Assembly: GCA_026706735.1 (NCBI GenBank)
Contig: JAPOYD010000139.1
Location: 16,956 to 80,955, forward strand
Direction of reading: 5' to 3'
DNA: 64,000 bases
From: Nitrospinota bacterium
Lineage (GTDB): Bacteria; UBA8248
Positions 1-64,000 of the stretch are shown here, in pieces. The notes under the pieces are model-generated. The model worked only from the letters and a program-made list of their open reading frames with translations. It was not told the DNA's origin and did not search any database. The position numbers and the translations under genes were made by a program. Numbering within the stretch: position 1 is the first letter of the stretch; the number at the start of each line of letters is the position of its first letter.

Positions 1-2
1 GC

Positions 3-2033
3 GTGGCGGCGGTGGCCGCCGAAACCCCCGAAGCCGCGCAAGCCGCGCTCGAGAAAATACGTGTCGATTACAAGGTGCTCCCCGCCGTGTTCACGACGGA
101 CGACGCCATGAAAGACGATGCGCCGCTTCTGCACGACTCCCTGGATGATTACGCATCGTTTCCGGGTATCGTCCGCTACGGAAACGTGGCCGCCGATATT
201 CTCATTCGATCCGGCGAACCCATAGAAACCGCGCTCGCGCGCGCGGATTTCGTATTCGAGGACGAATACGAAACGCCCCGCGTTCACCAGAACTACCTCG
301 AACCCCGCGCGATGCTCGCAGAGCCCGGACCCGAGGACAGCACGATAGTCTACTCGCCCACCCAGGCGGCTTTCGTCGTGCGCGCCATCGCCTCGGAAAT
401 ACTCGAACTCCCCATGAACAAGCTGCGCGTCGTGAGCACCCATGTGGGCGGCGCATTTGGCGGCAAATCCCAACATCTGATGGAAGCCCTGGCCGTTTTG
501 TTGAGCAGAAAGTCGAATAGGCCCGTTCAACTGACCCTCAACCGCGAGGAGGAAACCATTACCGGAAACCCGAGGCACGCTTACCGCATGCGCTATCGCA
601 CGGGCGTGACACGGGAGGGGAAAATCATCGCGCGCCACGTGCAAATCACCTCGAACAACGGCGCTTATTGCATGACGGGACCGATGGTGCTGGGGAAATC
701 CTGCTACACCAGCGCGGGGCCATACAAAATCCCGAACGTCAGGGTGGATGGGCTGCTCGTATACACGAACCTTCCGCCCAGCGGCTCCTACCGGGGATTG
801 GGCGTGGCGCAGGTCGCTTTCGCCTGTGAGCGTCATACCGACCGCATCGCTTCGGAACTGGAAGTGGACCCGCTCGCCTTTCGAATCCTCAACGGAATGG
901 ATGAAAACGACGAGGACCCCGCGGGCACGATTCTGCAGAGCGTAAGCATCAAGGAAACGCTTGAGCGCGCGGGCAAGCAGGCGGGCTGGGGAAAGCAGAA
1001 AAAGGAAAACCAGAATGGCAGAATCAGACGCGGGATGGGCATCGGCTGCGCTCGCTATCCCACGGGCGGGGGAGCGTCGGGCGCCGTCGTGAAGGTGAAC
1101 GAGGACGGGGGCCTGGCCGTGCTGGCCGGATGCGCCGATCTCGGTACGGGCGCGGCTACCGTGATGGCGCAGGTGGCGGCGGAAGTTCTTGGGGCCGAAG
1201 TCCAAAAGGTGAGCATCCGCATCGCCGACACCGAAACCACGCCCTTCGACGCCATCTCCGCGGGCAGCCGGACCACGTTCAACATGGCGCACGCGGTCCG
1301 CATGGCGGCGGAAGACGCCCGCGAGCAAATGCTTCGACAGGCGGCGCGCATGCTTGAATCTTCTCCGGAGGATCTGGATATCGGCGAGGAAAACATATTC
1401 GTTCGCGCGGCGCCCTCGCGCGCCATCGCGTTCGCCGAAGTGGCGTATGCGGCCGTATGGAAAGGCGACGGCCCCGTAACCGGGCGCGGCTCCTACCGCG
1501 GGGAGAATCCGCCCCATCGCACGGACAACGTGCGCGGCCATCCGGAACCCTCGAGGCCCGGGCCCGAATTCGCCACCCAAATCGCCGAGGTCGAAGTCGA
1601 CACCGAAACAGGAGAAACCAGAGTCTTGAGAATCACCAGCGCGCAGGATGTGGGTTTCGCCATGAACCCCCTCACCCTGAACGGACAGATAGAGGGCGGC
1701 ATCGCACAGGGGCTGGGCTGGGCGCTTGCCGAGCAAATCCACCACGAAGAGGGCCTCATCGCCCACGCGGATTTCGAGAGTCAACTCAACCCCACCAGTC
1801 TGGACGTCTCGGAAATTACAAGCGTAATCGTGGAATCGCCCGACGTGGAAGGCCCCTACGGGGCCAAGGGGGCGGGCGAGATGCCGCTCATACCGGCGGC
1901 ACCCGCGATTGCGAACGCCATCGCCGACGCCATCGGGGACCCGGCCAACCCGAACCTCAACAGGCTGCCGATTGCGCCGGAGGACGTCGTTCGCGCGGTT
2001 CAAGAAAAAAGCGCCGCCGAACCGGTTTCCTAG
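3..2033 (+). CDS. xanthine dehydrogenase/aldehyde oxidase family molybdopterin-binding large subunit (5' end outside window)
   Basis: ORF open to window start. Mo-hydroxylase large-subunit blocks visible (HVGGAFGGK, IRIADTETTP, GPYGAKGAGE). Reads as CoxL/XdhA-like. Confidence 0.8.
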   Translation: MAAVAAETPEAAQAALEKIRVDYKVLPAVFTTDDAMKDDAPLLHDSLDDYASFPGIVRYGNVAADILIRSGEPIETALARADFVFEDEYETPRVHQNYLEPRAMLAEPGPEDSTIVYSPTQAAFVVRAIASEILELPMNKLRVVSTHVGGAFGGKSQHLMEALAVLLSRKSNRPVQLTLNREEETITGNPRHAYRMRYRTGVTREGKIIARHVQITSNNGAYCMTGPMVLGKSCYTSAGPYKIPNVRVDGLLVYTNLPPSGSYRGLGVAQVAFACERHTDRIASELEVDPLAFRILNGMDENDEDPAGTILQSVSIKETLERAGKQAGWGKQKKENQNGRIRRGMGIGCARYPTGGGASGAVVKVNEDGGLAVLAGCADLGTGAATVMAQVAAEVLGAEVQKVSIRIADTETTPFDAISAGSRTTFNMAHAVRMAAEDAREQMLRQAARMLESSPEDLDIGEENIFVRAAPSRAIAFAEVAYAAVWKGDGPVTGRGSYRGENPPHRTDNVRGHPEPSRPGPEFATQIAEVEVDTETGETRVLRITSAQDVGFAMNPLTLNGQIEGGIAQGLGWALAEQIHHEEGLIAHADFESQLNPTSLDVSEITSVIVESPDVEGPYGAKGAGEMPLIPAAPAIANAIADAIGDPANPNLNRLPIAPEDVVRAVQEKSAAEPVS

Positions 2034-3430
2034 TTTTTCAGTTCGAACCTCTCATCATAAATGTCGAAATTCGATGACGCCGCCATGTCTCGGGCCTGCG
2101 TGATGAGCTCCCGCGACAGGTTCGAGATGGCAGGATTTTTGAGAAATTCGACGAAGAAATGGTGATAAAACGCATCGGGCCGCACGTGAACGCGCACCCT
2201 GAGCCTCGCCGCATCCTCTCTTCGTCCCCTCCTGTACCGAAACGTGATGGATTTTTGGGGAGGAATGCGCGTGTCATGGATTTCACGGCTGAAATCGGAC
2301 GAGAGTTTCCGCTCTATCACGTTGATCTGCCTTGAACCCGGTATGGTTCGCCCGTATTTATCCTCAAGTTCGGTGATCACGTCCACCGAGGGCGTGATGT
2401 AGGTAGGAAAATAGTGGCCCGCTCCTGAATTCGTGAGCTCAACCTCGGCCGTCACGATTTCGCCGGACGCTTCCGCTCCCACCCTGACGTCTATCTGCAC
2501 GGCGCCCAGGGTCATTTCCTTGTCATGTATGCCCCGCCACAAATGCGCCCGGTCGGGCATGTGGCAGCTCTGGCAGGCGACCCCCTCCTTGCCCCAAAGG
2601 GAGTTTTTCCACTCGCTGTAGGTATTCTGAATCGATTTCCCGTTCGGCCCGGGAAACGCGTGCTGGTGACAACCCATGCAAAATTCAGAGCGGCTGAAAA
2701 AAAGCGTGCGCTCCACACCGGCATGCGGGCCATTACTTGTCGTATCGTCTGCGCCTTCGGGGGTTTCTTTCTTACGGGGACCATGCACCCGCCAGTTGCG
2801 CACATGACACGAGGCGCAGGCCAGCCCGTGCATCTCCAGTTTCGGGTCGTGGGCCGGGTTTTTCCGCCAGTTCGCCGTAGTACCCGCGCCAATCTTCGCG
2901 CGCTTTTGCTGTTCCGCCAAGGGCGCATGGCACTCGTTGCAGCTTTGCGCATTCGCGGGATTCGTTTTCCACATATCGACGAGCTGTCCGTATATGCCCG
3001 GACCCATCGCCCTGGCGTGAAGCGTGGCCTTCCACTGTTCGTGCTGCTCGGGATGACAACTCCCGCAACGCTCCGGCGAAAGGGAGCGTTCAGCGCCTTT
3101 GTATGATTTCGGCGCCTCGCCCATGGGAGGCAATGGATAGCGAAAGTACTCGTCCACGAAATCCTGCCAACGCTTCCATTTGCCGGGAATCCCTTTCTTC
3201 TCGGCAGCCTCGATGGGGGGAAAGAAACCTTTTGATGTCTTCCGGGAAAACGCCGGGAGAGTGAGAAAGAATATGGAAACGATACAGATCCCGAGTTTCA
3301 AGCGCATTCCATGCTTCCTGTTCCGGCGGCCCGTCTGCTTGACCAGTTTGATTTCACCTAACGACACTCGTGCAGACAAGTTCCTGAAAAAATCCGAGAA
3401 ATCGTAGTGCTGCTCCACGCCCGAATCCAT
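2030..3430 (-). CDS. multihaem c-type cytochrome (5 CXXCH motifs) with N-terminal signal/TM; true start probably the internal Met at ~3307
   Basis: Five CXXCH haem-binding motifs: CGSCH, CNECH, CASCH, CMGCH, CQSCH. Hydrophobic segment LGICIVSIFFLTLPAF follows Met-42. Confidence 0.7.
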   Translation of the reverse strand: MDSGVEQHYDFSDFFRNLSARVSLGEIKLVKQTGRRNRKHGMRLKLGICIVSIFFLTLPAFSRKTSKGFFPPIEAAEKKGIPGKWKRWQDFVDEYFRYPLPPMGEAPKSYKGAERSLSPERCGSCHPEQHEQWKATLHARAMGPGIYGQLVDMWKTNPANAQSCNECHAPLAEQQKRAKIGAGTTANWRKNPAHDPKLEMHGLACASCHVRNWRVHGPRKKETPEGADDTTSNGPHAGVERTLFFSRSEFCMGCHQHAFPGPNGKSIQNTYSEWKNSLWGKEGVACQSCHMPDRAHLWRGIHDKEMTLGAVQIDVRVGAEASGEIVTAEVELTNSGAGHYFPTYITPSVDVITELEDKYGRTIPGSRQINVIERKLSSDFSREIHDTRIPPQKSITFRYRRGRREDAARLRVRVHVRPDAFYHHFFVEFLKNPAISNLSRELITQARDMAASSNFDIYDERFELKN

Positions 3431-3593
3431 TGTGGGCTTAAAGCCCTTTTTTTCTCAACAGGCGCGTTGCCGCAAAAAGTTCATGGCTGAAATCTCGGGA
3501 AATGATATCACCCGGTACAGGTTTTACTTGCCTCATCGAATTGGATAGGGTCTGTCAGAACATTCGAACCAGACCCGACAATTCGGAGGCACG

Positions 3594-4046
3594 ATGAATT
3601 TCACCATACGCCCCGCCACCACCGGGGACACGGAAACGATCGTCCGGTTCAACATCGAGATGGCCCTGGAGAGTGAAAGCCTGAGCCTGGAGCCCGAGAA
3701 AGTCCGCCGGGGCGTGGAAAAATCCCTATCCGATCCATCGGTGGGACGATATTACCTCGCGCACCGGGGCGATGAGATTCTGGGGCAAATCCGGGTCACC
3801 CTCGAATGGAGCGACTGGAACAACGCCCAATACTGGTGGATTCAGAACGTATATGTCGTTCCATCCGAGAGAAAACAGGGCATCTACAGGGCCTTGCACC
3901 ATCACGTCAAAAATCTCGCCGAAGGAGCCGGCGCCTGCGGCCTGCAGCTATACGTCGACGCGCAAAACGCGGCGGCCCAGGCGGTTTACAAGAACCTGGA
4001 CATGGAGCAAAGCCATTATCTGATATTCGAGCAAATGGAGGACTAA
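3594..4046 (+). CDS. GNAT family N-acetyltransferase
   Basis: 150 aa; acetyltransferase-like blocks (RGDEILGQIRV ... QNVYVVPSERKQGIYRAL). Upstream ggaggcacgATG RBS. Confidence 0.7.
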   Translation: MNFTIRPATTGDTETIVRFNIEMALESESLSLEPEKVRRGVEKSLSDPSVGRYYLAHRGDEILGQIRVTLEWSDWNNAQYWWIQNVYVVPSERKQGIYRALHHHVKNLAEGAGACGLQLYVDAQNAAAQAVYKNLDMEQSHYLIFEQMED

Positions 4047-4087
4047 CCGGAAAGGCGAAAAATCGCTCCTTCAATCATACCCGGGAA

Positions 4088-4567
4088 TCAACGGCTCTCC
4101 CGGTTTCTCTTGAGCGGGATGACATCCGCGGGTTTTTGCGAATCCTCCCGGCGGCGGCCCCGCCAGGAGGAAGGCCAAACATAGCGTACGCGCCACAGGG
4201 TTCTGGCCGCTCCTCCCACCGCCCACGCGAGCGTGCTGCCCGCGTCTCGCGTTCTTTTTCCCAGCGAGCGAAACACTTTCTTGCCGCCTTCCTCGCCGAT
4301 GGAGACGAGGCGCGAGGTCGCCTCTTTCGCCGCGCCGATCGGTCGGAGGGCCTGCGCGATCGCCTGGCGCAAAACCCATTTCAGCATCAGGCAAAACACG
4401 ATCGACAGAGCGAAAAAGACGCCCAGCACCTTGAGGCCGCGAGCGGGCTCATCCACTATCATCACGCTCGTCTGGGCGATCCCGTAAAACGCCAGGGCAA
4501 GGATCCCCAGACAGACGGCCACGGCGCCTCCCGAACGGACTATCAACCGCATCAAGCCGAACATCAC
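4088..4567 (-). CDS. hypothetical small membrane protein
   Basis: Two predicted TM helices at the N-terminus, basic C-terminus; no recognisable family. Confidence 0.3.
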   Translation of the reverse strand: MMFGLMRLIVRSGGAVAVCLGILALAFYGIAQTSVMIVDEPARGLKVLGVFFALSIVFCLMLKWVLRQAIAQALRPIGAAKEATSRLVSIGEEGGKKVFRSLGKRTRDAGSTLAWAVGGAARTLWRVRYVWPSSWRGRRREDSQKPADVIPLKRNRESR

Positions 4568-4744
4568 CCTCTCCCAAAAGCCGCCGAAATCAGGGAACGC
4601 ATCTGATTCATCGAGAATACCGCAATTGCGAAACCAAAATCCAGCGCGGGCGTTTCATCTCCTGGGAGATGTTTCCGTTGACGCGCGCAACCTCTCGTTT
4701 TATGTTCACTACCCCGTAAGGAAACATCATGGAGGAGCAGCAAA

Positions 4745-6028
4745 TTGTTCGATATTCGCCTCATCAGAGACGACCCCGAAGCGGTGGCGCGCGCGCTCGC
4801 GCGCAGGGGCGGCGACTGGAACCTCGCCGGAATACTGGAAATCGACGCCCGAAGGCGGGATTTGACCCACCAGGTCGAAAGCCGGGTGGCCGACGTGAGA
4901 AAACGCAGCAAGAAAATCGGTGAACTCAAGCGCAACAGGGCGTCCGATGAGGAGGTGCAGGCGTTTCTGGCCGAAAACCAGCGCTTGACAGCCGAGGCCA
5001 AATCCATGGAGGGAGAGCTGGCCGAACTCGTGCAAAACCAAAACGATTTCCTGCTGGAACTCCCCAACACGCCGCATGAGACCACCCCTGACGGCCAGAG
5101 TGCGGAAGACAACGCCCTGGTGAGGGTCTGGGGCGAGAAACCGGTTTTTGATTTCGCGCCCAAAGCGCACGACGAACTGGGCGAAGCACTGGGGATTCTG
5201 GACATGAAGCGCGCCGTCAAGATAGCGGGCGCGCGGTTTGCGCTCTACCGGGGGGCTGGCGCGCGCTTGGAACGCGCCCTCATCAACTACATGCTCGATC
5301 TGCATACGAACGAGCACGACTACACCGAGTGGCTCCCGCCATTCATGGTGAACCCCGAGGCCATGACGGGCACGGGTCAGCTGCCCAAATTCGAGGAAGA
5401 CCTCTTCCGCGTCGATGACGGAAAATTCTACCTCATCCCCACCGCCGAGGTGCCCGTAACGAACATCCACCGTGAGGAAATACTGAGTGGCGAGGATTTG
5501 CCTCTCAAATACACGGCCTATACGCCCTGTTTCAGGAGCGAGGCCGGCTCTTATGGCCAGGACACGCGCGGCCTCATCCGCCAGCACCAGTTCAACAAGG
5601 TCGAACTCGTCAAGTTCAGCCGGCCCGGGACGAGCTACGAGGAATTGGAGACCCTCACCACAGACGCGGAAGAAGTCCTGAAGCGCCTGGGACTCCACTA
5701 CCGCGTCGTCACACTGTGCGCGGGAGACCTGGGTTTTTCCGCCGCCAAGACGTACGACATCGAAGTCTGGGTGCCCTCTCAGAACACCTACCGGGAGATT
5801 TCCTCCTGCAGCAATTTCGAGGATTTCCAGGCCAGACGCGCCGACATCCGCTACCGTCCCGGGGCGGGCGCGAAGCCCGAATTCGTCCACACCCTGAACG
5901 GCTCGGGTCTCGCCGTGGGCCGTACGCTGGTGGCGATTCTGGAGAATTTTCAGCGCGCGGACGGTTCGGTGGTGATACCCGAAGCCTTGCGCCCCTACAT
6001 GGGCGGAACCGCTTCAATATCTGCCTGA
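4745..6028 (+). CDS. serS: serine--tRNA ligase
   Basis: 427 aa. N-terminal [12 protein letters not shown] coiled-coil arm; class II aaRS motifs ([31 protein letters not shown]). Confidence 0.95.
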
Positions 6029-6631
6029 GACCTACATAACTTCCTGAAAACCAACGATATAAATTTCAGACCTGTCCCGACCCCCGTCATCGCTCCGCCG
6101 CTCCCGCCCGGGGATTCCCGAGGGGCGCCCGGAGCGGAAACCTTTACAGAATCTTTATCCACCACCGCCGCTTTCGCTGATACCATTCAATTCGCTTGAT
6201 CAGCCTCGACGGGCGTTTGGAGAGGCAAAGGGTGAATCCGGCGGGGGACGCCTGACCGCTTCGCGCCAAGGCGCAGAGGCGGCGGCGGGCCGGATACGCC
6301 GCGCGGGGTTTGCCGGCCCCGCACACGGTTCTTCCCGCCCTGGAGACGGGAGCGCCATCCCGTCGCGCGGATGCGCACCCGAAACCCGGCCGCTTGTCCG
6401 CCTTTTGGCTCGGGCGGCTCCGGTCGATTCCTCCGGAAGCGGAAAGCCCGAACGCGGGGTCTCCCCGCGCGGCCCATCGCACGCCCCCGAACGCGGCAAT
6501 CGCTCACTCCTGAATCGCGATTGACCCCGACGCGGCCCTCGGAAAGCCTCGAACGCGGCAATCGCTCGCTCATCGGGGTTGTTGAAAAAGCCCCCGATAG
6601 GGGTTGTTGCCCCCCATCGAGAGTGTTCACT

Positions 6632-6657
6632 GTCATTCCGGCGAAAGCCGGAATGAC
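6632..6657. repeat. 26-nt perfect hairpin gtcattccggc-gaaa-gccggaatgac; member of the ggaatgacg repeat module family
   Basis: Self-complementary. The same arms form the terminal inverted repeats of the element at 29362-29491; partial copy at 31771-31793. Confidence 0.7.
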
Positions 6658-6696
6658 GATCAAAACCCCGTCCCGCACGTCCTCCTCCTGCCTTAA

Positions 6697-6811
6697 AAAC
6701 CACCCCCCCTACCCCCCCTTGACAGGGGGGCAAGAAAAAGCAAAACCCCCTCCGCCCGGCGGGGCGCATCGCCTTTTTATACCCCCCTGTCAAGGGGGGG
6801 TAGGGGGGGTT
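6697..6811. repeat. ~115-bp G/C-tract palindromic intergenic element, copy 1
   Basis: Arms ccccctacccccccttgacagggggg and cccccctgtcaaggggggtaggggg are reverse complements. Near-identical copy at 31650-31762 and a half copy at 26385-26420. Confidence 0.8.
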
Positions 6812-7262
6812 GCCTTTCCGGTCGAGGGGCGTCCCCTCTACCTCCCTCAAGAGACCTTTTTCAACAGCTCCTCATCACTCGCGTTTGACCCCCTGAGTAA
6901 CCCGCCGCTCCGCTTCACCCTGAGTAGCGGCGAAGCCGCGTATCGAAGGGCGAAGCTCGCGGAGAAGCGCCTCCCATCCTTCGATACGCCGCCTTCGGCG
7001 GCTACTCAGGATGAGGTCGATACGGTGGCCATACAAGACGAACTACAAACGCGCTCGCTCCCAAGCCCGGCTTTTTCAACAACCCCTCCTCGCTCGGCTT
7101 CGACCCCTTGCGGCCCTTGGCTAGCTTTGAACGCGGCAATCGCTCCCTTCCCGGCCGCGATTGATCTTAAAACCCGCTCCAAGGCATGCTAAAATGAAGC
7201 GAGGGTTCTCCCCGCTTGCCGGATCAACCCCGACCGGGGAGAGAGGGCTTGCGTTATTCGCG

Positions 7263-7348
7263 GAGGGATGGCCGAGCGGCCGAAGGCGGTGGTCTTGAAA
7301 ACCACTGAGCGAAAGCTCCGGGGGTTCGAATCCCTCTCCCTCCGCCAA
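7263..7348 (+). tRNA. tRNA-Ser (anticodon TGA), class II with long variable arm, CCA encoded
   Basis: Cloverleaf folds by eye: acceptor ggaggga/tccctcc, anticodon loop cuUGAaa, long variable arm, T-loop ttcgaat, discriminator g + cca. Confidence 0.9.
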
Positions 7349-7586
7349 TTTCATACGGGCAGACACGGTGAAATACCTGATTCTCCCGTAGCCATTCCAT
7401 GCAGAAAGCGCTGGCCGAATATTGAATTTTCCTGCTGCCTTTTCATGGTCTACGCCGGGACACGGGGCGCACGGCGCCGCGATGTAACGCTATACTTGTC
7501 CGGGATATTCCTGCAGAATAGCATCATGGCATGCAGTCCACCGGAACGACGACCGATGGGAGCGGTCGAGTGGACCGGATACCGGC

Positions 7587-10028
7587 ATGGTGACCGCAGG
7601 GCGGGGAAAGACCCGTAACGGGGCCGGGATGAGCGGCTGGCTGAAGGGCGGGCGCGGTGCCTGCGCTGCGTTCACGCTGAACCGGACCTCGGTTTGCGCC
7701 ATCCTTCTTTTCGCGATGCTCGTCCTCACGAACTGCGGCGGTGGGGGCGGAGGTTCGAGGGTGATACCCGCGGTGATGCCCGAAACCGAGCAGCCGCAAC
7801 AACCCCCGCAAGAGCCTGTACAGCCACCGCAGCCGCCGCAACCCCAGCAGCCGCAGCCAGAATGCATTCCGCTTTACGACGGGACCTGCTCGTCGATCAG
7901 CGATTTCAACAGCCGGGCGGGGCGGCTCGCCGGGGAATACCGCCTCGAGACACCCTTCCGGAACCAGTGGGGCCTGGAAGTCGTCGGCGCGGACCGGGCT
8001 TACGCCCACGTCAACCTGCTCAAGGGCGAAAGCGCCGGCGCGGGCGCCGGCGTGACCATCGGCTTCATCGACTCGGGCATCGACACCACACACGGGATGT
8101 TCGCGGGAAAAACGGTGCACGAGGTGTTCCTGGGAGGCACCCCGAATGAGAGGGGCACGACGTTTTCTCACGGCACGGCCGTCGCGAGCGTCGCCGCCGG
8201 AAATCGAACGTACAATAACCCCGCAGCGCCGCAAGGCGTCGCCTGGGACGCCGACATCGCCATGTTCGCCATTCCCGTAGGAATCCCGGACGACACCTAC
8301 AACCCCGTCTCTCTCGCGGACTCGGCAGGCGTAAACACCTCGTGGGCGTCGCGGTTCAACCGGATCCTGGCGTGGCGGAACGGCCGGAAGCGCGTGGACA
8401 TCCTGAACCTGAGCATCGGCTACGAAGGCATCATCGACGACTACGGCGAAACCGATCTCCGCGCCAGCTTTGCGGACGCCATCGCCGCGATGGCGCAGGC
8501 GGGAGCCGCCGGGAAGGCGATTTTCGTCTGGGCGGCCGGCAACGCCCACGGAAGGCAGTGCGACCCGAGCGTCATGACGAGCAACTGCGTCGGGGGCGGG
8601 GCGGATCCCCTTTCTACCGGCACCGTCGACGCGGTTTCGGTCGATGTGTTCCCGGGCCTCGCCGTGCGCATCGCGGAGCTCCGGGGACATACGGTCGCCG
8701 TCGTGGCGCTGGGGCGGGACAGGAGGATCGCGGATTTTTCCAATCGCTGCGGCATCGCGGCGGACTATTGCATCGCGGCGCCCGGAGGAGACGTCAAGGT
8801 CGCCTATTTCGGACCCCATCCCGACACATCCAGGCCTATCCGGGGCATCGGGAGGAGCAGCGGAACGTCCGTCGCCGCGCCGATGGTGGCCGGCGGTCTC
8901 GCGATCATGAAACAACTCTTCCGGGATCAGCTCTCGAACACGGAGCTGGTCACCCGCCTCCTCGAAACCGCCGACAACACCGGCGCCTACTCGAACAGGG
9001 CCGTGTACGGTCGGGGCAAGCTCGACCTCGCCGCCGCCACGCACCCCGTGGGCGCCCTGGAGGTTCCCGTCGCCGCGAACACGAACGGGAGCGGGAGCAA
9101 CCTGCGCGCCACGCGCCTGAGCCTCGGGGCGCCGTTCGGGAGCGGCCTCGCGCGGTCGGTCGCGAACATCGAGATCATGGCCCTGGACGATCTGGGTGCG
9201 CCGTTCTGGTACAGGCTGGGCGATTTCGTGACGGCGGCGAACGGCCCGCCGATGGACGCGAGGGTCCGGGGCTTTCTGGCGGGCGGGACGCGCGAGGCTC
9301 CCGAATGGCGGGGGGTCAGCGCGCAGAAGACCTCGACGGAAACCGGCGGCGGGCACCTCTCGCTCGCCGAGGGGGGGATGATGACGACCCTCAAGGGCCG
9401 GGCCGGTCTTTCCGCCTCGGTGTTCGGGACGAACCGGGAACACGACGCGGTGGGCGCGACGCTGGGCTGGCGGCCGGAAGGCTCGCCGCTCGGCCTCCGT
9501 CTCGGGTGGATCACCGAGGATGAAACGATTCTCGGAGGCGAAGGGCAAGGCGCTTTCGGAGCCCTGGCCGCGGACACCGCCTTCATCCGTCTCGAGGGAG
9601 ATGTAAAACTCGGCGCGTGGCGCCTCGGAGGGGGCGCGGAATGGGGGAGCGTGCGCACGCGAGCACAGGGAGGACTCATCGAGGAGATCTCGACGATCTC
9701 GACCAGCGCGTTCGCGCTGCACGCGCGCGCTGCCGTTACCGCTGAGGACACCGTGCGATTTTCCCTCTCACAGCCCCTGCGCGTCGAGGACGGCCGTGCG
9801 TCGCTGACGGTGCCCGCGGCGCGAACCAAACTCGGGCGGGTGGTGCATACGTCAATGACGTCGCCCCTCGCGCCCGATGAGCGGCAGATAGACTTGGCCG
9901 CCACCTGGGAGAGGCCGCTGGCGGAGGGGCGGCTGCGCATCGGCGTCGTCTGGAGCCGGAACCCCGGCCATCGGGGGGACGCCGTAGCGCAACTCACGTT
10001 CCTCGCCGGCTGGCGGCGGGCGTTCTGA
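7587..10028 (+). CDS. S8 family (subtilisin-like) serine peptidase, lipoprotein with PQ-rich linker and large C-terminal beta-rich domain; start uncertain
   Basis: Asp/His/Ser catalytic blocks (GFIDSGID, HGTAVASVAAG, GTSVAAPMVAGG). Lipobox LTNCGGGG followed by a (PQ)n linker. Confidence 0.85.
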   Translation: MVTAGRGKTRNGAGMSGWLKGGRGACAAFTLNRTSVCAILLFAMLVLTNCGGGGGGSRVIPAVMPETEQPQQPPQEPVQPPQPPQPQQPQPECIPLYDGTCSSISDFNSRAGRLAGEYRLETPFRNQWGLEVVGADRAYAHVNLLKGESAGAGAGVTIGFIDSGIDTTHGMFAGKTVHEVFLGGTPNERGTTFSHGTAVASVAAGNRTYNNPAAPQGVAWDADIAMFAIPVGIPDDTYNPVSLADSAGVNTSWASRFNRILAWRNGRKRVDILNLSIGYEGIIDDYGETDLRASFADAIAAMAQAGAAGKAIFVWAAGNAHGRQCDPSVMTSNCVGGGADPLSTGTVDAVSVDVFPGLAVRIAELRGHTVAVVALGRDRRIADFSNRCGIAADYCIAAPGGDVKVAYFGPHPDTSRPIRGIGRSSGTSVAAPMVAGGLAIMKQLFRDQLSNTELVTRLLETADNTGAYSNRAVYGRGKLDLAAATHPVGALEVPVAANTNGSGSNLRATRLSLGAPFGSGLARSVANIEIMALDDLGAPFWYRLGDFVTAANGPPMDARVRGFLAGGTREAPEWRGVSAQKTSTETGGGHLSLAEGGMMTTLKGRAGLSASVFGTNREHDAVGATLGWRPEGSPLGLRLGWITEDETILGGEGQGAFGALAADTAFIRLEGDVKLGAWRLGGGAEWGSVRTRAQGGLIEEISTISTSAFALHARAAVTAEDTVRFSLSQPLRVEDGRASLTVPAARTKLGRVVHTSMTSPLAPDERQIDLAATWERPLAEGRLRIGVVWSRNPGHRGDAVAQLTFLAGWRRAF

Positions 10029-10212
10029 GCGGAGTCATCTATCAGAAAATCGTCGAAAAAAGCAGATACACAAGTGAAGAGGTTTCGCCCCGTTCAAATC
10101 CTTGCGCGGCGCGGCGAATCTTTCTCGAATCATCGCGCCGGCCGGGCGATGATTTCACGCATAGAAGTATAGCCACCGCCCCATCTTGTGATATAGAATG
10201 GCGGCCCCTCGC

Positions 10213-10304
10213 GGAGAGATGGCCGAGTGGCTGAAGGCGCTCGCCTGCTAAGCGAGTAGGCTGGGAAACCGGCCTCGAGGGTTCGAATCCCTCTCTCTCC
10301 GCCA
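10213..10304 (+). tRNA. tRNA-Ser (anticodon GCT), class II, CCA encoded
   Basis: Acceptor ggagaga/tctctcc, anticodon loop cuGCUaa, long variable arm, T-loop ttcgaat, g + cca. Confidence 0.9.
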
Positions 10305-10409
10305 TTTTAGGGGTTTAAAACCTTATAAATCAATAGGTTGTAAATCACTAAATTCTAAAACTGTAGTCATTGGTGGCATACATTTTGGCATACAAAATAG
10401 GATACACCA

Positions 10410-10790
10410 ATGACGAAAAATCCTTCGTATCTATGCAAGCGCGGCAGTATCTATTACTTCCAAACACGAATTCCTGTTGGTCTCGATAGTGCATCTGGCT
10501 ATAATCCACGAAAGATAATTCGACGATCAACGCGAACGGGCAACAGAAGGGAAGCATTGCGGATAGCAAAAAAGTGGTGGGTCGAACTGATGGCAAATGG
10601 TGAACAATATGAAGGTCAGGCAGAAACGGAAGCTATGGAACGGCAAATAGACTTTGAAGAAAAAATGTATTTCAAAAGCATGGAAGTTGCCGAAAAGATG
10701 GGCGGGATTAACCGAAACATTTCTTTTGAGTGGAATCGATACAGAAAGACACAATGGAAACCCAAACTCTATTCCGGCTCATCCGTATGA
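10410..10790 (+). pseudogene. tyrosine integrase N-terminal (arm-binding) fragment, truncated
   Basis: N-terminus LCKRGSIYYFQTRIP resembles the P4-type integrase N-terminal signature. Only 126 aa; catalytic domain absent. Confidence 0.4.
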
Positions 10791-11188
10791 CGTATTTGCA
10801 CTGGACGCAATAAACGTTTCACTGCTTCATCCAAACTCATTTCTTCCAACGTAAATTCTTCTTCCTTCCGCTTTGGTAGGTTGATAAGTCGATTTCACAG
10901 TCACATTGGTAATGATGAAGTGATTTCTCTGATGTTGTGGTTAATTAATTCAATTCTGTTCAGGTCATAGGCCAAACTAGCTGGCGAAGTCAGAAGAAAG
11001 TGAGCCACTCTCTATCGACGTGACCACTTGGATGCGCGCCTCGCCTGTGTAACGACACCCGTCACCCGTAACCGCTAATTCAGCAGGTCCAGACTAACGC
11101 CAAATTGGTCAGCCAGGGTTTGGGCGTCTTGAGTTGATCGATACGCAACTTGCAGGCCAGCGCGTGGCACCAGAAGAGTAGCCAAAAA

Positions 11189-11515
11189 TCAATTTGCCTC
11201 CTCTTCTTGTTCTTGTTCAAAAGAACTCAGAAGCAAATGCCCCTCAGAAGAAACATCGATTCTGCTCGGTTCGTGGTCAAGAATGATATGGGCAAGATCG
11301 TGCGCCAAACTATTGCGCTGTCTTGTCAGGACATGGGCGGAATTGAGAATTATCAGATTGGTATCACCTACTCGTAGTGTCACAGCTGACCAACTGTCCC
11401 GATCATGGACGGTGAGTTGCCGCAAACTGTCTGCTGAAAACTCCGGCACGTCCTCGAGCCGGGAGCGGGAACGACGGGCAGCCCCCACTCGCGCTTTATG
11501 AAAACGGGCCGACAC
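11189..11515 (-). pseudogene. ImmA/IrrE-family metallopeptidase-like fragment
   Basis: HEXXH-like segment AHDLAHIILDHE in a 108-aa ORF, with Glu to Asp substitution and truncation. Confidence 0.3.
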
Positions 11516-11827
11516 CCCAACTCAGACTGCACCTCGGGAATCGTGTCGCAGCAGTTCCCACCTTCAGGGGTTTTACAACCTCTTTAGACAGCCTGTTGAT
11601 CTGATGAGGGGTGTCGGCCCCTTCCTCCCCCGAGCGAACATACTCATAATCCACTGCTCCGCAAACCGAATCGCGAGGTACGCATAGCGCGCTGTTGCCT
11701 CGATCCGGGCGCGAGAACGCATCCTTCGCCCGTTTAGTGACAGTGGGTGGTTTCCAACGTCTGTGGGATCTTTATAGATTGCTAAAAGTATTGCGGGTAT
11801 TGGTTTTTAAATCTCGTCTGGGATTAG

Positions 11828-11920
11828 CTTCCTGTGAGAAGTAATCAAAGCGGAAGTGGTGCAATTCAAACTCGTGCGCAACCTGGAGCATTCCTGTCGG
11901 AGCGTCTTCGTATCCGTACG
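11828..11920. repeat. imperfect ~90-bp direct repeat, copy 1 (partner at 14393-14490)
   Basis: cttcctgtgagaagtaatcaaagcggaagtgg...tcctgtcggagcgtcttc aligns at ~70-80% identity with ctttctgtaagaagtaagtaaaacggaagcgg...tctcggtcggagcatcttt. Confidence 0.6.
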
Positions 11921-12081
11921 TTCGTCCTGTGGTGGACGTGGTTCCGCGCGGCGACGTTTGGGGAATGGCGGCATGGCAGTTGATCTGCTCTTCGTGGTGA
12001 CCAGCCCCGCGTCCCGGGAGACGCGCCTTACCCGCCTGGGCGGCCCATGTGTGCTACCCCCTCGCCGAGCTGAGCTGGTCC

Positions 12082-13950
12082 CTAGTCCTCGACCATGTAA
12101 GCCAGGCACCAGGCGCCCAGCCCTAGGTGGGTGGCGAAGATCGGGGCCGTGGGACCGCCGAGGATGTCCACGTCGCCGTAGCGCGCGTGCAGGGCGGCCG
12201 AAACCTCCTCGACGATCTCCGGGCACCCGACGTGCACCACGCCGAAGCGGAGTTTCCTTGCACCGGCCGGGATGCGGTCCTCCAGAAGACCGAGAACCGC
12301 CGGAAGCACCTTTTTGCGGCCGATCACCTTGCCGACCGGAACAACCTTCCCCTCCCCGGTCAGCGACAGGATGGGCTTCACCCCCAGCATGCCCCCGAAC
12401 CAGGCCTGGCCCTTTCCCACCCTCCCCGAGTGCAGCAGGCGGTCGAAGGTGTCCACGGTGGCGAAAATACCGGACTGGCCGCGCACGCGGGAGAGTTCGG
12501 CCAGGATCTCGCCAGCGCTCGCCCCGCTCTCAGCCAGTTCCGCCGCCTTCAGCACGAGCAGCCCCTCGAGAATCGACACGCCGCAGGAGTCGAACAGGTG
12601 CACCGGCGCCTCCTCGAAGGTCCGCGCCGCCGCTTGCGCAGAACCGAAGGTGCCGGACACGCCGCTTCCCAGCACGACGCCCAGGATCTGGTCGCCGTCC
12701 TCGGCGGCCCGCGCGAAGCCGTCCACGAAGGCCTGCGGCGGAGGCTGCGAGGTGGTGGGCAGTTCTCCGCCGGCGTCGCGCATCTTCTCGTGGAATTCCT
12801 CCGCGGTGATGTCGATGCCGTCGCGCAGGGGCCGGCCTCCGTCCACCAGCACGACCGGGACCACGTGGATGCCGTGGGCGCGGATGATGTCTTCGGGGAG
12901 ATCGTTGCCGCTGTCGGTCACGATCGCGAAGGGACGCCGCACCAGGGTCTGATGGCCGCCCCCGCCGTGGCGCGCCGCCGCGTGCTGGGCGCGCATGTCC
13001 TCGGCTTTCTTCGTGGCGAGCCTGCCCAGCGTTCGCAGGTAGGAGAAGACTCCTTCAGGACCGTCCGTGTGCACGTGCACCTTGAGCAGGGCGCCGGTGC
13101 TGACCACGATGATGGAATCGCCATGGCGACGCAGTTCCTCGCGCACGACCGCGGACGCCGGCAGCCCCTCGCCGCGCACCAACGCCTCGGTGCAGTAGCG
13201 GTACTGCTCCTCATTCCCGGGATACTCGACCTCGGCAACGGCCGCCGGGACATGCGCGTAATCCGTCTCGTCTCCGGAGGCGACGATCGGGTCTCCGTTG
13301 ATGAGCAGGAGCACGCCCTCCAGCATGTGCACGAAACCGCGGCCGCCAGCGTCCACCACCCCCGCCGCCTCGAGCACCGGGAGCAGCGAGGGCGTGCGCT
13401 CGAGCGACTCGCGCGCGGCGTCCACCAGCCGGTCGACGCAGGGGAGGAAGTCCGTGGCGGAACTCTCCTTCGCGGCGTTCGCGGTGTCCCGGATGACAGT
13501 CAGAATGGTGCCCTCGACCGGGTTGTCGAGCGCGTTGTAGAGGTTGTCGATGCCCCTGCCCAGCGCCTCGGCGAACCCGCGCGGATCCACGCGCTCGCGT
13601 CCCTTCAGGTGGGCCGCGAAGCCCACCAGGAAGTGCGACAGCATCATCCCGCTGTTGCCGCGAGCACCCAGCAGCGCCGCTTCGGCTGCATCGTCCGCGA
13701 CGGCGGAAACCGCCCGGTCGCGGTTGCGCCGCAGGCGGTCCGCGATGGCCTCCACGGTAAGGCCCAGGTTAGTGCCGGTGTCTCCGTCGGGCACCGGAAA
13801 GACGTTGATGCGGTTCAGTTCCTGCCGCTGCTGGCGGGTATACTCGCAGGCGGCGACCAGAGACCGGCGCAGGCGCGGTCCGTCCAGATAGGCGATGTGA
13901 GCACTCAACGGCGCCTCCCGGTTGGCGCACCGGAGGAAAGCCGGGACCAC
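12082..13950 (-). CDS. DAK2(DhaL)-domain / DegV-family fusion protein (FakA-N-terminal-like + FakB-like fatty-acid-binding module)
   Basis: N-terminal DAK2 signature FPVPDGDTGTNL. C-terminal half begins FAIVTDSGNDLPEDII, typical DegV. 622 aa. Confidence 0.7.
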   Translation of the reverse strand: MVPAFLRCANREAPLSAHIAYLDGPRLRRSLVAACEYTRQQRQELNRINVFPVPDGDTGTNLGLTVEAIADRLRRNRDRAVSAVADDAAEAALLGARGNSGMMLSHFLVGFAAHLKGRERVDPRGFAEALGRGIDNLYNALDNPVEGTILTVIRDTANAAKESSATDFLPCVDRLVDAARESLERTPSLLPVLEAAGVVDAGGRGFVHMLEGVLLLINGDPIVASGDETDYAHVPAAVAEVEYPGNEEQYRYCTEALVRGEGLPASAVVREELRRHGDSIIVVSTGALLKVHVHTDGPEGVFSYLRTLGRLATKKAEDMRAQHAAARHGGGGHQTLVRRPFAIVTDSGNDLPEDIIRAHGIHVVPVVLVDGGRPLRDGIDITAEEFHEKMRDAGGELPTTSQPPPQAFVDGFARAAEDGDQILGVVLGSGVSGTFGSAQAAARTFEEAPVHLFDSCGVSILEGLLVLKAAELAESGASAGEILAELSRVRGQSGIFATVDTFDRLLHSGRVGKGQAWFGGMLGVKPILSLTGEGKVVPVGKVIGRKKVLPAVLGLLEDRIPAGARKLRFGVVHVGCPEIVEEVSAALHARYGDVDILGGPTAPIFATHLGLGAWCLAYMVED

Positions 13951-14392
13951 GGACCCTCAGTAGCGCCCGCGAGCCCGTTCCCTGCCCGGCAGGATCTCCG
14001 GGCTGGTGGTCCACCTCCCGGTGCGAATCGTCGTGACGAACTCCTCACTGATGCCCTCTCTCGCAATTTCGCGAGCCGGCGCCTCGTGATCGTAGCGGAC
14101 CGGAACATGCTCCACTTCCAGCCCGTCCGCGTGCGTGGATAGCGCAGCATACCAGACGCAGGTTCGCCCGTCGATGGCCGGACGCCCCATGGCCCCGGCG
14201 TTCACGTACCCGGCCCCGGTGCCGCGAACCGGCGGCTCCAGTGAATCCCCGTGTGCCTGCCCGGAATCACGTCGCAGTCGGCGTCCGCGGCTAACACCCG
14301 TTTTCTGACAATAGTTAATTTCCGACAGGCAGGGAATTTCGCTATTCTGTTGATATTATTGAGAAATATGTGTGTTCTTGATCTTGATCGGA

Positions 14393-14490
14393 ATTCGCTT
14401 TCTGTAAGAAGTAAGTAAAACGGAAGCGGACGATATACAACTCCTGCGTATCCGGGCAGGTCTCGGTCGGAGCATCTTTCAAAGTCCGGC
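14393..14490. repeat. imperfect ~90-bp direct repeat, copy 2 (partner at 11828-11920), inside an AT-rich stretch
   Basis: See copy 1; same orientation. Confidence 0.6.
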
Positions 14491-14540
14491 CCGAGGCGGC
14501 TTGATTGCGGTCATGCTCCGCTACTTCAGACCCGGCTATC

Positions 14541-15850
14541 TCATGGCTGGCCACCAGAAGTCGGCTTTGAAGCGTCTACGCGGACTGTCACGATGTCTGC
14601 GCCATGATATTGCTGGTGACGAACCGAAGCCGAGAGATGGCGCAGAAGACGGAACGACACCTCTTGTTCGAGGAGGGCTTCTTCAGTCTGCTCGCCGAGC
14701 AGCACGACTTGGTCCTGCAAGTTCCCTCTCTCGTCAGCTGCTGCAATAAACTCCAACACCGCCTCGTCGCCTTCTTTTCGCGCGACCAGAAGCAGGCGCC
14801 TATCGCTCTGCTCCTCAACTTCATCGCGGTTAAGCAACATCAAAAAAACTTCTTCGCCAGCGGCGTTCAGACGATTCGCCATCGCCTCATCCCAACCCTT
14901 GGCGGAAGCGAAATCACCGAGAAACTCCTTGAGCCTCGGCAGGATTGAGAGGTCGAACGCCACCTCGGTCCGGCTGGAGCGGGCTCCGTAATCTTCATGA
15001 ACAGGGTCATGAGTATGGCGACGAGGCCGCCGGTCGTCATTCCGTTGTTCAGAAGGCCACCCGCGAATTTCGAGAAGAACTCGGTGTATATCATTCCGCT
15101 CTGAAAGCCGACACCGACCCAGAACGCGACGCCGACGATCAGGCTTTTGCGATAGTCGATTCCGTCCTGGAGAATGATCTGCACGCCGACCATGAAGAGC
15201 ATCGCCATCAATATGACGAGGAAAGCCGCGAAGACCGGTCCAGGTATCGCCAGGACCACGGCGAGCGCTTTCGGGAGAAACGCCAGTGCCAGGGATACTG
15301 CACCGGCGGCGATTCCAACGCTGCGGGCTGCAACCCCAGTGAGTTGGGCCATCGATGCGCCGTTCGAATAGGCCGTGTTCGGTACCGTGCCCGCGAGACC
15401 GCAGACCAGGTTTCCCAGGCCGTCGGCGGCCACCGCGCCCTGCACAGCCCGGAAATCCACAGCCCGGGGCCGACGCCAGGACACGCGCTGAATGGCAACG
15501 GCGCTGCTGATTGTTCGGATGGCGCCGATCACGGCCGCCAGGAGGAACCCTGGAAGAAGTGCCCAGAAAACCGGCCCGAACCCGAGACCGAAGCCCGGCC
15601 ATTCGACCCCGGGAATACCGATCCACGAAGCCTCCGCGACGCGGGCGATGTCGTAGAGGCCGAAAAAAGCGGCAACGCCGGAGCCTGCGATAACACCAAT
15701 GAGCGGCGCCGATTCGTGCTTGCGTCGCATCCGTTCGTCGGGCGAGCTCACGTGAGCATGCGTGGCGCAAAATAACGTGAATCCATGAGACGCGAGCACA
15801 TCGAGGCAGGGTACAGCGCGTAATGTGGCTCTCGAGATATCCGCAAACAT
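14541..15850 (-). pseudogene. remnant of a 7TMIR-fold permease (NCS2 or SulP-like): C-terminal two-thirds of the membrane domain plus an out-of-frame cytoplasmic tail
   Basis: ORF 14867..15850 carries an NCS2-like block (NTAYSNGASMAQLTGVAARSVG...IPGPVFAAFLVILMA) but lacks the N-terminal helices. Protein-like translation continues in another frame at 14541-14990. Abuts the MFS gene. Confidence 0.35.
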
Positions 15851-15868
15851 CCAGCGGACGATTGACGA

Positions 15869-17131
15869 TCACGATCGAGCGGCGGTATCCCGGCTGCGCT
15901 CTGCGCCTCCACCTGCCTCGGCCCACCTCATGGCGGCGTAGGTCCCTACTCCGAAGATCCCGAAAGCGGCGATCAGGGCGTACATGGTTCCATCGAAACG
16001 ATGGCCCACGAGCGCTCCGAACGGCACCGAGATGAATGTGGAGAGCGTAGCGACCACGCCCGCGCCCACCCCGGCAATGTGGCCGATGGGTTCCATGGCG
16101 AGCGCATTGAGATTTCCGAAGAGCAGTCCGATGCAGACAAAGACGAGGAGCAGGTAGGTCATGAACAGCCACAACGGCGGAAGCCCCTCGAAGGCGAAGG
16201 CCAAGGCCCAGGCGACGGCCGAGACCAGCGTCATGGACACCGTCGCTGTCCTGGAGAGCCGGCGCATCCCGTACTTCATAACGAGCCACCCGTTCACGAG
16301 CGAGGCGCCTCCGAAAGCGAGCGCCAGCACGCCGAAATAGGCCGGGAACAGCGCGCCGGTCCTGTAGGCCTCCTGGAAGATTTGCTGGGAGGAGCTCAGG
16401 TAGGCCACGAACGGCGCGAACACGCACCCGGTGGCCACGGTATATCCAAGCGCGGCCCGAATCCGCAGCGCCTCCAGGACGGCTCCACCGATGGCTCGCG
16501 GGGAGAGGGGCCGACGACGGTCAGTGGGCAGGGTTTCCGGCTGGCGAAGTGAAAACCATGCGAATGTGACTGCGGCGATGATGAAGAAGGTGACGAATAT
16601 CGCGCGCCAGCCACTCAGCCACAGTATCCCCAGTCCGAGGGCAGGAGCGACGGTGGGAACGAGAATGAACACGGCCATCGCAAACGACATGAGACGGGCC
16701 ATTTGGCGTCCTTCGTATTGATCGCGCACCAGGGCGACGGTCACGATGCGCGGTCCCGCGATTCCGACGCCCTGCAGGATGCGACCCGCAATCATCACCT
16801 CGAAAGTATGCGCGAAGATGCTCATGACGCATCCCGACATGAACAAAACGAGGCCGGTATTGATGGAGGGCTTGCGTCCGATCCTGTCTGAGAGGGGGCC
16901 AAAAACGATCTGCCCGAGGCTGAGCCCCAGGAGCACGGCCGTGACGACGAACTGAACGTCGTTTCTGCGCGGCGCCCCGAGGTCGCGGCCTATCGCGGGC
17001 AGCGCCGGCAGTATCGCGTCGATAGAGAGTGCGACGAGCGACATCAGAAGGGCGACGAGGGGAACGAATTCGCCAATACGAAGGGCGGGTCCGATGGACG
17101 GTTTATTCATTTTTCCTCCAAAGTCCTCCAT
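15869..17131 (-). CDS. MFS transporter (DHA1/Bcr-CflA-like drug:H+ antiporter family)
   Basis: 420 aa, about 12 TM helices. MFS motif GPLSDRIGRKP between TM2 and TM3. Confidence 0.85.
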   Translation of the reverse strand: MEDFGGKMNKPSIGPALRIGEFVPLVALLMSLVALSIDAILPALPAIGRDLGAPRRNDVQFVVTAVLLGLSLGQIVFGPLSDRIGRKPSINTGLVLFMSGCVMSIFAHTFEVMIAGRILQGVGIAGPRIVTVALVRDQYEGRQMARLMSFAMAVFILVPTVAPALGLGILWLSGWRAIFVTFFIIAAVTFAWFSLRQPETLPTDRRRPLSPRAIGGAVLEALRIRAALGYTVATGCVFAPFVAYLSSSQQIFQEAYRTGALFPAYFGVLALAFGGASLVNGWLVMKYGMRRLSRTATVSMTLVSAVAWALAFAFEGLPPLWLFMTYLLLVFVCIGLLFGNLNALAMEPIGHIAGVGAGVVATLSTFISVPFGALVGHRFDGTMYALIAAFGIFGVGTYAAMRWAEAGGGAERSRDTAARS

Positions 17132-17512
17132 GCCGATTGAATCCGTGTCGACTCTATCATGGTCCGACCGGCAACAGCTTGCGCGCGGTCACGCACCGGC
17201 GTGTCGCGGTCTGATCCGGATCCAGTGTCTCACCTTTCACCACTTTATGCGCCTCGAAATCTGTTGTGCAGATGACTGCACCGGGGGTTCGAATCCCTCC
17301 CCGCTCGCGTTTGACCCGAAAGACGCGCTCTCGTATCCTGCATTCATTGCAGAAATTCAAATAATGCCTCCCTTGCCCCGCAAAGAGGTCGACGCAAGTA
17401 TGACCTTTCGCCGGGACGCTCTGTCGCGGGAGAGCGTTAGGTCGATAGCTGCACCGCTTTGCTCTGAGAGCGGGCCTCGAGGTCGTGAGCGCCCGGCTGG
17501 AGGGCGAGCACC

Positions 17513-17995
17513 ATGAAGCGGTTCCACTGGGAAACTTGGGTCGGGCTTGCCGTTCTCGCCTTCAGCCTGGCCGGGCTGGCGCTGATACCCAGCCAGGTGC
17601 TGATCCGGAAGGTGGGGGAGCGCACCATCCCGTTCCCGCCCAGCGCCTTCCCCTCGCTCGCCCTCTCCCTGCTGGCGCTCATGGCCGCCCTGATGGCCGC
17701 GCGGAACTGGTTTTCCCCCTCCTCGGGGCGTGAGCCGCTCCCCGGCGGGCCGCTCCGGACCCGCGCCCTGGTGCCGATCGCCACCTTCGCCGTCTACATC
17801 CTGCTCGTCGAGTGGTTCGGGATGCTCCCGGCCACGCCCGTCGCGGTCGCCCTGTTCGCCTTTCAACTCGGGGTGCGGGATTGGCGGACCCTCGCGCTGA
17901 TCGTTTTGCTCACCCCGCTGTTCATCTGGGTCTTCTTCGGACATTTTCTGGGCGTCGTTCTGCCGGAAGGCAGACTTTCGGGCGAGGTCTTCTAG
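17513..17995 (+). CDS. tctB: tripartite tricarboxylate transporter small subunit TctB
   Basis: 160 aa, 4 TM. Stop lies 1 nt before the tctA start. Confidence 0.7.
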   Translation: MKRFHWETWVGLAVLAFSLAGLALIPSQVLIRKVGERTIPFPPSAFPSLALSLLALMAALMAARNWFSPSSGREPLPGGPLRTRALVPIATFAVYILLVEWFGMLPATPVAVALFAFQLGVRDWRTLALIVLLTPLFIWVFFGHFLGVVLPEGRLSGEVF

Positions 17996-17996
17996 G

Positions 17997-19502
17997 ATGT
18001 GGGCCCAGCTGGCGGAAGGCCTATTCCTGTGCCTGCGCTTCGACGTGCTGGCCGTCCTGGTGATCGGAATGCTGCTGGGGATCGTGGTGGGCGGCCTCCC
18101 CGGCCTGACGGCCGCCATGGCGGTGGCGGTTCTGCTGCCGATCTCGTTCTTCGTCGAACCCGTTCTCGGGATTCCATTCCTCCTGGCCATCACCAAGGGA
18201 GCGATATTCGGCGGATCGATACCCGCGATCCTGATCAACACGCCGGGGACGGGCGCGGCCGCCGCCACCGTCCTGGACGGCTACCCCCTCGCCCAGCAGG
18301 GAAAGGCGAGGAAGGCCCTGGAGATGGCGCTCTATTCCTCCGTCATCGGGGACACCTTCAGCGATATCGTCACTATCTTCATCGCGGGCGCCATCGCGGC
18401 GGTCGCCCTCCTGGTGGGCCCCCCGGAATATTTCGCCATCTTCGTCTTCAGCTTCGCCATCATCAGCTGCGTCACGGGCCGCTCGGTGATCCGGGGGCTG
18501 ATGGCTGCCGCCCTCGGGCTGTTTCTGAGTTCGGTCGGTCTCGACCCCCTGATCGGGGTGCGCCGCTTCACCTTCGGCTCGGTGGACCTGACAGGAGGCA
18601 TCTCGTTCATCGCGATGCTGATCGGAATTTTCGCGCTCTCCGAAATCTTCCTCTACGGAGAGAGGACACGTGCGGAGCGCAAGGCCGAGGACGAGATGCG
18701 AATGACCGCGTGGCGCGCCGAGGGCAACGAACCCCTGACCCTAGAGGAGTTCAGGAGCTGCGGCCGGACGATCTCCCGCTCGGCGGTGGTCGGCACGATC
18801 ATCGGCGCGATACCGGGCCTGGGCCAGGTGGTGTCCGCATTCGTCTCCTACGGCCTGGCGCACCGGAGGTCGAAGGAACCCGAGCGGTTCGGGAAGGGAT
18901 CGCTGGAGGGGGTGGCCGCCGCCGAGACCGGCAACAACGCGGTCAACGGTTCGAGCCTCATCCCCCTGCTCAGCTTCGGCATTCCGGGCGACATCGTGAC
19001 CGCGGTGCTCTTCGCCGCCTTCATGGTGCAGGGGCTCCGGCCGGGCCCCCGCCTCTTCGAGGAGCACGGCGCGATCGTCTACAGCGTCCTGATCGCCATG
19101 CTGCTCTGCAACGCCCTCATGCTCGTCCTCGGGCATTTCAGCCTGCGCTACGTGGCCATGATCGCGCGGTTCCCGAAAAGGGCGGTCTTCCCCGTGGTGG
19201 CGGCATTCTGCGTGGTGGGGACATACGCGCTGAACAACAGCTTCTTCGACGTCAAGGTGATGCTGGTATTCGGGGTGGTGGGCTATCTTCTGAGAAAATT
19301 CGATTTCCCGGTCGCGCCCCTGATCATCACCTTCATTCTGGGGAAGGCGTTCGAGTCTTCCCTCGGACAATCGCTCATTCTGGGAGACGGCGACCTCTCC
19401 CTGTTCGTCCGCCGGCCTATATCGCTCGTTTTCCTCTTGCTGGCCGCGGGGTTCGTCGTCTGGGGCGCCCGCCGCCGAACCCCGCTGGGCAGCGATGAAT
19501 GA
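17997..19502 (+). CDS. tctA: tripartite tricarboxylate transporter permease TctA
   Basis: 501 aa. Duplicated TctA blocks (GGLPGLTAAMAVAVLLP ... GAIPGLGQVVSAFVSYG). Confidence 0.9.
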   Translation: MWAQLAEGLFLCLRFDVLAVLVIGMLLGIVVGGLPGLTAAMAVAVLLPISFFVEPVLGIPFLLAITKGAIFGGSIPAILINTPGTGAAAATVLDGYPLAQQGKARKALEMALYSSVIGDTFSDIVTIFIAGAIAAVALLVGPPEYFAIFVFSFAIISCVTGRSVIRGLMAAALGLFLSSVGLDPLIGVRRFTFGSVDLTGGISFIAMLIGIFALSEIFLYGERTRAERKAEDEMRMTAWRAEGNEPLTLEEFRSCGRTISRSAVVGTIIGAIPGLGQVVSAFVSYGLAHRRSKEPERFGKGSLEGVAAAETGNNAVNGSSLIPLLSFGIPGDIVTAVLFAAFMVQGLRPGPRLFEEHGAIVYSVLIAMLLCNALMLVLGHFSLRYVAMIARFPKRAVFPVVAAFCVVGTYALNNSFFDVKVMLVFGVVGYLLRKFDFPVAPLIITFILGKAFESSLGQSLILGDGDLSLFVRRPISLVFLLLAAGFVVWGARRRTPLGSDE

Positions 19503-19571
19503 GGAGGATTTCACTGAATCGGGGCGCGTGATTTCAGAGAAGGCAACGACAACCCACAGGAGGAACGAACC

Positions 19572-20534
19572 ATGAAACGACTCTCGGCAGTATTGCTCAT
19601 CGCGGCCATGGCGCTTTGGCTGGCGCCGACCCACGCAGAAGCCGCGAAGTTCCCGAACAAGCCCGTGCGGCTGGTCATTCCCTATTCGCCGGGCGGCTCG
19701 CACGACGCGCACGCGCGCGCCTTCGCGAGCGTCATGGAACCCTATCTGGGCCAACCGATGCTCGCGGTCATCCGGGCGGGCGGCGGCGGCTCCATCGGAG
19801 CGAGCTTCGTGGCCCGCGCGCGGGCGGACGGGCACACCCTGATCCTGGGCGACCAGCAGAGCATCCTGGTGAAGCCTCTCCTGGAGAGCCTTCCCTATAC
19901 CTCGGCGTCCTTCGTGCCAGTGGGGCGAATCAACTACAGCCCCCTTCTCATCACCGTGAAGAAAGACGCCCCCTGGAAGAACCTGCGCGACCTGATCGAG
20001 GACGCCAAGCGCAGGCCGGGCAAGATCTCCTTCGGCGGCGTCCCCGGCCTGGGGGTGGACCAGATTCCCATGGAGCTTCTCTCGCTCAAGGCCGGCATCA
20101 AGCTGAAGTTCGTTCCGTTCCAGGGCGGCGGCCCCACCTGGAAGGCCTTCCTCGGCGGGCACATCGACATCGCCCCCGCCTTCGCCTCCACGGTGACGCC
20201 CCAGCTCTCGAAGGGCGCAGTCCGCGTTCTGGCCATCACCGCGCCGGACCGGCTGCCCCAGCTTCCCGACCTGCCCACGATGAAGGAGCAGGGCTTCGAC
20301 GTCCAGTTCGCCATGTTCCGGACGGTCTTTGCGTCCAAGAAGACGCCCGCGGACATCCTGGCGAAGCTACGGGCGGCCTTCGACAAGGGGGTGAAGGACA
20401 AATCCTTCCAGTCCATGGTGAAGCGCATGGGCGAGCGGGTGATCTACATGAGCGGAAAGGACTTCGAATCCTTCATGGTTGCAGAAAACGCCAATATGAA
20501 GGCGCTCGTGGACAAGCTCGTGAAGAAGAAATAG
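19572..20534 (+). CDS. tctC: TctC/Bug-family periplasmic substrate-binding protein
   Basis: Signal peptide; PNKPVRLVIPYSPGGSHD Bug-family N-terminal block. 320 aa. Confidence 0.85.
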   Translation: MKRLSAVLLIAAMALWLAPTHAEAAKFPNKPVRLVIPYSPGGSHDAHARAFASVMEPYLGQPMLAVIRAGGGGSIGASFVARARADGHTLILGDQQSILVKPLLESLPYTSASFVPVGRINYSPLLITVKKDAPWKNLRDLIEDAKRRPGKISFGGVPGLGVDQIPMELLSLKAGIKLKFVPFQGGGPTWKAFLGGHIDIAPAFASTVTPQLSKGAVRVLAITAPDRLPQLPDLPTMKEQGFDVQFAMFRTVFASKKTPADILAKLRAAFDKGVKDKSFQSMVKRMGERVIYMSGKDFESFMVAENANMKALVDKLVKKK

Positions 20535-20683
20535 CCGCTTCGCGGCAGTTGCGCGAGGCCGAACAAAGGCCCCCGGCCCTGCCCCGGCAACGGGACGGGT
20601 CGGGGGTGAAGTTCGCCTTAGAAATCCATCTGGAAATGCGTAACGGCGTTTTCCCCTGCTTCGCCCGCCGGATGCGGCGCGCG

Positions 20684-21817
20684 TCAAATTCTCCCGGACG
20701 CGAGGGCGGCGCCCTCGGCCAGGGCCGCCAGCTTGACGTAGACGATGTCGGGATCGACCGCCCCGAAGCCGGCGAAGGTCCCGAACCCACAGTCGGTTCC
20801 GGCGATGACCCGCTCGGGGCCCACGAGCTCCACGAAGCGCCCGATGCGCTGCGCGATGAGCTCTGGATGCTCCACGAAGTTGCTCGTCGTGTCGATGACG
20901 CCGGGCACGAGGATCATATCGTCGGGTATCTCGTCCCGCCGGTCGCGGAATACGGTCCATTCGTGCTCGTGCCGCGGGTTGGCGTTCTCGAACAGGACGT
21001 AGCGCGCGCGGGCCGACATCAGGGCCGAGAACACGTGATCCAGCCCGACGTCGCACACGTGGGGCCCCTCGTAGTTTCCCCAGCAGATGTGGACCCGCAC
21101 CCGCGCCGGGTCGGCGTCGCGCAGGGCGTGGTTCAGCACTTCGATGTTGGCCGCCGCGATCTCGCCGAACTCCGCGTCGGAGCGATCCTCGTAGAGCACG
21201 TGGCGCGCGAGGCCTAAGTCCGGGCAGTCGAGCTGGAGGTCGAAGCCCGCCGCGAGGATCGCGTCGTACTCCGACTTCATCGCGAAGGCCAAGGCTTCCA
21301 GGTAGGCATCGCGCGAGGGGTAGTAGGCGTTCGGCATGAACAGCGCAATGACGCCCGGCGACGCCGCGTTCAGGAATCCGCGCTCCGCACCATGCGCCGC
21401 CATCGCGCTCTTCATATTGGCGATGTCGGCCCTGAGTTCGGCGTCGTCCTTAGGCGCGACCGGCCCGGTGCAGCGCGGGCGGACGAGCTTCGGCGTGCCG
21501 CCTTCGCGCGCGAGGCGCTCGAGATAGCGCGGGAAGAGCTTGAGATCCCCCGGCACGGCCCGCTCGCTTTGGCCGGAGAAGCCGGTGTAGCGGTTCTTGA
21601 CGTAGGTGGTGTAGGAAATCTTGGACGTCTCGCCGTCCGAGACGATGTCGACCCCGGCCTCGACCTGCCGGCGAACCGTCTCCGCGCACTCCTCCGCCAT
21701 GCAGGCGGCGAACTCGTCCGGGTCGTAGGCCTCGCCCCGGTCGCGGGCGAAGAGAAGATCGAGCGCCCGCTCGCTTCTGGGAAGCGACCCGACGTGGGTG
21801 GTGGCGATGCGCGTCAT
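20684..21817 (-). CDS. cobalamin-independent methionine synthase (MetE) C-terminal-domain-like protein (UROD/MetE superfamily)
   Basis: 377 aa; MTRIATTHVGSLPRS start and Zn-ligand-type blocks typical of MetE-like methyltransferases. Confidence 0.65.
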   Translation of the reverse strand: MTRIATTHVGSLPRSERALDLLFARDRGEAYDPDEFAACMAEECAETVRRQVEAGVDIVSDGETSKISYTTYVKNRYTGFSGQSERAVPGDLKLFPRYLERLAREGGTPKLVRPRCTGPVAPKDDAELRADIANMKSAMAAHGAERGFLNAASPGVIALFMPNAYYPSRDAYLEALAFAMKSEYDAILAAGFDLQLDCPDLGLARHVLYEDRSDAEFGEIAAANIEVLNHALRDADPARVRVHICWGNYEGPHVCDVGLDHVFSALMSARARYVLFENANPRHEHEWTVFRDRRDEIPDDMILVPGVIDTTSNFVEHPELIAQRIGRFVELVGPERVIAGTDCGFGTFAGFGAVDPDIVYVKLAALAEGAALASGRI

Positions 21818-21848
21818 GAGGCTCTCCTCCTCGTCCGGGCGGGCGGGA

Positions 21849-23273
21849 CTAGATGAACTTCCACGGGCTGTAGAGCGGCACCTTGCTCCTCTTCATGACC
21901 CCTTTCGCCAGGCGACTGATCCGCTCCACGACTTCCGTCTCGTCTATCGACTTGACCTCGCGGTTCTCCATCACGAACTTCCCGTCGACCATGACGCTCT
22001 CGCAGCTGTTCCCCTGGGCGGAATAGACGAAATTCTGGAGTTCGTTGTAGAGGGGGACCCAGTCCGGCCGCTTCATGTCGAAGATGGCGACGTCGGCCTT
22101 CTTGCCCGGCTCGAGGGAGCCGATTTCCCGCTCCATGTTCATCGCCCTCGCGCCGTTGATGGTCGCCATCTCGATGGCCTTCTCAGCACTCCCCGCGGCC
22201 GGGTCGTAGCGGTAGTCCTTGGGCGTCGCCGCCGCCAGATACATGAGGCGCACCATGTCGTTGAAGTTCGAGCAGTCCGACGCGTCGGTGCCGATGGCGA
22301 CGTTGACGCCCGCCTCCATCATCTCCGGGAACTTCCCGAAGGCGGACAGGCCGTAGCTGATCTTCATGGCGGTGCTCGGACAGTGCAAAACGTTCGTCCC
22401 CGTCCTGGCGAGAAGCCCGATCTCCTTGGCGCTCACGTGGACCATGTGGGTGAGGGCCACGTTCTTTCCGAGGACGCCGATGTCGTAGAGGTGTTCGATG
22501 GGGCGGGCGCCGTTCATGCTCAGGCTCTCCTGGACGTTCTCGATCATGTTGGCCTGGTGCATGTGCAGGATGGTCCTGTACTTATCGGCCATCTCCTTGG
22601 ATTTGACGTAAAGCCTGTCCGAGCAGCGCCCCATCCCGACGACGACGACGCAGGGCTTCACGAGCCCTACCCCGCCCCGGTAGTCCTTCATGAACTTCTC
22701 GTTCTCGTTCAGGCATTTCCGGGTGCTATCGACCAGCATGTCGTGGCCCTGGCTCACCATATCGAAGGACCTGCGGCCCATCAGGCCCCGCATTCCGATG
22801 CGAGAGACGCCTTCGATGACGGGGCCGATGTTGTAGGAGCCCGCCTCGAGGAAGGTCGTCACCCCGGTCTTCAGGGTTTCGACCAGGATACCGAGGCCGC
22901 CCCATATCTCGTCCTCCGCATTCACGATGGTGGCGACCTTGCGGTGGACGAAGTCGGACCACGGCATCCCTGCCAGCGTCTCGGGCGAGAGTCCCCGGTG
23001 CATGTGGTGGTAGAAGTGGATGTGCGCGTTGATGAGGCCGGGGGTGACGAGCTTCATTGTGGCGTCGTAGGTGCGTCTGGCCTCGTATTTTTTCTTAAGC
23101 GCCGATGCCTTCCCGACGTCCTTGATCCGGTTCCTCGTGATGGCGACGGCGCCGTTTCGGATGACCCTGCGCTGCGGGTCCACGGTGACGACGGTTCCGT
23201 TCTCAATCAGGACATCCACCCTGGTCTTCGCGGCCATGGCGTCCTCCCCTGCGCAGGATTTCCGTGAATTCAA
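21849..23273 (-). CDS. amidohydrolase (MTA/SAH-deaminase / chlorohydrolase / cytosine-deaminase-like branch)
   Basis: 474 aa. PGLINAHIHFYHH metal-binding HxH, HMHQ, GTDA later in the sequence. Confidence 0.85.
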   Translation of the reverse strand: MNSRKSCAGEDAMAAKTRVDVLIENGTVVTVDPQRRVIRNGAVAITRNRIKDVGKASALKKKYEARRTYDATMKLVTPGLINAHIHFYHHMHRGLSPETLAGMPWSDFVHRKVATIVNAEDEIWGGLGILVETLKTGVTTFLEAGSYNIGPVIEGVSRIGMRGLMGRRSFDMVSQGHDMLVDSTRKCLNENEKFMKDYRGGVGLVKPCVVVVGMGRCSDRLYVKSKEMADKYRTILHMHQANMIENVQESLSMNGARPIEHLYDIGVLGKNVALTHMVHVSAKEIGLLARTGTNVLHCPSTAMKISYGLSAFGKFPEMMEAGVNVAIGTDASDCSNFNDMVRLMYLAAATPKDYRYDPAAGSAEKAIEMATINGARAMNMEREIGSLEPGKKADVAIFDMKRPDWVPLYNELQNFVYSAQGNSCESVMVDGKFVMENREVKSIDETEVVERISRLAKGVMKRSKVPLYSPWKFI

Positions 23274-23549
23274 CTTTTCGTTTGATAAACACTACACAAG
23301 GGGATTCGGGGTGGCAACCGAGGCGAAAGGGCAAACGCTCGAAGGGATGACGGGAAGCGCACGCCATCCCGGGGAGGGAAACCCGAGATTTCCGGTTGGG
23401 GAAAACGGTCGATAACCACCATACGCGCCACCGGAATAATTGACAGCCGAACAGATTCCTGTTTATAACTGATTCATCTGAGCAGAATAGAAAATGTCGG
23501 TTGATCCCCTGGGAGCGGAGTGCGAGTTCCCCGCGAATGAGGAGGGAGT

Positions 23550-25166
23550 TTGGGTATGGGCGAGAACGCTCGAATCGAAATCATCAACCCCATCGCCGCC
23601 GTGGCGGATGAAGGCGGCCCTGGCGAAGGCGCCGCAGTCAAGGGTCTGGACGGGCTCCGCATCGCCCTCCTCGACAACAGCATGCCCCACGCGGGCGATT
23701 TTCTGAACCACGTCGGCGAAGCCTTCGCCGAGCGGCACGACGCGAAGCTCCTGGTGCGCAAGAAGGGCTGGGCCGCCCAGGGCGCAGGCCAGGAGACGCT
23801 CGATGAGATTGCGTCTAACTGCGACGTGGCGGTAACCGGCTTCGGGGTCTGAGGGGGCTGCACGTCGTGGAGTGTCCACGACTCGGCCGAGCTCGAAAAG
23901 CGCGGCGTCCCCACCGTGGTGGTGGTGGGCAACGGCTTCGAGACGGCGGCGCGCAGCTTCGCCAAAGCCTATAAATCCCCCCACCTCCGTCTTCTCCTGG
24001 TGGACGACACCGTGGCCCACCAGGGCGGAGACGCCCTGATGCGCATCGCGCAAAGCGGCGTGGATTCGGTGGCCGCCGAATGGATGAACACAGCGAACGG
24101 AGGTGAGTCCGCAGCCGTCGCCGATGACCCCATCGAGCGGGTCCTCACGATCGCGGGAGACCCCATCGGTGCGAACGGGGCGCTCTTCGATCTGGGGGCG
24201 ACGGACGGGCTGCCCGTCATCCCCCCCACCCTGGAGATGGTGGAAAGGTTCGTGGCGGCCTCGGGCAGAAAGGGCGATGAGGTCATCGCGCGCCTCATGC
24301 CGAGGCTGGCGGACATCACCGTCGAGCGGATCGCGGCCAACGCCGTCATGGCGGGCTGCGCGCCGGGCGTCATGCCCATCCTCGTGACCGCGGTGCAGGC
24401 CATGGGGGCGGAGGAGTACCACGTCAACCACGTCATCACGACGGCGCATACCCTGTTTCCCATCGTCGTGGTGAGCGGCCCCATCGCCCGGGAGATCGGG
24501 ATGAGCGACGGGCGCGACTTGAGTTCGCAGGGCTGGGGGGTGAACGCCTCCATCGGCCGCGCGGTCAAACTGATCATGTTCAACTGCATCGGCGACCTCG
24601 AAAACCGGGGCGCCACATGCCAGGGCCATTTCGCCAAGTATTTCGACGCCATCACCGAGAACGTGGAACAAAGCCCCTGGGAGCCGCTCCACGTGGAGAA
24701 GGGTTTTTCAGAGTCCGACAGCGTGGTGACGGTGTTCACCGCCGAACCCCTCCACATGGTGGACGATCACAGCGCGCTCACCGCCCAGGGCATCCTGGGC
24801 ACATTCGGGACCGTCGCCGCCTGCTCGGGCACCCGGCCGCAGTTCGGCCGCTGCGAGATCATGCTCATCTTCGGCCCCACCCACGCGAACAAGGTCGCAG
24901 AGGCGGGGTTCGACAAGAAGCTCGTGCGCGATTTCCTCTGCGAGGTCTACCGGATTCCGGTAAATACCTTTCCTCCCGAATCACGGGAGCGCTGGAGCGA
25001 CTGGAAGCAGATGCTCTACGGGGTGAACACGATGGAGAACGCGACCCTTCCCTTCGTCGAGGAGAGGGACGACATCACCATCCTGGTGCACGGCGGCGCG
25101 GGGCCGAACTCCCTCCTGGCGCCGGGCGCGCTGAACCACCGATCCGTGACGCGGAAGATCGACTAG
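23550..25166 (+). CDS. candidate selenoprotein: UGSC-like UxxC redox domain fused to a ~420-aa uncharacterised domain; in-frame TGA at 23850-23852 read as Sec
   Basis: ORFs 23550..23852 and 23916..25166 are in the same frame, separated only by TGA; the 21 codons between are coding-like. Local translation is VTGFGV-U-GGCTSW (U-x-x-C). A hairpin starts 11 nt after the UGA. Confidence 0.55.
23861..23887 (+). promoter_or_regulatory. SECIS-like stem-loop 11 nt downstream of the in-frame UGA
   Basis: gtcgtgg-agtgt-ccacgac: 7-bp stem, apical loop contains G and U, and 2 more closing pairs after an internal loop. Confidence 0.4.
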
Positions 25167-25169
25167 ACC

Positions 25170-26204
25170 ATGCCCGAGGCGCTCCTGAGCGAACTGCCGC
25201 CCGGTGCGGAAGCCGCACTCGAAGCCGCGATGGAGGGGGGGCCGGGCGACGGCCTTCCCCTCGTTCCGCCCACGCGCAGGGCGGTCGACGCCATGCTCGG
25301 CGCCGTTCAGGAGGGCCCCCGCCACGCGCTGGGGATCATGGCGCCCGCCATGGAAGAGGTGACGGTGGGCGACGCCGCCGTCTGCGCGGTGGCGGCCGGG
25401 TGCAAGCCTTCGTATTTCCCGGTGGTTCTGGCGGCGCTCGAAGCCGTGATGGAGCCCGAGTTCAATTTTCTGGCCATCCAGGCGACCACCGAGCTCGCCT
25501 CGCCTCTGGTGATCGTCCACGGGCCGATCGCCGAGCGGTTAGGCGTGCACTCGGGCAGTGGATGCCTGGGGCCGGGCTTCCGGGCGAACGCCGCGATCGG
25601 CCGCGCCGTCCGCCTGGCCGCCGTAAGGCTGGGAATGGCGGTTCCCGGCGAGACCGACATGGCGACTTTCGGACACGGCGGGAAGTTCTCCGCCTGTTTC
25701 GCCGAGGCGGTCTGCGGCTGGGAGCCGCTCCACGCGACGCGGGGGTTTCGCGCCGAGCAGAGCGCGGTGACGGTGGTGGGCGCGGATGCGCCTGTGAACG
25801 TGAACGATTACGCGAGCGGCAGTGCGGAGAGCGTGCTGCGCATGATAGCCGGCACGATGGCCTATCCCGGCTCGAACAACGCCCAGGGCGGCGGGGAGGT
25901 GCTCCTCGTCATCAGCCCCCAGCACCTGGGTCTCCTCGTCTCGGGCGGCATGGATCGGATGGATGTGCAGCGCGCGCTGTTCGAGGGCGCGCGCGTGCCC
26001 ATGAAGCGTTTTTCGCCCGAGATAGCCGAGCGCGTGCGGGGCAGGCGGCCGGGGCTTTTTACAGACGCCGAACCCGATGCCGTGCCGGTGGCGGACGGGC
26101 CGGCGAGCATTCTCATCGCCGTGGCCGGGGGGCCGGGGAGCCACACGCTGTTCTTTCCGACCTACGGCGAGACCCGGGCGGTCACGAAGCCTGTACGCGG
26201 CTAG
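25170..26204 (+). CDS. uncharacterised protein, paralog of the C-terminal domain of the candidate selenoprotein
   Basis: Aligns with 23916..25166 over shared blocks (DGLP[VL][IV]PPT, VMAGCAPG/VAAGCKPS, NA[SA]IGRAV[KR]L, GWEPLH). Same frame as the upstream gene, TAG stop, 3-nt gap. Confidence 0.6.
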   Translation: MPEALLSELPPGAEAALEAAMEGGPGDGLPLVPPTRRAVDAMLGAVQEGPRHALGIMAPAMEEVTVGDAAVCAVAAGCKPSYFPVVLAALEAVMEPEFNFLAIQATTELASPLVIVHGPIAERLGVHSGSGCLGPGFRANAAIGRAVRLAAVRLGMAVPGETDMATFGHGGKFSACFAEAVCGWEPLHATRGFRAEQSAVTVVGADAPVNVNDYASGSAESVLRMIAGTMAYPGSNNAQGGGEVLLVISPQHLGLLVSGGMDRMDVQRALFEGARVPMKRFSPEIAERVRGRRPGLFTDAEPDAVPVADGPASILIAVAGGPGSHTLFFPTYGETRAVTKPVRG

Positions 26205-26384
26205 GCGAACGATACGGGCGAGAGAAAAGAAAAGGGAATTGAATTCATAACGAGGGGGTGTAGCCGGACAACCCCTCATCGGGGTTGTCCGGCCCTCCGT
26301 GGTTGTCCTTTTGCAGGATGGTTACAATCAGGACAGGCACGGAGGCCTCGGACAGGCACAGAGACCTGTCCGCTACAAAACCAA

Positions 26385-26420
26385 CCCCCCTACCCCCCCT
26401 TAACAGGGGGGTAAAGGCGA
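26385..26420. repeat. half copy of the G/C-tract palindromic element
   Basis: aacccccctacccccccttaacagggggg. Confidence 0.6.
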
Positions 26421-26494
26421 TGCCCCCCGACGAGGGGTTATTCAACACCCCCTGGCGGGGGAATGATGAATTCAACGGGTAGATTCTTTATCAA

Positions 26495-27904
26495 TTGACT
26501 GGCAAGAAGGAGACACCGATGGCGGACAGGAGCAACGTCGACGTTCTCGTAGTCGGAGCGGGCATGGCCGGGGTGTGCGCCGCCATCGCCGCGGCGCGGG
26601 GCGGCGCGCGGACGGTCCTCACGGACCGCTACGCCTTCCTGGGGGGCAACGCGACCGCGGGCCTTCTCGGCAACTTCCTCACCTTCCACAACATGAAGGG
26701 GGAGCAGATCTGCGACGGTATCCCCCAGGAGATCGTGGACGAGCTCATCAAGCTGGGCGGCGCCTTTCCCGAGGGCCACCTCCACAACGCTTACGGCAAC
26801 TCCTACTCCGTAACGCCCCAGGACGGCGAGGTGCTCAAGCTCGTGAACCAGAAGCTCTGCCTGGAGGCGGGCGTGGACCTGGTGCTGAACACCTACACGA
26901 TCGGACCCATCATGGACGGCGACCGGGTGGCCGGGGCGCGCATCGTGAACAAGAGCGGGGAGAGCGAGATCCGCGCGCAAGTCGTCATCGACGCGAGCGG
27001 GGACGCGGACATCGCCGCGCAGGCGGGCGCGCCCTTCCATCTCGGTGATGAAGAGGGGAAGATGATGTCCATCAGCCTCTTCTCGCGGATGGGGAACGTG
27101 GACCTTGACCGCCACATCCAGCACGTGAAGGAGAACCCCTACAACTTCATGCTCGGCGAGGACCCCTACATCGGGAAGAGCCGCGAGGAGATCGCTGCAG
27201 GGCTCCGCACCCACAAGGACTACCCCCTCGTGACCGGCTACTACGAGTCGGTCAAGCTCGCCCAGTCGCGCGGTGAATTTCACCCGAACCGCCAGCGGGT
27301 GGTGTTTTCCATCACCACCATCCCCGGCGTCGTCACCATCAACTCAACGAGCATGCTGGGCTACAGCGGAATCGACAACGACGATCTGAACCAGGTCGCC
27401 ATCGAGGGCCGCGAGCAGGTATTCAAGGTGCGCGATTTCTACCGCAAATACGCCCCCGGCTTCGAGGAGTGCTACGTGGTGGATTCGGCCTCGGCCATCG
27501 GCGTCCGAGAGACGCGCCGCATCATCGGGGAGGAGACCCTCACGGATGAGGACTGCATCGAGGCGCGCAAGGGACCGCGCGACATCGGCCAGGGGGCCTA
27601 CTGCCTGGACGTCCACCAGCCCACCGGCGTGATCGAGCACAAGCACGTCAGGGACGGCGAGGCCTACGGCATTCCCTACGGCGTCATGCTTCCCCAGAAG
27701 ATCGAAAACTGCCTCGTGGCGGGCCGGCCCGTCTCGAGCGATCGCTTCGCGAACGGCTCCGTGCGCAACCAGGCCCACATCATGACCATCGGGCAGGCGG
27801 CGGGTACGGCGGCGGCCATGTGCGTGGAGCGCAGGACGACCCCGCACGAGCTGCCGGTCGAGCCGCTGCGGGAGAAGCTTCGCCAGGATGGAGCGGTCGT
27901 GTGA
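26495..27904 (+). CDS. FAD-dependent oxidoreductase (PF12831-like)
   Basis: N-terminal dinucleotide-binding motif VDVLVVGAGMAGVCAAIAAARGG. 469 aa. Confidence 0.75.
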   Translation: MTGKKETPMADRSNVDVLVVGAGMAGVCAAIAAARGGARTVLTDRYAFLGGNATAGLLGNFLTFHNMKGEQICDGIPQEIVDELIKLGGAFPEGHLHNAYGNSYSVTPQDGEVLKLVNQKLCLEAGVDLVLNTYTIGPIMDGDRVAGARIVNKSGESEIRAQVVIDASGDADIAAQAGAPFHLGDEEGKMMSISLFSRMGNVDLDRHIQHVKENPYNFMLGEDPYIGKSREEIAAGLRTHKDYPLVTGYYESVKLAQSRGEFHPNRQRVVFSITTIPGVVTINSTSMLGYSGIDNDDLNQVAIEGREQVFKVRDFYRKYAPGFEECYVVDSASAIGVRETRRIIGEETLTDEDCIEARKGPRDIGQGAYCLDVHQPTGVIEHKHVRDGEAYGIPYGVMLPQKIENCLVAGRPVSSDRFANGSVRNQAHIMTIGQAAGTAAAMCVERRTTPHELPVEPLREKLRQDGAVV

Positions 27905-27956
27905 CCGCTTCTTGGAATTTGCATCATCCGATCACCCAGAAAAGGGAGGAGAAACG

Positions 27957-29228
27957 ATGAAACGTTCCAGACGCTGGCTGTGCCTTATCGCCGTAGCCGC
28001 CCTCGTAGCGGGGTTAGCACTTCCCGCCGCGGCGGCCAAGACGGTCACGCTCCTCATCCACCCGACCCTGTTCAAGGCGGGGGGCGGGCCTAAGGGCGTC
28101 GTGGCCGACCTCGAGAAGGAAAAAGGCATCAAGGTGACCGTGGTGACCACCCCCTTCGGGAAGATCAAGGACAAGGCGGTGCTCTCCTTCGCAGCCGGAG
28201 GCGGGCAGTTTGACGTGGTGTCCTGGGTGGGCCCATGGGTCACCGAGGAAACGATAGGCTTCCTGGAGCCGCTGGACAAGTACATCAAGAGCGCGCCCAA
28301 GGGCTATGCCTACGGGGACATCATCCCCGCCCTGTCGAATATCACCCGCTTTCCAAAGCCTGACGGGCCCGCCTACGGCGTTCCCTACCGGACGGGAACG
28401 GGCATCGTCTACTACCGAAAGGACCTCTTCGCGGCGGCCAAACTCTCGATTCCCAAGACGTGGGATGAGTTCCTCGCCGCGGCCGAGAAGCTGAACCAGC
28501 CCGGCAAGGTCTACGGCGTCGTCCAGCGCGGAAAGCCGGGCGTCCACGTGGAGCAGGATTTCCTGCGCTATCTCCACAGCTCGGGCCACGGCGTACTCTC
28601 GGCCGACAACAAGACCTGCCTGCTGGATCGCGCCGATTCGATCAAGCTGCTCGAGGTTTTCGGAAAACCCTTCCACAGCGGCTGGTCCCCGCCCGACATG
28701 CTGGCCTGGGGCCGGGACGAATACCGCACCGCCATGATGCAGGGCCGCGCGGCCATGGGGGTTTACTTCTCCCCCTACTGGGGCCTGATGACCAACCCCA
28801 AGAAGGCCAAAACGGCCGACAAGCTGGGCTGGTTCCTCGTTCCCTCGATGGACGGGAAGAACCGCGGCGCTACCCTGAACGGCGGCTGGCACCTCATCAT
28901 GGACAAGAAGAGCAAGAACAAGGCGGCGGCTTGGGAACTCATCATGGCGCTCACCAACAAAAAGAACCAGCTCCGCGGCGCCCTGTACTGGGCGAACGGA
29001 CCCGTCCGCAGTTCGGTCTACACCAACGCGGACTATCTGAAAAAATTCCCGGTGGCGAAGGCGTGGCTGACCGCCATCAGCCGCGGCAGCGGCGAAGCCC
29101 AGCATCCGCGCGCCGCGGAGATCAGCGACGTCACCTCGAAGGAAGTCATCAACTTCCTGCAGAAGAAGAAGAGCGCCAAGCAGGCCATGGGGGACGCCTG
29201 CAAGCAGATCAACGCGGTCATCAAGTAG
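27957..29228 (+). CDS. ABC transporter substrate-binding protein (carbohydrate-type, SBP family 1)
   Basis: RBS aagggagga then ATG 27957. Signal peptide MKRSRRWLCLIAVAALVAGLALPAAA. 423 aa. Confidence 0.85.
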   Translation: MKRSRRWLCLIAVAALVAGLALPAAAAKTVTLLIHPTLFKAGGGPKGVVADLEKEKGIKVTVVTTPFGKIKDKAVLSFAAGGGQFDVVSWVGPWVTEETIGFLEPLDKYIKSAPKGYAYGDIIPALSNITRFPKPDGPAYGVPYRTGTGIVYYRKDLFAAAKLSIPKTWDEFLAAAEKLNQPGKVYGVVQRGKPGVHVEQDFLRYLHSSGHGVLSADNKTCLLDRADSIKLLEVFGKPFHSGWSPPDMLAWGRDEYRTAMMQGRAAMGVYFSPYWGLMTNPKKAKTADKLGWFLVPSMDGKNRGATLNGGWHLIMDKKSKNKAAAWELIMALTNKKNQLRGALYWANGPVRSSVYTNADYLKKFPVAKAWLTAISRGSGEAQHPRAAEISDVTSKEVINFLQKKKSAKQAMGDACKQINAVIK

Positions 29229-29361
29229 GGCGTCTGGGGAATAGAGGGTTTGTAGGGACAGGCCCCCGTGCCTGTCCCTGTCAAGCGTAACCAAGGAGAT
29301 GGATATATCCGATACGGGCGGCCACGGGGGGCCGCCCCTACGGGTGAATGCGCTTTTGTTC

Positions 29362-29491
29362 GTCATTCCGGCGGATGCCGGAATCCAGGGACTTTGTTTT
29401 TGTATTTGTCTTTTCGCTTTATCGTTTTTCTTGGTCTTCCTGCGATTCGGTATCCCCGTCTGCTCTGGATTCCGGCATCCGCCGGAATGAC
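29362..29491. repeat. MITE-like 130-bp element: 27-bp terminal inverted repeats gtcattccggcggatgccggaatccag flanking an AT-rich 76-bp core
   Basis: Left arm 29362-29388 is the exact reverse complement of right arm 29465-29491. Confidence 0.75.
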
Positions 29492-29713
29492 GGCGGTGGT
29501 CAATTCCGAATGACGAGGGATGGGAAGGTTGTTTCCCCGCGTCCCTCGATACGGCCCTTGCGGGCCTACTCGGGATGAGGGTGCTTTTATTTTTCCTCAC
29601 CCTGAGTAGCCGCGTAGCGGCGTATCGAAGGGTACTCCCGATACGCCCCATTTGACCCTCCCTCCTCGGTCGGGTCAAACCCTCGATACGGCGCGCAAGC
29701 GCGCCTGCTCGGG

Positions 29714-30700
29714 ATGAGGCGGGTTGAAGGTGCGTCCGGCACAGAGGCCGGCGGAGGAACGGAGAGGATCGTGAATACCGGAGCCGTTCAGGAAACGGCG
29801 CGGCGGGGGAGCCGGGCTTGGCTCACCCCCGCGAGAAAACAGGCGCTGGCGCCCTACCTGCTCATGTCGCCCGCCTTCGCCATACTCACCGGAATCCTGG
29901 TCTATCCCTCGCTTTACAACATCTATCTCTCCATGTGGAAATGGCGTCTCACAACGCCGCATCTTTCCACCTTCGTCGGCATCGACAACTACGTTCGCCT
30001 GCTCACGGCCGACCCCGACTTCTGGCCGGTGACGCGCTTCAGCCTGGGCTTCACCGTGGCCACCATCGCCCTGGAATTCATCATCGGGGTGGCGAGCGCC
30101 TTGCTGCTCTACGGCTTGGTGCGCGGCAGGCGGCTCATGACGTCCTTTCTACTCACCCCCTACATGGTCGCCCCCATCGCCGTGGGCCTCGGCTGGCGGC
30201 TCATGTGGGACCGCGATATCGGCATCGTGAACTACATCATCACCTTCGTGGGGCTCGCCAAGGTGAACTGGCTCGCCGAGACCGACGCCGCTTTCTGGGC
30301 CATCGTGATCTCAGAAGTCTGGCGCTCGACGCCCTTCGTCACCATGATCCTCCTGGCGGGCATCACGGCGCTTCCCAACGAGGTGTTCGAGGCCGCCCAC
30401 GTGGACGGCGCGAACCGGGTGCAGGTGTTCCGGCGGATCACCTTTCCGCTCATCCTTCCCCCGCTGGTGGTGGCGCTGCTCTTCCAGACCATCTTCAAGC
30501 TGCGGGTGTTCGAGATACCCTACATCCTCACCGAGGGAGGGCCGGGCACGTCCACCATGCCCTACGGCCTGCTCATCCAGCGCACTTATTTCCGTTATTT
30601 CGACGTGGGCAACGCGGCGGCCACCTCGGTCGTCCTCCTCGTGCTCGGCACGGGGATCGCGCTCGCCTACCTGCGGCTCATCCAGGACAGGGACGGCTAG
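29714..30700 (+). CDS. carbohydrate ABC transporter permease (MalF/UgpA-like); start uncertain
   Basis: 6 TM helices; EAA-type loop (EAAHVDGANRVQVFRRITFPL). Confidence 0.85.
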   Translation: MRRVEGASGTEAGGGTERIVNTGAVQETARRGSRAWLTPARKQALAPYLLMSPAFAILTGILVYPSLYNIYLSMWKWRLTTPHLSTFVGIDNYVRLLTADPDFWPVTRFSLGFTVATIALEFIIGVASALLLYGLVRGRRLMTSFLLTPYMVAPIAVGLGWRLMWDRDIGIVNYIITFVGLAKVNWLAETDAAFWAIVISEVWRSTPFVTMILLAGITALPNEVFEAAHVDGANRVQVFRRITFPLILPPLVVALLFQTIFKLRVFEIPYILTEGGPGTSTMPYGLLIQRTYFRYFDVGNAAATSVVLLVLGTGIALAYLRLIQDRDG

Positions 30701-30703
30701 GCG

Positions 30704-31552
30704 ATGGCGCGGGGCGAAGAGCAGATCGGGCCGGGGATCCCCTCCTTCCCGGCGGCGCGCGGCGCGATGATGGTGCTGCTCGCGTTCAGCCTGTTCCCGA
30801 TCCTGTGGATCATGCTCACCTCGGTGAAGAACGAGACCGCCATCTTCAGCATCCCGCCCAAGGTCTTCGTGAGCCCGGATTTCTCCTCGTACTGGAAGTT
30901 CCTGGGCTTCGGCAACGAATCGGCTCTGCGGTTCATCTGGAACAGCACCTTCATCGCGACGATTACGACGTTCCTCACCCTGTTCGTCTCTTCCCTGGCG
31001 GCCTACGCGTTTTCGCGCTACCGTTTCCGGGCGTCGAACTATCTTCTGTTCTTCATGCTGGCGACGCGCCTGCTGCCGCCCGTCACCGCGGTGGTTCCGC
31101 TCTACCTGTTGTTCCGCTACCTCCAGATACTCGACACGCGGTTCATCCTGATCCTCATCTACACCGCCCTCAACATCCCCTTCGGCACCTGGCTGATGAA
31201 GGCGTTTTTCGACGGCATCCCGAAAGAACTCGAAGAGGCCGCTGCTCTCGACGGCTGCGGGGCGCTGCGCACACTGGCGCGGGTGACCTTTCCCCTCGCC
31301 TCCTCAGGGATAGCCGCGACCTCCATCTTCGTCTTCCTGCTGGCCTGGAACGAGTTCATGTTCGCGTTCATGCTGACCAACGTGCACGCGCGCACCATCC
31401 CCGTCCGGCTGGCGGAGACCATGGGCGAGATGCAGGTATTCTGGCAGGACATGTCCACCCTGGCGACGCTGATCATGCTGCCCGCCCTGCTCGTGGGCTT
31501 TTTCATGCAGCGCTATCTCATCCGCGCCCTCACGGCGGGGGCGGTGAAGTAA
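30704..31552 (+). CDS. carbohydrate ABC transporter permease (MalG/UgpE-like)
   Basis: EAAALDGCGALRTLARVTFPL loop. 282 aa. Confidence 0.85.
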   Translation: MARGEEQIGPGIPSFPAARGAMMVLLAFSLFPILWIMLTSVKNETAIFSIPPKVFVSPDFSSYWKFLGFGNESALRFIWNSTFIATITTFLTLFVSSLAAYAFSRYRFRASNYLLFFMLATRLLPPVTAVVPLYLLFRYLQILDTRFILILIYTALNIPFGTWLMKAFFDGIPKELEEAAALDGCGALRTLARVTFPLASSGIAATSIFVFLLAWNEFMFAFMLTNVHARTIPVRLAETMGEMQVFWQDMSTLATLIMLPALLVGFFMQRYLIRALTAGAVK

Positions 31553-31649
31553 TGGCCGTGTTCGGGGTCAAACGCGAGCGAAAAGGGGTTGTTGAAAAAG
31601 TCCCTGAGAGGGTAAAGGCAACCCCCTTGAAAGGGAAACTTCATAAAAG

Positions 31650-31762
31650 CAACCCCCCCTACCCCCCCTTGACAGGGGGGCAAGAAAAAGCAAAGGCCCT
31701 CTGCCCGTCGGGGGTGCATCGCCTTTTTATACCCCCCTGTCAAGGGGGGGTAGGGGGGGTTC
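31650..31762. repeat. ~115-bp G/C-tract palindromic intergenic element, copy 2
   Basis: Near-identical to 6697-6811; centre differs at a few positions. Confidence 0.8.
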
Positions 31763-31910
31763 GTTTTCAGGGCGCTGGAATGACGATCAAAAGCGAGGAG
31801 CAAAACCACCTTTCCGCATTAGATAGCACTCTTGGGGACATCACTCCCCCCGCAAGGCCTTTTTCACCAGCCGCGTTCGGGGCGCGGGGCGCGATGATGG
31901 AGGAGTCGGC

Positions 31911-32987
31911 TTGAGCACCATCAGTATGGAGAACCTGAGCAAGCACTTCGGCAGCGTCCGCGCCGTGGACGAGATCGACCTCGAAGTCGCCGAGGGGGAG
32001 TTCCTCGTCCTGGTGGGGCCCTCGGGCTGCGGGAAGACGACGACGCTGCGCATGGTGGCCGGGCTGGAGTTTCCCACGGGCGGCGAGATACGCGTCTCGG
32101 GCGAGCGCGTGAACGAGATTCCCGCCAAGGATCGCAACATGGCCATGGTGTTCCAGAACTACGCCCTCTACCCCCACATGACGGTCTACGAGAACATGGC
32201 CTTCGGCCTGCGCGTCCGGCGGTTCTCCCAGGGAGACATCGACCGCCGCGTCAAGGAGGCCGCCGCCCTGATGGGGCTGGAGGACCTGCTCGCCCGCAAG
32301 CCCCGCCAGCTCTCGGGCGGACAGCGCCAGCGCGTGGCGGTCTGCCGGGCCATCGTGCGCGACCCGGTGGCGTTTCTCTTCGACGAGCCGCTCAGCAACC
32401 TGGACGCCAAGCTCCGCGTCACCGCCCGGGCCGAGATACGCAAGCTCCAGCGCCGCCTGGGCACGACCTCCATCTACGTCACCCACGACCAGACCGAGGC
32501 GATGACGATGGGAGACCGCATCGTCGTCATGGATCTGGGAAAGATCCTGCAGGTGGGGCCGCCCATCGAGCTCTACGACCGGCCCGTCAACCGCTTCGTG
32601 GCGGGGTTTCTGGGAAGTCCGGCCATGAACTTCATCGAGGGCCGCGCACACCGGGCGGAGGGAGGTCTCGAACTCGAAGCGGGCGCCCTGCGCTTCCCCC
32701 TGCCTGGGATCTGCCGGGAGGGAGAGGCCTACACCCTCGGCTTCCGCCCCGAGCACCTGGGTTTTGGAGACGGCGGGGCGCGCCCCGTATCCGCCGAGGG
32801 GCGGGTGGAACTCGTCGAACCCCTGGGGTCGGACACCTTCGTCGCACTCGACCTGGGCGGAGAGGTCCTCACCGTGAAGGAAGAAGGCCATTTCCGCGCG
32901 CAGGTGGGCGAGCAGATCCGGGTGTTCTTCGACATGGAGAACGCCCACCTGTTCGACGGCGACACCGGAACGCGGGTGGAGGGGTGA
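31911..32987 (+). CDS. ABC transporter ATP-binding protein (MalK/UgpC-type with C-terminal TOBE domain)
   Basis: Walker A GPSGCGKTT, signature LSGGQRQR, Walker B LFDEPLSNLD. Confidence 0.9.
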   Translation: MSTISMENLSKHFGSVRAVDEIDLEVAEGEFLVLVGPSGCGKTTTLRMVAGLEFPTGGEIRVSGERVNEIPAKDRNMAMVFQNYALYPHMTVYENMAFGLRVRRFSQGDIDRRVKEAAALMGLEDLLARKPRQLSGGQRQRVAVCRAIVRDPVAFLFDEPLSNLDAKLRVTARAEIRKLQRRLGTTSIYVTHDQTEAMTMGDRIVVMDLGKILQVGPPIELYDRPVNRFVAGFLGSPAMNFIEGRAHRAEGGLELEAGALRFPLPGICREGEAYTLGFRPEHLGFGDGGARPVSAEGRVELVEPLGSDTFVALDLGGEVLTVKEEGHFRAQVGEQIRVFFDMENAHLFDGDTGTRVEG

Positions 32988-33351
32988 GGGGGGCGTGGAT
33001 GAATCTCCCTCGTTCCACACCTCCGCCTCTTGAGATTCCCTCTTCACCCTGAGTCGTCCTGAACTCCTCGAAGGGGGCGCTCCCCCTCTAGAGTCTCTCG
33101 AATCTCAGCCCCGTGGTTGTCCTTTGCCGGACGGGCGCGCGCGCGATCCTTCGCCGCCGTTTTTCCGTAAAATTCGATAAATTCAGATAAAATAAGATAA
33201 ATTCACGGGGTTTTCCGGTAAATTGTTTTCCCGAAAACACCCCCGCCGCGGGCGCACTCACGCCCTTGTTCGGTACTTTGCCGAGTATACGGGGTCCGGG
33301 CGGAACGCCGTGACGGCAAATGCGGGAAATTGCGCGAAAATGCCTGGTCGG

Positions 33352-34380
33352 CTAGCCGAAGAACAGCTCCGCCGCATCGAAGAAGTCCTCCCGGAGGGTG
33401 TTCACCCTGCCGAGAACCTCCTCCAGCGGAATCGGGGTGATGTCGCGCCCCTGCAGCGCCGCCATCACGCCCCAGGTTCCCTCGTGCGCCAGTTCGCTCG
33501 CCCGCACGCCCAGGCGCGTCGCCAGTACCCTGTCGTAGGGCACGGGGGAGCCGCCGCGCTGGATGTGCCCCAGGATGACGGCGCGCGTATCCACGCGCAT
33601 CCGGTCTCCGACTTCCTTCGCGAGGTATTCGCCGACGCCGCCGAGTTGCACGTGCCCGAACTCATCCACCGCCTGGCTGCGCGTGATGTAGTTCTCGATG
33701 CCCTCGGGCTTCGCGCCCTCGGCCACGACCACGTTGGCGAAGTTGCGCCCGCGCGCGAAACGCGCCTTGAGAACCTCGACGACTTCCTCGATGTCGAAGG
33801 GTCGCTCGGGCACGAGGATGAGGTCGGCCCCGCCGGCGATGCCCGCATAGGTGGCGAGCCAGCCCGAGTGGCGTCCCATGACCTCCAGAATGATGACGCG
33901 ATCGTGCGCCTCCGCCGTGGTGCGCAGGCGGTCGATGGCGTCGGTGATGACGCCGACGGCGGTGTGGAAGCCGAACGAGTAGTCCGTGAAGCCGATGTCG
34001 TTGTCGATCGTCTTTGGCACGCTGATAACGTTCATGCCCTCCTTGCTCAGGAAGGCGGCGACGCTCAGCGTATCATCCCCCCCAATGGCGATGAGGCCGT
34101 CGATGCGCGAAGCGCGCCAGTTCTCCTTGAGCCTCTCAAGCATGGCGGGGTCTTTCGTGGGGTTCGTCCTCGAGGAACCCAGAATGGTGCCGCCCTTGTC
34201 GAGGATGCCGGAGATCATCGGGCCCGTAATCTCGACGAAATCGCCGTCCACCAGGCCGCGCCAGCCGCGGCGGATGCCCAGCGTATGGCTCCCGCGATGG
34301 AAATTCGACGCCGTCACCGCGCGGATAACGGCGTTAAGACCGGGGCAGTCTCCGCCTCCCGTCAATACGCCTAGCTTCAT
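33352..34380 (-). CDS. pfkA: ATP-dependent 6-phosphofructokinase
   Basis: MKLGVLTGGGDCPGLNAVIRAV, GGDDTL, MGRHSG blocks. 342 aa. Confidence 0.9.
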   Translation of the reverse strand: MKLGVLTGGGDCPGLNAVIRAVTASNFHRGSHTLGIRRGWRGLVDGDFVEITGPMISGILDKGGTILGSSRTNPTKDPAMLERLKENWRASRIDGLIAIGGDDTLSVAAFLSKEGMNVISVPKTIDNDIGFTDYSFGFHTAVGVITDAIDRLRTTAEAHDRVIILEVMGRHSGWLATYAGIAGGADLILVPERPFDIEEVVEVLKARFARGRNFANVVVAEGAKPEGIENYITRSQAVDEFGHVQLGGVGEYLAKEVGDRMRVDTRAVILGHIQRGGSPVPYDRVLATRLGVRASELAHEGTWGVMAALQGRDITPIPLEEVLGRVNTLREDFFDAAELFFG

Positions 34381-34733
34381 ATCTCGTGTTTCCTTCTGCT
34401 GAGTTGGGATTCAACTGTTTTTAACGTTCGCGGCATTTTATCACAGCCGGGTTACGATTGGGTGTTGAATGGATTCCGATTGGATGAACGGCCTGCCCGG
34501 CTCCCTGAAAAAGCGCGATTCTACACGAAAATATCGATCGCGAAAGTCGGGCTTACTGGCGGGTCTCGAAATTCAAGTTTGACGGAAACCGCCTTTCGTT
34601 TTAGGATTAATCCCAGCCGAAAAATGAAATAGGAAAGAAAGAAGATTCTGGGTGGATTGTGCGCCCAATGGGGTCGTGGTTGGCCGTTGCTTGATGTCAA
34701 GCGGTCGTTTCATCTCAACGAGAGGAGAGCATC

Positions 34734-35879
34734 ATGTCGAAGAAAGAGTCTCATGAGCATCCCGAAATCATCATTCCCGAATCATCCGATCTCTCGCGCA
34801 GGAGCTTTATCCAGACCCTTGGCGTAGCCGGCGCCGTGGCCGCGGCACCGATGGTGTTGACGACGCGCAAGGCGGACGCAATGAAATGGCCCGCTCGCCC
34901 CATCACGGGGGTGGTGATGTACGCCGCAGGCGGCGGCACGGACACCGTCATCCGCACCCTGTGCGGCGAGATGGCCCGCACCACCGGCTGGCCCGTCAAC
35001 GTCATCAACCGCCCCGGCTCGGTGGGGGGCGTGGCCACCCGTTACGTGCTCAACAAGGCGGCCGACGGCTACACCTGGCTGGGCGCCGGGAACTACAACA
35101 AGTTCGTCCGGCCGATGGGATACACGGATTCGGCGGCGTGGGTGGACTGGCAGCACTTCGCGGCGGCTGCTTCGCTCGCGAGCTGGTCGGTGCGGCCCGA
35201 CTCACCTTTCAAGACCTTCAACGACGTGGTTGCCGCGGCCAAGAAGAAATCCGGCAAGCTCACCATCTCGACTTCGGGCGTGGGCAGCATCTGGCACGAG
35301 GTGGGCGCCACCGTCGCGGACGCAGCGGGCATCGAATTGCGCTTCGTGCCCTACAAGGGCGGAAAACCGGCCACCGTCGCGGGCTTACAGGGCGAGGTGG
35401 ACATCGCAGGCGGCGGCGTGCACGAGCACGTCGAGTTCCTGCGCGCCGGCAAGCTGCGCAACCTCATGCACACGGGGCCGAAGGATCTGGACATTTCCAA
35501 CTACGGGAAGGCGTACACCATCGCCAACTTCATACCCGCGCTCAAGGCCTTGTTGCCGATGGGCGGGATGTACAGCATCGCCCTGAGGCGGGAGACGCCC
35601 GTCGACGTGCTCAACAAGATCAAGCCGGTCTGGATCGCAGCTGCGAACTCCGAGGCCTTCGGGAAAATCGCCACGCGCAAGTACTTCCAGATCGACGTCC
35701 GCGTGGGTGCGGACGCCGACCGCCGGGCCGCGCAACTCGAGTGCCTGAGCGCCGCGACCCTGCTCAAGCTGCAGAAGCACATCGGCAAGAAGGTGCGCGG
35801 ACCCAAGGAACTCGGGCTTCCCGAACCGAAGGATTTCGACGCCTGGTGGCCGCCGAAAGGCTACAAACCTCGCATATGA
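34734..35879 (+). CDS. tctC: TctC/Bug-family substrate-binding protein with Tat signal
   Basis: Tat-type signal SRRSFIQTLGVAGAVAAA; Bug-family fold blocks. Confidence 0.8.
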   Translation: MSKKESHEHPEIIIPESSDLSRRSFIQTLGVAGAVAAAPMVLTTRKADAMKWPARPITGVVMYAAGGGTDTVIRTLCGEMARTTGWPVNVINRPGSVGGVATRYVLNKAADGYTWLGAGNYNKFVRPMGYTDSAAWVDWQHFAAAASLASWSVRPDSPFKTFNDVVAAAKKKSGKLTISTSGVGSIWHEVGATVADAAGIELRFVPYKGGKPATVAGLQGEVDIAGGGVHEHVEFLRAGKLRNLMHTGPKDLDISNYGKAYTIANFIPALKALLPMGGMYSIALRRETPVDVLNKIKPVWIAAANSEAFGKIATRKYFQIDVRVGADADRRAAQLECLSAATLLKLQKHIGKKVRGPKELGLPEPKDFDAWWPPKGYKPRI

Positions 35880-35989
35880 GCTAGACGGCTCATCGCGCAA
35901 TGCCTGCCCCGGACGGGCCGCCCTGGAGACGAGGCGGCCCGCTCGGGGAGGCCGTATTCATTGATTTTGTTCTACGCCGAGAGAGTTGC

Positions 35990-36622
35990 ATGGTTTCCTC
36001 GAACGACGATGACCGCAAGACGCATCCGCCCGCGGATGAACCCGAAGACACCGCCGCCTCCCAATTGCTTTCCGAGGAGGGGGGAGACGCCGTTACCCCG
36101 GGAAGGGACCTGGCGGCGGCATGCGTCGTGGGCGTCGTCGCGATCCTCGCCGTCATCTTCGGGCTGCTCATGCCCAACCCCGAGAAGAACATCTTCACCG
36201 CGCCGGGCTTCATGCCCATTCTCACGGGCCTGAGCCTGCTGGCCATGTCCATCGGCTCGGGAGTGAGCGCGCTCAAACGAGGTGGCGGTTCGGAACTGAA
36301 CCTCTCGCCTGCGGAATTGCTGGGCAGATACTTCGCCGACTATGAGAACCAATGGGCGCTCATCCTGATGGGCCTGGTGGTCGTGTACGTGGTTCTACTG
36401 GACTGGGTGACGTTCATCGTTACGATCCCGTTGATGATAGGAGGTTTCCGGCTCGGTTTCAGCAGCTTCGAGGCCGTCACCATCCCCATGCTGGCCATTG
36501 CCCTGCGAATCTTCTGGCCGAAGTCTTTTCTGCAGTGCCTCGTCGTCGCCGCGATTTCGACGCTGGTTCTGGCCGCCGCGTTCCGCTACGGCTTCCGCAT
36601 TCCGCTGCCGGGTTCGGGGTAG
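35990..36622 (+). CDS. tctB: TctB-like small membrane subunit (ORF extends to 35900; ATG at 35990 preferred)
   Basis: 4 TM helices after an acidic N-terminal tail; gagag RBS before ATG 35990. Confidence 0.6.
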   Translation: MVSSNDDDRKTHPPADEPEDTAASQLLSEEGGDAVTPGRDLAAACVVGVVAILAVIFGLLMPNPEKNIFTAPGFMPILTGLSLLAMSIGSGVSALKRGGGSELNLSPAELLGRYFADYENQWALILMGLVVVYVVLLDWVTFIVTIPLMIGGFRLGFSSFEAVTIPMLAIALRIFWPKSFLQCLVVAAISTLVLAAAFRYGFRIPLPGSG

Positions 36623-36625
36623 GCC

Positions 36626-38110
36626 GTGTTTTTCATCGAGCAACTCATCCTCGCCTGCAACCCTTATCTGGTGTTCATCTGTATCCTGGGCACCATCCTG
36701 GGACTCTTGTGGGGTTCGATGCCTGGCATCTCGACGACCATGTCTATGGTGCTCTTGATTGGCCTCTCCACACAGATGAGCCAGGACGTGGCCATCATGT
36801 TCCTTTTGGGCGTGTATACGGCGAGCGTCTTCGGCGGTTCGATAACAGCGGTGCTCATCAACATCCCCGGCACGCCCGCCGCCGTACCCACGATGATCGA
36901 GGGCTACCAGCTCGCCCAGAGGGGAGAGGGGGGGCAGGCGCTCGGCACGGCACTCGTGGCTTCCTTCCTCGGCAACTGGGTGGGCATTCTGATCCTGGTG
37001 GCGTTCATCCCGCTCATCCTGCTGATCGCCCTGCAGTTCCGTTCCTGGGAGATGTTCCTGCTGGCCCTCTGGGGGATCGCCATCTGCGGCACGCTCACCT
37101 CGGGCGAGGCGCCCATCAAGGGCTGGATATCCGGCTGGCTGGGGCTCCTCATCGCCTTCGTCGGTCTCGACAACATATACGGCGTTCCGCGGTTCACCTT
37201 CGGGAACGTGCTGCTTGAAGACGGCATCAGCTACATCCCGGTGATCATCGGCTTTTTCGGCCTGACCGAGGTGCTCTGGGTGCTGCCCCAGAGGGAGCCG
37301 CCCGTGATCCCCGAAAAGGTGGACCGGGTGGTGCCCCCCTTCAGTATGCTGTGGCGCTATGCGCGCGCCTCGGTGCGATCGGGCATCATCGGCACGGTGA
37401 TTGGCGCCATCCCCGGCGCGGGAGGAAACATCGCCGCCTTCGTCGCCTACGACGTCGGAAAGCGCCGCGCGAAGCCCGAAGAACGCGAAAAATTCGGTAA
37501 GGGAAGTTACGAGGGCATCGTGTGCGGCGAGGTGGCGAACAACGCGTGCATCGGCGGAACCATCCTCCCCACGCTCACACTCGGGATTCCGGGCAGTCCG
37601 CCCGCCGCCGCCTTTATGGCGGCCCTGGAACTCAAGCACGTGATAATGGGCCCCACCATCAACATCGAAAACCCGGGGCTCGTCTACTTCATCTACGGGG
37701 CGCTCATCGTGGCGAACTTCCTCATGTACGTCTTTGGCCTCCTGCTGGTGAAGCCGGCGGTCAAGCTCTACAGCCTGCCCCGCACCTTGTTGATGCCCAT
37801 CATCATCCCCATCTGCATCCTGGGGGCGTACGCGGTGCGCCTGAGCATGTTCGACGTCTACGTCATGCTGGCTGCAGGCTTCGTCGGCTACGCGCTCAGG
37901 AGCCTCGGCCTCCCGCTGGCGCCGATGGTTCTGGCCGTCATCCTCGGTTCGCTGGCGGACGAGAACCTGCGCCGCGCGCTCATCACCTTCGAGAACAAGC
38001 CGTTCTGGTACTTCCTCTCGAGCCCCGTCGGCACGATCCTGATGATCGTCTCGGTGTTCACCTTCTACGACGGTATCTTCCGCCGAGGGCGACCGAAGAA
38101 GAAGACTTGA
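36626..38110 (+). CDS. tctA: tripartite tricarboxylate transporter permease TctA (GTG start)
   Basis: 494 aa with TctA duplicated-domain blocks. Same frame as tctB, with a TAG stop and one codon between. Confidence 0.9.
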   Translation: MFFIEQLILACNPYLVFICILGTILGLLWGSMPGISTTMSMVLLIGLSTQMSQDVAIMFLLGVYTASVFGGSITAVLINIPGTPAAVPTMIEGYQLAQRGEGGQALGTALVASFLGNWVGILILVAFIPLILLIALQFRSWEMFLLALWGIAICGTLTSGEAPIKGWISGWLGLLIAFVGLDNIYGVPRFTFGNVLLEDGISYIPVIIGFFGLTEVLWVLPQREPPVIPEKVDRVVPPFSMLWRYARASVRSGIIGTVIGAIPGAGGNIAAFVAYDVGKRRAKPEEREKFGKGSYEGIVCGEVANNACIGGTILPTLTLGIPGSPPAAAFMAALELKHVIMGPTINIENPGLVYFIYGALIVANFLMYVFGLLLVKPAVKLYSLPRTLLMPIIIPICILGAYAVRLSMFDVYVMLAAGFVGYALRSLGLPLAPMVLAVILGSLADENLRRALITFENKPFWYFLSSPVGTILMIVSVFTFYDGIFRRGRPKKKT

Positions 38111-38251
38111 GGGGTGGGGTTTCTATCCACGCTCGGGTATGCCCGCGCGATTGACATTCCCGGAACAAGCGCATAGCATCGTTGGATATCATTCAAATTT
38201 CATAAACGGCGTTTTCATCGCGCGTAGGGCAAGTGTTTTGGGAGACGGGAA

Positions 38252-38599
38252 TTGAGCGACCGCGAAGCCTGCCTGATCAAGCCCGAAACTCAGAAGCACA
38301 AGGTGCTCGACGGCGGCGCGCAGGCCTGGCGTATGACTTCGCAGGAGGATCACGGCTGGAACGTCGACGCCTGGCTCACGGTGTTCCGCCCCGGCGAGAC
38401 GCATGATTGGCACGACCACGAAGAGGATGAACTCATCTACATCATCGAGGGCGAGGGTCGGTACGAGTTGGAAGATCGGAGCATCGAGTTTCGGGGCGGC
38501 GACTGCATTTTCCTTCCCCGAAAGACGATGCACCGCAGCATGACGGGGGGAGAAAAAGACGTAAAGCTGCTTGCCATATTTCACCCGGCGAGAGAGTAA
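38252..38599 (+). CDS. cupin domain protein
   Basis: 115 aa; two-motif cupin core (HDWHDHEEDELIYIIEGEG ... GDCIFLP). Confidence 0.7.
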   Translation: MSDREACLIKPETQKHKVLDGGAQAWRMTSQEDHGWNVDAWLTVFRPGETHDWHDHEEDELIYIIEGEGRYELEDRSIEFRGGDCIFLPRKTMHRSMTGGEKDVKLLAIFHPARE

Positions 38600-38686
38600 C
38601 AAGGCGCTCTTCGCCGGTTCCGATCGTTTTATCTTTGGTTGACGTAGCAGAGGCAACGGATTCTCTCAAACGTGGAGGAAGATAAG

Positions 38687-39682
38687 ATGAAAAGGTTCGG
38701 CCTGGTTTTGATTGCAACGTTCGTCGTACTGGGAATGTCCTCGAACGCGCTGGCCGCGAAAGGCGTCGTCAAACTGATTCACGACAACACCTCGCACGCC
38801 GCCATCCCCTACATCGCTGAAAAGAAAGGTTTCTACAAAGCCGAGGGCGTCAACGTGCAGCGGCGGGTCACGAGCCCCCGCGCGCTGATCGACGCGCTCA
38901 TCGGCGGCACCGCCGACGTCATCAGCACGCGCGGCTCCCGCGTGGGCCAGATTGCGGCGCGCGGCCTGGACGTGGTGGGCATCGCGCTCAACCGCTACGG
39001 GAACCAGAACATGGTGCTCGTCCCCATGAGTGATAAGACCACCAAGTCGGTCAAAGACCTGAAGGGCAAGACCGTGGGCGCGCAGATGGGTACGGGCACC
39101 TGGGCCACCTGGATGACGTATCTCTCGCGCATCGGCATGTCGGACAAGGACTTCAAGATCCGCAACACCAAGACGGGTTCGCTGCCCGCCGCCTTCGAGC
39201 GCGGCGCGCTGGACGCGGGCCTGACCTGGGAGCCGTGGGGCTCGATTATCGTCGGCAAGGGCCTGGGCCGGATGGTCATGGGACCGAAGGACTATGACGA
39301 TCTTCTCGGCTACACATCGCCGGTGTTCCTGACGACTTCGTGGTCCTACATCAAGAAGAAAAACCCCGACGGCGCGCAGCGCTTCATCAACGCGCACGTA
39401 CGCGCGATGCGCTTCCTGAACCGCAACCGGGATGAGTCCGCGAAGCTGATGCACGAGTTCTGGAAGAGCCAGGGCTTCAAGTTCGACGTGAAGAAGGTGA
39501 AGACGGATCTCTACAAGTTCATGCGATGGGATCGCGCGATGATCACGCACAGGGACATCAAGGAAGTGCAGGACGGCGTGGACGTGAGCGTAAAGAAGGG
39601 CAAGCTGCCCAAGCGCATCGACGTCACCGCGCACATCGATATCACGTTGGTGGAAAACGCCTACTTCAATTTGATGAAGTAA
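38687..39682 (+). CDS. ABC transporter substrate-binding protein, NitT/TauT (NMT1/SsuA-like) family
   Basis: RBS ggaggaag then ATG; signal peptide; 331 aa. Confidence 0.8.
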   Translation: MKRFGLVLIATFVVLGMSSNALAAKGVVKLIHDNTSHAAIPYIAEKKGFYKAEGVNVQRRVTSPRALIDALIGGTADVISTRGSRVGQIAARGLDVVGIALNRYGNQNMVLVPMSDKTTKSVKDLKGKTVGAQMGTGTWATWMTYLSRIGMSDKDFKIRNTKTGSLPAAFERGALDAGLTWEPWGSIIVGKGLGRMVMGPKDYDDLLGYTSPVFLTTSWSYIKKKNPDGAQRFINAHVRAMRFLNRNRDESAKLMHEFWKSQGFKFDVKKVKTDLYKFMRWDRAMITHRDIKEVQDGVDVSVKKGKLPKRIDVTAHIDITLVENAYFNLMK

Positions 39683-39800
39683 AGCGAGAGAGATATACCC
39701 GAACCGTTTTTACCCCTCCGGTGGGCTGATTCTCAGCCTTCCGGAGGGGTGAGAGTGTATTCGTATGTGTATGAAGCGCGCTTGAGGAGAACCGGAAACG

Positions 39801-41150
39801 ATGGATGAGCTTCAAAAGAAAGTCGTCGACGCGGTGGACGAGGATTTCCTCGTGAAAACCACGATGGAACTCGTGGACATACCCAGCCCCACCGGCTACG
39901 AGGAGAATGCCGCCCGCTACATGCACGCGAAATACGAGGAGGCCGGTTTCGAGGCGCACCTGCAAAAGGTGGCCGAGGGCCGCTACAACGCGGTCGGCAT
40001 CTCGCCGGGGACCGGCGGCGGCTATTCCGTGATGTTCAACGGCCATCTGGACACCTCCTATTCCGGCGAAGAACCCGAGCTCACCCAGCCGGGCTACAAG
40101 AACAAGGCGATTCGCGAAGGGGACTGGATTATCGGAAACGGCGCCGCCAACATGAAGAGCGCCGACGTATCCTACCTTGGCGCGGCGAAAGCCCTCCAGG
40201 ATGCGGGCGTGAAGCTCAAGGGCGACATCGTCCTAGCTTCCGTGGCGGGGGAGATAGAGAAAAACCGGATCGACCAGTACCAGGACGTGCTCTACGACGG
40301 CTACGGCGTCGGCACCCGGCATCTTATTTCGCACGGTTATCTGACGGATTTCTGCATTCTTGGGGAGCCGACCGGCATGCAGGTCGCGCCCTGGCACGGG
40401 GGCACGATCTGGTTCAAGGTCATCACGCGGGGGTCGATGGGCCATACCTGTTATGGACACTACACGGCCAGCGCCATCGAGCGGATGGAGCGGGTGCAGG
40501 CGGCGATCCGGAAATGGATTCCCGAATACCGGGGGCGCAACGAGTTCCTGGGCGAGCGGCCCCACGTGAACGTGGCCGCCATCGAGGGCGGGTGGCCCTA
40601 CCGCTGCGCGCGTTCGCCCATCGAGTGCCGCCTGTACGTGGACGTCCGTCTGGTACCGGGACAGACGATTCAGGACGTGCAGGCGGAGTTCAAGGGCGTC
40701 ATCGAGCAGGTGAACGAAGAACACCCCGACGTCGGCGCCAAAGTGGAGGTGTTCTCTTCGCATCCACCCTCGGGGATTCCCGTCGATTCGCTGCCCTCAC
40801 TGGCGATGATCAACGCGCACGAGGAGATCGTGGGCGAGAAGCCCAACATCATCGTGAAGACTTCCTATCTCGACGCCGCCCACATGAACCGCTACGGCAT
40901 CCAGACCATCACGTATGGACTGGCGGGCCGAACATTCAATGCGGATTACGGCTGGAACGCCGATATCGGCGAGCACATCCACGTCGACGCGCTGGTGGAC
41001 ACGACAAAGATATTCGCTCTCGCAGCGCTGGATCTGTGCATGCGGGAGCGTGAGGAAGCCGCCATTGCGCCGGACCCCTACGCGAACCTGCCCGAGCCCG
41101 GACAAATAGAAGCTCTCGGAAGCGGACGAATAACGGCTCTCGGAAGCTGA
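39801..41150 (+). CDS. M20 family metallopeptidase / amidohydrolase (ArgE/DapE/CPG2-like)
   Basis: 449 aa. HLDT metal-binding block; dimerisation insert; E-E pair. Confidence 0.8.
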   Translation: MDELQKKVVDAVDEDFLVKTTMELVDIPSPTGYEENAARYMHAKYEEAGFEAHLQKVAEGRYNAVGISPGTGGGYSVMFNGHLDTSYSGEEPELTQPGYKNKAIREGDWIIGNGAANMKSADVSYLGAAKALQDAGVKLKGDIVLASVAGEIEKNRIDQYQDVLYDGYGVGTRHLISHGYLTDFCILGEPTGMQVAPWHGGTIWFKVITRGSMGHTCYGHYTASAIERMERVQAAIRKWIPEYRGRNEFLGERPHVNVAAIEGGWPYRCARSPIECRLYVDVRLVPGQTIQDVQAEFKGVIEQVNEEHPDVGAKVEVFSSHPPSGIPVDSLPSLAMINAHEEIVGEKPNIIVKTSYLDAAHMNRYGIQTITYGLAGRTFNADYGWNADIGEHIHVDALVDTTKIFALAALDLCMREREEAAIAPDPYANLPEPGQIEALGSGRITALGS

Positions 41151-41164
41151 GAAAGGAAATTTTC

Positions 41165-42025
41165 GTGGCGTCGGCCGATAAAGCGCGAACTCAAGCTGGA
41201 GAAACACCCGGAACCGAAAGGCAACTCGGGCCCCCCAACTGGAACGTGGTTATCCGAAACTCCGGCAAGGCCTTTTTCCTCATGGCGGCGCCTCTCGTCG
41301 GACTGCTCATCTTCTGGGAGTTGCTCGCGCACTCGGGTACGCTCCACCCCGTCCTCTTTCCGCCACTGGAAAAGATATGGGTGACGATGGTGGACCAGGC
41401 GAAGTCCGGCATCCTCTGGCTGGACATCTACGTTTCGCTCTATCGCCTTCTGGTCGGAGCGTTCCTTGCCCTCGTTTCGGGAACCGTGGTCGGTCTGGTG
41501 ATGGGCATGAATCAAACGGTGGAGCGGATTCTCGCCCCGCCGATGTACTTCTTCCTGGCCGTGCCGGGTCTCGCGCTCTTTCCCATCGTCATCCTCTGGT
41601 TCGGTCTGAGCGATTTCACCCTCATTTCCGTGCTCTGGTTCGAGGGGATGATCACCGTCATGGTGAACGCATGGACGGGCGTCAAGACCGTGGATGCGTC
41701 CCTCATCCGCGCGGGGCGCGCCATGGGCGCCAAGGGCATGACGCTTTTCTTTCAGGTGATGGTCCCTGGCGCGCTGCCGAACCTGATCGCAGGCTACCGC
41801 ATCGCGTTCAGCCGCGCCTGGCGCATCGTCGTGACCGGGGAGATGATTGTCGCTTTAGAGGCGGGCCTCGGTTTTCGGATTTTTGCGGCGCGCGATTTCC
41901 TCGCGGCGGACATGATGTACGGAGGGGTCGTGGTCGTCGGCATTTTGGGCGTGATCGTGGAGCGCGTCTGCCTGCGGAGCATCGAACTGGCCACGGTCCA
42001 ACGCTGGGGAACGCTGCGCGAATAA
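41165..42025 (+). CDS. ABC transporter permease, NitT/TauT (SsuC-like) family
   Basis: 6 TM helices; loop RAGRAMGAKGMTLFFQVMVPGALP. Confidence 0.85.
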   Translation: MASADKARTQAGETPGTERQLGPPNWNVVIRNSGKAFFLMAAPLVGLLIFWELLAHSGTLHPVLFPPLEKIWVTMVDQAKSGILWLDIYVSLYRLLVGAFLALVSGTVVGLVMGMNQTVERILAPPMYFFLAVPGLALFPIVILWFGLSDFTLISVLWFEGMITVMVNAWTGVKTVDASLIRAGRAMGAKGMTLFFQVMVPGALPNLIAGYRIAFSRAWRIVVTGEMIVALEAGLGFRIFAARDFLAADMMYGGVVVVGILGVIVERVCLRSIELATVQRWGTLRE

Positions 42026-42045
42026 CGCGCCGATAGGAGCATATC

Positions 42046-42861
<816 letters not shown>

Positions 42862-42887
42862 ACGAAAACCAAGAGAGGAACGACGAG

Positions 42888-43325
42888 ATGATCCAGAGAC
42901 AGTTCATGCAGCCCGACGACATGTGGTCCCGCGTGGAGAACGACGAGTTGCTCTACGTGCCCGTGGTGACGATTCACGGCTCGGATCACGCACACATCTA
43001 TCTTTCCGGCCAGGTGCCCCGCAAGCCGAGCGGCGAGGTGGTGGGCGTCGGCGACATGCGCACCCAGATTCGGGTGACGTGCGAGAACATCGGCAAGGGG
43101 CTGGCCCACGCGGGCGCGACGTTCGACGACATCGTCAGTTCCACGACCTACGTGACCGACATCATGGAGTACTACAAGCATTCGGACGAACGCTTCAAGT
43201 ACTTCAAGAACGTTCGTCCGGCCAGCACGCTCATCGAGATATCCCGCCTCGGCCCTCCCGACGCGATGATCGAGATAACGGCGGAGGCCATCATCGAGCC
43301 CGAGCGGCTGCGCATCCAGTCGTAG
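42888..43325 (+). CDS. RidA/YjgF-family reactive-intermediate deaminase-like protein
   Basis: 145 aa; RBS agagagga 8 nt upstream; RidA-fold blocks. Confidence 0.75.
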   Translation: MIQRQFMQPDDMWSRVENDELLYVPVVTIHGSDHAHIYLSGQVPRKPSGEVVGVGDMRTQIRVTCENIGKGLAHAGATFDDIVSSTTYVTDIMEYYKHSDERFKYFKNVRPASTLIEISRLGPPDAMIEITAEAIIEPERLRIQS

Positions 43326-43419
43326 GCACAGCATATCCCGTATTGCGCAACATTTACCGGACAGGTGCGATCGTGTAGATTTCGATTATCTTTCAGTCAA
43401 AAAGCCTCGGGAGTTTCGC

Positions 43420-44784
43420 ATGGATGAGCTCAGGGTATTGTCCGTATGCGGCAATCTCGGCTACGGATTCCCCAAAGCCTCGCTCGACAACGGCCTCGCC
43501 CGGCACCCGCACATCATGGGGGCGGACAACGGCTCGACCGACGCGGGCCCCTATTACCTCGGCAGCGGCGATCAGCTCACCAAGCGCGAACAGATTCGCA
43601 GGGACCTGGGCTTTTCGCTGGCCGCCGCCAGAAAGAAGAAGATTCCCTACATCATCGGCTCCGCCGGGACGGCGGGCGGCAACCCCCACGTGGACAGCGT
43701 GCTCGACACGATGCGCGAGTTGTCGAAACGCGATGGGCACCGCTTCAAGCTCGCGGTGATTCGCTCCGAGATGGACAAGGAGTTCGTTAAGCGCGCCGTT
43801 CGGGAAAAAAGAACGCGTACTCTGGGCAAGCTCCCCGAACTCACCGAGGAGATGGTGAACGAGAGCGTGCGCATCGTTGGCCAGATGGGGCTGGAACCCT
43901 TCATGACGGCTCTGGAGGGCGGTGCGGAGGTCGTCCTCGCCGGACGCTCCTGCGACACGGCCATCTACACCTCCTACGCCGCGATGCGCGGGTACGACTT
44001 AGGATTAGCCTTCCACATGGCGAAAATCATCGAGTGCGGCGCGCAGTGCGCCCTGCCCATCGGGGCGAACGACTGCATCCTGGGCACGCTGCGCGAGGAT
44101 CACTTCGAACTCGAGCCGATGAACGAGGGGATGCGCGTGACGCCAAACTCCGTGGCGGCGCACATGATGTACGAACAGCCCGACCCCTATCTGTTCTATG
44201 AACCAGAAGGCATGATCGACCTCAAGGACTCCGAGTTCGAACAACTCGGCGAGCGCCGCGTGCGGGTGAGCGGCAGCCGCTTCGTGCAAGCGCAGACCCC
44301 CACCATCAAGATCGAAGGCGTGCGCTTGAGAGGATACCGCACCATCGCCGTCGCCGGGATGACGGACCCACGGCTGCTCGCGAGTCTCGACGAGGTGGAG
44401 GCGAACGTGAAGAACACCGTGGCGGACATGGTCCGGGGTACGCTCTCGCCCGAGGATTACGAGCTTCGTTTCATCTTCTACGGGCGCGACGGGGTGATGG
44501 GCCGCCCGGCGGCGGATGAATCGGCCGCGCCCCGGGAGGTCGGCGTGGTGATGGAGGCGATCGCCGGGGATCAGACGACGGCGAACGCGGTGCTCTCCCT
44601 CACGCGGAGTACGTTCCTGCACGCGGGCTTCGAGGGGCGGAAGGCCACCGCCGGGAACTTGGCCTTCCCGTTCTCGCCGTCTGATTTCGAGGGCGGGCCG
44701 GTGTATGAGTTCCACATCTATCACTTGGTGGAACTCGAAGACGCCGCAGCGCCCTTCGAAGTCGAATTCGCGCAGGTGGGCTGA
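43420..44784 (+). CDS. AtuA-like protein (DUF1446 family)
   Basis: 454 aa. N-terminus VLSVCGNLGYGF matches the AtuA/DUF1446 RIG-G-GF pattern. A DUF4387-like ORF follows immediately. Confidence 0.6.
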   Translation: MDELRVLSVCGNLGYGFPKASLDNGLARHPHIMGADNGSTDAGPYYLGSGDQLTKREQIRRDLGFSLAAARKKKIPYIIGSAGTAGGNPHVDSVLDTMRELSKRDGHRFKLAVIRSEMDKEFVKRAVREKRTRTLGKLPELTEEMVNESVRIVGQMGLEPFMTALEGGAEVVLAGRSCDTAIYTSYAAMRGYDLGLAFHMAKIIECGAQCALPIGANDCILGTLREDHFELEPMNEGMRVTPNSVAAHMMYEQPDPYLFYEPEGMIDLKDSEFEQLGERRVRVSGSRFVQAQTPTIKIEGVRLRGYRTIAVAGMTDPRLLASLDEVEANVKNTVADMVRGTLSPEDYELRFIFYGRDGVMGRPAADESAAPREVGVVMEAIAGDQTTANAVLSLTRSTFLHAGFEGRKATAGNLAFPFSPSDFEGGPVYEFHIYHLVELEDAAAPFEVEFAQVG

Positions 44785-44786
44785 GC

Positions 44787-45098
44787 GTGGAAAGGCTCTA
44801 CGACCTCGCCGAGGTGTTTCGGAGCAAGAACGCAGGCCCCCTGCACATCACCTTGGATCTGCTGTTCTCCGATGAGTCGACCTACCGGCGCGTGGCCGAC
44901 AGCGAGGCGCTCACGCCGGGCGTGGTTTCTGAGCTTTACGAGATGGCGCCCGAGGAGGTGAAGATCGTCCATTTCGACGCGGCCAACGCCATCAAGATCA
45001 CCATGCCGAGGAAGGGGCCGACCTCGGGCGCGCCTGGCGATCGCGACGTGTACGGAGCGCAGCAGCACGGCCCGCTGCTCGGTCTCATGATTCCCTGA
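44787..45098 (+). CDS. DUF4387-like small protein (AtuA partner)
   Basis: 103 aa. Start lies 2 nt after the AtuA-like stop. Confidence 0.5.
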   Translation: MERLYDLAEVFRSKNAGPLHITLDLLFSDESTYRRVADSEALTPGVVSELYEMAPEEVKIVHFDAANAIKITMPRKGPTSGAPGDRDVYGAQQHGPLLGLMIP

Positions 45099-45126
45099 CC
45101 CCCGCGGGGGATGAGGAGGTTTTCCG

Positions 45127-46512
45127 ATGGACGTCGAACGGGTCATCGCGCAAATCGAGGCGGATTTCGAGTCCGCCCACATCGAACGTTTATTGAAATA
45201 TATACGCCAGCCGAGCGTCTCGGCGCTCAACCTCGGCAACGACGAGATGGCGCGGATGCTGGCCGATGAGATCATCGAGGTCGGCGGCGAGGCGGAGGTG
45301 GTGGAGACGGCGGAGTTTCCCGTCGTCTACGGCCTGATCGACGAAGGCGCGGAGCGCACGCTACTCTGCCACGGCCTCTACGACGTGACGCCGGCGGAAG
45401 AGCCCAACTGGATCAACCCTCCCTTCGAACCTCAAATCCAGGAACTCGAAGGCCTGGGGCCCTGCATCGTGGGCCGGGGAGCGGAGGACATGAAGACGGG
45501 CATCGCCTGCGTGATGAACACCGTCTACGCGGCGCGCGCCGCAGGGGAGAAGCTCCCGCTCAACCTCATGTTCGTCCACGAGGCGTCCGAACTCGGAAGC
45601 GGCGGCATCAAGGATTTCTTCCCGCGCTACAAGGAGAAGATGCAAAAGGCGAACGCGGCCTACTGGCTCTGCCCGATGGGGCAGACCGACGGTACGCCCA
45701 TCGTCCCGCTGGGCCTCAAGGGCAACCTGATGGGCAGGCTCTTCTGCCGTCCCGGGGAGTGGGGCGGTCCGGTGGGCAACGAGATTCACGCGCTCAACTG
45801 CAACTGGATAGGCAATCCGGCGGAGCGCATCGTGGAGGCGATCGCCTATCTGCAGGCGAGGCTTGAGGAGATTTATCAAAAAGGCGAAGGCTGGACGCCG
45901 AGCGAGGCCGAAGAAGAACTGTGCCGCAAGCTCGCAGAGCGCATGGACCCCGAAAGGATGAAGCAGAGCCTGGGGGTCGAGCGTTTCCGGCAGGATGATT
46001 TCCACGCCGCCGTCCGCTCGCACCTGTTCAAGGCGGAATTCACGCTTACGGGCCTCCACGCGGGCTTCGTGGGCGAGGGCAAGTCCGTCAAGGTCAGCAT
46101 TCCCTCAGAAGCCCAGGCCGTGGTGAACATGCGCTTCCAGCCGGGAGAGGATCCGGACGAGCGCATCGGGAACGTCCGCAACATTTTGGCTGAGGGCGGA
46201 TACGGCGACGTCGAGTTCGTCGTGAACAACCACTACGCGGGCGGCGGAACGCCTCTGGAGCATCCGCTCATCCAGTGTTTCCTGAAAGCCCATGCGGATA
46301 TGGGCGCGGACCCCGAAGTCTGGCCCGTGCACCCGGCAGGGATGCCCGTGGCCTTGTGGACCGAAGAACTGGGCGTACCCTGGATCGGCGGGCTGCCGTG
46401 CAACGCCATGCGAAAACACGCGGCAAACGAATATGCACAGGTCTCGGGTGTTCTCCAGTCCGAGAAGTTTCTAGCATACCTGTTCGAGGGATTCTCGAAA
46501 CTCACGTATTGA
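45127..46512 (+). CDS. M20/M25/M40 family peptidase (dipeptidase-like)
   Basis: 461 aa; IVGRGAEDMKTG is an M20 hallmark. Confidence 0.8.
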   Translation: MDVERVIAQIEADFESAHIERLLKYIRQPSVSALNLGNDEMARMLADEIIEVGGEAEVVETAEFPVVYGLIDEGAERTLLCHGLYDVTPAEEPNWINPPFEPQIQELEGLGPCIVGRGAEDMKTGIACVMNTVYAARAAGEKLPLNLMFVHEASELGSGGIKDFFPRYKEKMQKANAAYWLCPMGQTDGTPIVPLGLKGNLMGRLFCRPGEWGGPVGNEIHALNCNWIGNPAERIVEAIAYLQARLEEIYQKGEGWTPSEAEEELCRKLAERMDPERMKQSLGVERFRQDDFHAAVRSHLFKAEFTLTGLHAGFVGEGKSVKVSIPSEAQAVVNMRFQPGEDPDERIGNVRNILAEGGYGDVEFVVNNHYAGGGTPLEHPLIQCFLKAHADMGADPEVWPVHPAGMPVALWTEELGVPWIGGLPCNAMRKHAANEYAQVSGVLQSEKFLAYLFEGFSKLTY

Positions 46513-46550
46513 TTCGGGATCTGTTCATCAACTGAATTTCAGACGTAGAA

Positions 46551-47276
46551 TCAATCACCCCCCGCCGGTGGCCAGATGCGCTCGCCGAGACTCGGGGAGC
46601 TGGGCGCGTGGACGAGGGTGTCCACGGCTTGGCGAGAGCGCGGTATCTTCTCCGTCGTGAAATTCTCCTGGAGCGATTCCAGGGATACCCACTCATAGAG
46701 TATCCCGTGCTTCGCCCAGCCCGAGGCCGATACGAGGTTCCGCGCGCCGACGCAGCCTTCCATGCTCGTGAGGCGCGGCATACGCACCTGGGAATACCAA
46801 CAGCCGAGTTCGTCCTCGTTCTCGACGGCGTTGATGTTGAAAGTCCCGAACTGGATGCCGGGGCCCGGCGTGATGCCCGGCGCGCGGGACTTGAACTCAG
46901 GACCATTGATGCGGTTGTGCTCCATGAAGATGCAGGAGCGCGCGCTCATACGCCGCCCGAGCATTTCCCTGTCATCCGCCGTCATCTTTTCCGCCATCTG
47001 TTCGGGGCTGGGGTCCAGGAAGGCGTTCGGCGAGAGCGCGCCGAATAGCATGAGGTACTGAACCCCGGTGGGAACGCTCGCGTCGTCCGTGTGGTGGACG
47101 ACTCCCCGGATCCGCTCCTCACGTTCGGGCGTCACCACGTTCTTCACGTGCGCCGCCCACAGGTAGCCCGGACGCGCAAGCGCTTCGGGGATGTGAATCT
47201 CATGAAGCCAGGATATGTATTGATCCGCGCCCTCTTCGGAAAGGTCATACCATACCGCCCATATTCCTCGGTCCAT
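46551..47276 (-). CDS. hypothetical protein
   Basis: 241 aa, coding-like composition, no recognisable family. Confidence 0.4.
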   Translation of the reverse strand: MDRGIWAVWYDLSEEGADQYISWLHEIHIPEALARPGYLWAAHVKNVVTPEREERIRGVVHHTDDASVPTGVQYLMLFGALSPNAFLDPSPEQMAEKMTADDREMLGRRMSARSCIFMEHNRINGPEFKSRAPGITPGPGIQFGTFNINAVENEDELGCWYSQVRMPRLTSMEGCVGARNLVSASGWAKHGILYEWVSLESLQENFTTEKIPRSRQAVDTLVHAPSSPSLGERIWPPAGGD

Positions 47277-47314
47277 TTATCGCTTCTCCTCTTATGCGTG
47301 ATTCATGAATGCTC

Positions 47315-47983
47315 TCATTCGTTGGGTTCGGGGAAGGCGTCCGGCCATTTGTCGAGGACTTCCTGCAGATAAGCCTTTAGCTTCGCCGGGTCGGGCCGGA
47401 GGCGGCCGACGTCCTCGACGATTTCCGCTTCGTCGTTCGGCAGCTTGAGAGAATCGTGGTAGCGGTTTCGCATGTTGAAGTAGCTGATGACGAAGGTGAG
47501 CTCCACGAACTCGGCGTCCGTGAAATGCCTCTGCACCTCCTCCGCCACGTCGTCCCGGACCTTGGCGGTGTTGCGTGTCACGTGTTCGGCCCAAAGGACT
47601 GTCGCCTTTTCCCTTGGCGTGAGGAGCGGCGAATCCATGTATGCATCCGACCCGATGGCGGCGACGTGATCTACGGTGATTCCCAGCACACGGCCGAGAG
47701 CGGTGTTGTGCGCGAGTCAGTAGTCGCATCCGTTCAGTTGGCTGGTCTTGATGACGGCGATTTCTTTTATCTTCGAAGACAGCACGGTGCCCAGTCCCTC
47801 GCGCATCAGGGTCTGGACGAGGGGATAGAAGATGCGCGCCAGAAACGGGGAGTGCGCCGTCGCCCGGGTGGAGTTGACCTGCCTGCTTTGGAAGTTGTTC
47901 AGGATGTCGAAGGTGCGCGCAATCTCGCCTCCGGCGCATTCTCTTTCGAGCAAGGGGACTCTGGACACGGGTTGACTCCTCAT
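47315..47983 (-). CDS. AhpD-like / carboxymuconolactone decarboxylase family selenoprotein (in-frame TGA at 47717-47719 read as Sec; start at internal Met preferred)
   Basis: Minus-strand ORFs 47717..48079 and 47315..47689 share a frame. The junction reads KTSQLNGCDY-U-LAHN, the CMD/AhpD S-Q-[IL]-N-G-C-x-Y-C-x-x-x-H motif with Sec at the second Cys. Both halves are CMD-like. Confidence 0.65.
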
Positions 47984-48218
47984 CGAATACGAGTTCCGGG
48001 TTTTTCCGATGAATGGTTCATCTTCCCACAATGAGCACCATCTTTCACTCCGCCCTCGGATGTCGTTCCGGGATGACACGTACGGTGATTCCTGCTAGTT
48101 TTCTTTTTATACGCAGATAAGATGTGAGGCGGATTTAGCGTCCCGGATTCAAGGCCCCTCCTCGAAGGCGGCATGAATGAGGGCGTCGCCTGTTCTATAT
48201 CCGTGAAGAGGGAAGGAC

Positions 48219-48695
48219 GTGCGGAAAGCCGATATTTACACAGCCGTCATTTTTATTGTCTATAGCGTCGTCGGCTTTTTCTATATCATTCCCACGCAGA
48301 TTCAATACGCCATTCCCCCCGAAGAAGTCGTGAACGCCGTCTTTCTGCCTACCTTCTTCCCCACCTCCGCCGTCGTCACATTCGCGTTGGTGAGCGCGAT
48401 GTTTCTGTTCGGGGCTCTCAGGCGGAGTGATGCAGGCGGGAAGGTGATTTCGAGCAAAAGGGCGCTATGCCAGGTCTGCGGCGTTTTCGTTCTTACCTAC
48501 GTCTACATCGAGTCTTTGGCGTATTTCGGCTTTCTGGTGAGCACCCCCGTATTTCTCGCAATTCTAGTTTTTTCCATGGGCACGCGTGACTGGCGCTACG
48601 TCGCGGCGATGTCGATCCTGTTTCCTATCGTGGTGAACTATTTCTTCTGGTTCGCCTTCAAGCTGGCGCTGCCCGAGGGCAGCCTCTTCAGTTAG
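48219..48695 (+). CDS. tctB: tripartite tricarboxylate transporter small subunit TctB
   Basis: 158 aa, 4 TM. Confidence 0.7.
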   Translation: MRKADIYTAVIFIVYSVVGFFYIIPTQIQYAIPPEEVVNAVFLPTFFPTSAVVTFALVSAMFLFGALRRSDAGGKVISSKRALCQVCGVFVLTYVYIESLAYFGFLVSTPVFLAILVFSMGTRDWRYVAAMSILFPIVVNYFFWFAFKLALPEGSLFS

Positions 48696-48702
48696 GGCGC
48701 GT

Positions 48703-50241
48703 ATGTTCGAACAGATAATCCAGGGAGTAACGATGGCGCTCACGTGGCAGGGTCTGGCCATGATTGCGCTGGGCGTCTTCGTGGGCATCACGGTGGGCGC
48801 GATTCCGGGGCTCACCAGCGTAATGGCGACGGCGATCCTGGTTCCCTTCTCCTTTTTCATGCCTCCCGTGCTGGGCATTCCCTTCTTGCTGGGGATTCAC
48901 AAGGGGACGCTCTTCGGCGGCTCCATCCCCGCGATACTGGTGAACACGCCGGGAACCGCGCCCGCGGCGGCGACGTGTATGGACGGGTTTCCGCTCGCGC
49001 AAAAAGGAGAGGCGAGGAGCGCGATCCAGATGGCGCTCTACTCCTCCACCATAGGCGATACTTTCAGCGATCTCGTACTGATTCTCGCGGCGCTTCCGCT
49101 GGCCGCCGTAGCTCTCCTGTTCGGGCCGGCCGAGTTTTTCGGGCTCCTGCTCATGGGGCTGGCCATCATCTCCAGCGTGACGGGCGCCTCCCTGGTGAAG
49201 GGCGTGCTGTCGGCCATCATCGGTCTCCAACTCGGCATGGTGGGCACGGACATCGTCTCGGGCGGGGAGCGCTTTACGTTCGGTCTTCACGGACTGGCCG
49301 AAGGGATAGGGGTGGTTCCCCTGCTCATCGGGCTTTTCGCCGTGAGCGAGGTGTTAATACAGGCGGAAAAAAAGGCCTCCGTCCTCTCCAGCCCGCCCGA
49401 TACCCTGCATCTGCGGGGCGGCAGGACACTCAAGATCATCGAGGTATGGCATTCGGCGCGCACCATCCTGCGCTCGTCCATGATCGGCACTTTCGTCGGC
49501 GCGATTCCGGGCACGGGAGCGGCCATCGCCACCTTCGTGAGCTACGCGGCGGCGAAACGGGCTTCCAAGAAACCCGAAGAATACGGTAAAGGCAGCTACG
49601 AGGGCGTCGCGGCCTCTGAAGCCGCCAACAGCGCCGTCGCGGGCGCGGACCTGATACCCACCCTCACGTTCGGCATTCCCGGGGACCCGAGCGCGGCGAT
49701 CCTCATGGGCGCGTTCATCGCCCAGGGGCTGCGACCGGGCCCGAGCCTCTTCCAGGAACACGCCCCCGTCATGTACGCCATCTTCACCCTGCTCCTGATA
49801 GGGAACCCCATCATGCTGATCCAGGGCTGGCTCTTGACGGGCATGTTCGCCAGGATAGTCAACATCCGGCAGTCGTTGCTGGTGCCGGGCATTATCGTCT
49901 CCTGTCTGGTGGGAGCGTACGTCTATCACAGCAACCTGGGCGACCTCGTTCTCGCGCTCGTCGCGGGCCTGTTCGGATACGGGTTGAGAAAACTCAAATT
50001 TCCGATGGCCCCGCTCGTCATCGCTTTCATCCTGGCACCCCGGGCGGAGGAAGCCTTGCAACAGGCGCTTATCATTTCCGACGGCGATTATTCGGTATTC
50101 ATCACCCGCCCCATCGCGGCGTTTTTCATCGGTATGACCGTACTCATGCTGGTGACGAGCATCTGGAAACGACCTTGGGCCGAGACCTTGAGGCCGCAAC
50201 CGGTAGCTGATTCGAACATTTCAAAGGAGGAACCAAAATGA
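48703..50241 (+). CDS. tctA: tripartite tricarboxylate transporter permease TctA
   Basis: 512 aa; TctA blocks; ATGA overlap with tctC. Confidence 0.9.
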   Translation: MFEQIIQGVTMALTWQGLAMIALGVFVGITVGAIPGLTSVMATAILVPFSFFMPPVLGIPFLLGIHKGTLFGGSIPAILVNTPGTAPAAATCMDGFPLAQKGEARSAIQMALYSSTIGDTFSDLVLILAALPLAAVALLFGPAEFFGLLLMGLAIISSVTGASLVKGVLSAIIGLQLGMVGTDIVSGGERFTFGLHGLAEGIGVVPLLIGLFAVSEVLIQAEKKASVLSSPPDTLHLRGGRTLKIIEVWHSARTILRSSMIGTFVGAIPGTGAAIATFVSYAAAKRASKKPEEYGKGSYEGVAASEAANSAVAGADLIPTLTFGIPGDPSAAILMGAFIAQGLRPGPSLFQEHAPVMYAIFTLLLIGNPIMLIQGWLLTGMFARIVNIRQSLLVPGIIVSCLVGAYVYHSNLGDLVLALVAGLFGYGLRKLKFPMAPLVIAFILAPRAEEALQQALIISDGDYSVFITRPIAAFFIGMTVLMLVTSIWKRPWAETLRPQPVADSNISKEEPK

Positions 50242-51227
50242 TGCGCAAATCATGGAAGATCGCCCTGGCGGTAGTATTGTCGTTCGGGCTCCTCGCTTTC
50301 ACCGCCATGCCCGCTGCGGCGGAGAAGTATCCCTCGAAACCCATCAAGATCATCGTGCCATTAGGCGCGGGCGGTTCGCACGACCTCCATTCGCGCGCCG
50401 TGGCCAGCGTGCTGCACCAGTACATCGGTCAGCCCGCCTACGTGCAGCTCATGCCGGGTGGCGGCGGAAAGATAGGGATGGGAGCGCTCAAGCGCGCCAA
50501 GCCCGACGGCTACACCCTCGCGATGGGCGCGAACAGCCATCTCTACATGTCGCCCCACGTGAAGGACATGGGCTTCGACCCCTTCAAGGATTTCATCCCC
50601 GTGTTCCAGATCAACGAACTGCCCTACATGCTGGCCACGCTGGGGAACCAGCCGTGGAAGAACTTCAAGGAATACATCGCAGCGGCGAAAAAGAGCAAAG
50701 GCAAGATCAAGCACGGCTCCACGGGGACGTATGGCCTGAGCCACACCATGATGCTCAAGATCGCATACGACACGAAGGCGCCGTTGCCCCACGTGCCCTT
50801 CCGCGGCGGCGGCCCGGCCATGAAGGCCATGCTGGGCGGACACGTGCAGACGGCGGGCGCCAACCCGGCGACGGGCGGCGTTCTCTCGAACTACAAGTCC
50901 GGCAAAATCCGAATTCTGGGCGTCGCCGCCGCCAAGCGGTTCCCGCTATTCCCGGACGTGCCAACCTTCAGGGAGCAGGGAGTCGACCTTCTGCTGTCTT
51001 CGAAGCGCATCATCATGGCGCCGGCGGGAACGCCCAAGGACCGCATCGAAATCCTGGAGAAGGCACTGCTCAAGATGGCGAAGGACAAGACCTTCAAGCG
51101 CCTGCTCAGGAAGATGGGCGTCAAGGCCGAGCCTGTCGTCGGCGAGAAGCTCCTGAAAGAGGTGAGAGCGGAATACGAGAGCAACAAGGACATCTACAAG
51201 AACGCAGGGGTGAAGATCAGAAACTGA
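50238..51227 (+). CDS. tctC: TctC/Bug-family substrate-binding protein
   Basis: Signal peptide; YPSKPIKIIVPLGAGGSHD. Confidence 0.85.
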   Translation: MMRKSWKIALAVVLSFGLLAFTAMPAAAEKYPSKPIKIIVPLGAGGSHDLHSRAVASVLHQYIGQPAYVQLMPGGGGKIGMGALKRAKPDGYTLAMGANSHLYMSPHVKDMGFDPFKDFIPVFQINELPYMLATLGNQPWKNFKEYIAAAKKSKGKIKHGSTGTYGLSHTMMLKIAYDTKAPLPHVPFRGGGPAMKAMLGGHVQTAGANPATGGVLSNYKSGKIRILGVAAAKRFPLFPDVPTFREQGVDLLLSSKRIIMAPAGTPKDRIEILEKALLKMAKDKTFKRLLRKMGVKAEPVVGEKLLKEVRAEYESNKDIYKNAGVKIRN

Positions 51228-51319
51228 ATATCCGGGCGTTCATCATAAGCTGATGGCCCAGGCGGGGGTGTGCATCGCGCCCCCGCCTCGGCGTTTTCAC
51301 GCATGGGCGGAGACAAAGT

Positions 51320-52183
51320 ATGCGGCGCCTGAGCGATCATCTCGTGGCGGAGACGGAATATCTCTGGGCGAACGTGGGCGCGGGCGTCACCGAGGCGGGC
51401 GTGGTGCTCATCGACTGCCCCGTGCGGCCCTCGGATTCTCGGAGCTGGCAGGAAAAACTGAGGGCGCTCAGTCCCAAAGGCATCCGCTGCCGCATTTCGA
51501 CGGATTATCACGGCGACCACACCATCGGCGCCGCGTTCATCAAGGACGCGGGGGTGGTCTCCATCGCGCCGCAGCGCGTATATGATGCGCTCGCTGCCAA
51601 GGAAGACTCTCTCGCCGGGCGCGACACTTTCATCAACACCTTAGAGGACATCGGCGCGCACGGTGAGGCGAGGGAGATCGCAGAGGCCGTTCTTCCCCTT
51701 CCGCAGGTGTGTTTCGATGAGGGCATGACACTCCACTTACATCCCCTGACGTTCGAGATTTACCGCCTGGGCGGCCATACGCCCGCATGCAGTTCGGTGT
51801 ACGTTCCCGAGGAAGGCGTCATCTTCACGGGCGACGTGATGATCAACGAGCCGGGCCCCGGCATGCGTGAGGCGCGTTTTCGGGAATGGATCGGGGCGCT
51901 CGCGTGGATTGAGAGCCTGCCCGCCGCGCACGTCGTCCCCGGCCACGGGGAGATATGCGGAGTAGAGGAAGTGCGGCGCTTCAAAAACGAATTCGAGGAG
52001 ATGTGGGGAATCATGGAAGGATTGGTGAAGAAGGGCATGACGCAGGGTGAAGCCTCAACCGACGCTTCGTTCGAGAAGTTCTTCTGGTCCGATACGAGGC
52101 GCGGTGAATCGTGGGTCGCGCACAGGCGGCGGACATTCCGGCGGGGGCTCGAGAACCTCTACGCGGAGGTGAAGGAGGGTTAG
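51320..52183 (+). CDS. MBL-fold metallo-hydrolase
   Basis: STDYHGDHTIGAAF HxHxDH-type motif. 287 aa. Confidence 0.75.
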   Translation: MRRLSDHLVAETEYLWANVGAGVTEAGVVLIDCPVRPSDSRSWQEKLRALSPKGIRCRISTDYHGDHTIGAAFIKDAGVVSIAPQRVYDALAAKEDSLAGRDTFINTLEDIGAHGEAREIAEAVLPLPQVCFDEGMTLHLHPLTFEIYRLGGHTPACSSVYVPEEGVIFTGDVMINEPGPGMREARFREWIGALAWIESLPAAHVVPGHGEICGVEEVRRFKNEFEEMWGIMEGLVKKGMTQGEASTDASFEKFFWSDTRRGESWVAHRRRTFRRGLENLYAEVKEG

Positions 52184-52185
52184 GG

Positions 52186-52602
52186 ATGCGAGCGGAAGAG
52201 AAGAAGCTGGGCCGCGTCTTTCATCTGGAATTCGATGAGGGCGATGATTTTTTCGGGGAGTTCGAGCGCTTCGTGATGGAGAAGAACATACGGAGCGCCT
52301 CGCTCATCGTGTTCGGCGCGCTCAAGGAATCGGACATCCGCACGGGGTTCAGGGAAGTCATCGGCCCCTCGGCGCGGCGCTATTTCCACGACTGGCGCGA
52401 ACTCATCGCCGTGGGCAACATCTCTTGGCCCGAACAGCCGCCCGCCGTCCGTGACGATGAGACGTGGGAAGAACCCCGGCCCTACATCCACTTACACCTG
52501 GCGCTCAGCGGCGGCCCCTATCAACCAGGCGAAGTGCTCGTCGGCCACCTGAGCGGGGGCGTCGTGAAGGGCATGTTCGCCGAAGTGCACGAGTTCGTGT
52601 GA
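52186..52602 (+). CDS. PPC (DUF296) domain protein
   Basis: 138 aa from ATG 52186; stop of the upstream gene overlaps. Confidence 0.5.
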   Translation: MRAEEKKLGRVFHLEFDEGDDFFGEFERFVMEKNIRSASLIVFGALKESDIRTGFREVIGPSARRYFHDWRELIAVGNISWPEQPPAVRDDETWEEPRPYIHLHLALSGGPYQPGEVLVGHLSGGVVKGMFAEVHEFV

Positions 52603-52611
52603 GGATGCGAC

Positions 52612-53235
52612 ATGGAAGCGGAGGGGAGAATTCAGGAGAGCGCCGACAAGATCGAAATAAAGGACGTGCTCTCCATCGTGAACTACGCACGCGACGCGGG
52701 CCTCTGGGAGGAGTGGCGTGATTGCTATCACCCGGACGCCACGCTCACCACCTCGTGGTTCAGCGGAACGCGGGATGAATTCGTCGAAGCGGCGAAGGAG
52801 ATGAAGATCGCCCGCCACCCCGGCGAGAGCCAGAAGCACACCGTAACGAACCCCTGGGTGCGCCTGCGCGGCGTGCGCGCCGCCGCCGAGCACGACCTGA
52901 TCCTCTACCAGAGAAGAATCATCGACGGCGTGGAGCTTGACTTCACCACCTGGAGCCGCGTACTCGCCCTGCTCGAAAAGCGAGACGGCGCATGGCGCAT
53001 CTGGAAGCGAACCAACATCTACGAAAAAGACAGAATGGACCCATATAAACCGGACGAAGTGCCCCCCTCGTTCTACGCCTCTATCGATCTTTCGGGCTAT
53101 CCCCCGGCTATCCGCTACCATTGCTGGCGAAATGCGAAAATCGGCCATCCGCCCGCTGATAGCATCGTCTTACAGCACAGCGCGGAAGAAGCCGCCGTCC
53201 GCAAGGAGGCGGAGGAGTGGTTGGAGGGAATATGA
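52612..53235 (+). CDS. NTF2-like / SnoaL-like domain protein
   Basis: 207 aa; alpha+beta cone-like pattern. Confidence 0.45.
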   Translation: MEAEGRIQESADKIEIKDVLSIVNYARDAGLWEEWRDCYHPDATLTTSWFSGTRDEFVEAAKEMKIARHPGESQKHTVTNPWVRLRGVRAAAEHDLILYQRRIIDGVELDFTTWSRVLALLEKRDGAWRIWKRTNIYEKDRMDPYKPDEVPPSFYASIDLSGYPPAIRYHCWRNAKIGHPPADSIVLQHSAEEAAVRKEAEEWLEGI

Positions 53236-53352
53236 GCCTGTAGGAACAGGCCCCTGTGCCTGTCCTTAATAGAGGTTTAGCCAATGGGGGACAACCACGC
53301 GGAAGTTGTCCCTGCAACCTAAACCGCAAACCCTTCCTACTCGCTTTGACCC

Positions 53353-53590
53353 TCACGACCTGAGCTTCTCCATCAGCCAGTCCGCGATGCGGGTGACGCC
53401 GAGCGAGAGGTTGTCGCGCTGGCAATTCTGGGGTTCCCCTCCTTGACAGTGAAGATCTTGAGCATCTTGTCCTTAGAACCCAAGGCGTCGAAGAGTTTGC
53501 GCGCGTTGCTCGTGGGCATCTGCCCGTCATCGACCCCGTGGGTGAGCAGGAGCGGACACATCATCTTCTGCACCACGCCTGCGCCCGGGC
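53353..53590 (-). pseudogene. 3'-terminal fragment (about 78 codons) of a paralog of the alpha/beta hydrolase gene at 56463..57638
   Basis: ~85-90% nucleotide identity to 56463-56700, including its own stop. Reading frame broken near 53440; upstream part absent. Confidence 0.7.
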
Positions 53591-53592
53591 AG

Positions 53593-55938
53593 TTACGGGT
53601 CGTCCGGACGGGGCATGCGGTAGCCGACTCGGAACTCGGTCAGGATGTAGGCAGGCCTCTTGGCGTCGTCGCCGAGTTTCCTGCGAAGCCGCTTGACGTA
53701 GGCCCGCACGATCTTCGCATCACTGTTCCGCCCGCTCCAGACCTGTCGCAGCAGGGCCTCGTAAGTCAACACCCGCCCGGCGCGCAGCGAGAGGGTGCGC
53801 AGCAGCTCGTATTCCGTTGCCGTGAGCGCGACCGGACGCTCGCCGATGCATACCCGACGCCGGTCGTAGTCGATGGTGAGGTCGCCAAGCACGAAAGAGT
53901 CGGGTTCGGCCCGGCGGCGAAGCGCCGCCCGGACCCGCGCCACCAGTTCGGTCGGCGAGAAGGGCTTGACAATGTAGTCCTCGGCGCCGGCTTCGAGCGC
54001 CCGCGCGATCGTCTCGTCGCGGCCGTAGCCGGAGATGAAAACCACCGGGACGTCCGATAGCCCGGGAACCTGTTCCATCAGTTCGATGCCGTCGGTCCCC
54101 GGCAGCATCAGGTCGAGCAGGACCAGGGCGGGCTTCTCCTTCTCAAGGACGTGCACGAGATCCTCGTGGTCGCCCGCTACCAGTGGGGCGTAGCCCGCTT
54201 CGCCTAACGCGTCGCGGACAAAGCGCAGCGTCTCCGGATCGTCGTCGACCACGAGGATGCGCGTCCGTTCGCCGTCGTCGCTGTGCGCCGCCGCTCGGCT
54301 TCGCTCGGCGCCGGCAGCGGCCCCACCGGTATCGTCGGCCGCCGGGAGCGTGAAGGTGAAGCGCGCTCCCTGGCCGGGCCCGCCGCTCTCGGCCCGGATG
54401 CGACCGCCATGCGCCTCGACCAGGCCCTTGCAGATAGCGAGGCCGAGCCCGCCATCGGCCGAGCGCTCCCCGTCGCGGGCATATTTGCGGAACAGCTTCG
54501 CCAGCCGCTCCGGTGTAAGGCCGTGACCCTCGTCGGATACCGCTATCGCGACGTGGACGCCCTCGCGGGCCGCCTCGACCCGGATTGGAGAAGACTCAGG
54601 CGAGTACCGGGCGGCGTTGGCGAGCAGGTTGTTCAGCACTTGCACGATGCGCTCCCGGTCGGCCAAAACCTGGGGGAGGTCTGGCGGCAGGTCGATGACC
54701 ACCCGGTGACGGCCGCCGCCGGAAAGAAAAGTGGTTCGCGCCCAGTCGAGCAGGTCCACCACCTCCGAAGGCTCGGGCGCGACCGAGAGCGTGCCCGTCT
54801 CGATGCGCCCGGCATCGAGCAGGTCGCCGATCAGGCTGTCCATGCGGTCGGCCTGCTCCTCGATGATGCGGAAGAACTGTTCGATTTCTGCCGGTGCGAA
54901 GTTCCGCGAGCGGCCGAGCACCGTGGCGGCCGAGCCCTTGATCGAGGCCAGTGGCGCGCGCAATTCGTGGCTAACCATGCCGAGGAACTCCGCCCGCATG
55001 CGTTCCAATTCCTTGAGTTGTGCGAGGTCCTGTACGGTGACCACCACGGAGACGAATGCGTCGTCCCCGTCGCGGATCGGGGTGGCGTTGATCAGCGTGG
55101 TCACGCTGCGACCGTCGGGAACAGAAAGTTCGATTTCCTCGGCGCGCACTGTCTCCGCGTTGCTCAGCAAAGTGGCCAGCGGCAACTCGGCGAGCGCAAC
55201 CTCGCGCCCGTCGGCGAACCTGCAAGTCATGATCTCAAGCAATTGCTCCAGCGGCTTGCCCGGCATGCGCAGGCTCTCAACAATCCGATTCGCCTCGCGG
55301 TTGAACGAAACCAGCCCGCCGGTCGCCGCGTCGAACACGACCACTCCGACCGGCGAGGTCTCGATGAGCGCTTCGAGGTCGGCGCGGGCGCGCCGCTCGT
55401 CGTGGTAGGCGCGGGCATGGGCGATGGCGGCCGCTGCCTGCGCGGCGAACAGCACCAGCACCGCCTCGTCCTCGTCGGTGAACACCCTACCGCCTTCCTT
55501 CCCGGCGAGGTAGAAGCTGCCGACGTGCGCCCCCCGGTGGCGCATCGGCGTTCCCTGGAAAGTCTTCGGCGTCGACGGCAGGAAGTCTGCCGAAAAACCG
55601 AGCGAGCGGATATAGGCCGGAAAGTCGGCGATGCGCAGCGGCCCCGGCACGTCGCGGAAGAACGCGAAGAGCTTCGGGCCGTCGGGCCATTCGACCATGT
55701 TACGATGCTCCTCTTCGGTGAAGCCTGAGGAGACGAAATCTTGGGGCGCGCCTGTTTCGTCGATGGTGGAGATGACGCTGTAACGCGCGCCGGTCAGCGC
55801 GCGCGCGCTTTCCACCACCTCGTTGAGGACGGTCTCCAGATCGAGGCTCGCACCGATGCGCAGCATCGCCGCGGCCAAACCGGAACGGCGCGCCTCATGT
55901 TCCTGCTCGGCGACTTCTCGGTCGTTAGGATTACTCAT
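53593..55938 (-). CDS. hybrid sensor histidine kinase / response regulator with OmpR-type winged-helix output (GAF-PAS-HisKA-HATPase-REC-trans_reg_C)
   Basis: H-box MVSHELRAPL. N/G boxes. REC domain with DDD..K residues. C-terminal LTATEYELLRTL...GYR winged helix. Confidence 0.85.
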   Translation of the reverse strand: MSNPNDREVAEQEHEARRSGLAAAMLRIGASLDLETVLNEVVESARALTGARYSVISTIDETGAPQDFVSSGFTEEEHRNMVEWPDGPKLFAFFRDVPGPLRIADFPAYIRSLGFSADFLPSTPKTFQGTPMRHRGAHVGSFYLAGKEGGRVFTDEDEAVLVLFAAQAAAAIAHARAYHDERRARADLEALIETSPVGVVVFDAATGGLVSFNREANRIVESLRMPGKPLEQLLEIMTCRFADGREVALAELPLATLLSNAETVRAEEIELSVPDGRSVTTLINATPIRDGDDAFVSVVVTVQDLAQLKELERMRAEFLGMVSHELRAPLASIKGSAATVLGRSRNFAPAEIEQFFRIIEEQADRMDSLIGDLLDAGRIETGTLSVAPEPSEVVDLLDWARTTFLSGGGRHRVVIDLPPDLPQVLADRERIVQVLNNLLANAARYSPESSPIRVEAAREGVHVAIAVSDEGHGLTPERLAKLFRKYARDGERSADGGLGLAICKGLVEAHGGRIRAESGGPGQGARFTFTLPAADDTGGAAAGAERSRAAAHSDDGERTRILVVDDDPETLRFVRDALGEAGYAPLVAGDHEDLVHVLEKEKPALVLLDLMLPGTDGIELMEQVPGLSDVPVVFISGYGRDETIARALEAGAEDYIVKPFSPTELVARVRAALRRRAEPDSFVLGDLTIDYDRRRVCIGERPVALTATEYELLRTLSLRAGRVLTYEALLRQVWSGRNSDAKIVRAYVKRLRRKLGDDAKRPAYILTEFRVGYRMPRPDDP

Positions 55939-56462
55939 GGCATCTGCCCCCTTCCGGCGGGGGGTTGGCCGGATCGGTTACCGGAAGATGCAGAATTCGT
56001 GCTGAAGTCATGTGAATACTGAATTATTCACACCTAATTCATATCATTACTCGTATAATCCATACAATAGCAAAGGGCAAGTTCAAAGACCTCGACAGTC
56101 GGCGCATGGGCGACTTGGAGAGCTCCGAGGCCTCCATGAGAAGGAACATATTCGCTGGACGTCATCAAGCCGCTCGTAATTTTTTTGGCAGGCCGAAAGC
56201 AGTATGGTCGATTCGTGGTCCAAGCTGGTTGCGACACAATCCATGAGGTATAAGTTCCTGAAGCGGGTTCCCGCCTGTCGGCCTTCCGGGGAAGGCCGGC
56301 AGGTATTCAATTGCCAGGCAGGGGTCGGTGGTGGTTCCGTCATCCCTTGCAGTTTAAGGAGGTAGTAGTGCGTCCTCTCGGGGCGAATACCACCTTCTGC
56401 GAAAGCCGCAAACCCTTAATCTGCGGACGGTCCATTCCTCCCGCATCGCTCGGAATTGATCC

Positions 56463-57638
56463 CTAGGGCCTAAGCTTTTCCATCAGCCAATCCGCAATAT
56501 AGGTGACACCGAGCGAGAGGTTGTCGCGCTGGCAGTGCTGGGAGCCCCCCTCCTTGACGGTGAATATCTTGAGCGTCTTGTCCTTAGAGCCCACGGCGTT
56601 GAAGAGTTTGCGCGCGTCGCTTGTGGGCACCTGCTTGTCGTCGACCCCATGGGTGAGCAGGAACGGACACCGCATCTTCTGGACCACGCCGTCGAGCCGG
56701 AAGGCTTCGAGCTTCTTGAAGGTGTCCTCGAAATTCGTCGTGTTGAAAATCCACAAGATGTGGTGGCCGGGCACGGAGAGTTCCGTCTGCATTGAGGCGG
56801 CGACGCGCTTTTTCCACGTTGCGTGATAATCCCAGCACGCCCCCCAAGCGACGCACGCCTTGTAGCGTCTCTCCATGCTGGCGATGCGTGGCGCGTAATA
56901 ACCGCCCAAGCTGATGCCGATTACGGCGGCTTTTTTTGCGTTCACGTCGCCACGCGTTTCGAGATAATCGAGTGCGGCGCTTCCCGCGGCTTCGTAGTCG
57001 GGACGAAGATATTGTTCCCTGAAGCGGATGGCCTCCCCGGTTCCCGGCCCGTCCATGACGAGACAGCTCATCCCGCGCCGCACGAATTCCTCAACGCCGC
57101 GCAGGTATTGAATCTCCTTCGTGATGTCGAGACCATCGAAATAGACAATAACGGGCGGCCTGATCTTTTTCGTGTTCTGCGCGTGGACGAAATACCCCGG
57201 CAGGTTCACGCCGTTCTCATACGGCACCTCCACGCGCTCGATCCTGGGCGCGTCGGTCAGCTTCGTGAAGCGCAGGAAGCTGTCCAGCGCGAGCCGGTAG
57301 GCGTCTTTCGCCCGCTTGTCCTTGGGCGTGCGGAAGCGCTCCCCAATTTGAAAGTACATCGCGGCGCGCTTGTGGTGGTAAGCGGCGCTAAGTCGGTGGT
57401 TGTTCTCTTCTGCCGCTAATCCCAAATCGCGCACTTTGTTCGCCATGCGCACCCACTCGCGGAACCAGAGCGCGTCGTTGCCGACGTCTTTCCTGAGCCG
57501 TCTGCCCACCTGGTCCACCTCGCCGATATCGGCCCCGCCCCAGGGGGCCACGGAGAGGCAGTTCACGACGCCCGAGGACCAGCGGTAGTCCTCGGGGAAA
57601 TAGGTGAACCATCGGGTGTTGGCGGGTGCTTCCGGCAT
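56463..57638 (-). CDS. alpha/beta hydrolase (dienelactone-hydrolase / YcjY-like)
   Basis: AAGGAG RBS 7 nt before ATG 57638. Nucleophile elbow GISLGG, catalytic Asp/His region THGVDD. Confidence 0.8.
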   Translation of the reverse strand: MPEAPANTRWFTYFPEDYRWSSGVVNCLSVAPWGGADIGEVDQVGRRLRKDVGNDALWFREWVRMANKVRDLGLAAEENNHRLSAAYHHKRAAMYFQIGERFRTPKDKRAKDAYRLALDSFLRFTKLTDAPRIERVEVPYENGVNLPGYFVHAQNTKKIRPPVIVYFDGLDITKEIQYLRGVEEFVRRGMSCLVMDGPGTGEAIRFREQYLRPDYEAAGSAALDYLETRGDVNAKKAAVIGISLGGYYAPRIASMERRYKACVAWGACWDYHATWKKRVAASMQTELSVPGHHILWIFNTTNFEDTFKKLEAFRLDGVVQKMRCPFLLTHGVDDKQVPTSDARKLFNAVGSKDKTLKIFTVKEGGSQHCQRDNLSLGVTYIADWLMEKLRP

Positions 57639-57924
57639 GACGCGCTCCTTTGCTGGGTGATGAGGCCGCCCGGTTTTCGCCGTGGCGACTCTGAACAAGT
57701 TTTATGGAAACGGGAGTTCATCCTAGCACTTTCGGCCTGCGCGCCGAACCGCCGGAGGTCTTTTCTAGCTCAGGATAGGTTCGGCAATGGAGGCGGCAAG
57801 ATTCTCCACATCCCTTCGTCCCGCCCCCGAAACCTGTTAAGATGCCTGGGCCAAGTAATGGCGCATGGATTCGCCGAAAGCCCGGTTTTTCCTCTCAACA
57901 AGTCATCTATACGTAGTCGAGGAT

Positions 57925-59349
57925 ATGAGAATGACCACAACCGAAATCTGCGATCTTACGATTGATGAGCTCTCGAAAAATATCGCTGCGGGGGAGGTGT
58001 CCCCTGTAGAGGTGACAGAAGCGCATCTCGCGCGCATCGATGCCTTAAACCCGGTCCTCAACGCGTTCACGACCGTGGCGCATGAGCGGGCGCGCGCCGA
58101 AGCGAAGGCGGCCGAAGAGGAAATCGCGGCAGGCAGGATTCGTGGGCCACTGCACGGCGTGCCTATCGGCGTCAAGGACATCATCGACACGGCGGGCGTG
58201 CGCACCACGCAGGGGTCGAGCTTTTTCCGCGACAACGTGCCGGCGCAGGACGCCGAATGCGTCCGGCGGCTCCGCGAGGCGGGCGCGGTGATGATCGGCA
58301 AGTGCAACACGGCGGAGTTCGCCGCCGAATCGGCGACCAAAAATCCCCACCACGGCGCCTGCCGCAACCCCTGGGACGTCACCCGCGTGCCCGCGGGTTC
58401 GAGCGGCGGCTCAGGCGCCGCGGTCGCAGCAAGAATGGCGCCCGGCGCGCTCGGAACCGACACCGGGGGCTCCGTGCGCGGCCCTGCTGCGATCTGCGGC
58501 GTTGTGGGTCTCAAGCCCACCTACGGGCGAATCAGCCTGCGCGGCGTCTATCCGAACGCGACGAGTCTCGACCACGTGGGACCCCTGACGCGCACGGTGC
58601 GCGACTGCGCAATGCTGCTTCAGGTGCTCGCGGGCTACGACCCGGCCGACCCGTTCTCCGCCGGGATGGAAACACCCGACTTTTCCGCCGATCTGGAGAA
58701 GGGCGTCGGTGGCATGCGCTTCATGATTTCGCCTGATCTGATCGACGTCGAGATCGATGCGCCCATCACAGACGCCTTCGAGGCGGCGCTTGAGGTGCTA
58801 CGCGGACTGGGCGCGGAAATCCAGGAAGTGCGCTGCCCCTTCGCGGGGGAGATCAACCCCCACCGCCGGGCCATCGCGGACGCGGAGTTCTACCGCGTGC
58901 ATGGCGAGCGCTACCGCGAAAATCCCGAGGGCTACGGGGTGCGCCTGCAGGAGCGCATCGCGAATGCTGAGAAAACCACGCTGGCGACCTATATCGACGC
59001 CATCAACCACCGCAAGGTGATTACCCGCAGGATGCTCGACTTGATGTCGCCTTACGACTCCATGCTCTCGCCGGGCTACCCCTGCCTCGCAGCCCCCGTC
59101 GAAACGACCACGGCACTCGTGAACGGAAAAGAGATGGATTTCATCGGCCTGGGGCGAAACCTCACGGGCGTGCAGAATTTCCTGGGCCTCCCCGGCCTCA
59201 TGGTGCCCACCGGCTTCGATTCGGCCCACGGACTCCCGATGGCGATGCAGATCACGACCCACCCCGGCGATGAGGCGCGCGGGTTCCGGACCGGCCACGC
59301 TTACGAGGAGGCGACCCCCGAATGGCGGGAGAGAAAACCCGAATTGTAG
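57925..59349 (+). CDS. amidase (amidase-signature family, GatA-like); ORF open from 57865
   Basis: AS-family blocks GPLHGVPIGVKD and GGSSGGSGAAVA. Ser-cisSer-Lys triad context. Confidence 0.85.
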   Translation: MRMTTTEICDLTIDELSKNIAAGEVSPVEVTEAHLARIDALNPVLNAFTTVAHERARAEAKAAEEEIAAGRIRGPLHGVPIGVKDIIDTAGVRTTQGSSFFRDNVPAQDAECVRRLREAGAVMIGKCNTAEFAAESATKNPHHGACRNPWDVTRVPAGSSGGSGAAVAARMAPGALGTDTGGSVRGPAAICGVVGLKPTYGRISLRGVYPNATSLDHVGPLTRTVRDCAMLLQVLAGYDPADPFSAGMETPDFSADLEKGVGGMRFMISPDLIDVEIDAPITDAFEAALEVLRGLGAEIQEVRCPFAGEINPHRRAIADAEFYRVHGERYRENPEGYGVRLQERIANAEKTTLATYIDAINHRKVITRRMLDLMSPYDSMLSPGYPCLAAPVETTTALVNGKEMDFIGLGRNLTGVQNFLGLPGLMVPTGFDSAHGLPMAMQITTHPGDEARGFRTGHAYEEATPEWRERKPEL

Positions 59350-59535
59350 GGCAGCACGGCCCCGTTCCTCCCCTTGGATTGGGTTTGACCCGACCCCCCG
59401 AAACTGCTCTAATGCACTCATACGTAAAATTTGGGGGAGCAGTAGCGCAACCGCACCGGAAAGGCTCGCAGCGAACGAGTTCTTGCCAGACTTGTTCTTT
59501 TGGAAATCCGTTTCACCGTAAAAGGAGAGGCAAAC

Positions 59536-60546
59536 ATGAAACGATCCATCAAGTCGATTCTCGTGATTTCGCTCATCGCCGGGTTCGTGGCGTTCACGTC
59601 CCACGCGGCCGTGGCGGCAAAAGCCAACCTCATCTTCTACTCCTCCCTCACCACCGCCGCACAGGCAACGCTGGTGAAGGGCATCGAGAAGAAATTCCCG
59701 GACATCAAGGTGCAGTCCATCACCGCGGGCGGCGTGAGCCTCTACCAGCGCTTCGTGGCCGAGCGCAGCGTGGGCAAGGGCAAGATCGACCTGCTGCACT
59801 TCAGCTACACGCCGGGCTGGTACGACCTCGCCAAAAGAGGCTACGTGAAGAACGTCACCCAATTCCCCGAAGCCAAGAATTTCCCGGCCTGGGGCAAGGA
59901 CGAAAAGGCCCAGTGGGTCGGCCTGCGCGCGCCGACGCTGCAGGTCATCTACAACACCGACAACGTGAAGCCCGGCGAGGCGCCGAAGAGCTTCGCGGAA
60001 CTGACGCAGCCCAAATGGAAGAACCGCCTCGTGCTCGTCGACCCGTTCCAGTCCGCCGGCCTGTGGGATTTCTTCTACGGCGCGGATGGTTTCGGGGAGA
60101 AATACATCAAGGGTCTGCTCTATAACGGCGCGCTGGTGCAATCGCGCATGGGCGCCTCCACCGAGCGCGTCGCCACGGGTGAGCGCGACGTGACGATGGT
60201 GTTCGAATACATCGCAATCCGCCGCATCAACAAGGGCGCGAAGATCAAGATCGCCAAGATGGCCGAGGGTACGCCCGTCATCCCCGCTTCGTTCGGGATG
60301 ATCAAGGACGGCCCGAACCCCAAGAACGCGGAGCGTGTGTACCGATGGATCCTCTCCAAGGAAGGCCAGACGGTCATCACCCAGGACGTGAAGATCAACT
60401 CCGCGCGTTCGGACGTGCCGCACGTGAAGGGCATTCCCTATCCCTTCAAGCCGCTGTATGCGAGTTGGGAGAAGGTGTTCAAGGAACAGAAGAAATACCG
60501 CGCCTTCATGACCAAGCATATTCGTGAAGCGAAAAGAAAGAAATAA
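59536..60546 (+). CDS. ABC transporter substrate-binding protein (Fe3+/polyamine-type SBP family 1)
   Basis: RBS aaaggagagg then ATG; signal peptide; 336 aa. Confidence 0.8.
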   Translation: MKRSIKSILVISLIAGFVAFTSHAAVAAKANLIFYSSLTTAAQATLVKGIEKKFPDIKVQSITAGGVSLYQRFVAERSVGKGKIDLLHFSYTPGWYDLAKRGYVKNVTQFPEAKNFPAWGKDEKAQWVGLRAPTLQVIYNTDNVKPGEAPKSFAELTQPKWKNRLVLVDPFQSAGLWDFFYGADGFGEKYIKGLLYNGALVQSRMGASTERVATGERDVTMVFEYIAIRRINKGAKIKIAKMAEGTPVIPASFGMIKDGPNPKNAERVYRWILSKEGQTVITQDVKINSARSDVPHVKGIPYPFKPLYASWEKVFKEQKKYRAFMTKHIREAKRKK

Positions 60547-60564
60547 CCGGCTTGCGCCCGGTCG

Positions 60565-62289
60565 ATGACTGAGATGCGTCCCCGTTCGTTTGCCATGTTC
60601 AGGCTGCCGAGCACCGTTCGGGTACTCGAATGGGGATGTCTTCTCGTCATCGGCTTCATTGTGCTCTACCCGCTGTTCTGGCTGGTGCTGGGCAGCTTCC
60701 GGCCCGACCCGATAAGTACGGACTTCAGCCTCGACGCCTACTTCGCCATCTTCGAAGAAGAGTACATGGGCGAGGTGTTGTGGAACACTGCCGTCATGTC
60801 GGTCGGGGTCACGAGCCTGTCCGTCCTCATCGGCGTTCCGCTCGCCTGGATCGTCGGGCGCACCGACACGCCGCTCAAGAACTACATCAACATGATCGCG
60901 ATTCTGCCCTTCATCATGCCGCCCGTGGTGGTGGCGGTGGCCTGGGCCTATCTCGGCACCCCGCGCGTGGGTTTCGTGAACCTGTTCTGGAAGTGGCTAG
61001 TCGGCACCAGAGAGCCGCTGTTCGACATATTCACCATGGGCGGGCTCATCTTCGTGATGGCGCTCTCACTTGCGCCCTACGTGTTCATCTTCACGGTCAC
61101 GGCGTTTAAGAACATGGACCCGACGCTGGAGTACGCCGCCCACGTGAGCGGCGCGAGCCAGTGGAAAACGACGCTCTGGATCACGTTGCCCATGGCGGCG
61201 CCGGCCATCCTGTCGGGCGCGCTGCTCACGTTCATCCAGTCGATCGAGGTTTTCGCCATACCGGCGACCATCGGCGTCTCGGGCGGCATATACGTGTTCT
61301 CGACGCAGCTCTGGCGCATGATGATCGGCATCCCGCCGAACTTCTCGCACGCCGCCGCCCTGTCAATCCCCATCCTGCTGGTCTGCGGGCTGGCGCTGTG
61401 GGGGCAGACCAGGGCGTTGGGGCGAAGCGCCCGGTATACCACGGTCGCGGGCAAGAGCTTCCGGCCGAGACTCGTGGAACTGGGCCCGTGGAAATACGTC
61501 TCGCTCAGTTTCGCCGCCTTCTACCTTCTGGTGTCGGCGATCCTGCCGGTGCTCACGCTGATCTACGGCACGTTCATCTCCAACCGAGGACGCCCGCCGA
61601 CCTTTGAATATCTCACGCTGGGTCATCTGGTCGAGATCATCACCGGAGACGGAGGCGCGGTCATCCTCCGCTCCATCCAGAACAGTCTCTTCCTGAGTTT
61701 CATGGGCGCGACCATCGGCATCGCGCTCTCCGCCGTGGTCGCCTATTTCGTGGTGCGCAGCACCTGGAAGGGGCGGGGAACGCTCGATTTCCTCGCGCTC
61801 ATCCCGGTGGCCATCCCGGGTGCGGTCATCGCCATCGCCATGCTGTGGGCCTACATCCGCGAACCGTTCAACCTGTATCACACGCTGTGGATCATCCTGA
61901 TCGCCTACATCACGCGCTTCCTGCCCTTCGGCGTGCGGGCGGTCTCGAACTCCATCACGCAAATCCACGAGGAACTCGAGCGCGCAGCCGCCGTGAGCGG
62001 CGCGAACTGGGGGGTCGTCTTCTGGAAGATCCTCGTGCCCCTGGCCATGCCGGGCATCGTGGCAGGCTGGATCATTCTCTTCGTATCGATGATGCGCGAA
62101 CTCTCCGCCTCGATCATGCTGTTCAGCTCCAACAAGGAGGTGATCAGCACCATCCTCATCCAGCTCTACGACGAGGGGCTCTTCTCGCACGTGTGCATTC
62201 TTTCGCTCATCATTGTTATCCTGTCGCTGGCTTCGGTGGCGCTGGTGCGCTGGCTCACGAAACAAACAGACGTGGAGGGACTCACCTGA
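60565..62289 (+). CDS. ABC transporter permease with duplicated membrane domains (FbpB/AfuB-like)
   Basis: 574 aa, two 6-TM repeats each with an EAA loop. Confidence 0.85.
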   Translation: MTEMRPRSFAMFRLPSTVRVLEWGCLLVIGFIVLYPLFWLVLGSFRPDPISTDFSLDAYFAIFEEEYMGEVLWNTAVMSVGVTSLSVLIGVPLAWIVGRTDTPLKNYINMIAILPFIMPPVVVAVAWAYLGTPRVGFVNLFWKWLVGTREPLFDIFTMGGLIFVMALSLAPYVFIFTVTAFKNMDPTLEYAAHVSGASQWKTTLWITLPMAAPAILSGALLTFIQSIEVFAIPATIGVSGGIYVFSTQLWRMMIGIPPNFSHAAALSIPILLVCGLALWGQTRALGRSARYTTVAGKSFRPRLVELGPWKYVSLSFAAFYLLVSAILPVLTLIYGTFISNRGRPPTFEYLTLGHLVEIITGDGGAVILRSIQNSLFLSFMGATIGIALSAVVAYFVVRSTWKGRGTLDFLALIPVAIPGAVIAIAMLWAYIREPFNLYHTLWIILIAYITRFLPFGVRAVSNSITQIHEELERAAAVSGANWGVVFWKILVPLAMPGIVAGWIILFVSMMRELSASIMLFSSNKEVISTILIQLYDEGLFSHVCILSLIIVILSLASVALVRWLTKQTDVEGLT

Positions 62290-63383
62290 TGCAGAACGTA
62301 CGGGTGGAGAAACTGGTCAAGAGATTCGGCGAGGTAGTCGCCGTCGCCGGGATTTCCTTCGAAGTACCCAAGGGCAAGCTGCTCACCCTGCTGGGGCCCA
62401 GCGGTTGCGGCAAGACCACCACCCTGAACATCATCGCCGGTTTCGAGACCCCGGACGACGGCGACGTGCACGTCGGCGAGAGGCTCATTTCGAGCGCTTC
62501 TGAAAACGTGCTGGTGCCGGCGCACAAGCGAAACCTCGGCATGGTGTTTCAGTCCTACGGCCTGTGGCCGCACTTGCGGGTGCGCGACAACGTCGCCTTC
62601 GGCCTGCAGATGCGCAAGACGCCGAGAAACGAAATCGCGGGCGCCGTGGAGCGCGCCCTGGGGCTCGTGCGGCTCGACGGCCTGGGGGAACGCTACCCAT
62701 CGCAGCTATCGGGCGGCCAGCAGCAGCGCGTCGCCTTTGCCCGCGCGCTGGTGTATGAGCCCGACGTGCTGCTCCTCGACGAACCGCTCTCGAACCTCGA
62801 TGCGGCGCTGCGCGAGGAGATGCGCCTGGAACTCAAGGACCTCCAGACCCAATCGGGCATCACCACCATATTCGTCACCCACGATCAGGTCGAAGCCATG
62901 GTGATGAGCGACATCATCGTGGTGATGAACGAGGGGCGCATCGAACAGATGGGCTCCCCGAGTGACGTTTATCAACATCCCGCCAACGAGTTCGTCGCCG
63001 GTTTCGTCGGCATCTCGAATTTCCTGGAAGGCGAGGTCGTCGCCGCAGGTTCGGGCGGTGCGGAGACGGCGGTGAAGGTCGGCGAGATGATACTGATGTG
63101 CAAGACCGCCGCTGTCTCGGAAGGTTCGAAGGTGTTGCTCTCGATCCGGCCCGAGGATTGCGTCGCAAGCACCGAGGCGCCTCCTGAGGGGACCACGAAC
63201 GTCATCAAATGCAGCGTCGACAAGGCGGTGTACATGGGCGGCGTTCTGGAACTCTGGCTGAGCGCCGGGGGCCGGCAAATCCGCGTGCACGGACACCGCC
63301 TGCCGATACTGGAATCCGGCGCGAGCGTGCACGTTTCCATCGATCCCGCCTCGATCAGCGCGATCAAAGGCGGGCCTTCGTGA
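62289..63383 (+). CDS. ABC transporter ATP-binding protein (PotA/FbpC-like with TOBE domain)
   Basis: ATG overlaps the permease stop (ATGA). Walker A GPSGCGKTT, LSGGQQQR, LLDEPLSNLD. Confidence 0.9.
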   Translation: MQNVRVEKLVKRFGEVVAVAGISFEVPKGKLLTLLGPSGCGKTTTLNIIAGFETPDDGDVHVGERLISSASENVLVPAHKRNLGMVFQSYGLWPHLRVRDNVAFGLQMRKTPRNEIAGAVERALGLVRLDGLGERYPSQLSGGQQQRVAFARALVYEPDVLLLDEPLSNLDAALREEMRLELKDLQTQSGITTIFVTHDQVEAMVMSDIIVVMNEGRIEQMGSPSDVYQHPANEFVAGFVGISNFLEGEVVAAGSGGAETAVKVGEMILMCKTAAVSEGSKVLLSIRPEDCVASTEAPPEGTTNVIKCSVDKAVYMGGVLELWLSAGGRQIRVHGHRLPILESGASVHVSIDPASISAIKGGPS

Positions 63384-63460
63384 TGAGGACGCGAACCATC
63401 GCGGCGGGATAGATTCTTGAAAGTCGAGCCGGACCGGGCTTTTTGATCAGGAGGCGCAGG

Positions 63461-64000
63461 ATGAGCGTTACCGAACGGATGGCGGAATTCATCGTCGAGA
63501 CGAGTTGGGCGGATTTTCCCGAGCTCGTGATAGAGCGCGCGAAAAAGGCGGCCCTCGACACCGTGGGCGTGACGCTCGCGGGTATCAATGAGCCCGTCGG
63601 ACAGATTGTGGCGGACTTCGCTCGCAAAATGGGCGGCGCGCCCGAGGCGAGCATCATCGGCCTGGGCGCCCGCGCCGCAGCACCAATGGCCGCCCTCGTC
63701 AACGGGGCGATGGGCCACGCGCTCGATTTCGACGATTCGAGCTATCTACTGAACGGCCACCCGAGCGTGGTCGTCCTGCCCGCCGTCCTGGCGCAAGGGG
63801 AGGCGCAAGGGGCGTCAGGCCGTGAGGTGCTGGAGGCCTTCATCATCGGCTATGAAGTTGCGACCAAGCTGGGCCAGGGGATGAATCCCGAACACTACGG
63901 TGCGGGCTGGCATTCCACCTGCACGCTCGGCACGATGGGCGCGGCGGCGGCGGCCGCCCACCTGCGCGGTTTCGACGCCGAGACGACGCGCCACGCGCTC
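63461..64000 (+). CDS. MmgE/PrpD family protein (2-methylcitrate dehydratase family), 3' end outside window
   Basis: N-terminal MmgE/PrpD blocks (FIVETSWADFPE, DTVGVTLAG). Confidence 0.75.
   Translation, partial: MSVTERMAEFIVETSWADFPELVIERAKKAALDTVGVTLAGINEPVGQIVADFARKMGGAPEASIIGLGARAAAPMAALVNGAMGHALDFDDSSYLLNGHPSVVVLPAVLAQGEAQGASGREVLEAFIIGYEVATKLGQGMNPEHYGAGWHSTCTLGTMGAAAAAAHLRGFDAETTRHAL

Follow-up and report, generated by a model that had tools for sequence, protein, structure and literature searches.

The window examined here (the whole stretch of DNA analysed, 64,000 nt) carries a G/C-tract palindrome in the spacer between serS and a tRNA-Ser gene, a second copy of it inside an ABC-transporter operon, and half a copy in a third spacer. 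What kind of element is this, what carries it from site to site, and does it serve its host? Here, we describe a palindrome family that is high-copy, intergenic, insensitive to context, and subject to gain or loss among close relatives. The majority of its copies lie inside the terminal repeats (TIRs) of an IS1182-family insertion sequence (IS), and this IS and its miniatures insert into C-tract/G-tract hairpin loops, those of the palindrome arms included, with 5-bp duplications (GACAA, TTGTC). In the reading that we favour and hold to be probable, the palindrome is a non-coding, non-autonomous mobile family (MITE/REPIN-like) moved as cargo of units bounded by IS1182-type TIRs; a separate mobiliser, such as a dedicated RAYT, is its serious rival.

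Copies in the window

Coordinates are those of the window, and palindromes, linkers, and the outer unit are given without strand. Copy 1 (6703-6809, 107 nt) consists of two arms (6703-6730 and 6782-6809) around a polar 51-nt core (6731-6781) that lies in the "F" orientation on the + strand, with an A-tract linker on its left (AAAAACCA, "CC type," 6695-6702) and a T-tract linker on its right (TTGCCTTT, "GG type," 6810-6817). Copy 2 (31653-31759) has arms at 31653-31680 and 31732-31759 and a core, also in F orientation, at 31681-31731. The arms of both copies are 28 nt long, CCCCCCCTACCCCCCCTTGACAGGGGGG and its exact reverse complement (a perfect inversion), and the copies agree at 101 of 108 aligned columns, with all mismatches in mid-core. 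The original prediction, made from the window's letters, of near-identical full copies with reverse-complement arms is thus borne out and refined to 107 nt each. The half copy foreseen at a third site is also real. It spans 26377-26437 and comprises a linker (AAAACCAA, 26377-26384), one arm with C6 in place of C7 and the loop TTAACA (26385-26411), and a shortened, reverse-type core (26412-26437) that matches, in reverse complement, the right half of copies 1 and 2 (GGCGATGC). Allowing up to 3 mismatches, the 26-nt arm occurs five times in the window and not once in 100 dinucleotide shuffles. Origin of the copies in a larger duplicated block, named beforehand as a finding that would overturn the idea of a mobile palindrome, was ruled out by the flanks of copies 1 and 2, which are about 49% identical over 100 nt on each side (54/110 and 52/108).

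The neighbouring genes, assigned with Pfam and ARAGORN, all lie on the + strand. Copy 1 stands between serS (4745-6028) on its left and a tRNA-Ser gene (7262-7347) on its right, and the half copy between an unnamed open reading frame (ORF) (25170-26204) and a gene for an FAD oxidoreductase (26495-27904). The ABC-transporter gene row encodes a solute-binding protein (27888-29228), a permease (29714-30700), a second permease (30704-31552), and an ATPase (31911-32987); copy 2 lies within this operon, with the second permease gene on its left and the ATPase gene on its right. All three copies are therefore placed between co-directional (+,+) genes and not, as had been predicted, downstream of convergent or terminating genes.

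Consensus and folding

A consensus was derived from an alignment of 81 canonical copies. Its left half reads AAA(A/G)(C/G)CAA - C7 TA C7 TTG(A/T)CA G6 - CAAGAAAAAGCAAAACCCCC.. and its right half ..GGGGGCGCATCGCCTTTTTATA - C6 TG(T/A)CAA G7 TA G7 - TTG(C/G)(C/G)TTT. Each arm is a C7/G6 hairpin with a TTGWCA loop, measures 28 to 30 nt across the family, and is near-invariant apart from the loop, tract lengths being almost constant over >290 arms. Whether the loop base W is A or T in one arm does not depend on the other arm (identical in 71 of 146 pairs versus 58.7 expected), so the continuity of the long hairpin is not maintained at the loop position. The 81 canonical cores are all distinct; within one MAG, the median identity between pairs is 0.81. 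They occur in both orientations (48 F versus 33 R). Linkers are mostly heterotypic, AAAACCAA being paired with AAAGGCAA across the element (31 versus 8 homotypic); the specific target that this would imply, AAAACCCTTT, was rejected, as no such empty sites exist. Cores of subtype b always face the same way relative to the linkers (10:0), which is what copying of the entire unit would produce, and those of subtype a face both ways (10:7). Beyond the arms, conservation fades by 20 to 30 nt into a few alternative small hairpin modules. Direct repeats flanking the 30-nt arms were not in excess, whether offsets were symmetric or asymmetric, and corresponding flanks did not covary (95 to 105 ends), which argues against a general target duplication at the arms.

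Folded as RNA, each full copy becomes one hairpin with a free energy near -88 kcal/mol (z = -8 to -9), and the core alone is as stable as its shuffles (z ~0). No covariation beyond conservation was detected, and core stems were without excess compensatory change; a selected structure evidenced by covariation was rejected on this lack of signal, the arms being invariant. A known RNA family was ruled out with Rfam 15, which at the gathering score found two tRNA-Ser genes in the window and nothing else; with E-value thresholds there were generic microRNA-hairpin matches, all sub-threshold. A ttgaca-17-tataca-like spacing had also been pointed out in the element. The TTGACA-17-TATAxx geometry is absent, and a sigma-70 promoter in the TTGACA loops was rejected since no -10 lies at 16 to 18 nt and the promoter scan was negative in both copies.

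The tracts themselves might be what selection sees, as G-quadruplexes or i-motifs formed by G7-TA-G7/C7-TA-C7, the palindrome then being incidental. Read from the sequence, GGGGGGGTAGGGGGGG fits G3-N1-G3-N2-G3-N1-G3, tract lengths are near-constant in the >290 arms, and G7/C7 runs are otherwise rare in the window (9 of its 14 belong to palindrome elements). Each G-tract nevertheless faces a perfect complementary C-tract 50 to 80 nt off, a source of strong duplex/hairpin competition, and tract selection is not needed for the polymorphism, nesting, IS ends, or duplications described below; we regard this explanation as very improbable.

Distribution in related genomes

The exact 22-nt arm pattern was found in >116 stretches of 8 kb among the matches listed, from about 12 related MAGs labelled "Nitrospinota bacterium," "uncultured Nitrospinaceae," or "bacterium," closed long-read chromosomes included; the window's own genome is not among the sources of these matches. 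A further 83 matching stretches came from metagenome contigs. Viral contigs gave 0 matches, by which a phage origin was ruled out. Genes of the window are 89 to 95% identical at the nucleotide level to those of nine of the MAGs, which places the carriers in one genus-level clade. This clade is probably sponge-associated, to judge from MAG names and a paper with the SB0662 bin for Poribacteria. The arm search that had been proposed as a check thus returned hundreds of recurrences at unrelated intergenic sites of related genomes, and an element confined to the window is excluded. Arm sequences are unreported for bacteria in the searchable literature.

With up to 4 mismatches, 350 arm matches were obtained in 0.93 Mb of loci, arranged as 146 convergent pairs versus 58 singles; the 29 singles inspected (away from contig ends and with at most 2 mismatches) were mostly degraded or interrupted pairs. 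Pair spacings fall into classes of 75-79, 97-116, 131-151, and 268-493 nt. The 75-79-nt class is the mode (75 pairs, both full copies of the window among them), and the longer classes contain cores in duplicate, along with an inner C6-TGWCAA-G5 hairpin, or else have other repeats nested at the apex. Many short-read contigs break off within an arm, which a repeat of high copy number would lead one to expect. The elements account for such contig ends and also for long gene-free spacers, of which the 1.2-kb serS-tRNA-Ser gap is an example, and for spurious ORFs in the annotation of the clade (e.g., 6371-7192).

Turnover at orthologous sites

Loci of the related genomes are designated here by L and a number. 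Orthologous spacers hold different mosaics although their flanking genes are 92 to 97% identical. Where the window has copy 2, the elements of L113 and L007 are longer, their cores are reversed, and their flanks differ; L100 is without an element there. In place of the half copy, L103 carries a full two-armed element and L010 an arm and a complete core, after which the contig ends. Conversely, the window has no element at 29229-29713, where L103, L007, and L100 each have one.

One clean indel was found, with the element present in L122 and missing from L189. The difference is 144 bp and consists of GAAAACCAA plus arm, core, and arm; TTGCCTT, a 7-nt direct repeat whose two copies each have one mismatch, borders it and is not an IS1182-type end. 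Here the palindrome has been gained or lost in one piece, without a wrapper. The indel could equally be an insertion or a slippage deletion.

Reversed cores raise the question of an invertible switch, in which the 30-nt arms would be recombination sites that flip the polar core. Cores in both orientations (48 F, 33 R), the uncoupling of subtype a orientation from linker polarity (10:7), and the reverse-orientation cores of relatives at the copy 2 site all agree with this, and Correia elements have been reported to invert (PMC10969869). But neither a promoter nor any special structure (z ~0) is present in the core, its 51 bp are very short for recombinase synapsis, and the polarity of subtype b is fixed (10:0). 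The flanks at orthologous sites differ too, and independent insertions explain the change of orientation. A switch of this kind is scarcely credible here.

Gene context and host function

Spacers that hold elements are tandem, convergent, and divergent in 58, 30, and 25 cases, close to the baseline split among available long spacers (143, 63, and 80), and the 19:10 ratio of core orientations with respect to transcription falls short of significance; these context statistics come from a crude GC3-based gene caller and are approximate. Placement is intergenic, 9 of 146 elements overlapping predicted ORF ends. The spacer counts in related loci reveal no preference of the family for convergent or terminating gene ends.

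These data bear on a host-selected regulatory element, that is, a bidirectional terminator, an mRNA stabiliser or processing site, or a protein-binding site whose arms would be under locus-wise purifying selection. The hairpin is very stable and has A-tract and T-tract flanks on both strands, a terminator-like consensus scan matched the outward-facing arm on both strands, and arms are far more conserved than cores across species. REPs occur within the E. coli malEFG operon, which the permease-ATPase position of copy 2 recalls. Against selection by the host, the T-tracts beside the palindrome are interrupted (TTGCCTTT, TTGGTTTT), and neither an Rfam family nor covariation was found. Context and orientation statistics, applied to a terminator role, showed no concentration of elements at the 3' ends of genes, convergent or tandem; divergent (promoter) spacers are used as often as expected, and the orientation bias is not significant. 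Orthologous sites, moreover, gain, lose, or rebuild copies at 92 to 97% gene identity. The context, orientation, and turnover data give no support to a primary host function, and we consider the regulatory explanation unlikely. Host effects, such as hairpin plus U-tract termination or RNase processing in the ABC operon, are possible as by-products: very stable hairpins have been placed inside operons, where they could modulate expression.

Outer unit and insertion sequence

The element of about 115 bp described originally is usually part of something larger. A 297-bp unit (6575-6871) encloses copy 1, with IS1182-type TIRs, GGGGTTGTTGAAAAAGCCCCC on the left (6575-6595) and GAGACCTTTTTCAACAGCTCC on the right (6851-6871), and with a 5-bp target-site duplication, TCATC, at 6570-6574 and 6872-6876. 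The unit also contains a GTCATTCCGGCGAAAGCCGGAATGAC hairpin (6632-6657). Folded as single-stranded DNA, 6575-6871 pairs its TIRs with the palindrome nested between them (-80 versus -48 kcal/mol, z = -8). Inward-pointing TIR-like modules stand on both sides of copy 2 (GGGGTTGTTGAAAAAGTCCC, 31585-31604, and GGCCTTTTTCACCAGCCGC, 31856-31874); the right-hand one is kept at the orthologous site in L113, L007, and L100, and a matching 5-bp duplication was not found for the two modules. At the half copy, a module recognised by eye against the TIR consensus (TTATTCAACACCCCC, 26438-26452) abuts the core.

The TIRs of the copy 1 unit are the same as the ends of an IS in L156, where two arms 1.7 kb apart flank a 480-aa ORF. 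This ORF is an IS1182-family transposase (NCBIfam, 355 bits, cutoff 270) with the Pfam domains DUF772, DDE_Tnp_1_6, and DDE_Tnp_1. The IS begins with GGGGCTGTTGAAAAACCC... and finishes with ...GGGTTTTTCAACAGCCCC; further copies are in L126, L153, L005, and L056, and the TIR pair GGGGYTGTTGAAAAAG/CTTTTTCAACARCCCC corresponds to the ends in all five loci. No IS1182 copy was found in the window. L056 also contains a second IS1182-like paralogue, whose ends are different again. That the arms might themselves be IS ends was rejected, since the sole ORF between distant arms belongs to the IS1182-family IS, which has its own, different ends; no autonomous element bounded by arms was found, arm-to-arm distances of 268 to 493 nt holding other repeats and nothing else.

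Insertion sites of the IS are informative. In L126 and L056 it sits in the loop of an arm hairpin (CCCCCCTGACAA/IS/GACAAGGGGGGGTAGGGGGGG), and a canonical element is recovered once the IS and one GACAA are taken out. Another copy of the IS in L056 has the duplication (C)TGATA, and in L005 the IS is inserted in the loop of another C6/G6 hairpin family. Arm-loop insertions of the IS have 5- to 6-bp duplications. L065 contains a 328-bp miniature element with the same ends, inserted in an inner hairpin with the duplication TTGTC, where the orthologous L011 is canonical.

Such ends accompany the palindrome generally. The end motif TGTTGAAAAA occurs near palindromes 137 times inward versus 8 times outward, and the inward TIR-like modules lie 20 to 70 nt from an arm. 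At least one inward TIR was present within 200 nt of 103 of 143 elements (74 of 86 with 2 mismatches allowed); the number of elements lacking any TIR over that distance is 12 to 40, according to how strict a match is required. Adjacent inward-facing TIR pairs (104 to 105) span 69 to 441 bp, mostly 170 to 380 bp. An exact 5-nt direct repeat borders 21 of 104 pairs, versus 3.7 +/- 1.8 in shuffles (maximum 12 in 1,000). By its IS-shared TIRs and target duplications, the outer unit is thus an IS-derived MITE. Within 105 pairs, 53 enclose a whole palindrome, 9 one arm, and 43 other palindromic families, namely GTAGGG REP doublets, CACTCCCCCCTTGAGGG elements, and GTCATTCCGGC and CTACTCAGGATGAGG hairpins.

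On these grounds we propose that an IS1182-family DDE transposase, acting in trans, would move TIR-bounded units in which the palindrome is internal cargo, so that the palindrome would spread with them. Hairpin-loop targeting would make new units land inside old ones, and nested (Russian-doll) arrays, multi-core versions, and half copies (e.g., 26385-26437) may owe their existence to such loop-targeted nesting.

Several observations run against cargo transport. The same TIR pairs wrap other palindromic families (43/105), an intact duplication (an exact 5-nt direct repeat) is present at 10 of 61 palindrome-carrying, wrapped units, the sole clean indel takes the bare palindrome alone, and, with 81 of 81 cores different, nothing points to a recent wave of identical copies. 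The wrapper may be a common nest or target rather than the vehicle of the palindrome.

A related proposal, which we put forward tentatively, starts from self-nesting. The transposase would recognise C-tract/G-tract hairpin loops, the miniatures carry such hairpins, and each insertion would therefore create new targets; recognition, by way of a hairpin, a cruciform, or a quadruplex, and not recent copying, would then maintain the G7-TA-G7 arms. If this were so, intergenic space would fill with Russian-doll palindromes.

Search for a dedicated RAYT

A true REPIN would differ from the favoured cargo reading in its engine. The arms would be REPs, the doublet would replicate, and a dedicated single-copy RAYT (Y1/HUH) would move the single-stranded DNA hairpin without target duplication, the IS1182-type wrapper being an unrelated co-resident. 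Inverted fixed-spacing doublets far outnumbering singlets, conserved arms with a looser spacer, and random extragenic placement are all as in REPINs (PMC3116915). The lack of a general target duplication at the arms, the G-TAG-G within the arm, and the clean indel that concerns the palindrome alone point the same way.

RAYT genes are indeed present in the clade. A RAYT-like gene (PF01797) in L084 has a GTAGGG-type REP inserted in frame, and its closest homologues, P0001, P0003, and P0004 at L118 to L120 (GC content, 0.61 to 0.62), are flanked by GTAGGG-type REPs such as GTAGGGACAGGCCCCTGTGCCTGTCC. All four RAYT loci inspected, L084 included, have GTAGGG-type REPs at their flanks. But no C7-TA-C7 arm lies within 3 kb of any of these four loci, and no other RAYT-like ORF was detected in ~1.6 Mb of element-rich loci queried with E. 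coli RayT and the RAYT of the clade. The REP hallmark, GTAG 5' of the hairpin, is absent, the GTAG in G7-TA-G7 lying 3' of the arm hairpin. The cores are without a master sequence, 81 of 81 being distinct, and spacers show no covariation beyond conservation. An enzyme specific for the arms was not found in the loci sampled. A REPIN in the strict sense is therefore possible but rather doubtful. The original designation of a REP/MITE-type mobile palindrome stands as far as recurrence and presence/absence between relatives are concerned; the arm-flanked RAYT that defines a REP system was sought in the sampled loci and not found.

Comparison with known systems

The REPINs of Pseudomonas fluorescens SBW25, which go with a RAYT, resemble the palindrome in their inverted, conserved GC-rich palindromes at fixed spacings, their less conserved spacer, and the hairpin formed by the whole (PMC3116915). 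Like it, they occur in hundreds of extragenic copies, with singlets that appear to be decayed doublets and no target duplication at the arms. Unlike them, the palindrome has no arm-flanked RAYT found so far, the RAYTs of the clade going with a GTAGGG-type REP; it has no dominant master, its arms are C7/G7 homopolymers, and it usually lies inside IS1182-type terminal repeats. The outer unit of 170 to 380 bp compares well with IS-derived bacterial MITEs (PMC10969869), being non-coding and intergenic, with the TIRs of a resident IS and duplications of ~5 bp. In contrast to these, the best conserved part is the internal palindrome and not the TIRs, one type of TIR pair wraps several unrelated palindromic cargoes, and insertion is aimed at hairpin loops, so that units nest.

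Intergenic mosaics of a few short palindromic modules that insert into one another are also known from the BIMEs of E. coli and the BOX/RUP/SPRITE elements of Streptococcus pneumoniae (PMC10969869). The modules described here have other sequences, nesting is deeper, with spacers of up to 1.2 kb consisting nearly wholly of repeats, and an identified IS is involved. Correia repeat-enclosed elements of Neisseria are similar in length (~100 to 150 bp), in their inverted arms of 26 to 30 bp, in forming a long RNA hairpin, and in occurring in both orientations and within operons, but those have TA duplications, a promoter, and IHF sites, whereas the palindrome has neither a TA duplication nor a promoter.

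ISs that seek out palindromic repeats have precedents as well. IS1397/ISKpn1 insert in BIMEs, and the families to which ISPpu9 and IS1397/ISKpn1 belong are IS110/IS1111 and IS3. ISPpu9, found in the REPs of P. putida, is likewise specific for palindromic extragenic repeats (PMC8450116). The IS described here differs from such REP-targeting ISs in belonging to the IS1182 family, in hitting the loop of a C-tract/G-tract hairpin, and in making a 5-bp duplication.

Known categories of mobile DNA are unchanged by these findings, the palindrome being a new repeat family, with a nesting habit, of a kind of selfish DNA that is already known. It offers a tractable case of several palindromic families and a loop-targeting IS co-evolving in uncultured, probably host-associated bacteria.

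Short-read contigs of metagenome-assembled genomes (MAGs) often start or end within an arm of the C7-TA-C7 element, the main G/C-tract palindromic mobile repeat (L004, L010, L019, L034, L036, L077, L079, L090, L114, and L116; L numbers denote loci from related MAGs and contigs compared with the window). Because contigs frequently terminate within the arms, these elements are assembly breakpoints in the clade. The apex of the element often hosts a nested palindrome of a further abundant family (arms ATCA(A/C)TCCCCCCTTGAGGG and CCCTCAAGGGGGGAGTGAT; conserved center GGTGGGGGG...CCCCCCACC), which was found at L015, L024, L038, L097, L045, L062, and other loci, with no copy in the window.

Copies of the IS1182-family insertion sequence (IS) were located at L156 (2788-4230), L126 (5883-7322), L153 (49-1488), L005 (6680-7999), and L056 (66-1484). 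Its insertion targets are the loops of C-tract/G-tract hairpins, with duplications of 5 to 6 bp (GACAA and CTGATA). In L056, one of the copies is in turn broken in two by a further IS1182-like paralogue (3171-4574), the ends of which (GAGACTGTGAAA...) differ from those of the IS1182-family IS.

The gene-free, 1.2-kb spacer between serS and tRNA-Ser (6029-7261 in the window) is made up almost entirely of repeats from at least five families, including TGTTGAAAAAG ends (6580, 6856, and 7071), a GTCATTCCGGC..GCCGGAATGAC hairpin (6632-6657), CGAACGCGGCAATCGCTC repeats (6470, 6532, and 7110), and TCACCCTGAGTAGCGGCGAAGCCGCGTATCGAAGGG (6915). Neither of the long open reading frames (ORFs) called across this spacer (6371-7192, plus strand; 6200-6850, minus strand) matched a Pfam family, and both are probably spurious.

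Elsewhere in the window, a direct repeat of ~250 bp (families D1 and D5; 53346-53592 and 56456-56703; 81 to 85% identity, 3.1 kb apart) maps to, or close to, the ends of two ORFs on the minus strand (53593-55938 and 56463-57698). Neighboring plus-strand ORFs of 416 and 344 amino acids (23916-25166 and 25170-26204) also lacked Pfam matches; they carry internal repeats (D14 and D17), the ~1,040-nt spacing of which suggests that the two are tandem paralogues.

In the window, the spacer that separates the solute-binding protein gene from the first permease gene carries a doublet of a different repeat, the GTAGGG-type REP (TGTAGGGACAGGCCCCCGTGCCTGTCC ... GGGCGGCCACGGGGGGCCGCCCCTAC; 29249-29345). 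The relatives L103, L007, and L100 additionally have C7-TA-C7 arms at this site, where the window has none. GTAGGG-type REPs also flank homologues of the RAYT gene (PF01797) in related contigs (L118-L120), and in L084 (7503-7973, minus strand), the RAYT gene has its own GTAGGG-type REP doublet inserted in frame, yielding the peptide ...GTVGTGPRACPDAGQPRGAGQPRGVGQPRGVVPT.... Together, the GTAGGG-type REPs and RAYT are a classical REPIN-RAYT system, coresident with the C7-TA-C7 family.

Follow-up and report, generated by a model that had tools for sequence, protein, structure and literature searches.

The window, as we call the whole 64,000-nt stretch of DNA analysed here, carries on its plus strand two open reading frames (23550..23852 and 23916..25166) which, read directly from the sequence, lie in a common frame with a TGA at 23850-23852 as the sole interruption. 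Very probably these are a single gene (23556..25166, +) encoding a selenoprotein of 536 residues that combines a UGSC domain with a large C-terminal domain, incorporates selenocysteine (Sec) with the help of a SECIS hairpin and would act by a redox mechanism. The gene ends with a TAG stop codon at 25164-66. ATG 23556 is a more likely start than TTG 23550, because a Shine-Dalgarno sequence (AGGAGG, 23540..23545, +; read from the sequence) is found 10 nt 5' of this ATG and because orthologues likewise begin with M-G/N-E. Promoter or terminator consensus sequences were not found 5' of the fusion gene. Translation through the TGA yields ...DVAVTGFGV-U-GGCTSWSVHD..., where the UGA codon (23850..23852, +; residue 99) opens a U-G-G-C motif and the TGC at 23859..23861 (+) supplies the Cys of this UxxC motif, a candidate resolving cysteine. 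The UGSC domain (23580..24083, +; residues 9-176), modelled as a flavodoxin-like arrangement of five beta/alpha units, is followed by a domain of ~348 aa that belongs to an unnamed family and is called C-domain here (24120..25163, +). It includes the motif DGLP (24204-15), the Cys of a MAGC motif (24357-59) and the Arg of a GRA motif.

TGA is the ordinary stop codon of 9 of the 19 Pfam-supported genes within the 64-kb window, so that recoding at 23850-23852 would be site-specific and not the result of a variant genetic code. An antisense ORF of 409 aa (23463..24692, minus strand) overlaps the selenoprotein gene. It has no Pfam match, and 30 loci show the same shadow ORF on the strand complementary to the C-domain; most likely it is an artefact of GC-rich sequence and not a gene.

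The Pfam UGSC profile (PF24696) matches the readthrough product with 128.6 bits (cutoff 25), and residues 9-176 align with profile positions 2-170 of 172, i.e. the match straddles the TGA. This bears out the resemblance to the UGSC family that had been noticed in a preliminary description of the locus. On the NCBIfam equivalog model NF041046 the protein scores 99.4 bits and stays under the cutoff of 125, which makes it, with its U-G-G-C motif, a somewhat divergent UGSC member; the fused Cys homologue P0029 clears this cutoff with 129.2 bits. In the database search, close orthologues (63-94% identity) were all ~414 aa long and covered ~77% of the query. These entries (P0001-P0026), for which N-terminal fragments of 99-101 aa are annotated separately, are, going by their sequences, proteins cut at the same TGA. 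Full-length homologues of 530-538 aa, covering 93-99% of the query, were retrieved by the same search, and all seven have a Cys in the column of the TGA, as CGSC or CGAS. With the UGSC domain alone as query, at least six proteins were retrieved.

The corresponding codon in the genomes and metagenomes gave the same picture. TGA was found in 78 of 84 UGSC domains from 80 species-level genomes, the other six having TGC or TGT, and at all 82 sites of 80 metagenome loci, so that TGA is kept at 160 of 166 sites when both sets are pooled. The metagenome scan was seeded with a narrow UGSC alignment and the motif CTSWS[IVL]HD, and its result is biased towards the CTSWS[IVL]HD subfamily. The second residue of the putative redox pair, the motif Cys, is kept by most homologues within U-G-[SGA]-C, and a minority has Ser in its place. 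Members without a second motif Cys (U/C-G-x-S) include the Sec forms L017, L023, L025 and L062 and the Cys forms L038, L039, P0031-33 and P0038; those that were checked keep the MAGC Cys of the C-domain, in numbers too small for a compensating pattern.

If the TGA were a true stop, the locus would encode an N-terminal UGSC fragment of 98-100 aa and a separate 416-aa protein initiated at GTG 23916. Public annotation does split the orthologues in this manner, and of the Sec machinery we found neither selA, selB and selD, among the ORFs scanned, nor a tRNA-Sec within the 64-kb window. On the other hand, one and the same Pfam domain extends across the TGA, and inspection of the sequence reveals no Shine-Dalgarno sequence upstream of GTG 23916, as the preliminary description had already stated. 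The 21 codons bridging TGA and GTG, which it had considered coding, are indeed conserved at the protein level among orthologues, and homologues without interruption have their Cys at exactly this position. Together with the retention of TGA at nearly all UGSC sites and a covarying hairpin that is missing from the Cys forms (see below), this renders termination at the TGA very improbable.

An in-frame TGA could also mark a pseudogene or a sequencing or assembly error, and a lone stop codon in an otherwise intact ORF would fit such a reading. Yet the same TGA recurs in independent assemblies of orthologues: the loci L001, L002, L081 and L082 (93, 92, 81 and 68% identity) each contain exactly one in-frame TGA, and TGA is also seen in 160 distant loci. 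In the two closest orthologues, L001 and L002, synonymous changes exceed non-synonymous ones on either side of the TGA. We therefore consider an error or a decayed gene even less credible than a genuine stop, and practically negligible. Within the 21-codon stretch that bears the SECIS hairpin, synonymous change is itself unusually rare in the comparison of orthologues. As far as sequence comparison can speak, decoding of the TGA at 23850-52 as Sec is very well supported.

The SECIS hairpin is located at 23864..23882 (+), with a stem formed by 23864-71 and 23875-82 and a GUG loop at 23872-74. These outer coordinates are those of the preliminary description, but the drawing given there is better replaced by a stem of 8 bp with a 3-nt loop. 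Counted from the U of the UGA, the stem comprises +15..+22 and +26..+33 and the loop +23..+25, with G at +23 and U at +24 in apical position. The E. coli fdhF SECIS has its apical-loop G/U at +23/+24 as well. The two hairpins further agree in the start of the stem, which begins 11 nt past the UGA in the window; they differ in that the window hairpin is a perfect 8-bp stem with a 3-nt loop and no evident bulged U. No Rfam family matched the hairpin.

Folded alone, the hairpin of the window does not stand out from random sequence (z = -0.88; 36 of 200 shuffled sequences fold as well), and its significance thus derives entirely from the comparison across sequences. In an ungapped alignment of 78 sequences, 75 of them distinct, 92.7% of the cells are paired, and seven of the eight stem pairs vary on both sides (for example, G-C becomes C-G in 10 sequences). 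None of 500 shuffled controls reached the observed values for covariation and pairing, and sliding the partner strand lowered pairing to 19-50%. In nearly all Sec-form loci the hairpin spans +15..+33 and has GU[N] in the loop at +23. The independent metagenome set agreed with this, as 76/76 sites retain seven or more of the eight pairs and 75/76 have GU at +23/+24. In the Cys-form loci a SECIS-type hairpin was absent in six of six cases.

As early as 2007, the UGSC-containing protein had been described among the selenoproteins (PMC1976440). In the Global Ocean Sampling data, UGSC ranked among the most abundant selenoprotein families, being represented by 255 Sec and 21 Cys sequences (PMC2398784). 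With these reports and NF041046 in NCBIfam, the family has been known since 2007/2008, and the gene of the window is an added member of it and not a new selenoprotein, contrary to the preliminary description, which had called it undescribed. Like other members, the window protein has a domain match spanning the Sec codon, Sec or Cys in the motif column and a SECIS element directly 3' of the UGA, and here, too, Sec forms predominate over Cys forms. Unlike other members, it has a U-G-G-C instead of a U-G-S-C motif, falls below the NCBIfam equivalog cutoff, and its UGSC domain makes up only the N-terminal third of the 536 aa. A recent review lists the UGSC family with function not known (PMC13188914). 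'Nitrospinota' MAGs rank among the richest bacterial selenoproteomes, related MAGs having 48-54 selenoprotein genes (PMC13326102), and the nearest relatives of the fusion gene come from sponge-associated 'Nitrospinota' MAGs.

The architecture, too, had been regarded as unrecognised, and this claim is not supported. The fusion has probably been published already: Fig. S1A of PMC2398784 includes a 'UGSC/Unknown_1' protein in which UGSC is joined to a conserved but functionally unassigned domain; the latter has a conserved Cys and also occurs alone. The protein of the window shares these features, and since the C-domain is the sole fusion partner of UGSC that we found, it is the obvious candidate for Unknown_1, the comparison being one of descriptions only. 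We encountered the fusion of UGSC with a C-domain of ~350 aa in 80 metagenome loci as well as in no fewer than 80 species-level genomes, which represent many phyla, and it is usually mis-annotated as two ORFs. At UGSC-seeded metagenome sites the C-domain was present in 66 of 82 cases, either directly downstream (61) or ~1 kb downstream (5), while at the remaining 16 sites the flank was too short to judge its presence; hence the C-domain was fused to or co-encoded with UGSC in every locus with adequate flank.

The C-domain family is very large (8,079 representatives) and has no relatives in Pfam, NCBIfam or the PDB; a PDB sequence search with profiles of both the UGSC domain and the C-domain found nothing. 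Its members occur as stand-alone proteins of ~350 aa, as UGSC-C-domain proteins that are full length or cut at the Sec, and in reversed order as C-domain-UGSC. The latter proteins end exactly at profile position 92 and are thus again cut at the Sec. There are also natural tandem proteins with two C-domains (~710 aa), and in the Dehalococcoidia UGSC and C-domain are separate, adjoining genes. In an exhaustive search we identified a single protein, P0169 (695 aa), in which the C-domain is apparently combined with a thioredoxin-disulfide reductase of nearly complete length (TIGR01292, 331 bits, CAVCD motif) and a UGSC domain is missing. In loci with a stand-alone UGSC gene, this gene and a C-domain gene, which is followed by SBP_bac_1, are separated by a 285-aa ORF (4538..5395 in L085; MHVHHGPDP...) that looks like a metal-dependent hydrolase.

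Structure models were computed for a natural Cys-form fusion and for the C-domain of the window itself; the two-domain model reached a pTM of 0.90. The UGSC domain is predicted to be flavodoxin-like. Its Sec would be located in the loop that connects strand 3 to helix 3, and the UxxC motif is placed at the N-terminus of the helix, in keeping with the earlier proposal that UxxC follows a beta-strand of a Rossmann-like domain. A thioredoxin fold around the UxxC, as guessed in the UGSC literature, was rejected in view of the flavodoxin-like model. Two residues of the C-domain are invariant, the Asp of DGLP (Asp29, 159/159) and the Arg of GRA (Arg147, 150/150). The MAGC Cys, invariant in a first alignment of 83 sequences, is replaced by Ala in 20 of 159 C-domains (13%), mostly in those fused to a Sec-containing UGSC domain. 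As an essential relay partner of Sec this Cys was therefore rejected.

Only 3 nt past the stop codon of the fusion gene there is a second C-domain gene on the same strand (25170..26204, +; 344 aa), a paralogue with 31% identity (E 3e-40) whose position is kept in L081 and L082. It is followed by a FAD-dependent oxidoreductase (PF12831; 26495..27904, +; Pfam E 1.6e-108), a candidate electron donor that is kept after the paralogue in L001, L081 and L082. Next comes an ABC importer (27888..32987, +), assigned by Pfam and consisting of an SBP_bac_1 binding protein (27888-29228, +), two permeases (29714-30700 and 30704-31552, +) and a MalK-like ATPase (31911-32987, +), with the same gene order in L081 and L082. 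In these two loci (81 and 68% identity) the downstream order is kept, whereas the genes upstream differ. Among the 80 distant loci, TctC/Bug-type binding proteins were seen near the fusion in 25-29, and MmgE/PrpD, CoA-transferase III, acyl-CoA dehydrogenase and SDR genes recur in subsets only. A universal partner gene was not found across the distant loci; beyond the TctC-type binding proteins the neighbours vary by lineage. Altogether, the neighbourhood suggests a connection to the metabolism of organic acids or small solutes.

Some further genes in the window and around orthologues are mentioned here for completeness. A tripartite tricarboxylate transporter (TctB-TctA-TctC, 17513..20534, +) is encoded 3 kb upstream of the fusion gene, and more TctC-like and TctA genes are present at 34734..35879 and 48703..50241. 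A divergently oriented amidohydrolase gene (TRZ/ATZ or deaminase type; 21849..23273, minus strand) is not kept beside the orthologues. Its product has a sub-threshold NCBIfam match to 'putative selenium metabolism protein SsnA' (201 bits vs. a cutoff of 455), which probably reflects superfamily similarity only. A neighbouring 377-aa MetE-like protein (cobalamin-independent methionine synthase catalytic domain; 20684..21817, minus strand) scores well under all equivalog cutoffs. Upstream of the 68% orthologue, L082 has two gene calls at 8849..9589, a GntR HTH (67 aa) and an FCD domain (128 aa), which could be a FadR-type regulator split by a frameshift or other recoding. Near the beginning of the window, a gene for an 813-aa protein of the subtilase family (7587..10028) lies between two tRNA-Ser genes (7262..7347 and 10213..10304; anticodons TGA and GCT), and a molybdopterin-binding hydroxylase large subunit (3..2033, +, running off the window start) adjoins a multihaem cytochrome c (2030..3430, minus strand).

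With regard to mechanism, we propose that the UGA at 23850-52 is read as Sec with the help of the hairpin at 23864-82, and that Sec together with the Cys three residues on would form the redox-active centre. This Sec/Cys pair may act at an Asp/Arg-lined site of the C-domain, a placement we favour because the model with both domains has a high pTM, the domains are fused in either order and they accompany each other in every informative locus. A (pseudo)dimer of C-domains is suggested by the tandem proteins and by the coupled paralogue, and the fusion protein would probably associate with this co-translated paralogue (25170..26204) as a heteromer. The selenenyl-sulfide would be re-reduced by a flavoprotein, here presumably the PF12831 FAD oxidoreductase of the operon, and the substrate may be a small organic solute brought in by its ABC transporter. 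UxxC motifs at the N-terminus of a helix are typical of redox pairs; along with this arrangement, the single fusion of a C-domain to a thioredoxin-disulfide reductase (TrxR) and the FAD oxidoreductase in the operon argue for a redox role.

By analogy, the proposed system would resemble GrdB and PrdB of glycine and D-proline reductase, which likewise combine a UxxC Sec with a separate substrate-binding partner and re-reduction by thiols or flavin. The likeness does not extend to sequence or composition: neither the UGSC domain nor the C-domain matched PF07355 or any other Grd/Prd family at E<=10, and the window protein lacks an identified partner of the pyruvoyl type.

In a different version of a redox role, UGSC would be a built-in thioredoxin-like reductant whose Sec/Cys reduces a disulfide or sulfenate on a catalytic MAGC Cys of the C-domain. 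The invariance of this Cys in the first alignment is in line with such a function, as are the dithiol reductase (TrxR) standing in for UGSC in P0169 and the conserved Cys noted for fused domains in PMC2398784. Against it stands the Ala found at this position, mostly in C-domains fused to a UGSC domain with Sec, whereas Asp29 and Arg147 never change, and the modelled UGSC domain has no thioredoxin fold. That 13% of the homologues have lost the MAGC Cys speaks against a simple, general relay from Sec to Cys, and a universal thiol partner is not apparent, the MAGC Cys sometimes being Ala and the motif Cys sometimes Ser. We thus regard this version as rather unlikely.

Somewhat less likely again is that Sec does not cycle redox states at all and instead serves as a ligand or carrier, passing a metal, sulfur, selenium or an acyl or alkyl group to or from the C-domain. 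Some UGSC domains do lack the second Cys (UGSS, UGTS), Sec forms vastly exceed Cys forms both here and in PMC2398784, and the UGGC region is weakly similar, below threshold, to the Pfam CGGC domain (E 0.15). That match is at chance level, though, the position of UxxC at the helix N-terminus is that of a redox pair, and both the operon and one fusion include flavoprotein reductases.

Returning to the flavoprotein-recycled redox pair, we tentatively suggest, as a possibility well short of even odds, that UGSC and C-domain constitute an unrecognised, widespread two-module selenoenzyme representing a new class of Sec-dependent reductases. In such an enzyme the Asp/Arg of the C-domain would bind a small organic, probably carboxylate-bearing substrate, and UGSC would provide the catalytic selenol that is recycled by a flavoprotein. 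If true, this would account for the excess of Sec over Cys forms, which is greater than 10 to 1.

The present analysis corrects the annotation of the window, in that two "hypothetical" ORFs become one selenoprotein gene. Existing knowledge is not overturned by this, and what value remains is to be sought in the partner family, which is uncharacterised. What is new is that the partner of UGSC belongs to a very large unnamed family without a PDB relative, which has reversed and tandem forms and one form fused to TrxR, and that the UGSC domain is predicted to be flavodoxin-like and not thioredoxin-like. For almost 20 years UGSC has been among the most abundant environmental selenoprotein families with its function not known. 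Its pairing with the C-domain, in an operon with flavoprotein reductases and solute importers, offers a concrete experimental handle on this family.

Follow-up and report, generated by a model that had tools for sequence, protein, structure and literature searches.

A selenoprotein gene of the AhpD/CMD family lies on the minus strand of this 64-kb window (the whole stretch of DNA that was analysed). It has been overlooked by gene callers, and the two short ORFs found at its location are one gene. The complete gene extends from 47968 to 47315, with a GTG start, 217 sense codons, predicted Sec as residue 84, and a TGA stop at 47317-47315. A single internal TGA interrupts an otherwise continuous frame. 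A sequence-only reading had placed the ORFs 48079..47717 and 47689..47315 in one minus-strand frame, joined by the TGA (plus-strand 47717-47719) and nine sense codons, and this arrangement holds. The TGA is the only interruption, no frameshift is required to join the ORFs, and read-through gives the product ...KTSQLNGCDY-U-LAHNTALGRVLG... The preferred interpretation, with a probability of roughly 0.88, is one gene for a 217-residue thiol-selenol oxidoreductase with an AhpD-like/CMD fold, in which UGA 84 would be read as Sec under the direction of a downstream stem-loop.

For Sec insertion at codon 84, the substrate, and the reductant, we infer the following scheme. SelB and tRNA-Sec would decode UGA 84, guided by a small stem-loop within the coding sequence 20-40 nt downstream. 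Sec would take the second position of the C-x-x-C redox motif, the nucleophile site (Cys133) of Mycobacterium tuberculosis AhpD. Cys81 would resolve the mixed selenenyl-sulfide by forming a Se-S bond within the protein, and Glu69, Tyr83, and His87 would make up the proton relay. The most likely substrate for reduction is a peroxide or an oxidised partner of the peroxiredoxin type, and a cellular dithiol would recycle the enzyme.

Active site, family, and possible chemistry

The conserved residues of the predicted protein place it among AhpD-like proteins. The Pfam CMD domain PF02627 extends across the UGA (residues 65-133, 30.4 bits against a gathering cutoff of 23). The active-site motif E69-x11-C81-D-Y83-U84-L-A-H87 (47708..47764, minus strand), recognized from sequence and homologue conservation, contains the AhpD-type proton-relay residues, and E69, C81, Y83, C84, and H87 are invariant or near-invariant across homologues. 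The relay pattern of Clarke et al. 2011, Glu-x11-Cys-x-x-Cys with Tyr or His at the third position, is present, and E69, C81, Y83, and U84 are canonically spaced. The relay residues align to Glu36, Cys48, Tyr50, Cys51, and His55 of PA0269, but the window His is one residue closer, and His55 of PA0269 stands opposite Asn88. The window protein has U-L-A-H in place of the C-x-x-C-x-x-x-H pattern with His at +4. The position of this His at +3 had been correctly pointed out in the sequence-only reading, but it is no anomaly, since it is invariant throughout the subfamily. Neither the C-x-x-C motif nor the relay residues are present in gamma-carboxymuconolactone decarboxylase proper (PMC3141380). 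Because C-x-x-U occurs in the window protein together with Glu, Tyr, and His, this protein falls on the AhpD-like side and is no decarboxylase.

The nearest NCBIfam models are protein or selenoprotein relatives of AhpD/YciW. Against TIGR01926 ('peroxidase-related enzyme') the window protein scores 59.0 bits, compared to a cutoff of 81.8 and a score of 78.5 for P0065, a Cys-form relative. It is thus a close outlier of TIGR01926 and a non-member by the NCBI threshold. Scores are 60.2 bits for NF053654 (GroundWater_YciW) and 22.6 bits for NF041238 (AhpD_rel_CFYUT), against equivalog cutoffs of 310 and 175, respectively. The subfamily also has a C-terminal extension of about 45 residues that closes in an invariant W-P-x-x-F-P. 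The motif C-x-Y-U-x-x-H-N-T and the WPxxFP tail, found in a protein that scores under all curated model cutoffs, arguably define a distinct subfamily of AhpD-like selenoproteins. P0065, which is 53% identical and serves as a proxy for the window protein, models as an AhpD-like fold (pLDDT 89.4), and its top PDB matches are 6K40 (Deinococcus radiodurans AhpD), 2PRR, 2OYO, 3C1L, and PA0269. The model, which is of this proxy only, predicts the all-helical AhpD-like fold with its two-helix catalytic hairpin.

The gene downstream is a likely operon partner of the Sec gene. It encodes a 241-aa tandem ferredoxin-like (Dabb-repeat) protein (46551..47276, minus strand), begins 38 nt past the Sec-gene stop, and has its own GAGGAG Shine-Dalgarno sequence. 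This adjacency holds for all orthologs, for the paralog clade, and for some Rhodospirillales. It is not found everywhere, since homologues of the 241-aa protein in Chloroflexi do not lie beside CMD genes. The protein has no Pfam or NCBIfam family match, but its model (pLDDT 92.5) has fold matches to chalcone isomerase, ABM-type monooxygenases, and 2PGC. It is a lineage-restricted, uncharacterised gene, and a tandem-domain relative was also found. Neither ahpC nor Prx is present among the eight neighboring genes scanned.

It is possible, but unlikely, that the selenoprotein carries out a chemistry other than reduction of a peroxide or peroxiredoxin. The protein could, for example, carry out reductive dehalogenation in the manner of Bmp8, or it could reduce a hydroperoxide or other intermediate made by the Dabb-repeat neighbor. 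Structural matches include the Bmp8 debrominase (TM 0.77 normalised to target), but its identity is just 17-19% and several AhpD-like structures score higher. Placement outside every curated AhpD equivalog, the shifted His, and the family-specific WPxxFP extension would all be consistent with another chemistry. On the other hand, the Glu-x11-Cys-x-Tyr-Cys/Sec relay fits PA0269, whose measured peroxidase activity is weak. The conserved tandem ferredoxin-like neighbor, with cofactor-free oxygenases among its fold relatives, also points toward a different substrate, but in Chloroflexi the partner gene is unlinked to CMD genes. The names of related MAGs, and only their names, hint at host- or sponge-associated sources. 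The neighboring genes scanned include no halogenase and give no other pathway context.

A more specific version of this idea is more doubtful still. The Sec CMD protein and the 241-aa neighbor might form a two-component redox module with new chemistry in UBA8248/'Nitrospinota' and some Rhodospirillales. The selenoenzyme might then reduce a hydroperoxide or oxidised product of a cofactor-free, oxygenase-like partner, or it might act as a selenium-dependent, Bmp8-like reductive dehalogenase. If true, either activity would put Sec on the CMD fold to a new enzymatic use, beyond another AhpD.

The UGA codon and its downstream hairpins

The active-site UGA (47717..47719, minus strand) almost certainly encodes selenocysteine (U84), judging from the alternation of TGA and TGC at the aligned codon and from the Cys of full-length homologues. 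Codon 84 is TGA in about 59 of the 76 related loci, which come from several phyla, and it is TGC (Cys) in about 15, a pattern that chance could not plausibly produce. Cys stands exactly in the UGA column of full-length homologues with about 50% identity, in the context NGCxYC-YAHNT. Alignment with the CMD family thus confirms the C-x-x-U register that the sequence-only reading had proposed.

Synonymous variation is suppressed just downstream of the UGA. Codons +3 to +13 (47678..47710, minus strand) form the 11-codon stretch with the lowest synonymous diversity in the gene, with a value of 0.102 compared to 0.299 gene-wide (20 orthologs; permutation p ~1e-4). A pooled synonymous-identity profile over all Sec clades has no signal because the hairpin sequence differs clade by clade.

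Three overlapping hairpins can be drawn in this region, and the SECIS of the window gene is most likely the one designated C. Candidates were compared with the bSECIS criteria of PMC13188914, namely a loop of 3-9 nt, an upper stem of 4-16 bp, a G in the first two loop positions, a distance of 16-37 nt from the UGA, and an MFE <= -7.5 kcal/mol. Hairpin C (47699..47681, minus strand; 5'-UCUCGGC[CGUGU]GCUGGGA-3') was found with RNAalifold on the ortholog clade. It has 7 bp, its loop starts 24 nt past the UGA, its energy is -8.5 kcal/mol (synonymous-shuffle p 0.014-0.038), and it agrees with all four bSECIS criteria. All seven pairs form in 16 of the 18 unique orthologs and six of seven form in the other two. 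Every ortholog change falls in the loop or keeps pairing, such as the change of U21-A39 to G-C in L013. A SECIS downstream of the UGA, as the sequence-only reading expected, is predicted by the bSECIS criteria in the form of this overlapping hairpin, but Rfam has no SECIS family match at either the gathering threshold or E <= 10.

Hairpin A (47686..47701, minus strand) appears to be the family-wide SECIS hairpin, with a GGYC loop on a Gly codon 21 nt past the UGA. It is degraded in the clade of the window, and in the window itself it has four of six pairs and -0.9 kcal/mol. In the other Sec clades it forms a clean stem with a GGUC tetraloop, at -8.6 to -15.5 kcal/mol. Its closing pair 24-29 is formed in 42 of 42 Sec forms (C-G in 21, U-A in 21) and in none of the 14 Cys forms, although the covariation statistics include no correction for phylogeny. 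The position-specific hairpin is also stronger in Sec forms than in Cys forms (Mann-Whitney p = 0.013). Compared across clades, the predicted SECIS is remodelled within one family, from a covarying GGUC-loop hairpin in most clades to one that overlaps it with an offset of about 3 nt in the clade of the window. This example may help in tuning bSECIS predictors.

Hairpin B (47686..47711, minus strand) is the one proposed in the sequence-only reading, in which GCACA/UGUGC closes an inner CCG/CGG stem. It is present in the window, with 8/8 pairs and -9.9 kcal/mol, but it is not conserved as a SECIS. Orthologs form only 5-7 of the eight pairs, and family-wide 57% of cells pair, which is not above shuffles (489/500). 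It was also rejected on the basis of its CUCU loop, which is without the required G, and its upper stem of only 3 bp. In the window, hairpins B and C compete and are mutually exclusive, and it is from the comparisons above that we infer which of the overlapping hairpins SelB uses. Plain MFE tests are uninformative because the coding sequence is GC-rich. The MFE of the 63 nt past the UGA is not above dinucleotide shuffles (z = 0.48), and for the 45 nt past the UGA Sec and Cys forms behave alike against synonymous-codon shuffles (p = 0.38).

The selenium competence of the source organism rests on close relatives, since selA, selB, selD, and tRNA-Sec (selC) are all absent from the 64-kb window. 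BSepDB lists about 50 selenoprotein genes per genome for the GTDB lineage UBA8248, "Nitrospinota". The MAG FO_M_Nitrospinota_01, which holds the 83%-identical ortholog L013, has 54 in the same database. AhpD-like Sec proteins had been described in the sequence-only reading as known in Deltaproteobacteria. They are a published family, but they are not specific to that group. Family loci occur in UBA8248/'Nitrospinota', Tectomicrobia, Rhodospirillales, and Burkholderiales, and they are plentiful in marine metagenomes.

Reading of UGA 47719-47717 as a standard amino acid (Cys, Trp, or Gly), through near-cognate decoding or a reassigned code, is very improbable. The invisibility of Sec machinery in the window would fit such decoding, but the lineage is documented as rich in selenoprotein genes. 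TGA is the commonest normal stop in the window and also terminates the Sec gene itself, and therefore the genetic code has not been reassigned. The database entry for one homologue, P0072, has Trp in the UGA column, but this is most simply the result of a translation table 4 gene call. The codon alternates only with the Cys codon TGC, which is the signature of Sec/Cys pairs, and the hairpin closing pair is restricted to TGA forms.

Gene boundaries and selection

The start of the Sec gene is supported by codon alternation and by a conserved ribosome binding site. The start codon at 47968 varies between GTG and ATG among 19 orthologs, and a purine-rich Shine-Dalgarno sequence is kept 6-8 nt 5' of it in all of them. 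In the window this is AGGAG (47976..47980, minus strand), 7 nt 5' of the GTG. The sequence-only reading had taken the N-terminus from the ORF beginning at 48079, and this start is rejected in favor of the shorter protein. An ATG at 47983, upstream of the GTG, is missing in many orthologs and was also rejected. A scan for consensus promoters and terminators gave no match. The in-frame TGA at 52600-52602 also lies near a Cys, but it is a normal stop codon between two genes.

The 124-aa ORF (47315..47689, minus strand) is a spurious call that corresponds to a C-terminal fragment, and public ortholog records carry the same fragment. More than 50 database clusters are such 124-aa fragments, some of them titled 'carboxymuconolactone decarboxylase family protein'. 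Gene callers thus annotate the locus and its orthologs as if the TGA were a true stop, giving an 83-aa N-terminal protein and a 124-aa C-terminal protein that might assemble, or of which only one half might be functional. This is slightly less probable even than decoding as a standard amino acid. The presumed start of the second protein, GTG 47689, has no Shine-Dalgarno sequence, is the Val codon +10, and sits inside the conserved hairpin. The nine codons from the TGA to this GTG are conserved and encode the invariant A-H-N-T...G. A split here would sever the catalytic CxxC/H helix, and the Cys-form relatives are single polypeptides.

Both halves of the gene are under purifying selection, as indicated by dN/dS values against orthologs of 0.04-0.12 upstream of the UGA and 0.05-0.12 downstream, with dS up to >1. 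A pseudogene newly created by a nonsense mutation, or an error of sequencing or assembly, would account for an in-frame stop and nothing more. The conservation data effectively refute this reading, as the same TGA recurs in about 59 assemblies independent of one another, closed long-read chromosomes among them, with dN/dS of about 0.1 on both sides. Together with PF02627 spanning the UGA and the alternation of TGA and TGC, selection on both halves bears out the central claim of the sequence-only reading, a single AhpD/CMD-family selenoprotein.

The gene is biologically unsurprising, given a family known since 2005 and a lineage already catalogued among the most selenoprotein-rich. Its recognition adds a well-supported member to the AhpD-like selenoproteins and mends the annotation of dozens of public genomes, where the orthologs appear as 124-aa fragments labelled 'CMD family' or hypothetical.

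Comparison with known systems

AhpD-like selenoproteins with a CxxU motif are a published family (PMC1088965, PMC2398784, PMC13188914). The closest parallel is with those described by Zhang, Fomenko & Gladyshev 2005 and in the GOS study ('AhpD-like 1', COG2128/YciW), a family that a 2026 review equates with TIGR01926. They have the CMD/AhpD fold in common with the window protein. In both, Sec is second in the C-x-x-C motif, Cys homologues exist, a SECIS-like hairpin with G in the loop lies directly 3', and members are plentiful in uncultured marine and environmental bacteria. The window protein differs in falling below the TIGR01926 cutoff, in having His at +3 rather than +4, and in its C-terminal extension. 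The CMD-like selenoproteins (PF02627, CxxU; 'AhpD-like 2') and the families NF053654 and NF041238 share with it the CxxU motif and a PF02627 match above the gathering score, and these two families are the best NCBIfam matches. However, the window protein is far under their equivalog cutoffs and is hence outside those specific families.

Bmp8, a thiol-dependent bromopyrrole debrominase (6OHI), belongs to the same CMD fold class and uses catalytic Cys chemistry. The identity is low, as given above, and a bmp-type cluster is absent from the neighborhood. The two proteins resemble each other in fold only.

The Cys-type AhpD structures (M. tuberculosis AhpD; Pseudomonas aeruginosa PA0269, 2O4D/2IJC/7XW1; D. 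radiodurans DR_1765, 6K40) share the two-helix motif Glu-x11-Cys-x-(Tyr/His)-Cys, and the P0065 fold matches them with TM 0.81-0.89 normalised to target. Compared to these proteins, the window protein has Sec for the second Cys, a His one residue closer, N- and C-terminal additions, and no adjacent ahpC. In Burkholderia thailandensis AhpD the first Cys is more important, which counts against a nucleophile role for the second Cys or Sec. In M. tuberculosis AhpD, by contrast, the second Cys (Cys133) is the exposed nucleophile that attacks the oxidised partner (PMC6626918), and this is the position that Sec would occupy in the window protein.

A single gene interrupted by an in-frame UGA

ORF callers have split what is almost certainly a real selenoprotein gene. 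On the minus strand, 48079..47315 is a single frame whose sole interruption is a TGA (plus 47717-47719), with the conceptual translation ...KEIAVIKTSQLNGCDY*LAHNTALGRVLGITVDH... around it. No frameshift is required to join the two halves, so the proposal of the sequence-only reading that both ORFs belong to one gene is borne out. That reading placed the gene at 47315-48079; the end and the frame hold, but the start is better assigned, from its upstream sequence and orthologs, to GTG 47968, 83 codons 5' of the UGA. This GTG follows a Shine-Dalgarno AGGAG with 7-nt spacing. Across 19 orthologs the codon at this position is GTG or ATG, always with a purine-rich Shine-Dalgarno 6-8 nt 5' of it, and the ATG at 47983 is absent in many. 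GTG 47689, where the called 124-aa ORF begins, was rejected as a start since it lacks a preceding Shine-Dalgarno; it is the Val codon at +10 after the UGA. The predicted gene is therefore 47968..47315 (minus strand); it starts with GTG, has 217 sense codons, the 84th of which is the UGA, and stops at TGA. TGA is the most frequent ordinary stop in the window and also terminates this gene, so the code in use is the standard one. A second candidate selenoprotein site at plus 52600-52602 (in-frame TGA, then G-C) was rejected as an ordinary stop; the gene after it begins at ATG 52612.

Selenocysteine and cysteine forms of the family

With the UGA replaced by Cys, one Pfam CMD (PF02627) match above the gathering score covers residues 65-133 and crosses the UGA. 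The top NCBIfam matches are AhpD/YciW-type "(seleno)protein" and "peroxidase-related" models, every score being under cutoff. Full-length relatives (about 222 aa, about 50% identity) carry the motif NGCxYC-YAHNT with Cys exactly in the UGA column. We compared 76 loci, drawn from contigs that represent one genome per species: about 59 have TGA at the aligned codon and about 15 have TGC. The suggestion that Sec occupies the second Cys of a C-x-x-C motif is thus supported, and the alignment confirms its register. The loci with TGA belong to Nitrospinota/UBA8248, Tectomicrobia, Rhodospirillales, Burkholderiales and other Betaproteobacteria. In a distance tree, one Cys clade lies inside the Sec forms and another outside. 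Between orthologs (dS 0.35 to >1), dN/dS is 0.04-0.12 on the 5' side of the UGA and 0.05-0.12 on the 3' side for most pairs, indicating that both halves are translated and constrained. The His at +3 rather than +4, remarked on earlier, is indeed present but is no oddity: it is invariant in the subfamily, as are Tyr83, a C-terminal W-P-x-x-F-P tail and Glu69, which precedes the first Cys by 12 residues.

The mis-annotation of orthologs is systematic, extending to dozens of MAGs and including closed chromosomes. A search of 5.8 billion proteins, which also yielded the full-length relatives above, found more than 50 clusters of identically cut 124-aa fragments from Nitrospinae/Nitrospinota MAGs, some named "carboxymuconolactone decarboxylase family protein". 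Public records hold the orthologs only as such fragments (e.g. the database proteins P0006, P0046 and P0056, under that name or "hypothetical protein"). One full-length homologue, P0072, has Trp in the Sec column (NGCAYWFAHNT), most simply explained by gene calling under translation table 4, with TGA read as Trp.

No tRNA-Sec or sel genes were seen within the 64-kb window. Its neighbouring genes share 90-99% protein identity with those of ortholog-bearing MAGs. For one such MAG, FO_M_Nitrospinota_01 (83% identical ortholog at locus L013; GTDB phylum UBA8248), BSepDB lists 54 selenoprotein genes, and for its sister MAGs 48-50.

Further Sec-encoding copies were observed. Ortholog-bearing genomes have a second paralog, about 60% identical (NGC[DE]Y-TGA-LGHNT; loci L019-L022, L024, L026, L055, L065 and L066, about position 6220 in most), with a very clean SECIS hairpin (GGUC loop, -12 to -15 kcal/mol) and its own partner-gene copy upstream. 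Some Rhodospirillales have two copies within one 12-kb stretch (L056, L057, L060 and L062, two motif matches each), and one copy reads N-D-C-N-H-U-I-S-H-N-T, with His replacing Tyr before Sec. Database proteins of about 345-366 aa (P0001-P0005 and others) are N-terminally shortened calls of a tandem two-CMD-domain protein. This was confirmed on DNA for P0002 (L077:1150-2562, TGA at 1399-1401), while all that was seen for P0003 was a gene of 83 residues upstream. The motif of the first domain is NTCDY-TGA-LAHNT; that of the second is degenerate (NGSAYCLAENT, Ser for the first Cys and Glu for His).

Hairpins downstream of the UGA

Generic folding energy is uninformative as a test of recoding, while position-specific analysis is informative. 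The 63 nt 3' of the UGA show no folding advantage over shuffles, and the actual codons show none over synonymous shuffles, whether in Sec or in Cys forms. Among 20 orthologs, the lowest-diversity synonymous 11-codon stretch of the entire gene begins at codon +3 (0.102 vs 0.299; permutation p about 1e-4).

Hairpin A, whose GGUC/GGYC loop falls on a conserved Gly codon 21 nt beyond the UGA, is clean in most Sec clades (-8.6 to -15.5 kcal/mol), for example GUCGCUU[GGUC]AAGCGGC in distant clades and GGCGCUC[GGUC]GAG-A-CGCC in the paralog clade. It is stronger in Sec than in Cys forms (Mann-Whitney p = 0.013). In counts that ignore phylogeny, 42 unique Sec sequences divide into 21 with C-G and 21 with U-A at the loop-closing pair (none unpaired), there are 34 double-sided changes against 16 expected (0/500 shuffles), and the pair forms in 0/14 Cys forms. 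U-U mismatches degrade hairpin A in the window's clade: most orthologs have -4.4 kcal/mol and the window -0.9.

In this clade RNAalifold predicts an overlapping hairpin C (47699..47681, minus strand; nt 21-27 paired with 33-39, UCUCGGC[CGKGY]GCUGGGA), at -7.1 to -8.9 kcal/mol (synonymous-shuffle p 0.014-0.038). It is intact in all orthologs, and its variation is confined to the loop or preserves pairing, as in U-A to G-C in L013. By the published criteria (PMC13188914), a bSECIS element has a 3-9 nt loop with G in its first two positions, a stem of 4-16 bp, a distance of 16-37 nt to the UGA and MFE <= -7.5 kcal/mol; hairpin C agrees with all four. An Rfam search gave no family match. The GCACA/UGUGC hairpin proposed earlier (hairpin B, 47711..47686) is perfectly complementary in the window (-9.9 kcal/mol) and is mutually exclusive with hairpin C there, but it is not conserved: orthologs lose 1-3 of its 8 pairs, family-wide pairing is 57% (equalled by 489/500 shuffles), and its loop is without G.

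Proposed function and comparison with known selenoproteins

Selenoenzymes usually have Sec as the nucleophile. By sequence, PA0269 and several "peroxidase-related" proteins are the window protein's closest relatives of solved structure. A model of a 53%-identical Cys form, used as a stand-in (pLDDT 89.4, pTM 0.86), matches D. radiodurans AhpD, 2PRR, 2OYO, 3C1L, PA0269 and the debrominase Bmp8. The PA0269 proton relay of Glu36, Cys48, Tyr50, Cys51 and His55 (PMC3141380) corresponds to Glu69, Cys81, Tyr83, Sec84 and His87, the His being one residue closer here. In M. tuberculosis AhpD the exposed second Cys (Cys133) attacks Cys61 of AhpC (PMC6626918), and by this analogy we infer that Sec84 sits in the nucleophile position. 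The Sec84 selenolate would likely attack a peroxide or oxidised partner, the adduct would likely be resolved by Cys81 to give a Se-S bond, and a dithiol reductant would likely recycle the enzyme. A scan of eight neighbouring genes found no ahpC or Prx.

A single feature hints at more than a generic AhpD role: linkage to a 241-aa partner gene (47276..46551, minus strand), 38 nt downstream with its own Shine-Dalgarno. Every ortholog has this gene beside the Sec gene, as do the paralog clade and some Rhodospirillales; Chloroflexi homologues are not beside a CMD gene. The family's 642 matches are all named "hypothetical", and no Pfam or NCBIfam model matches the partner. Its predicted structure is a tandem ferredoxin-like (Dabb-repeat) fold (pLDDT 92.5), closest to bacterial chalcone isomerase, ABM-type/anthrone-oxidase-like proteins and the uncharacterised marine protein 2PGC. 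About 17 orthologous loci also keep the divergent upstream TctB-TctA-TctC tripartite tricarboxylate transporter operon (48219-51227, plus strand), an M20 peptidase (45127-46512), AtuA/DUF4387 (43420-45098) and a metallo-beta-lactamase-fold gene (51320-52183).

A 2005 study of the Sargasso Sea described AhpD-like selenoproteins with CxxU (27 sequences, and another 4 termed "CMD domain-containing"; PMC1088965). In the GOS data they rank among the most common selenoproteins (299 AhpD-like 1 and 70 AhpD-like 2; PMC2398784), and a 2026 review enters them under TIGR01926, PF02627 and NF041238 (PMC13188914). The window protein is a member of the CMD superfamily by Pfam; against TIGR01926 it scores 59 and its Cys relative 78.5, where the cutoff is 81.8. 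Little here is new, since both the family and the large selenoproteome of the lineage are already published. The sequence-only reading was correct in substance, and the protein is best described as a new addition, within a distinct unmodelled subfamily, to a known kind of selenoprotein.
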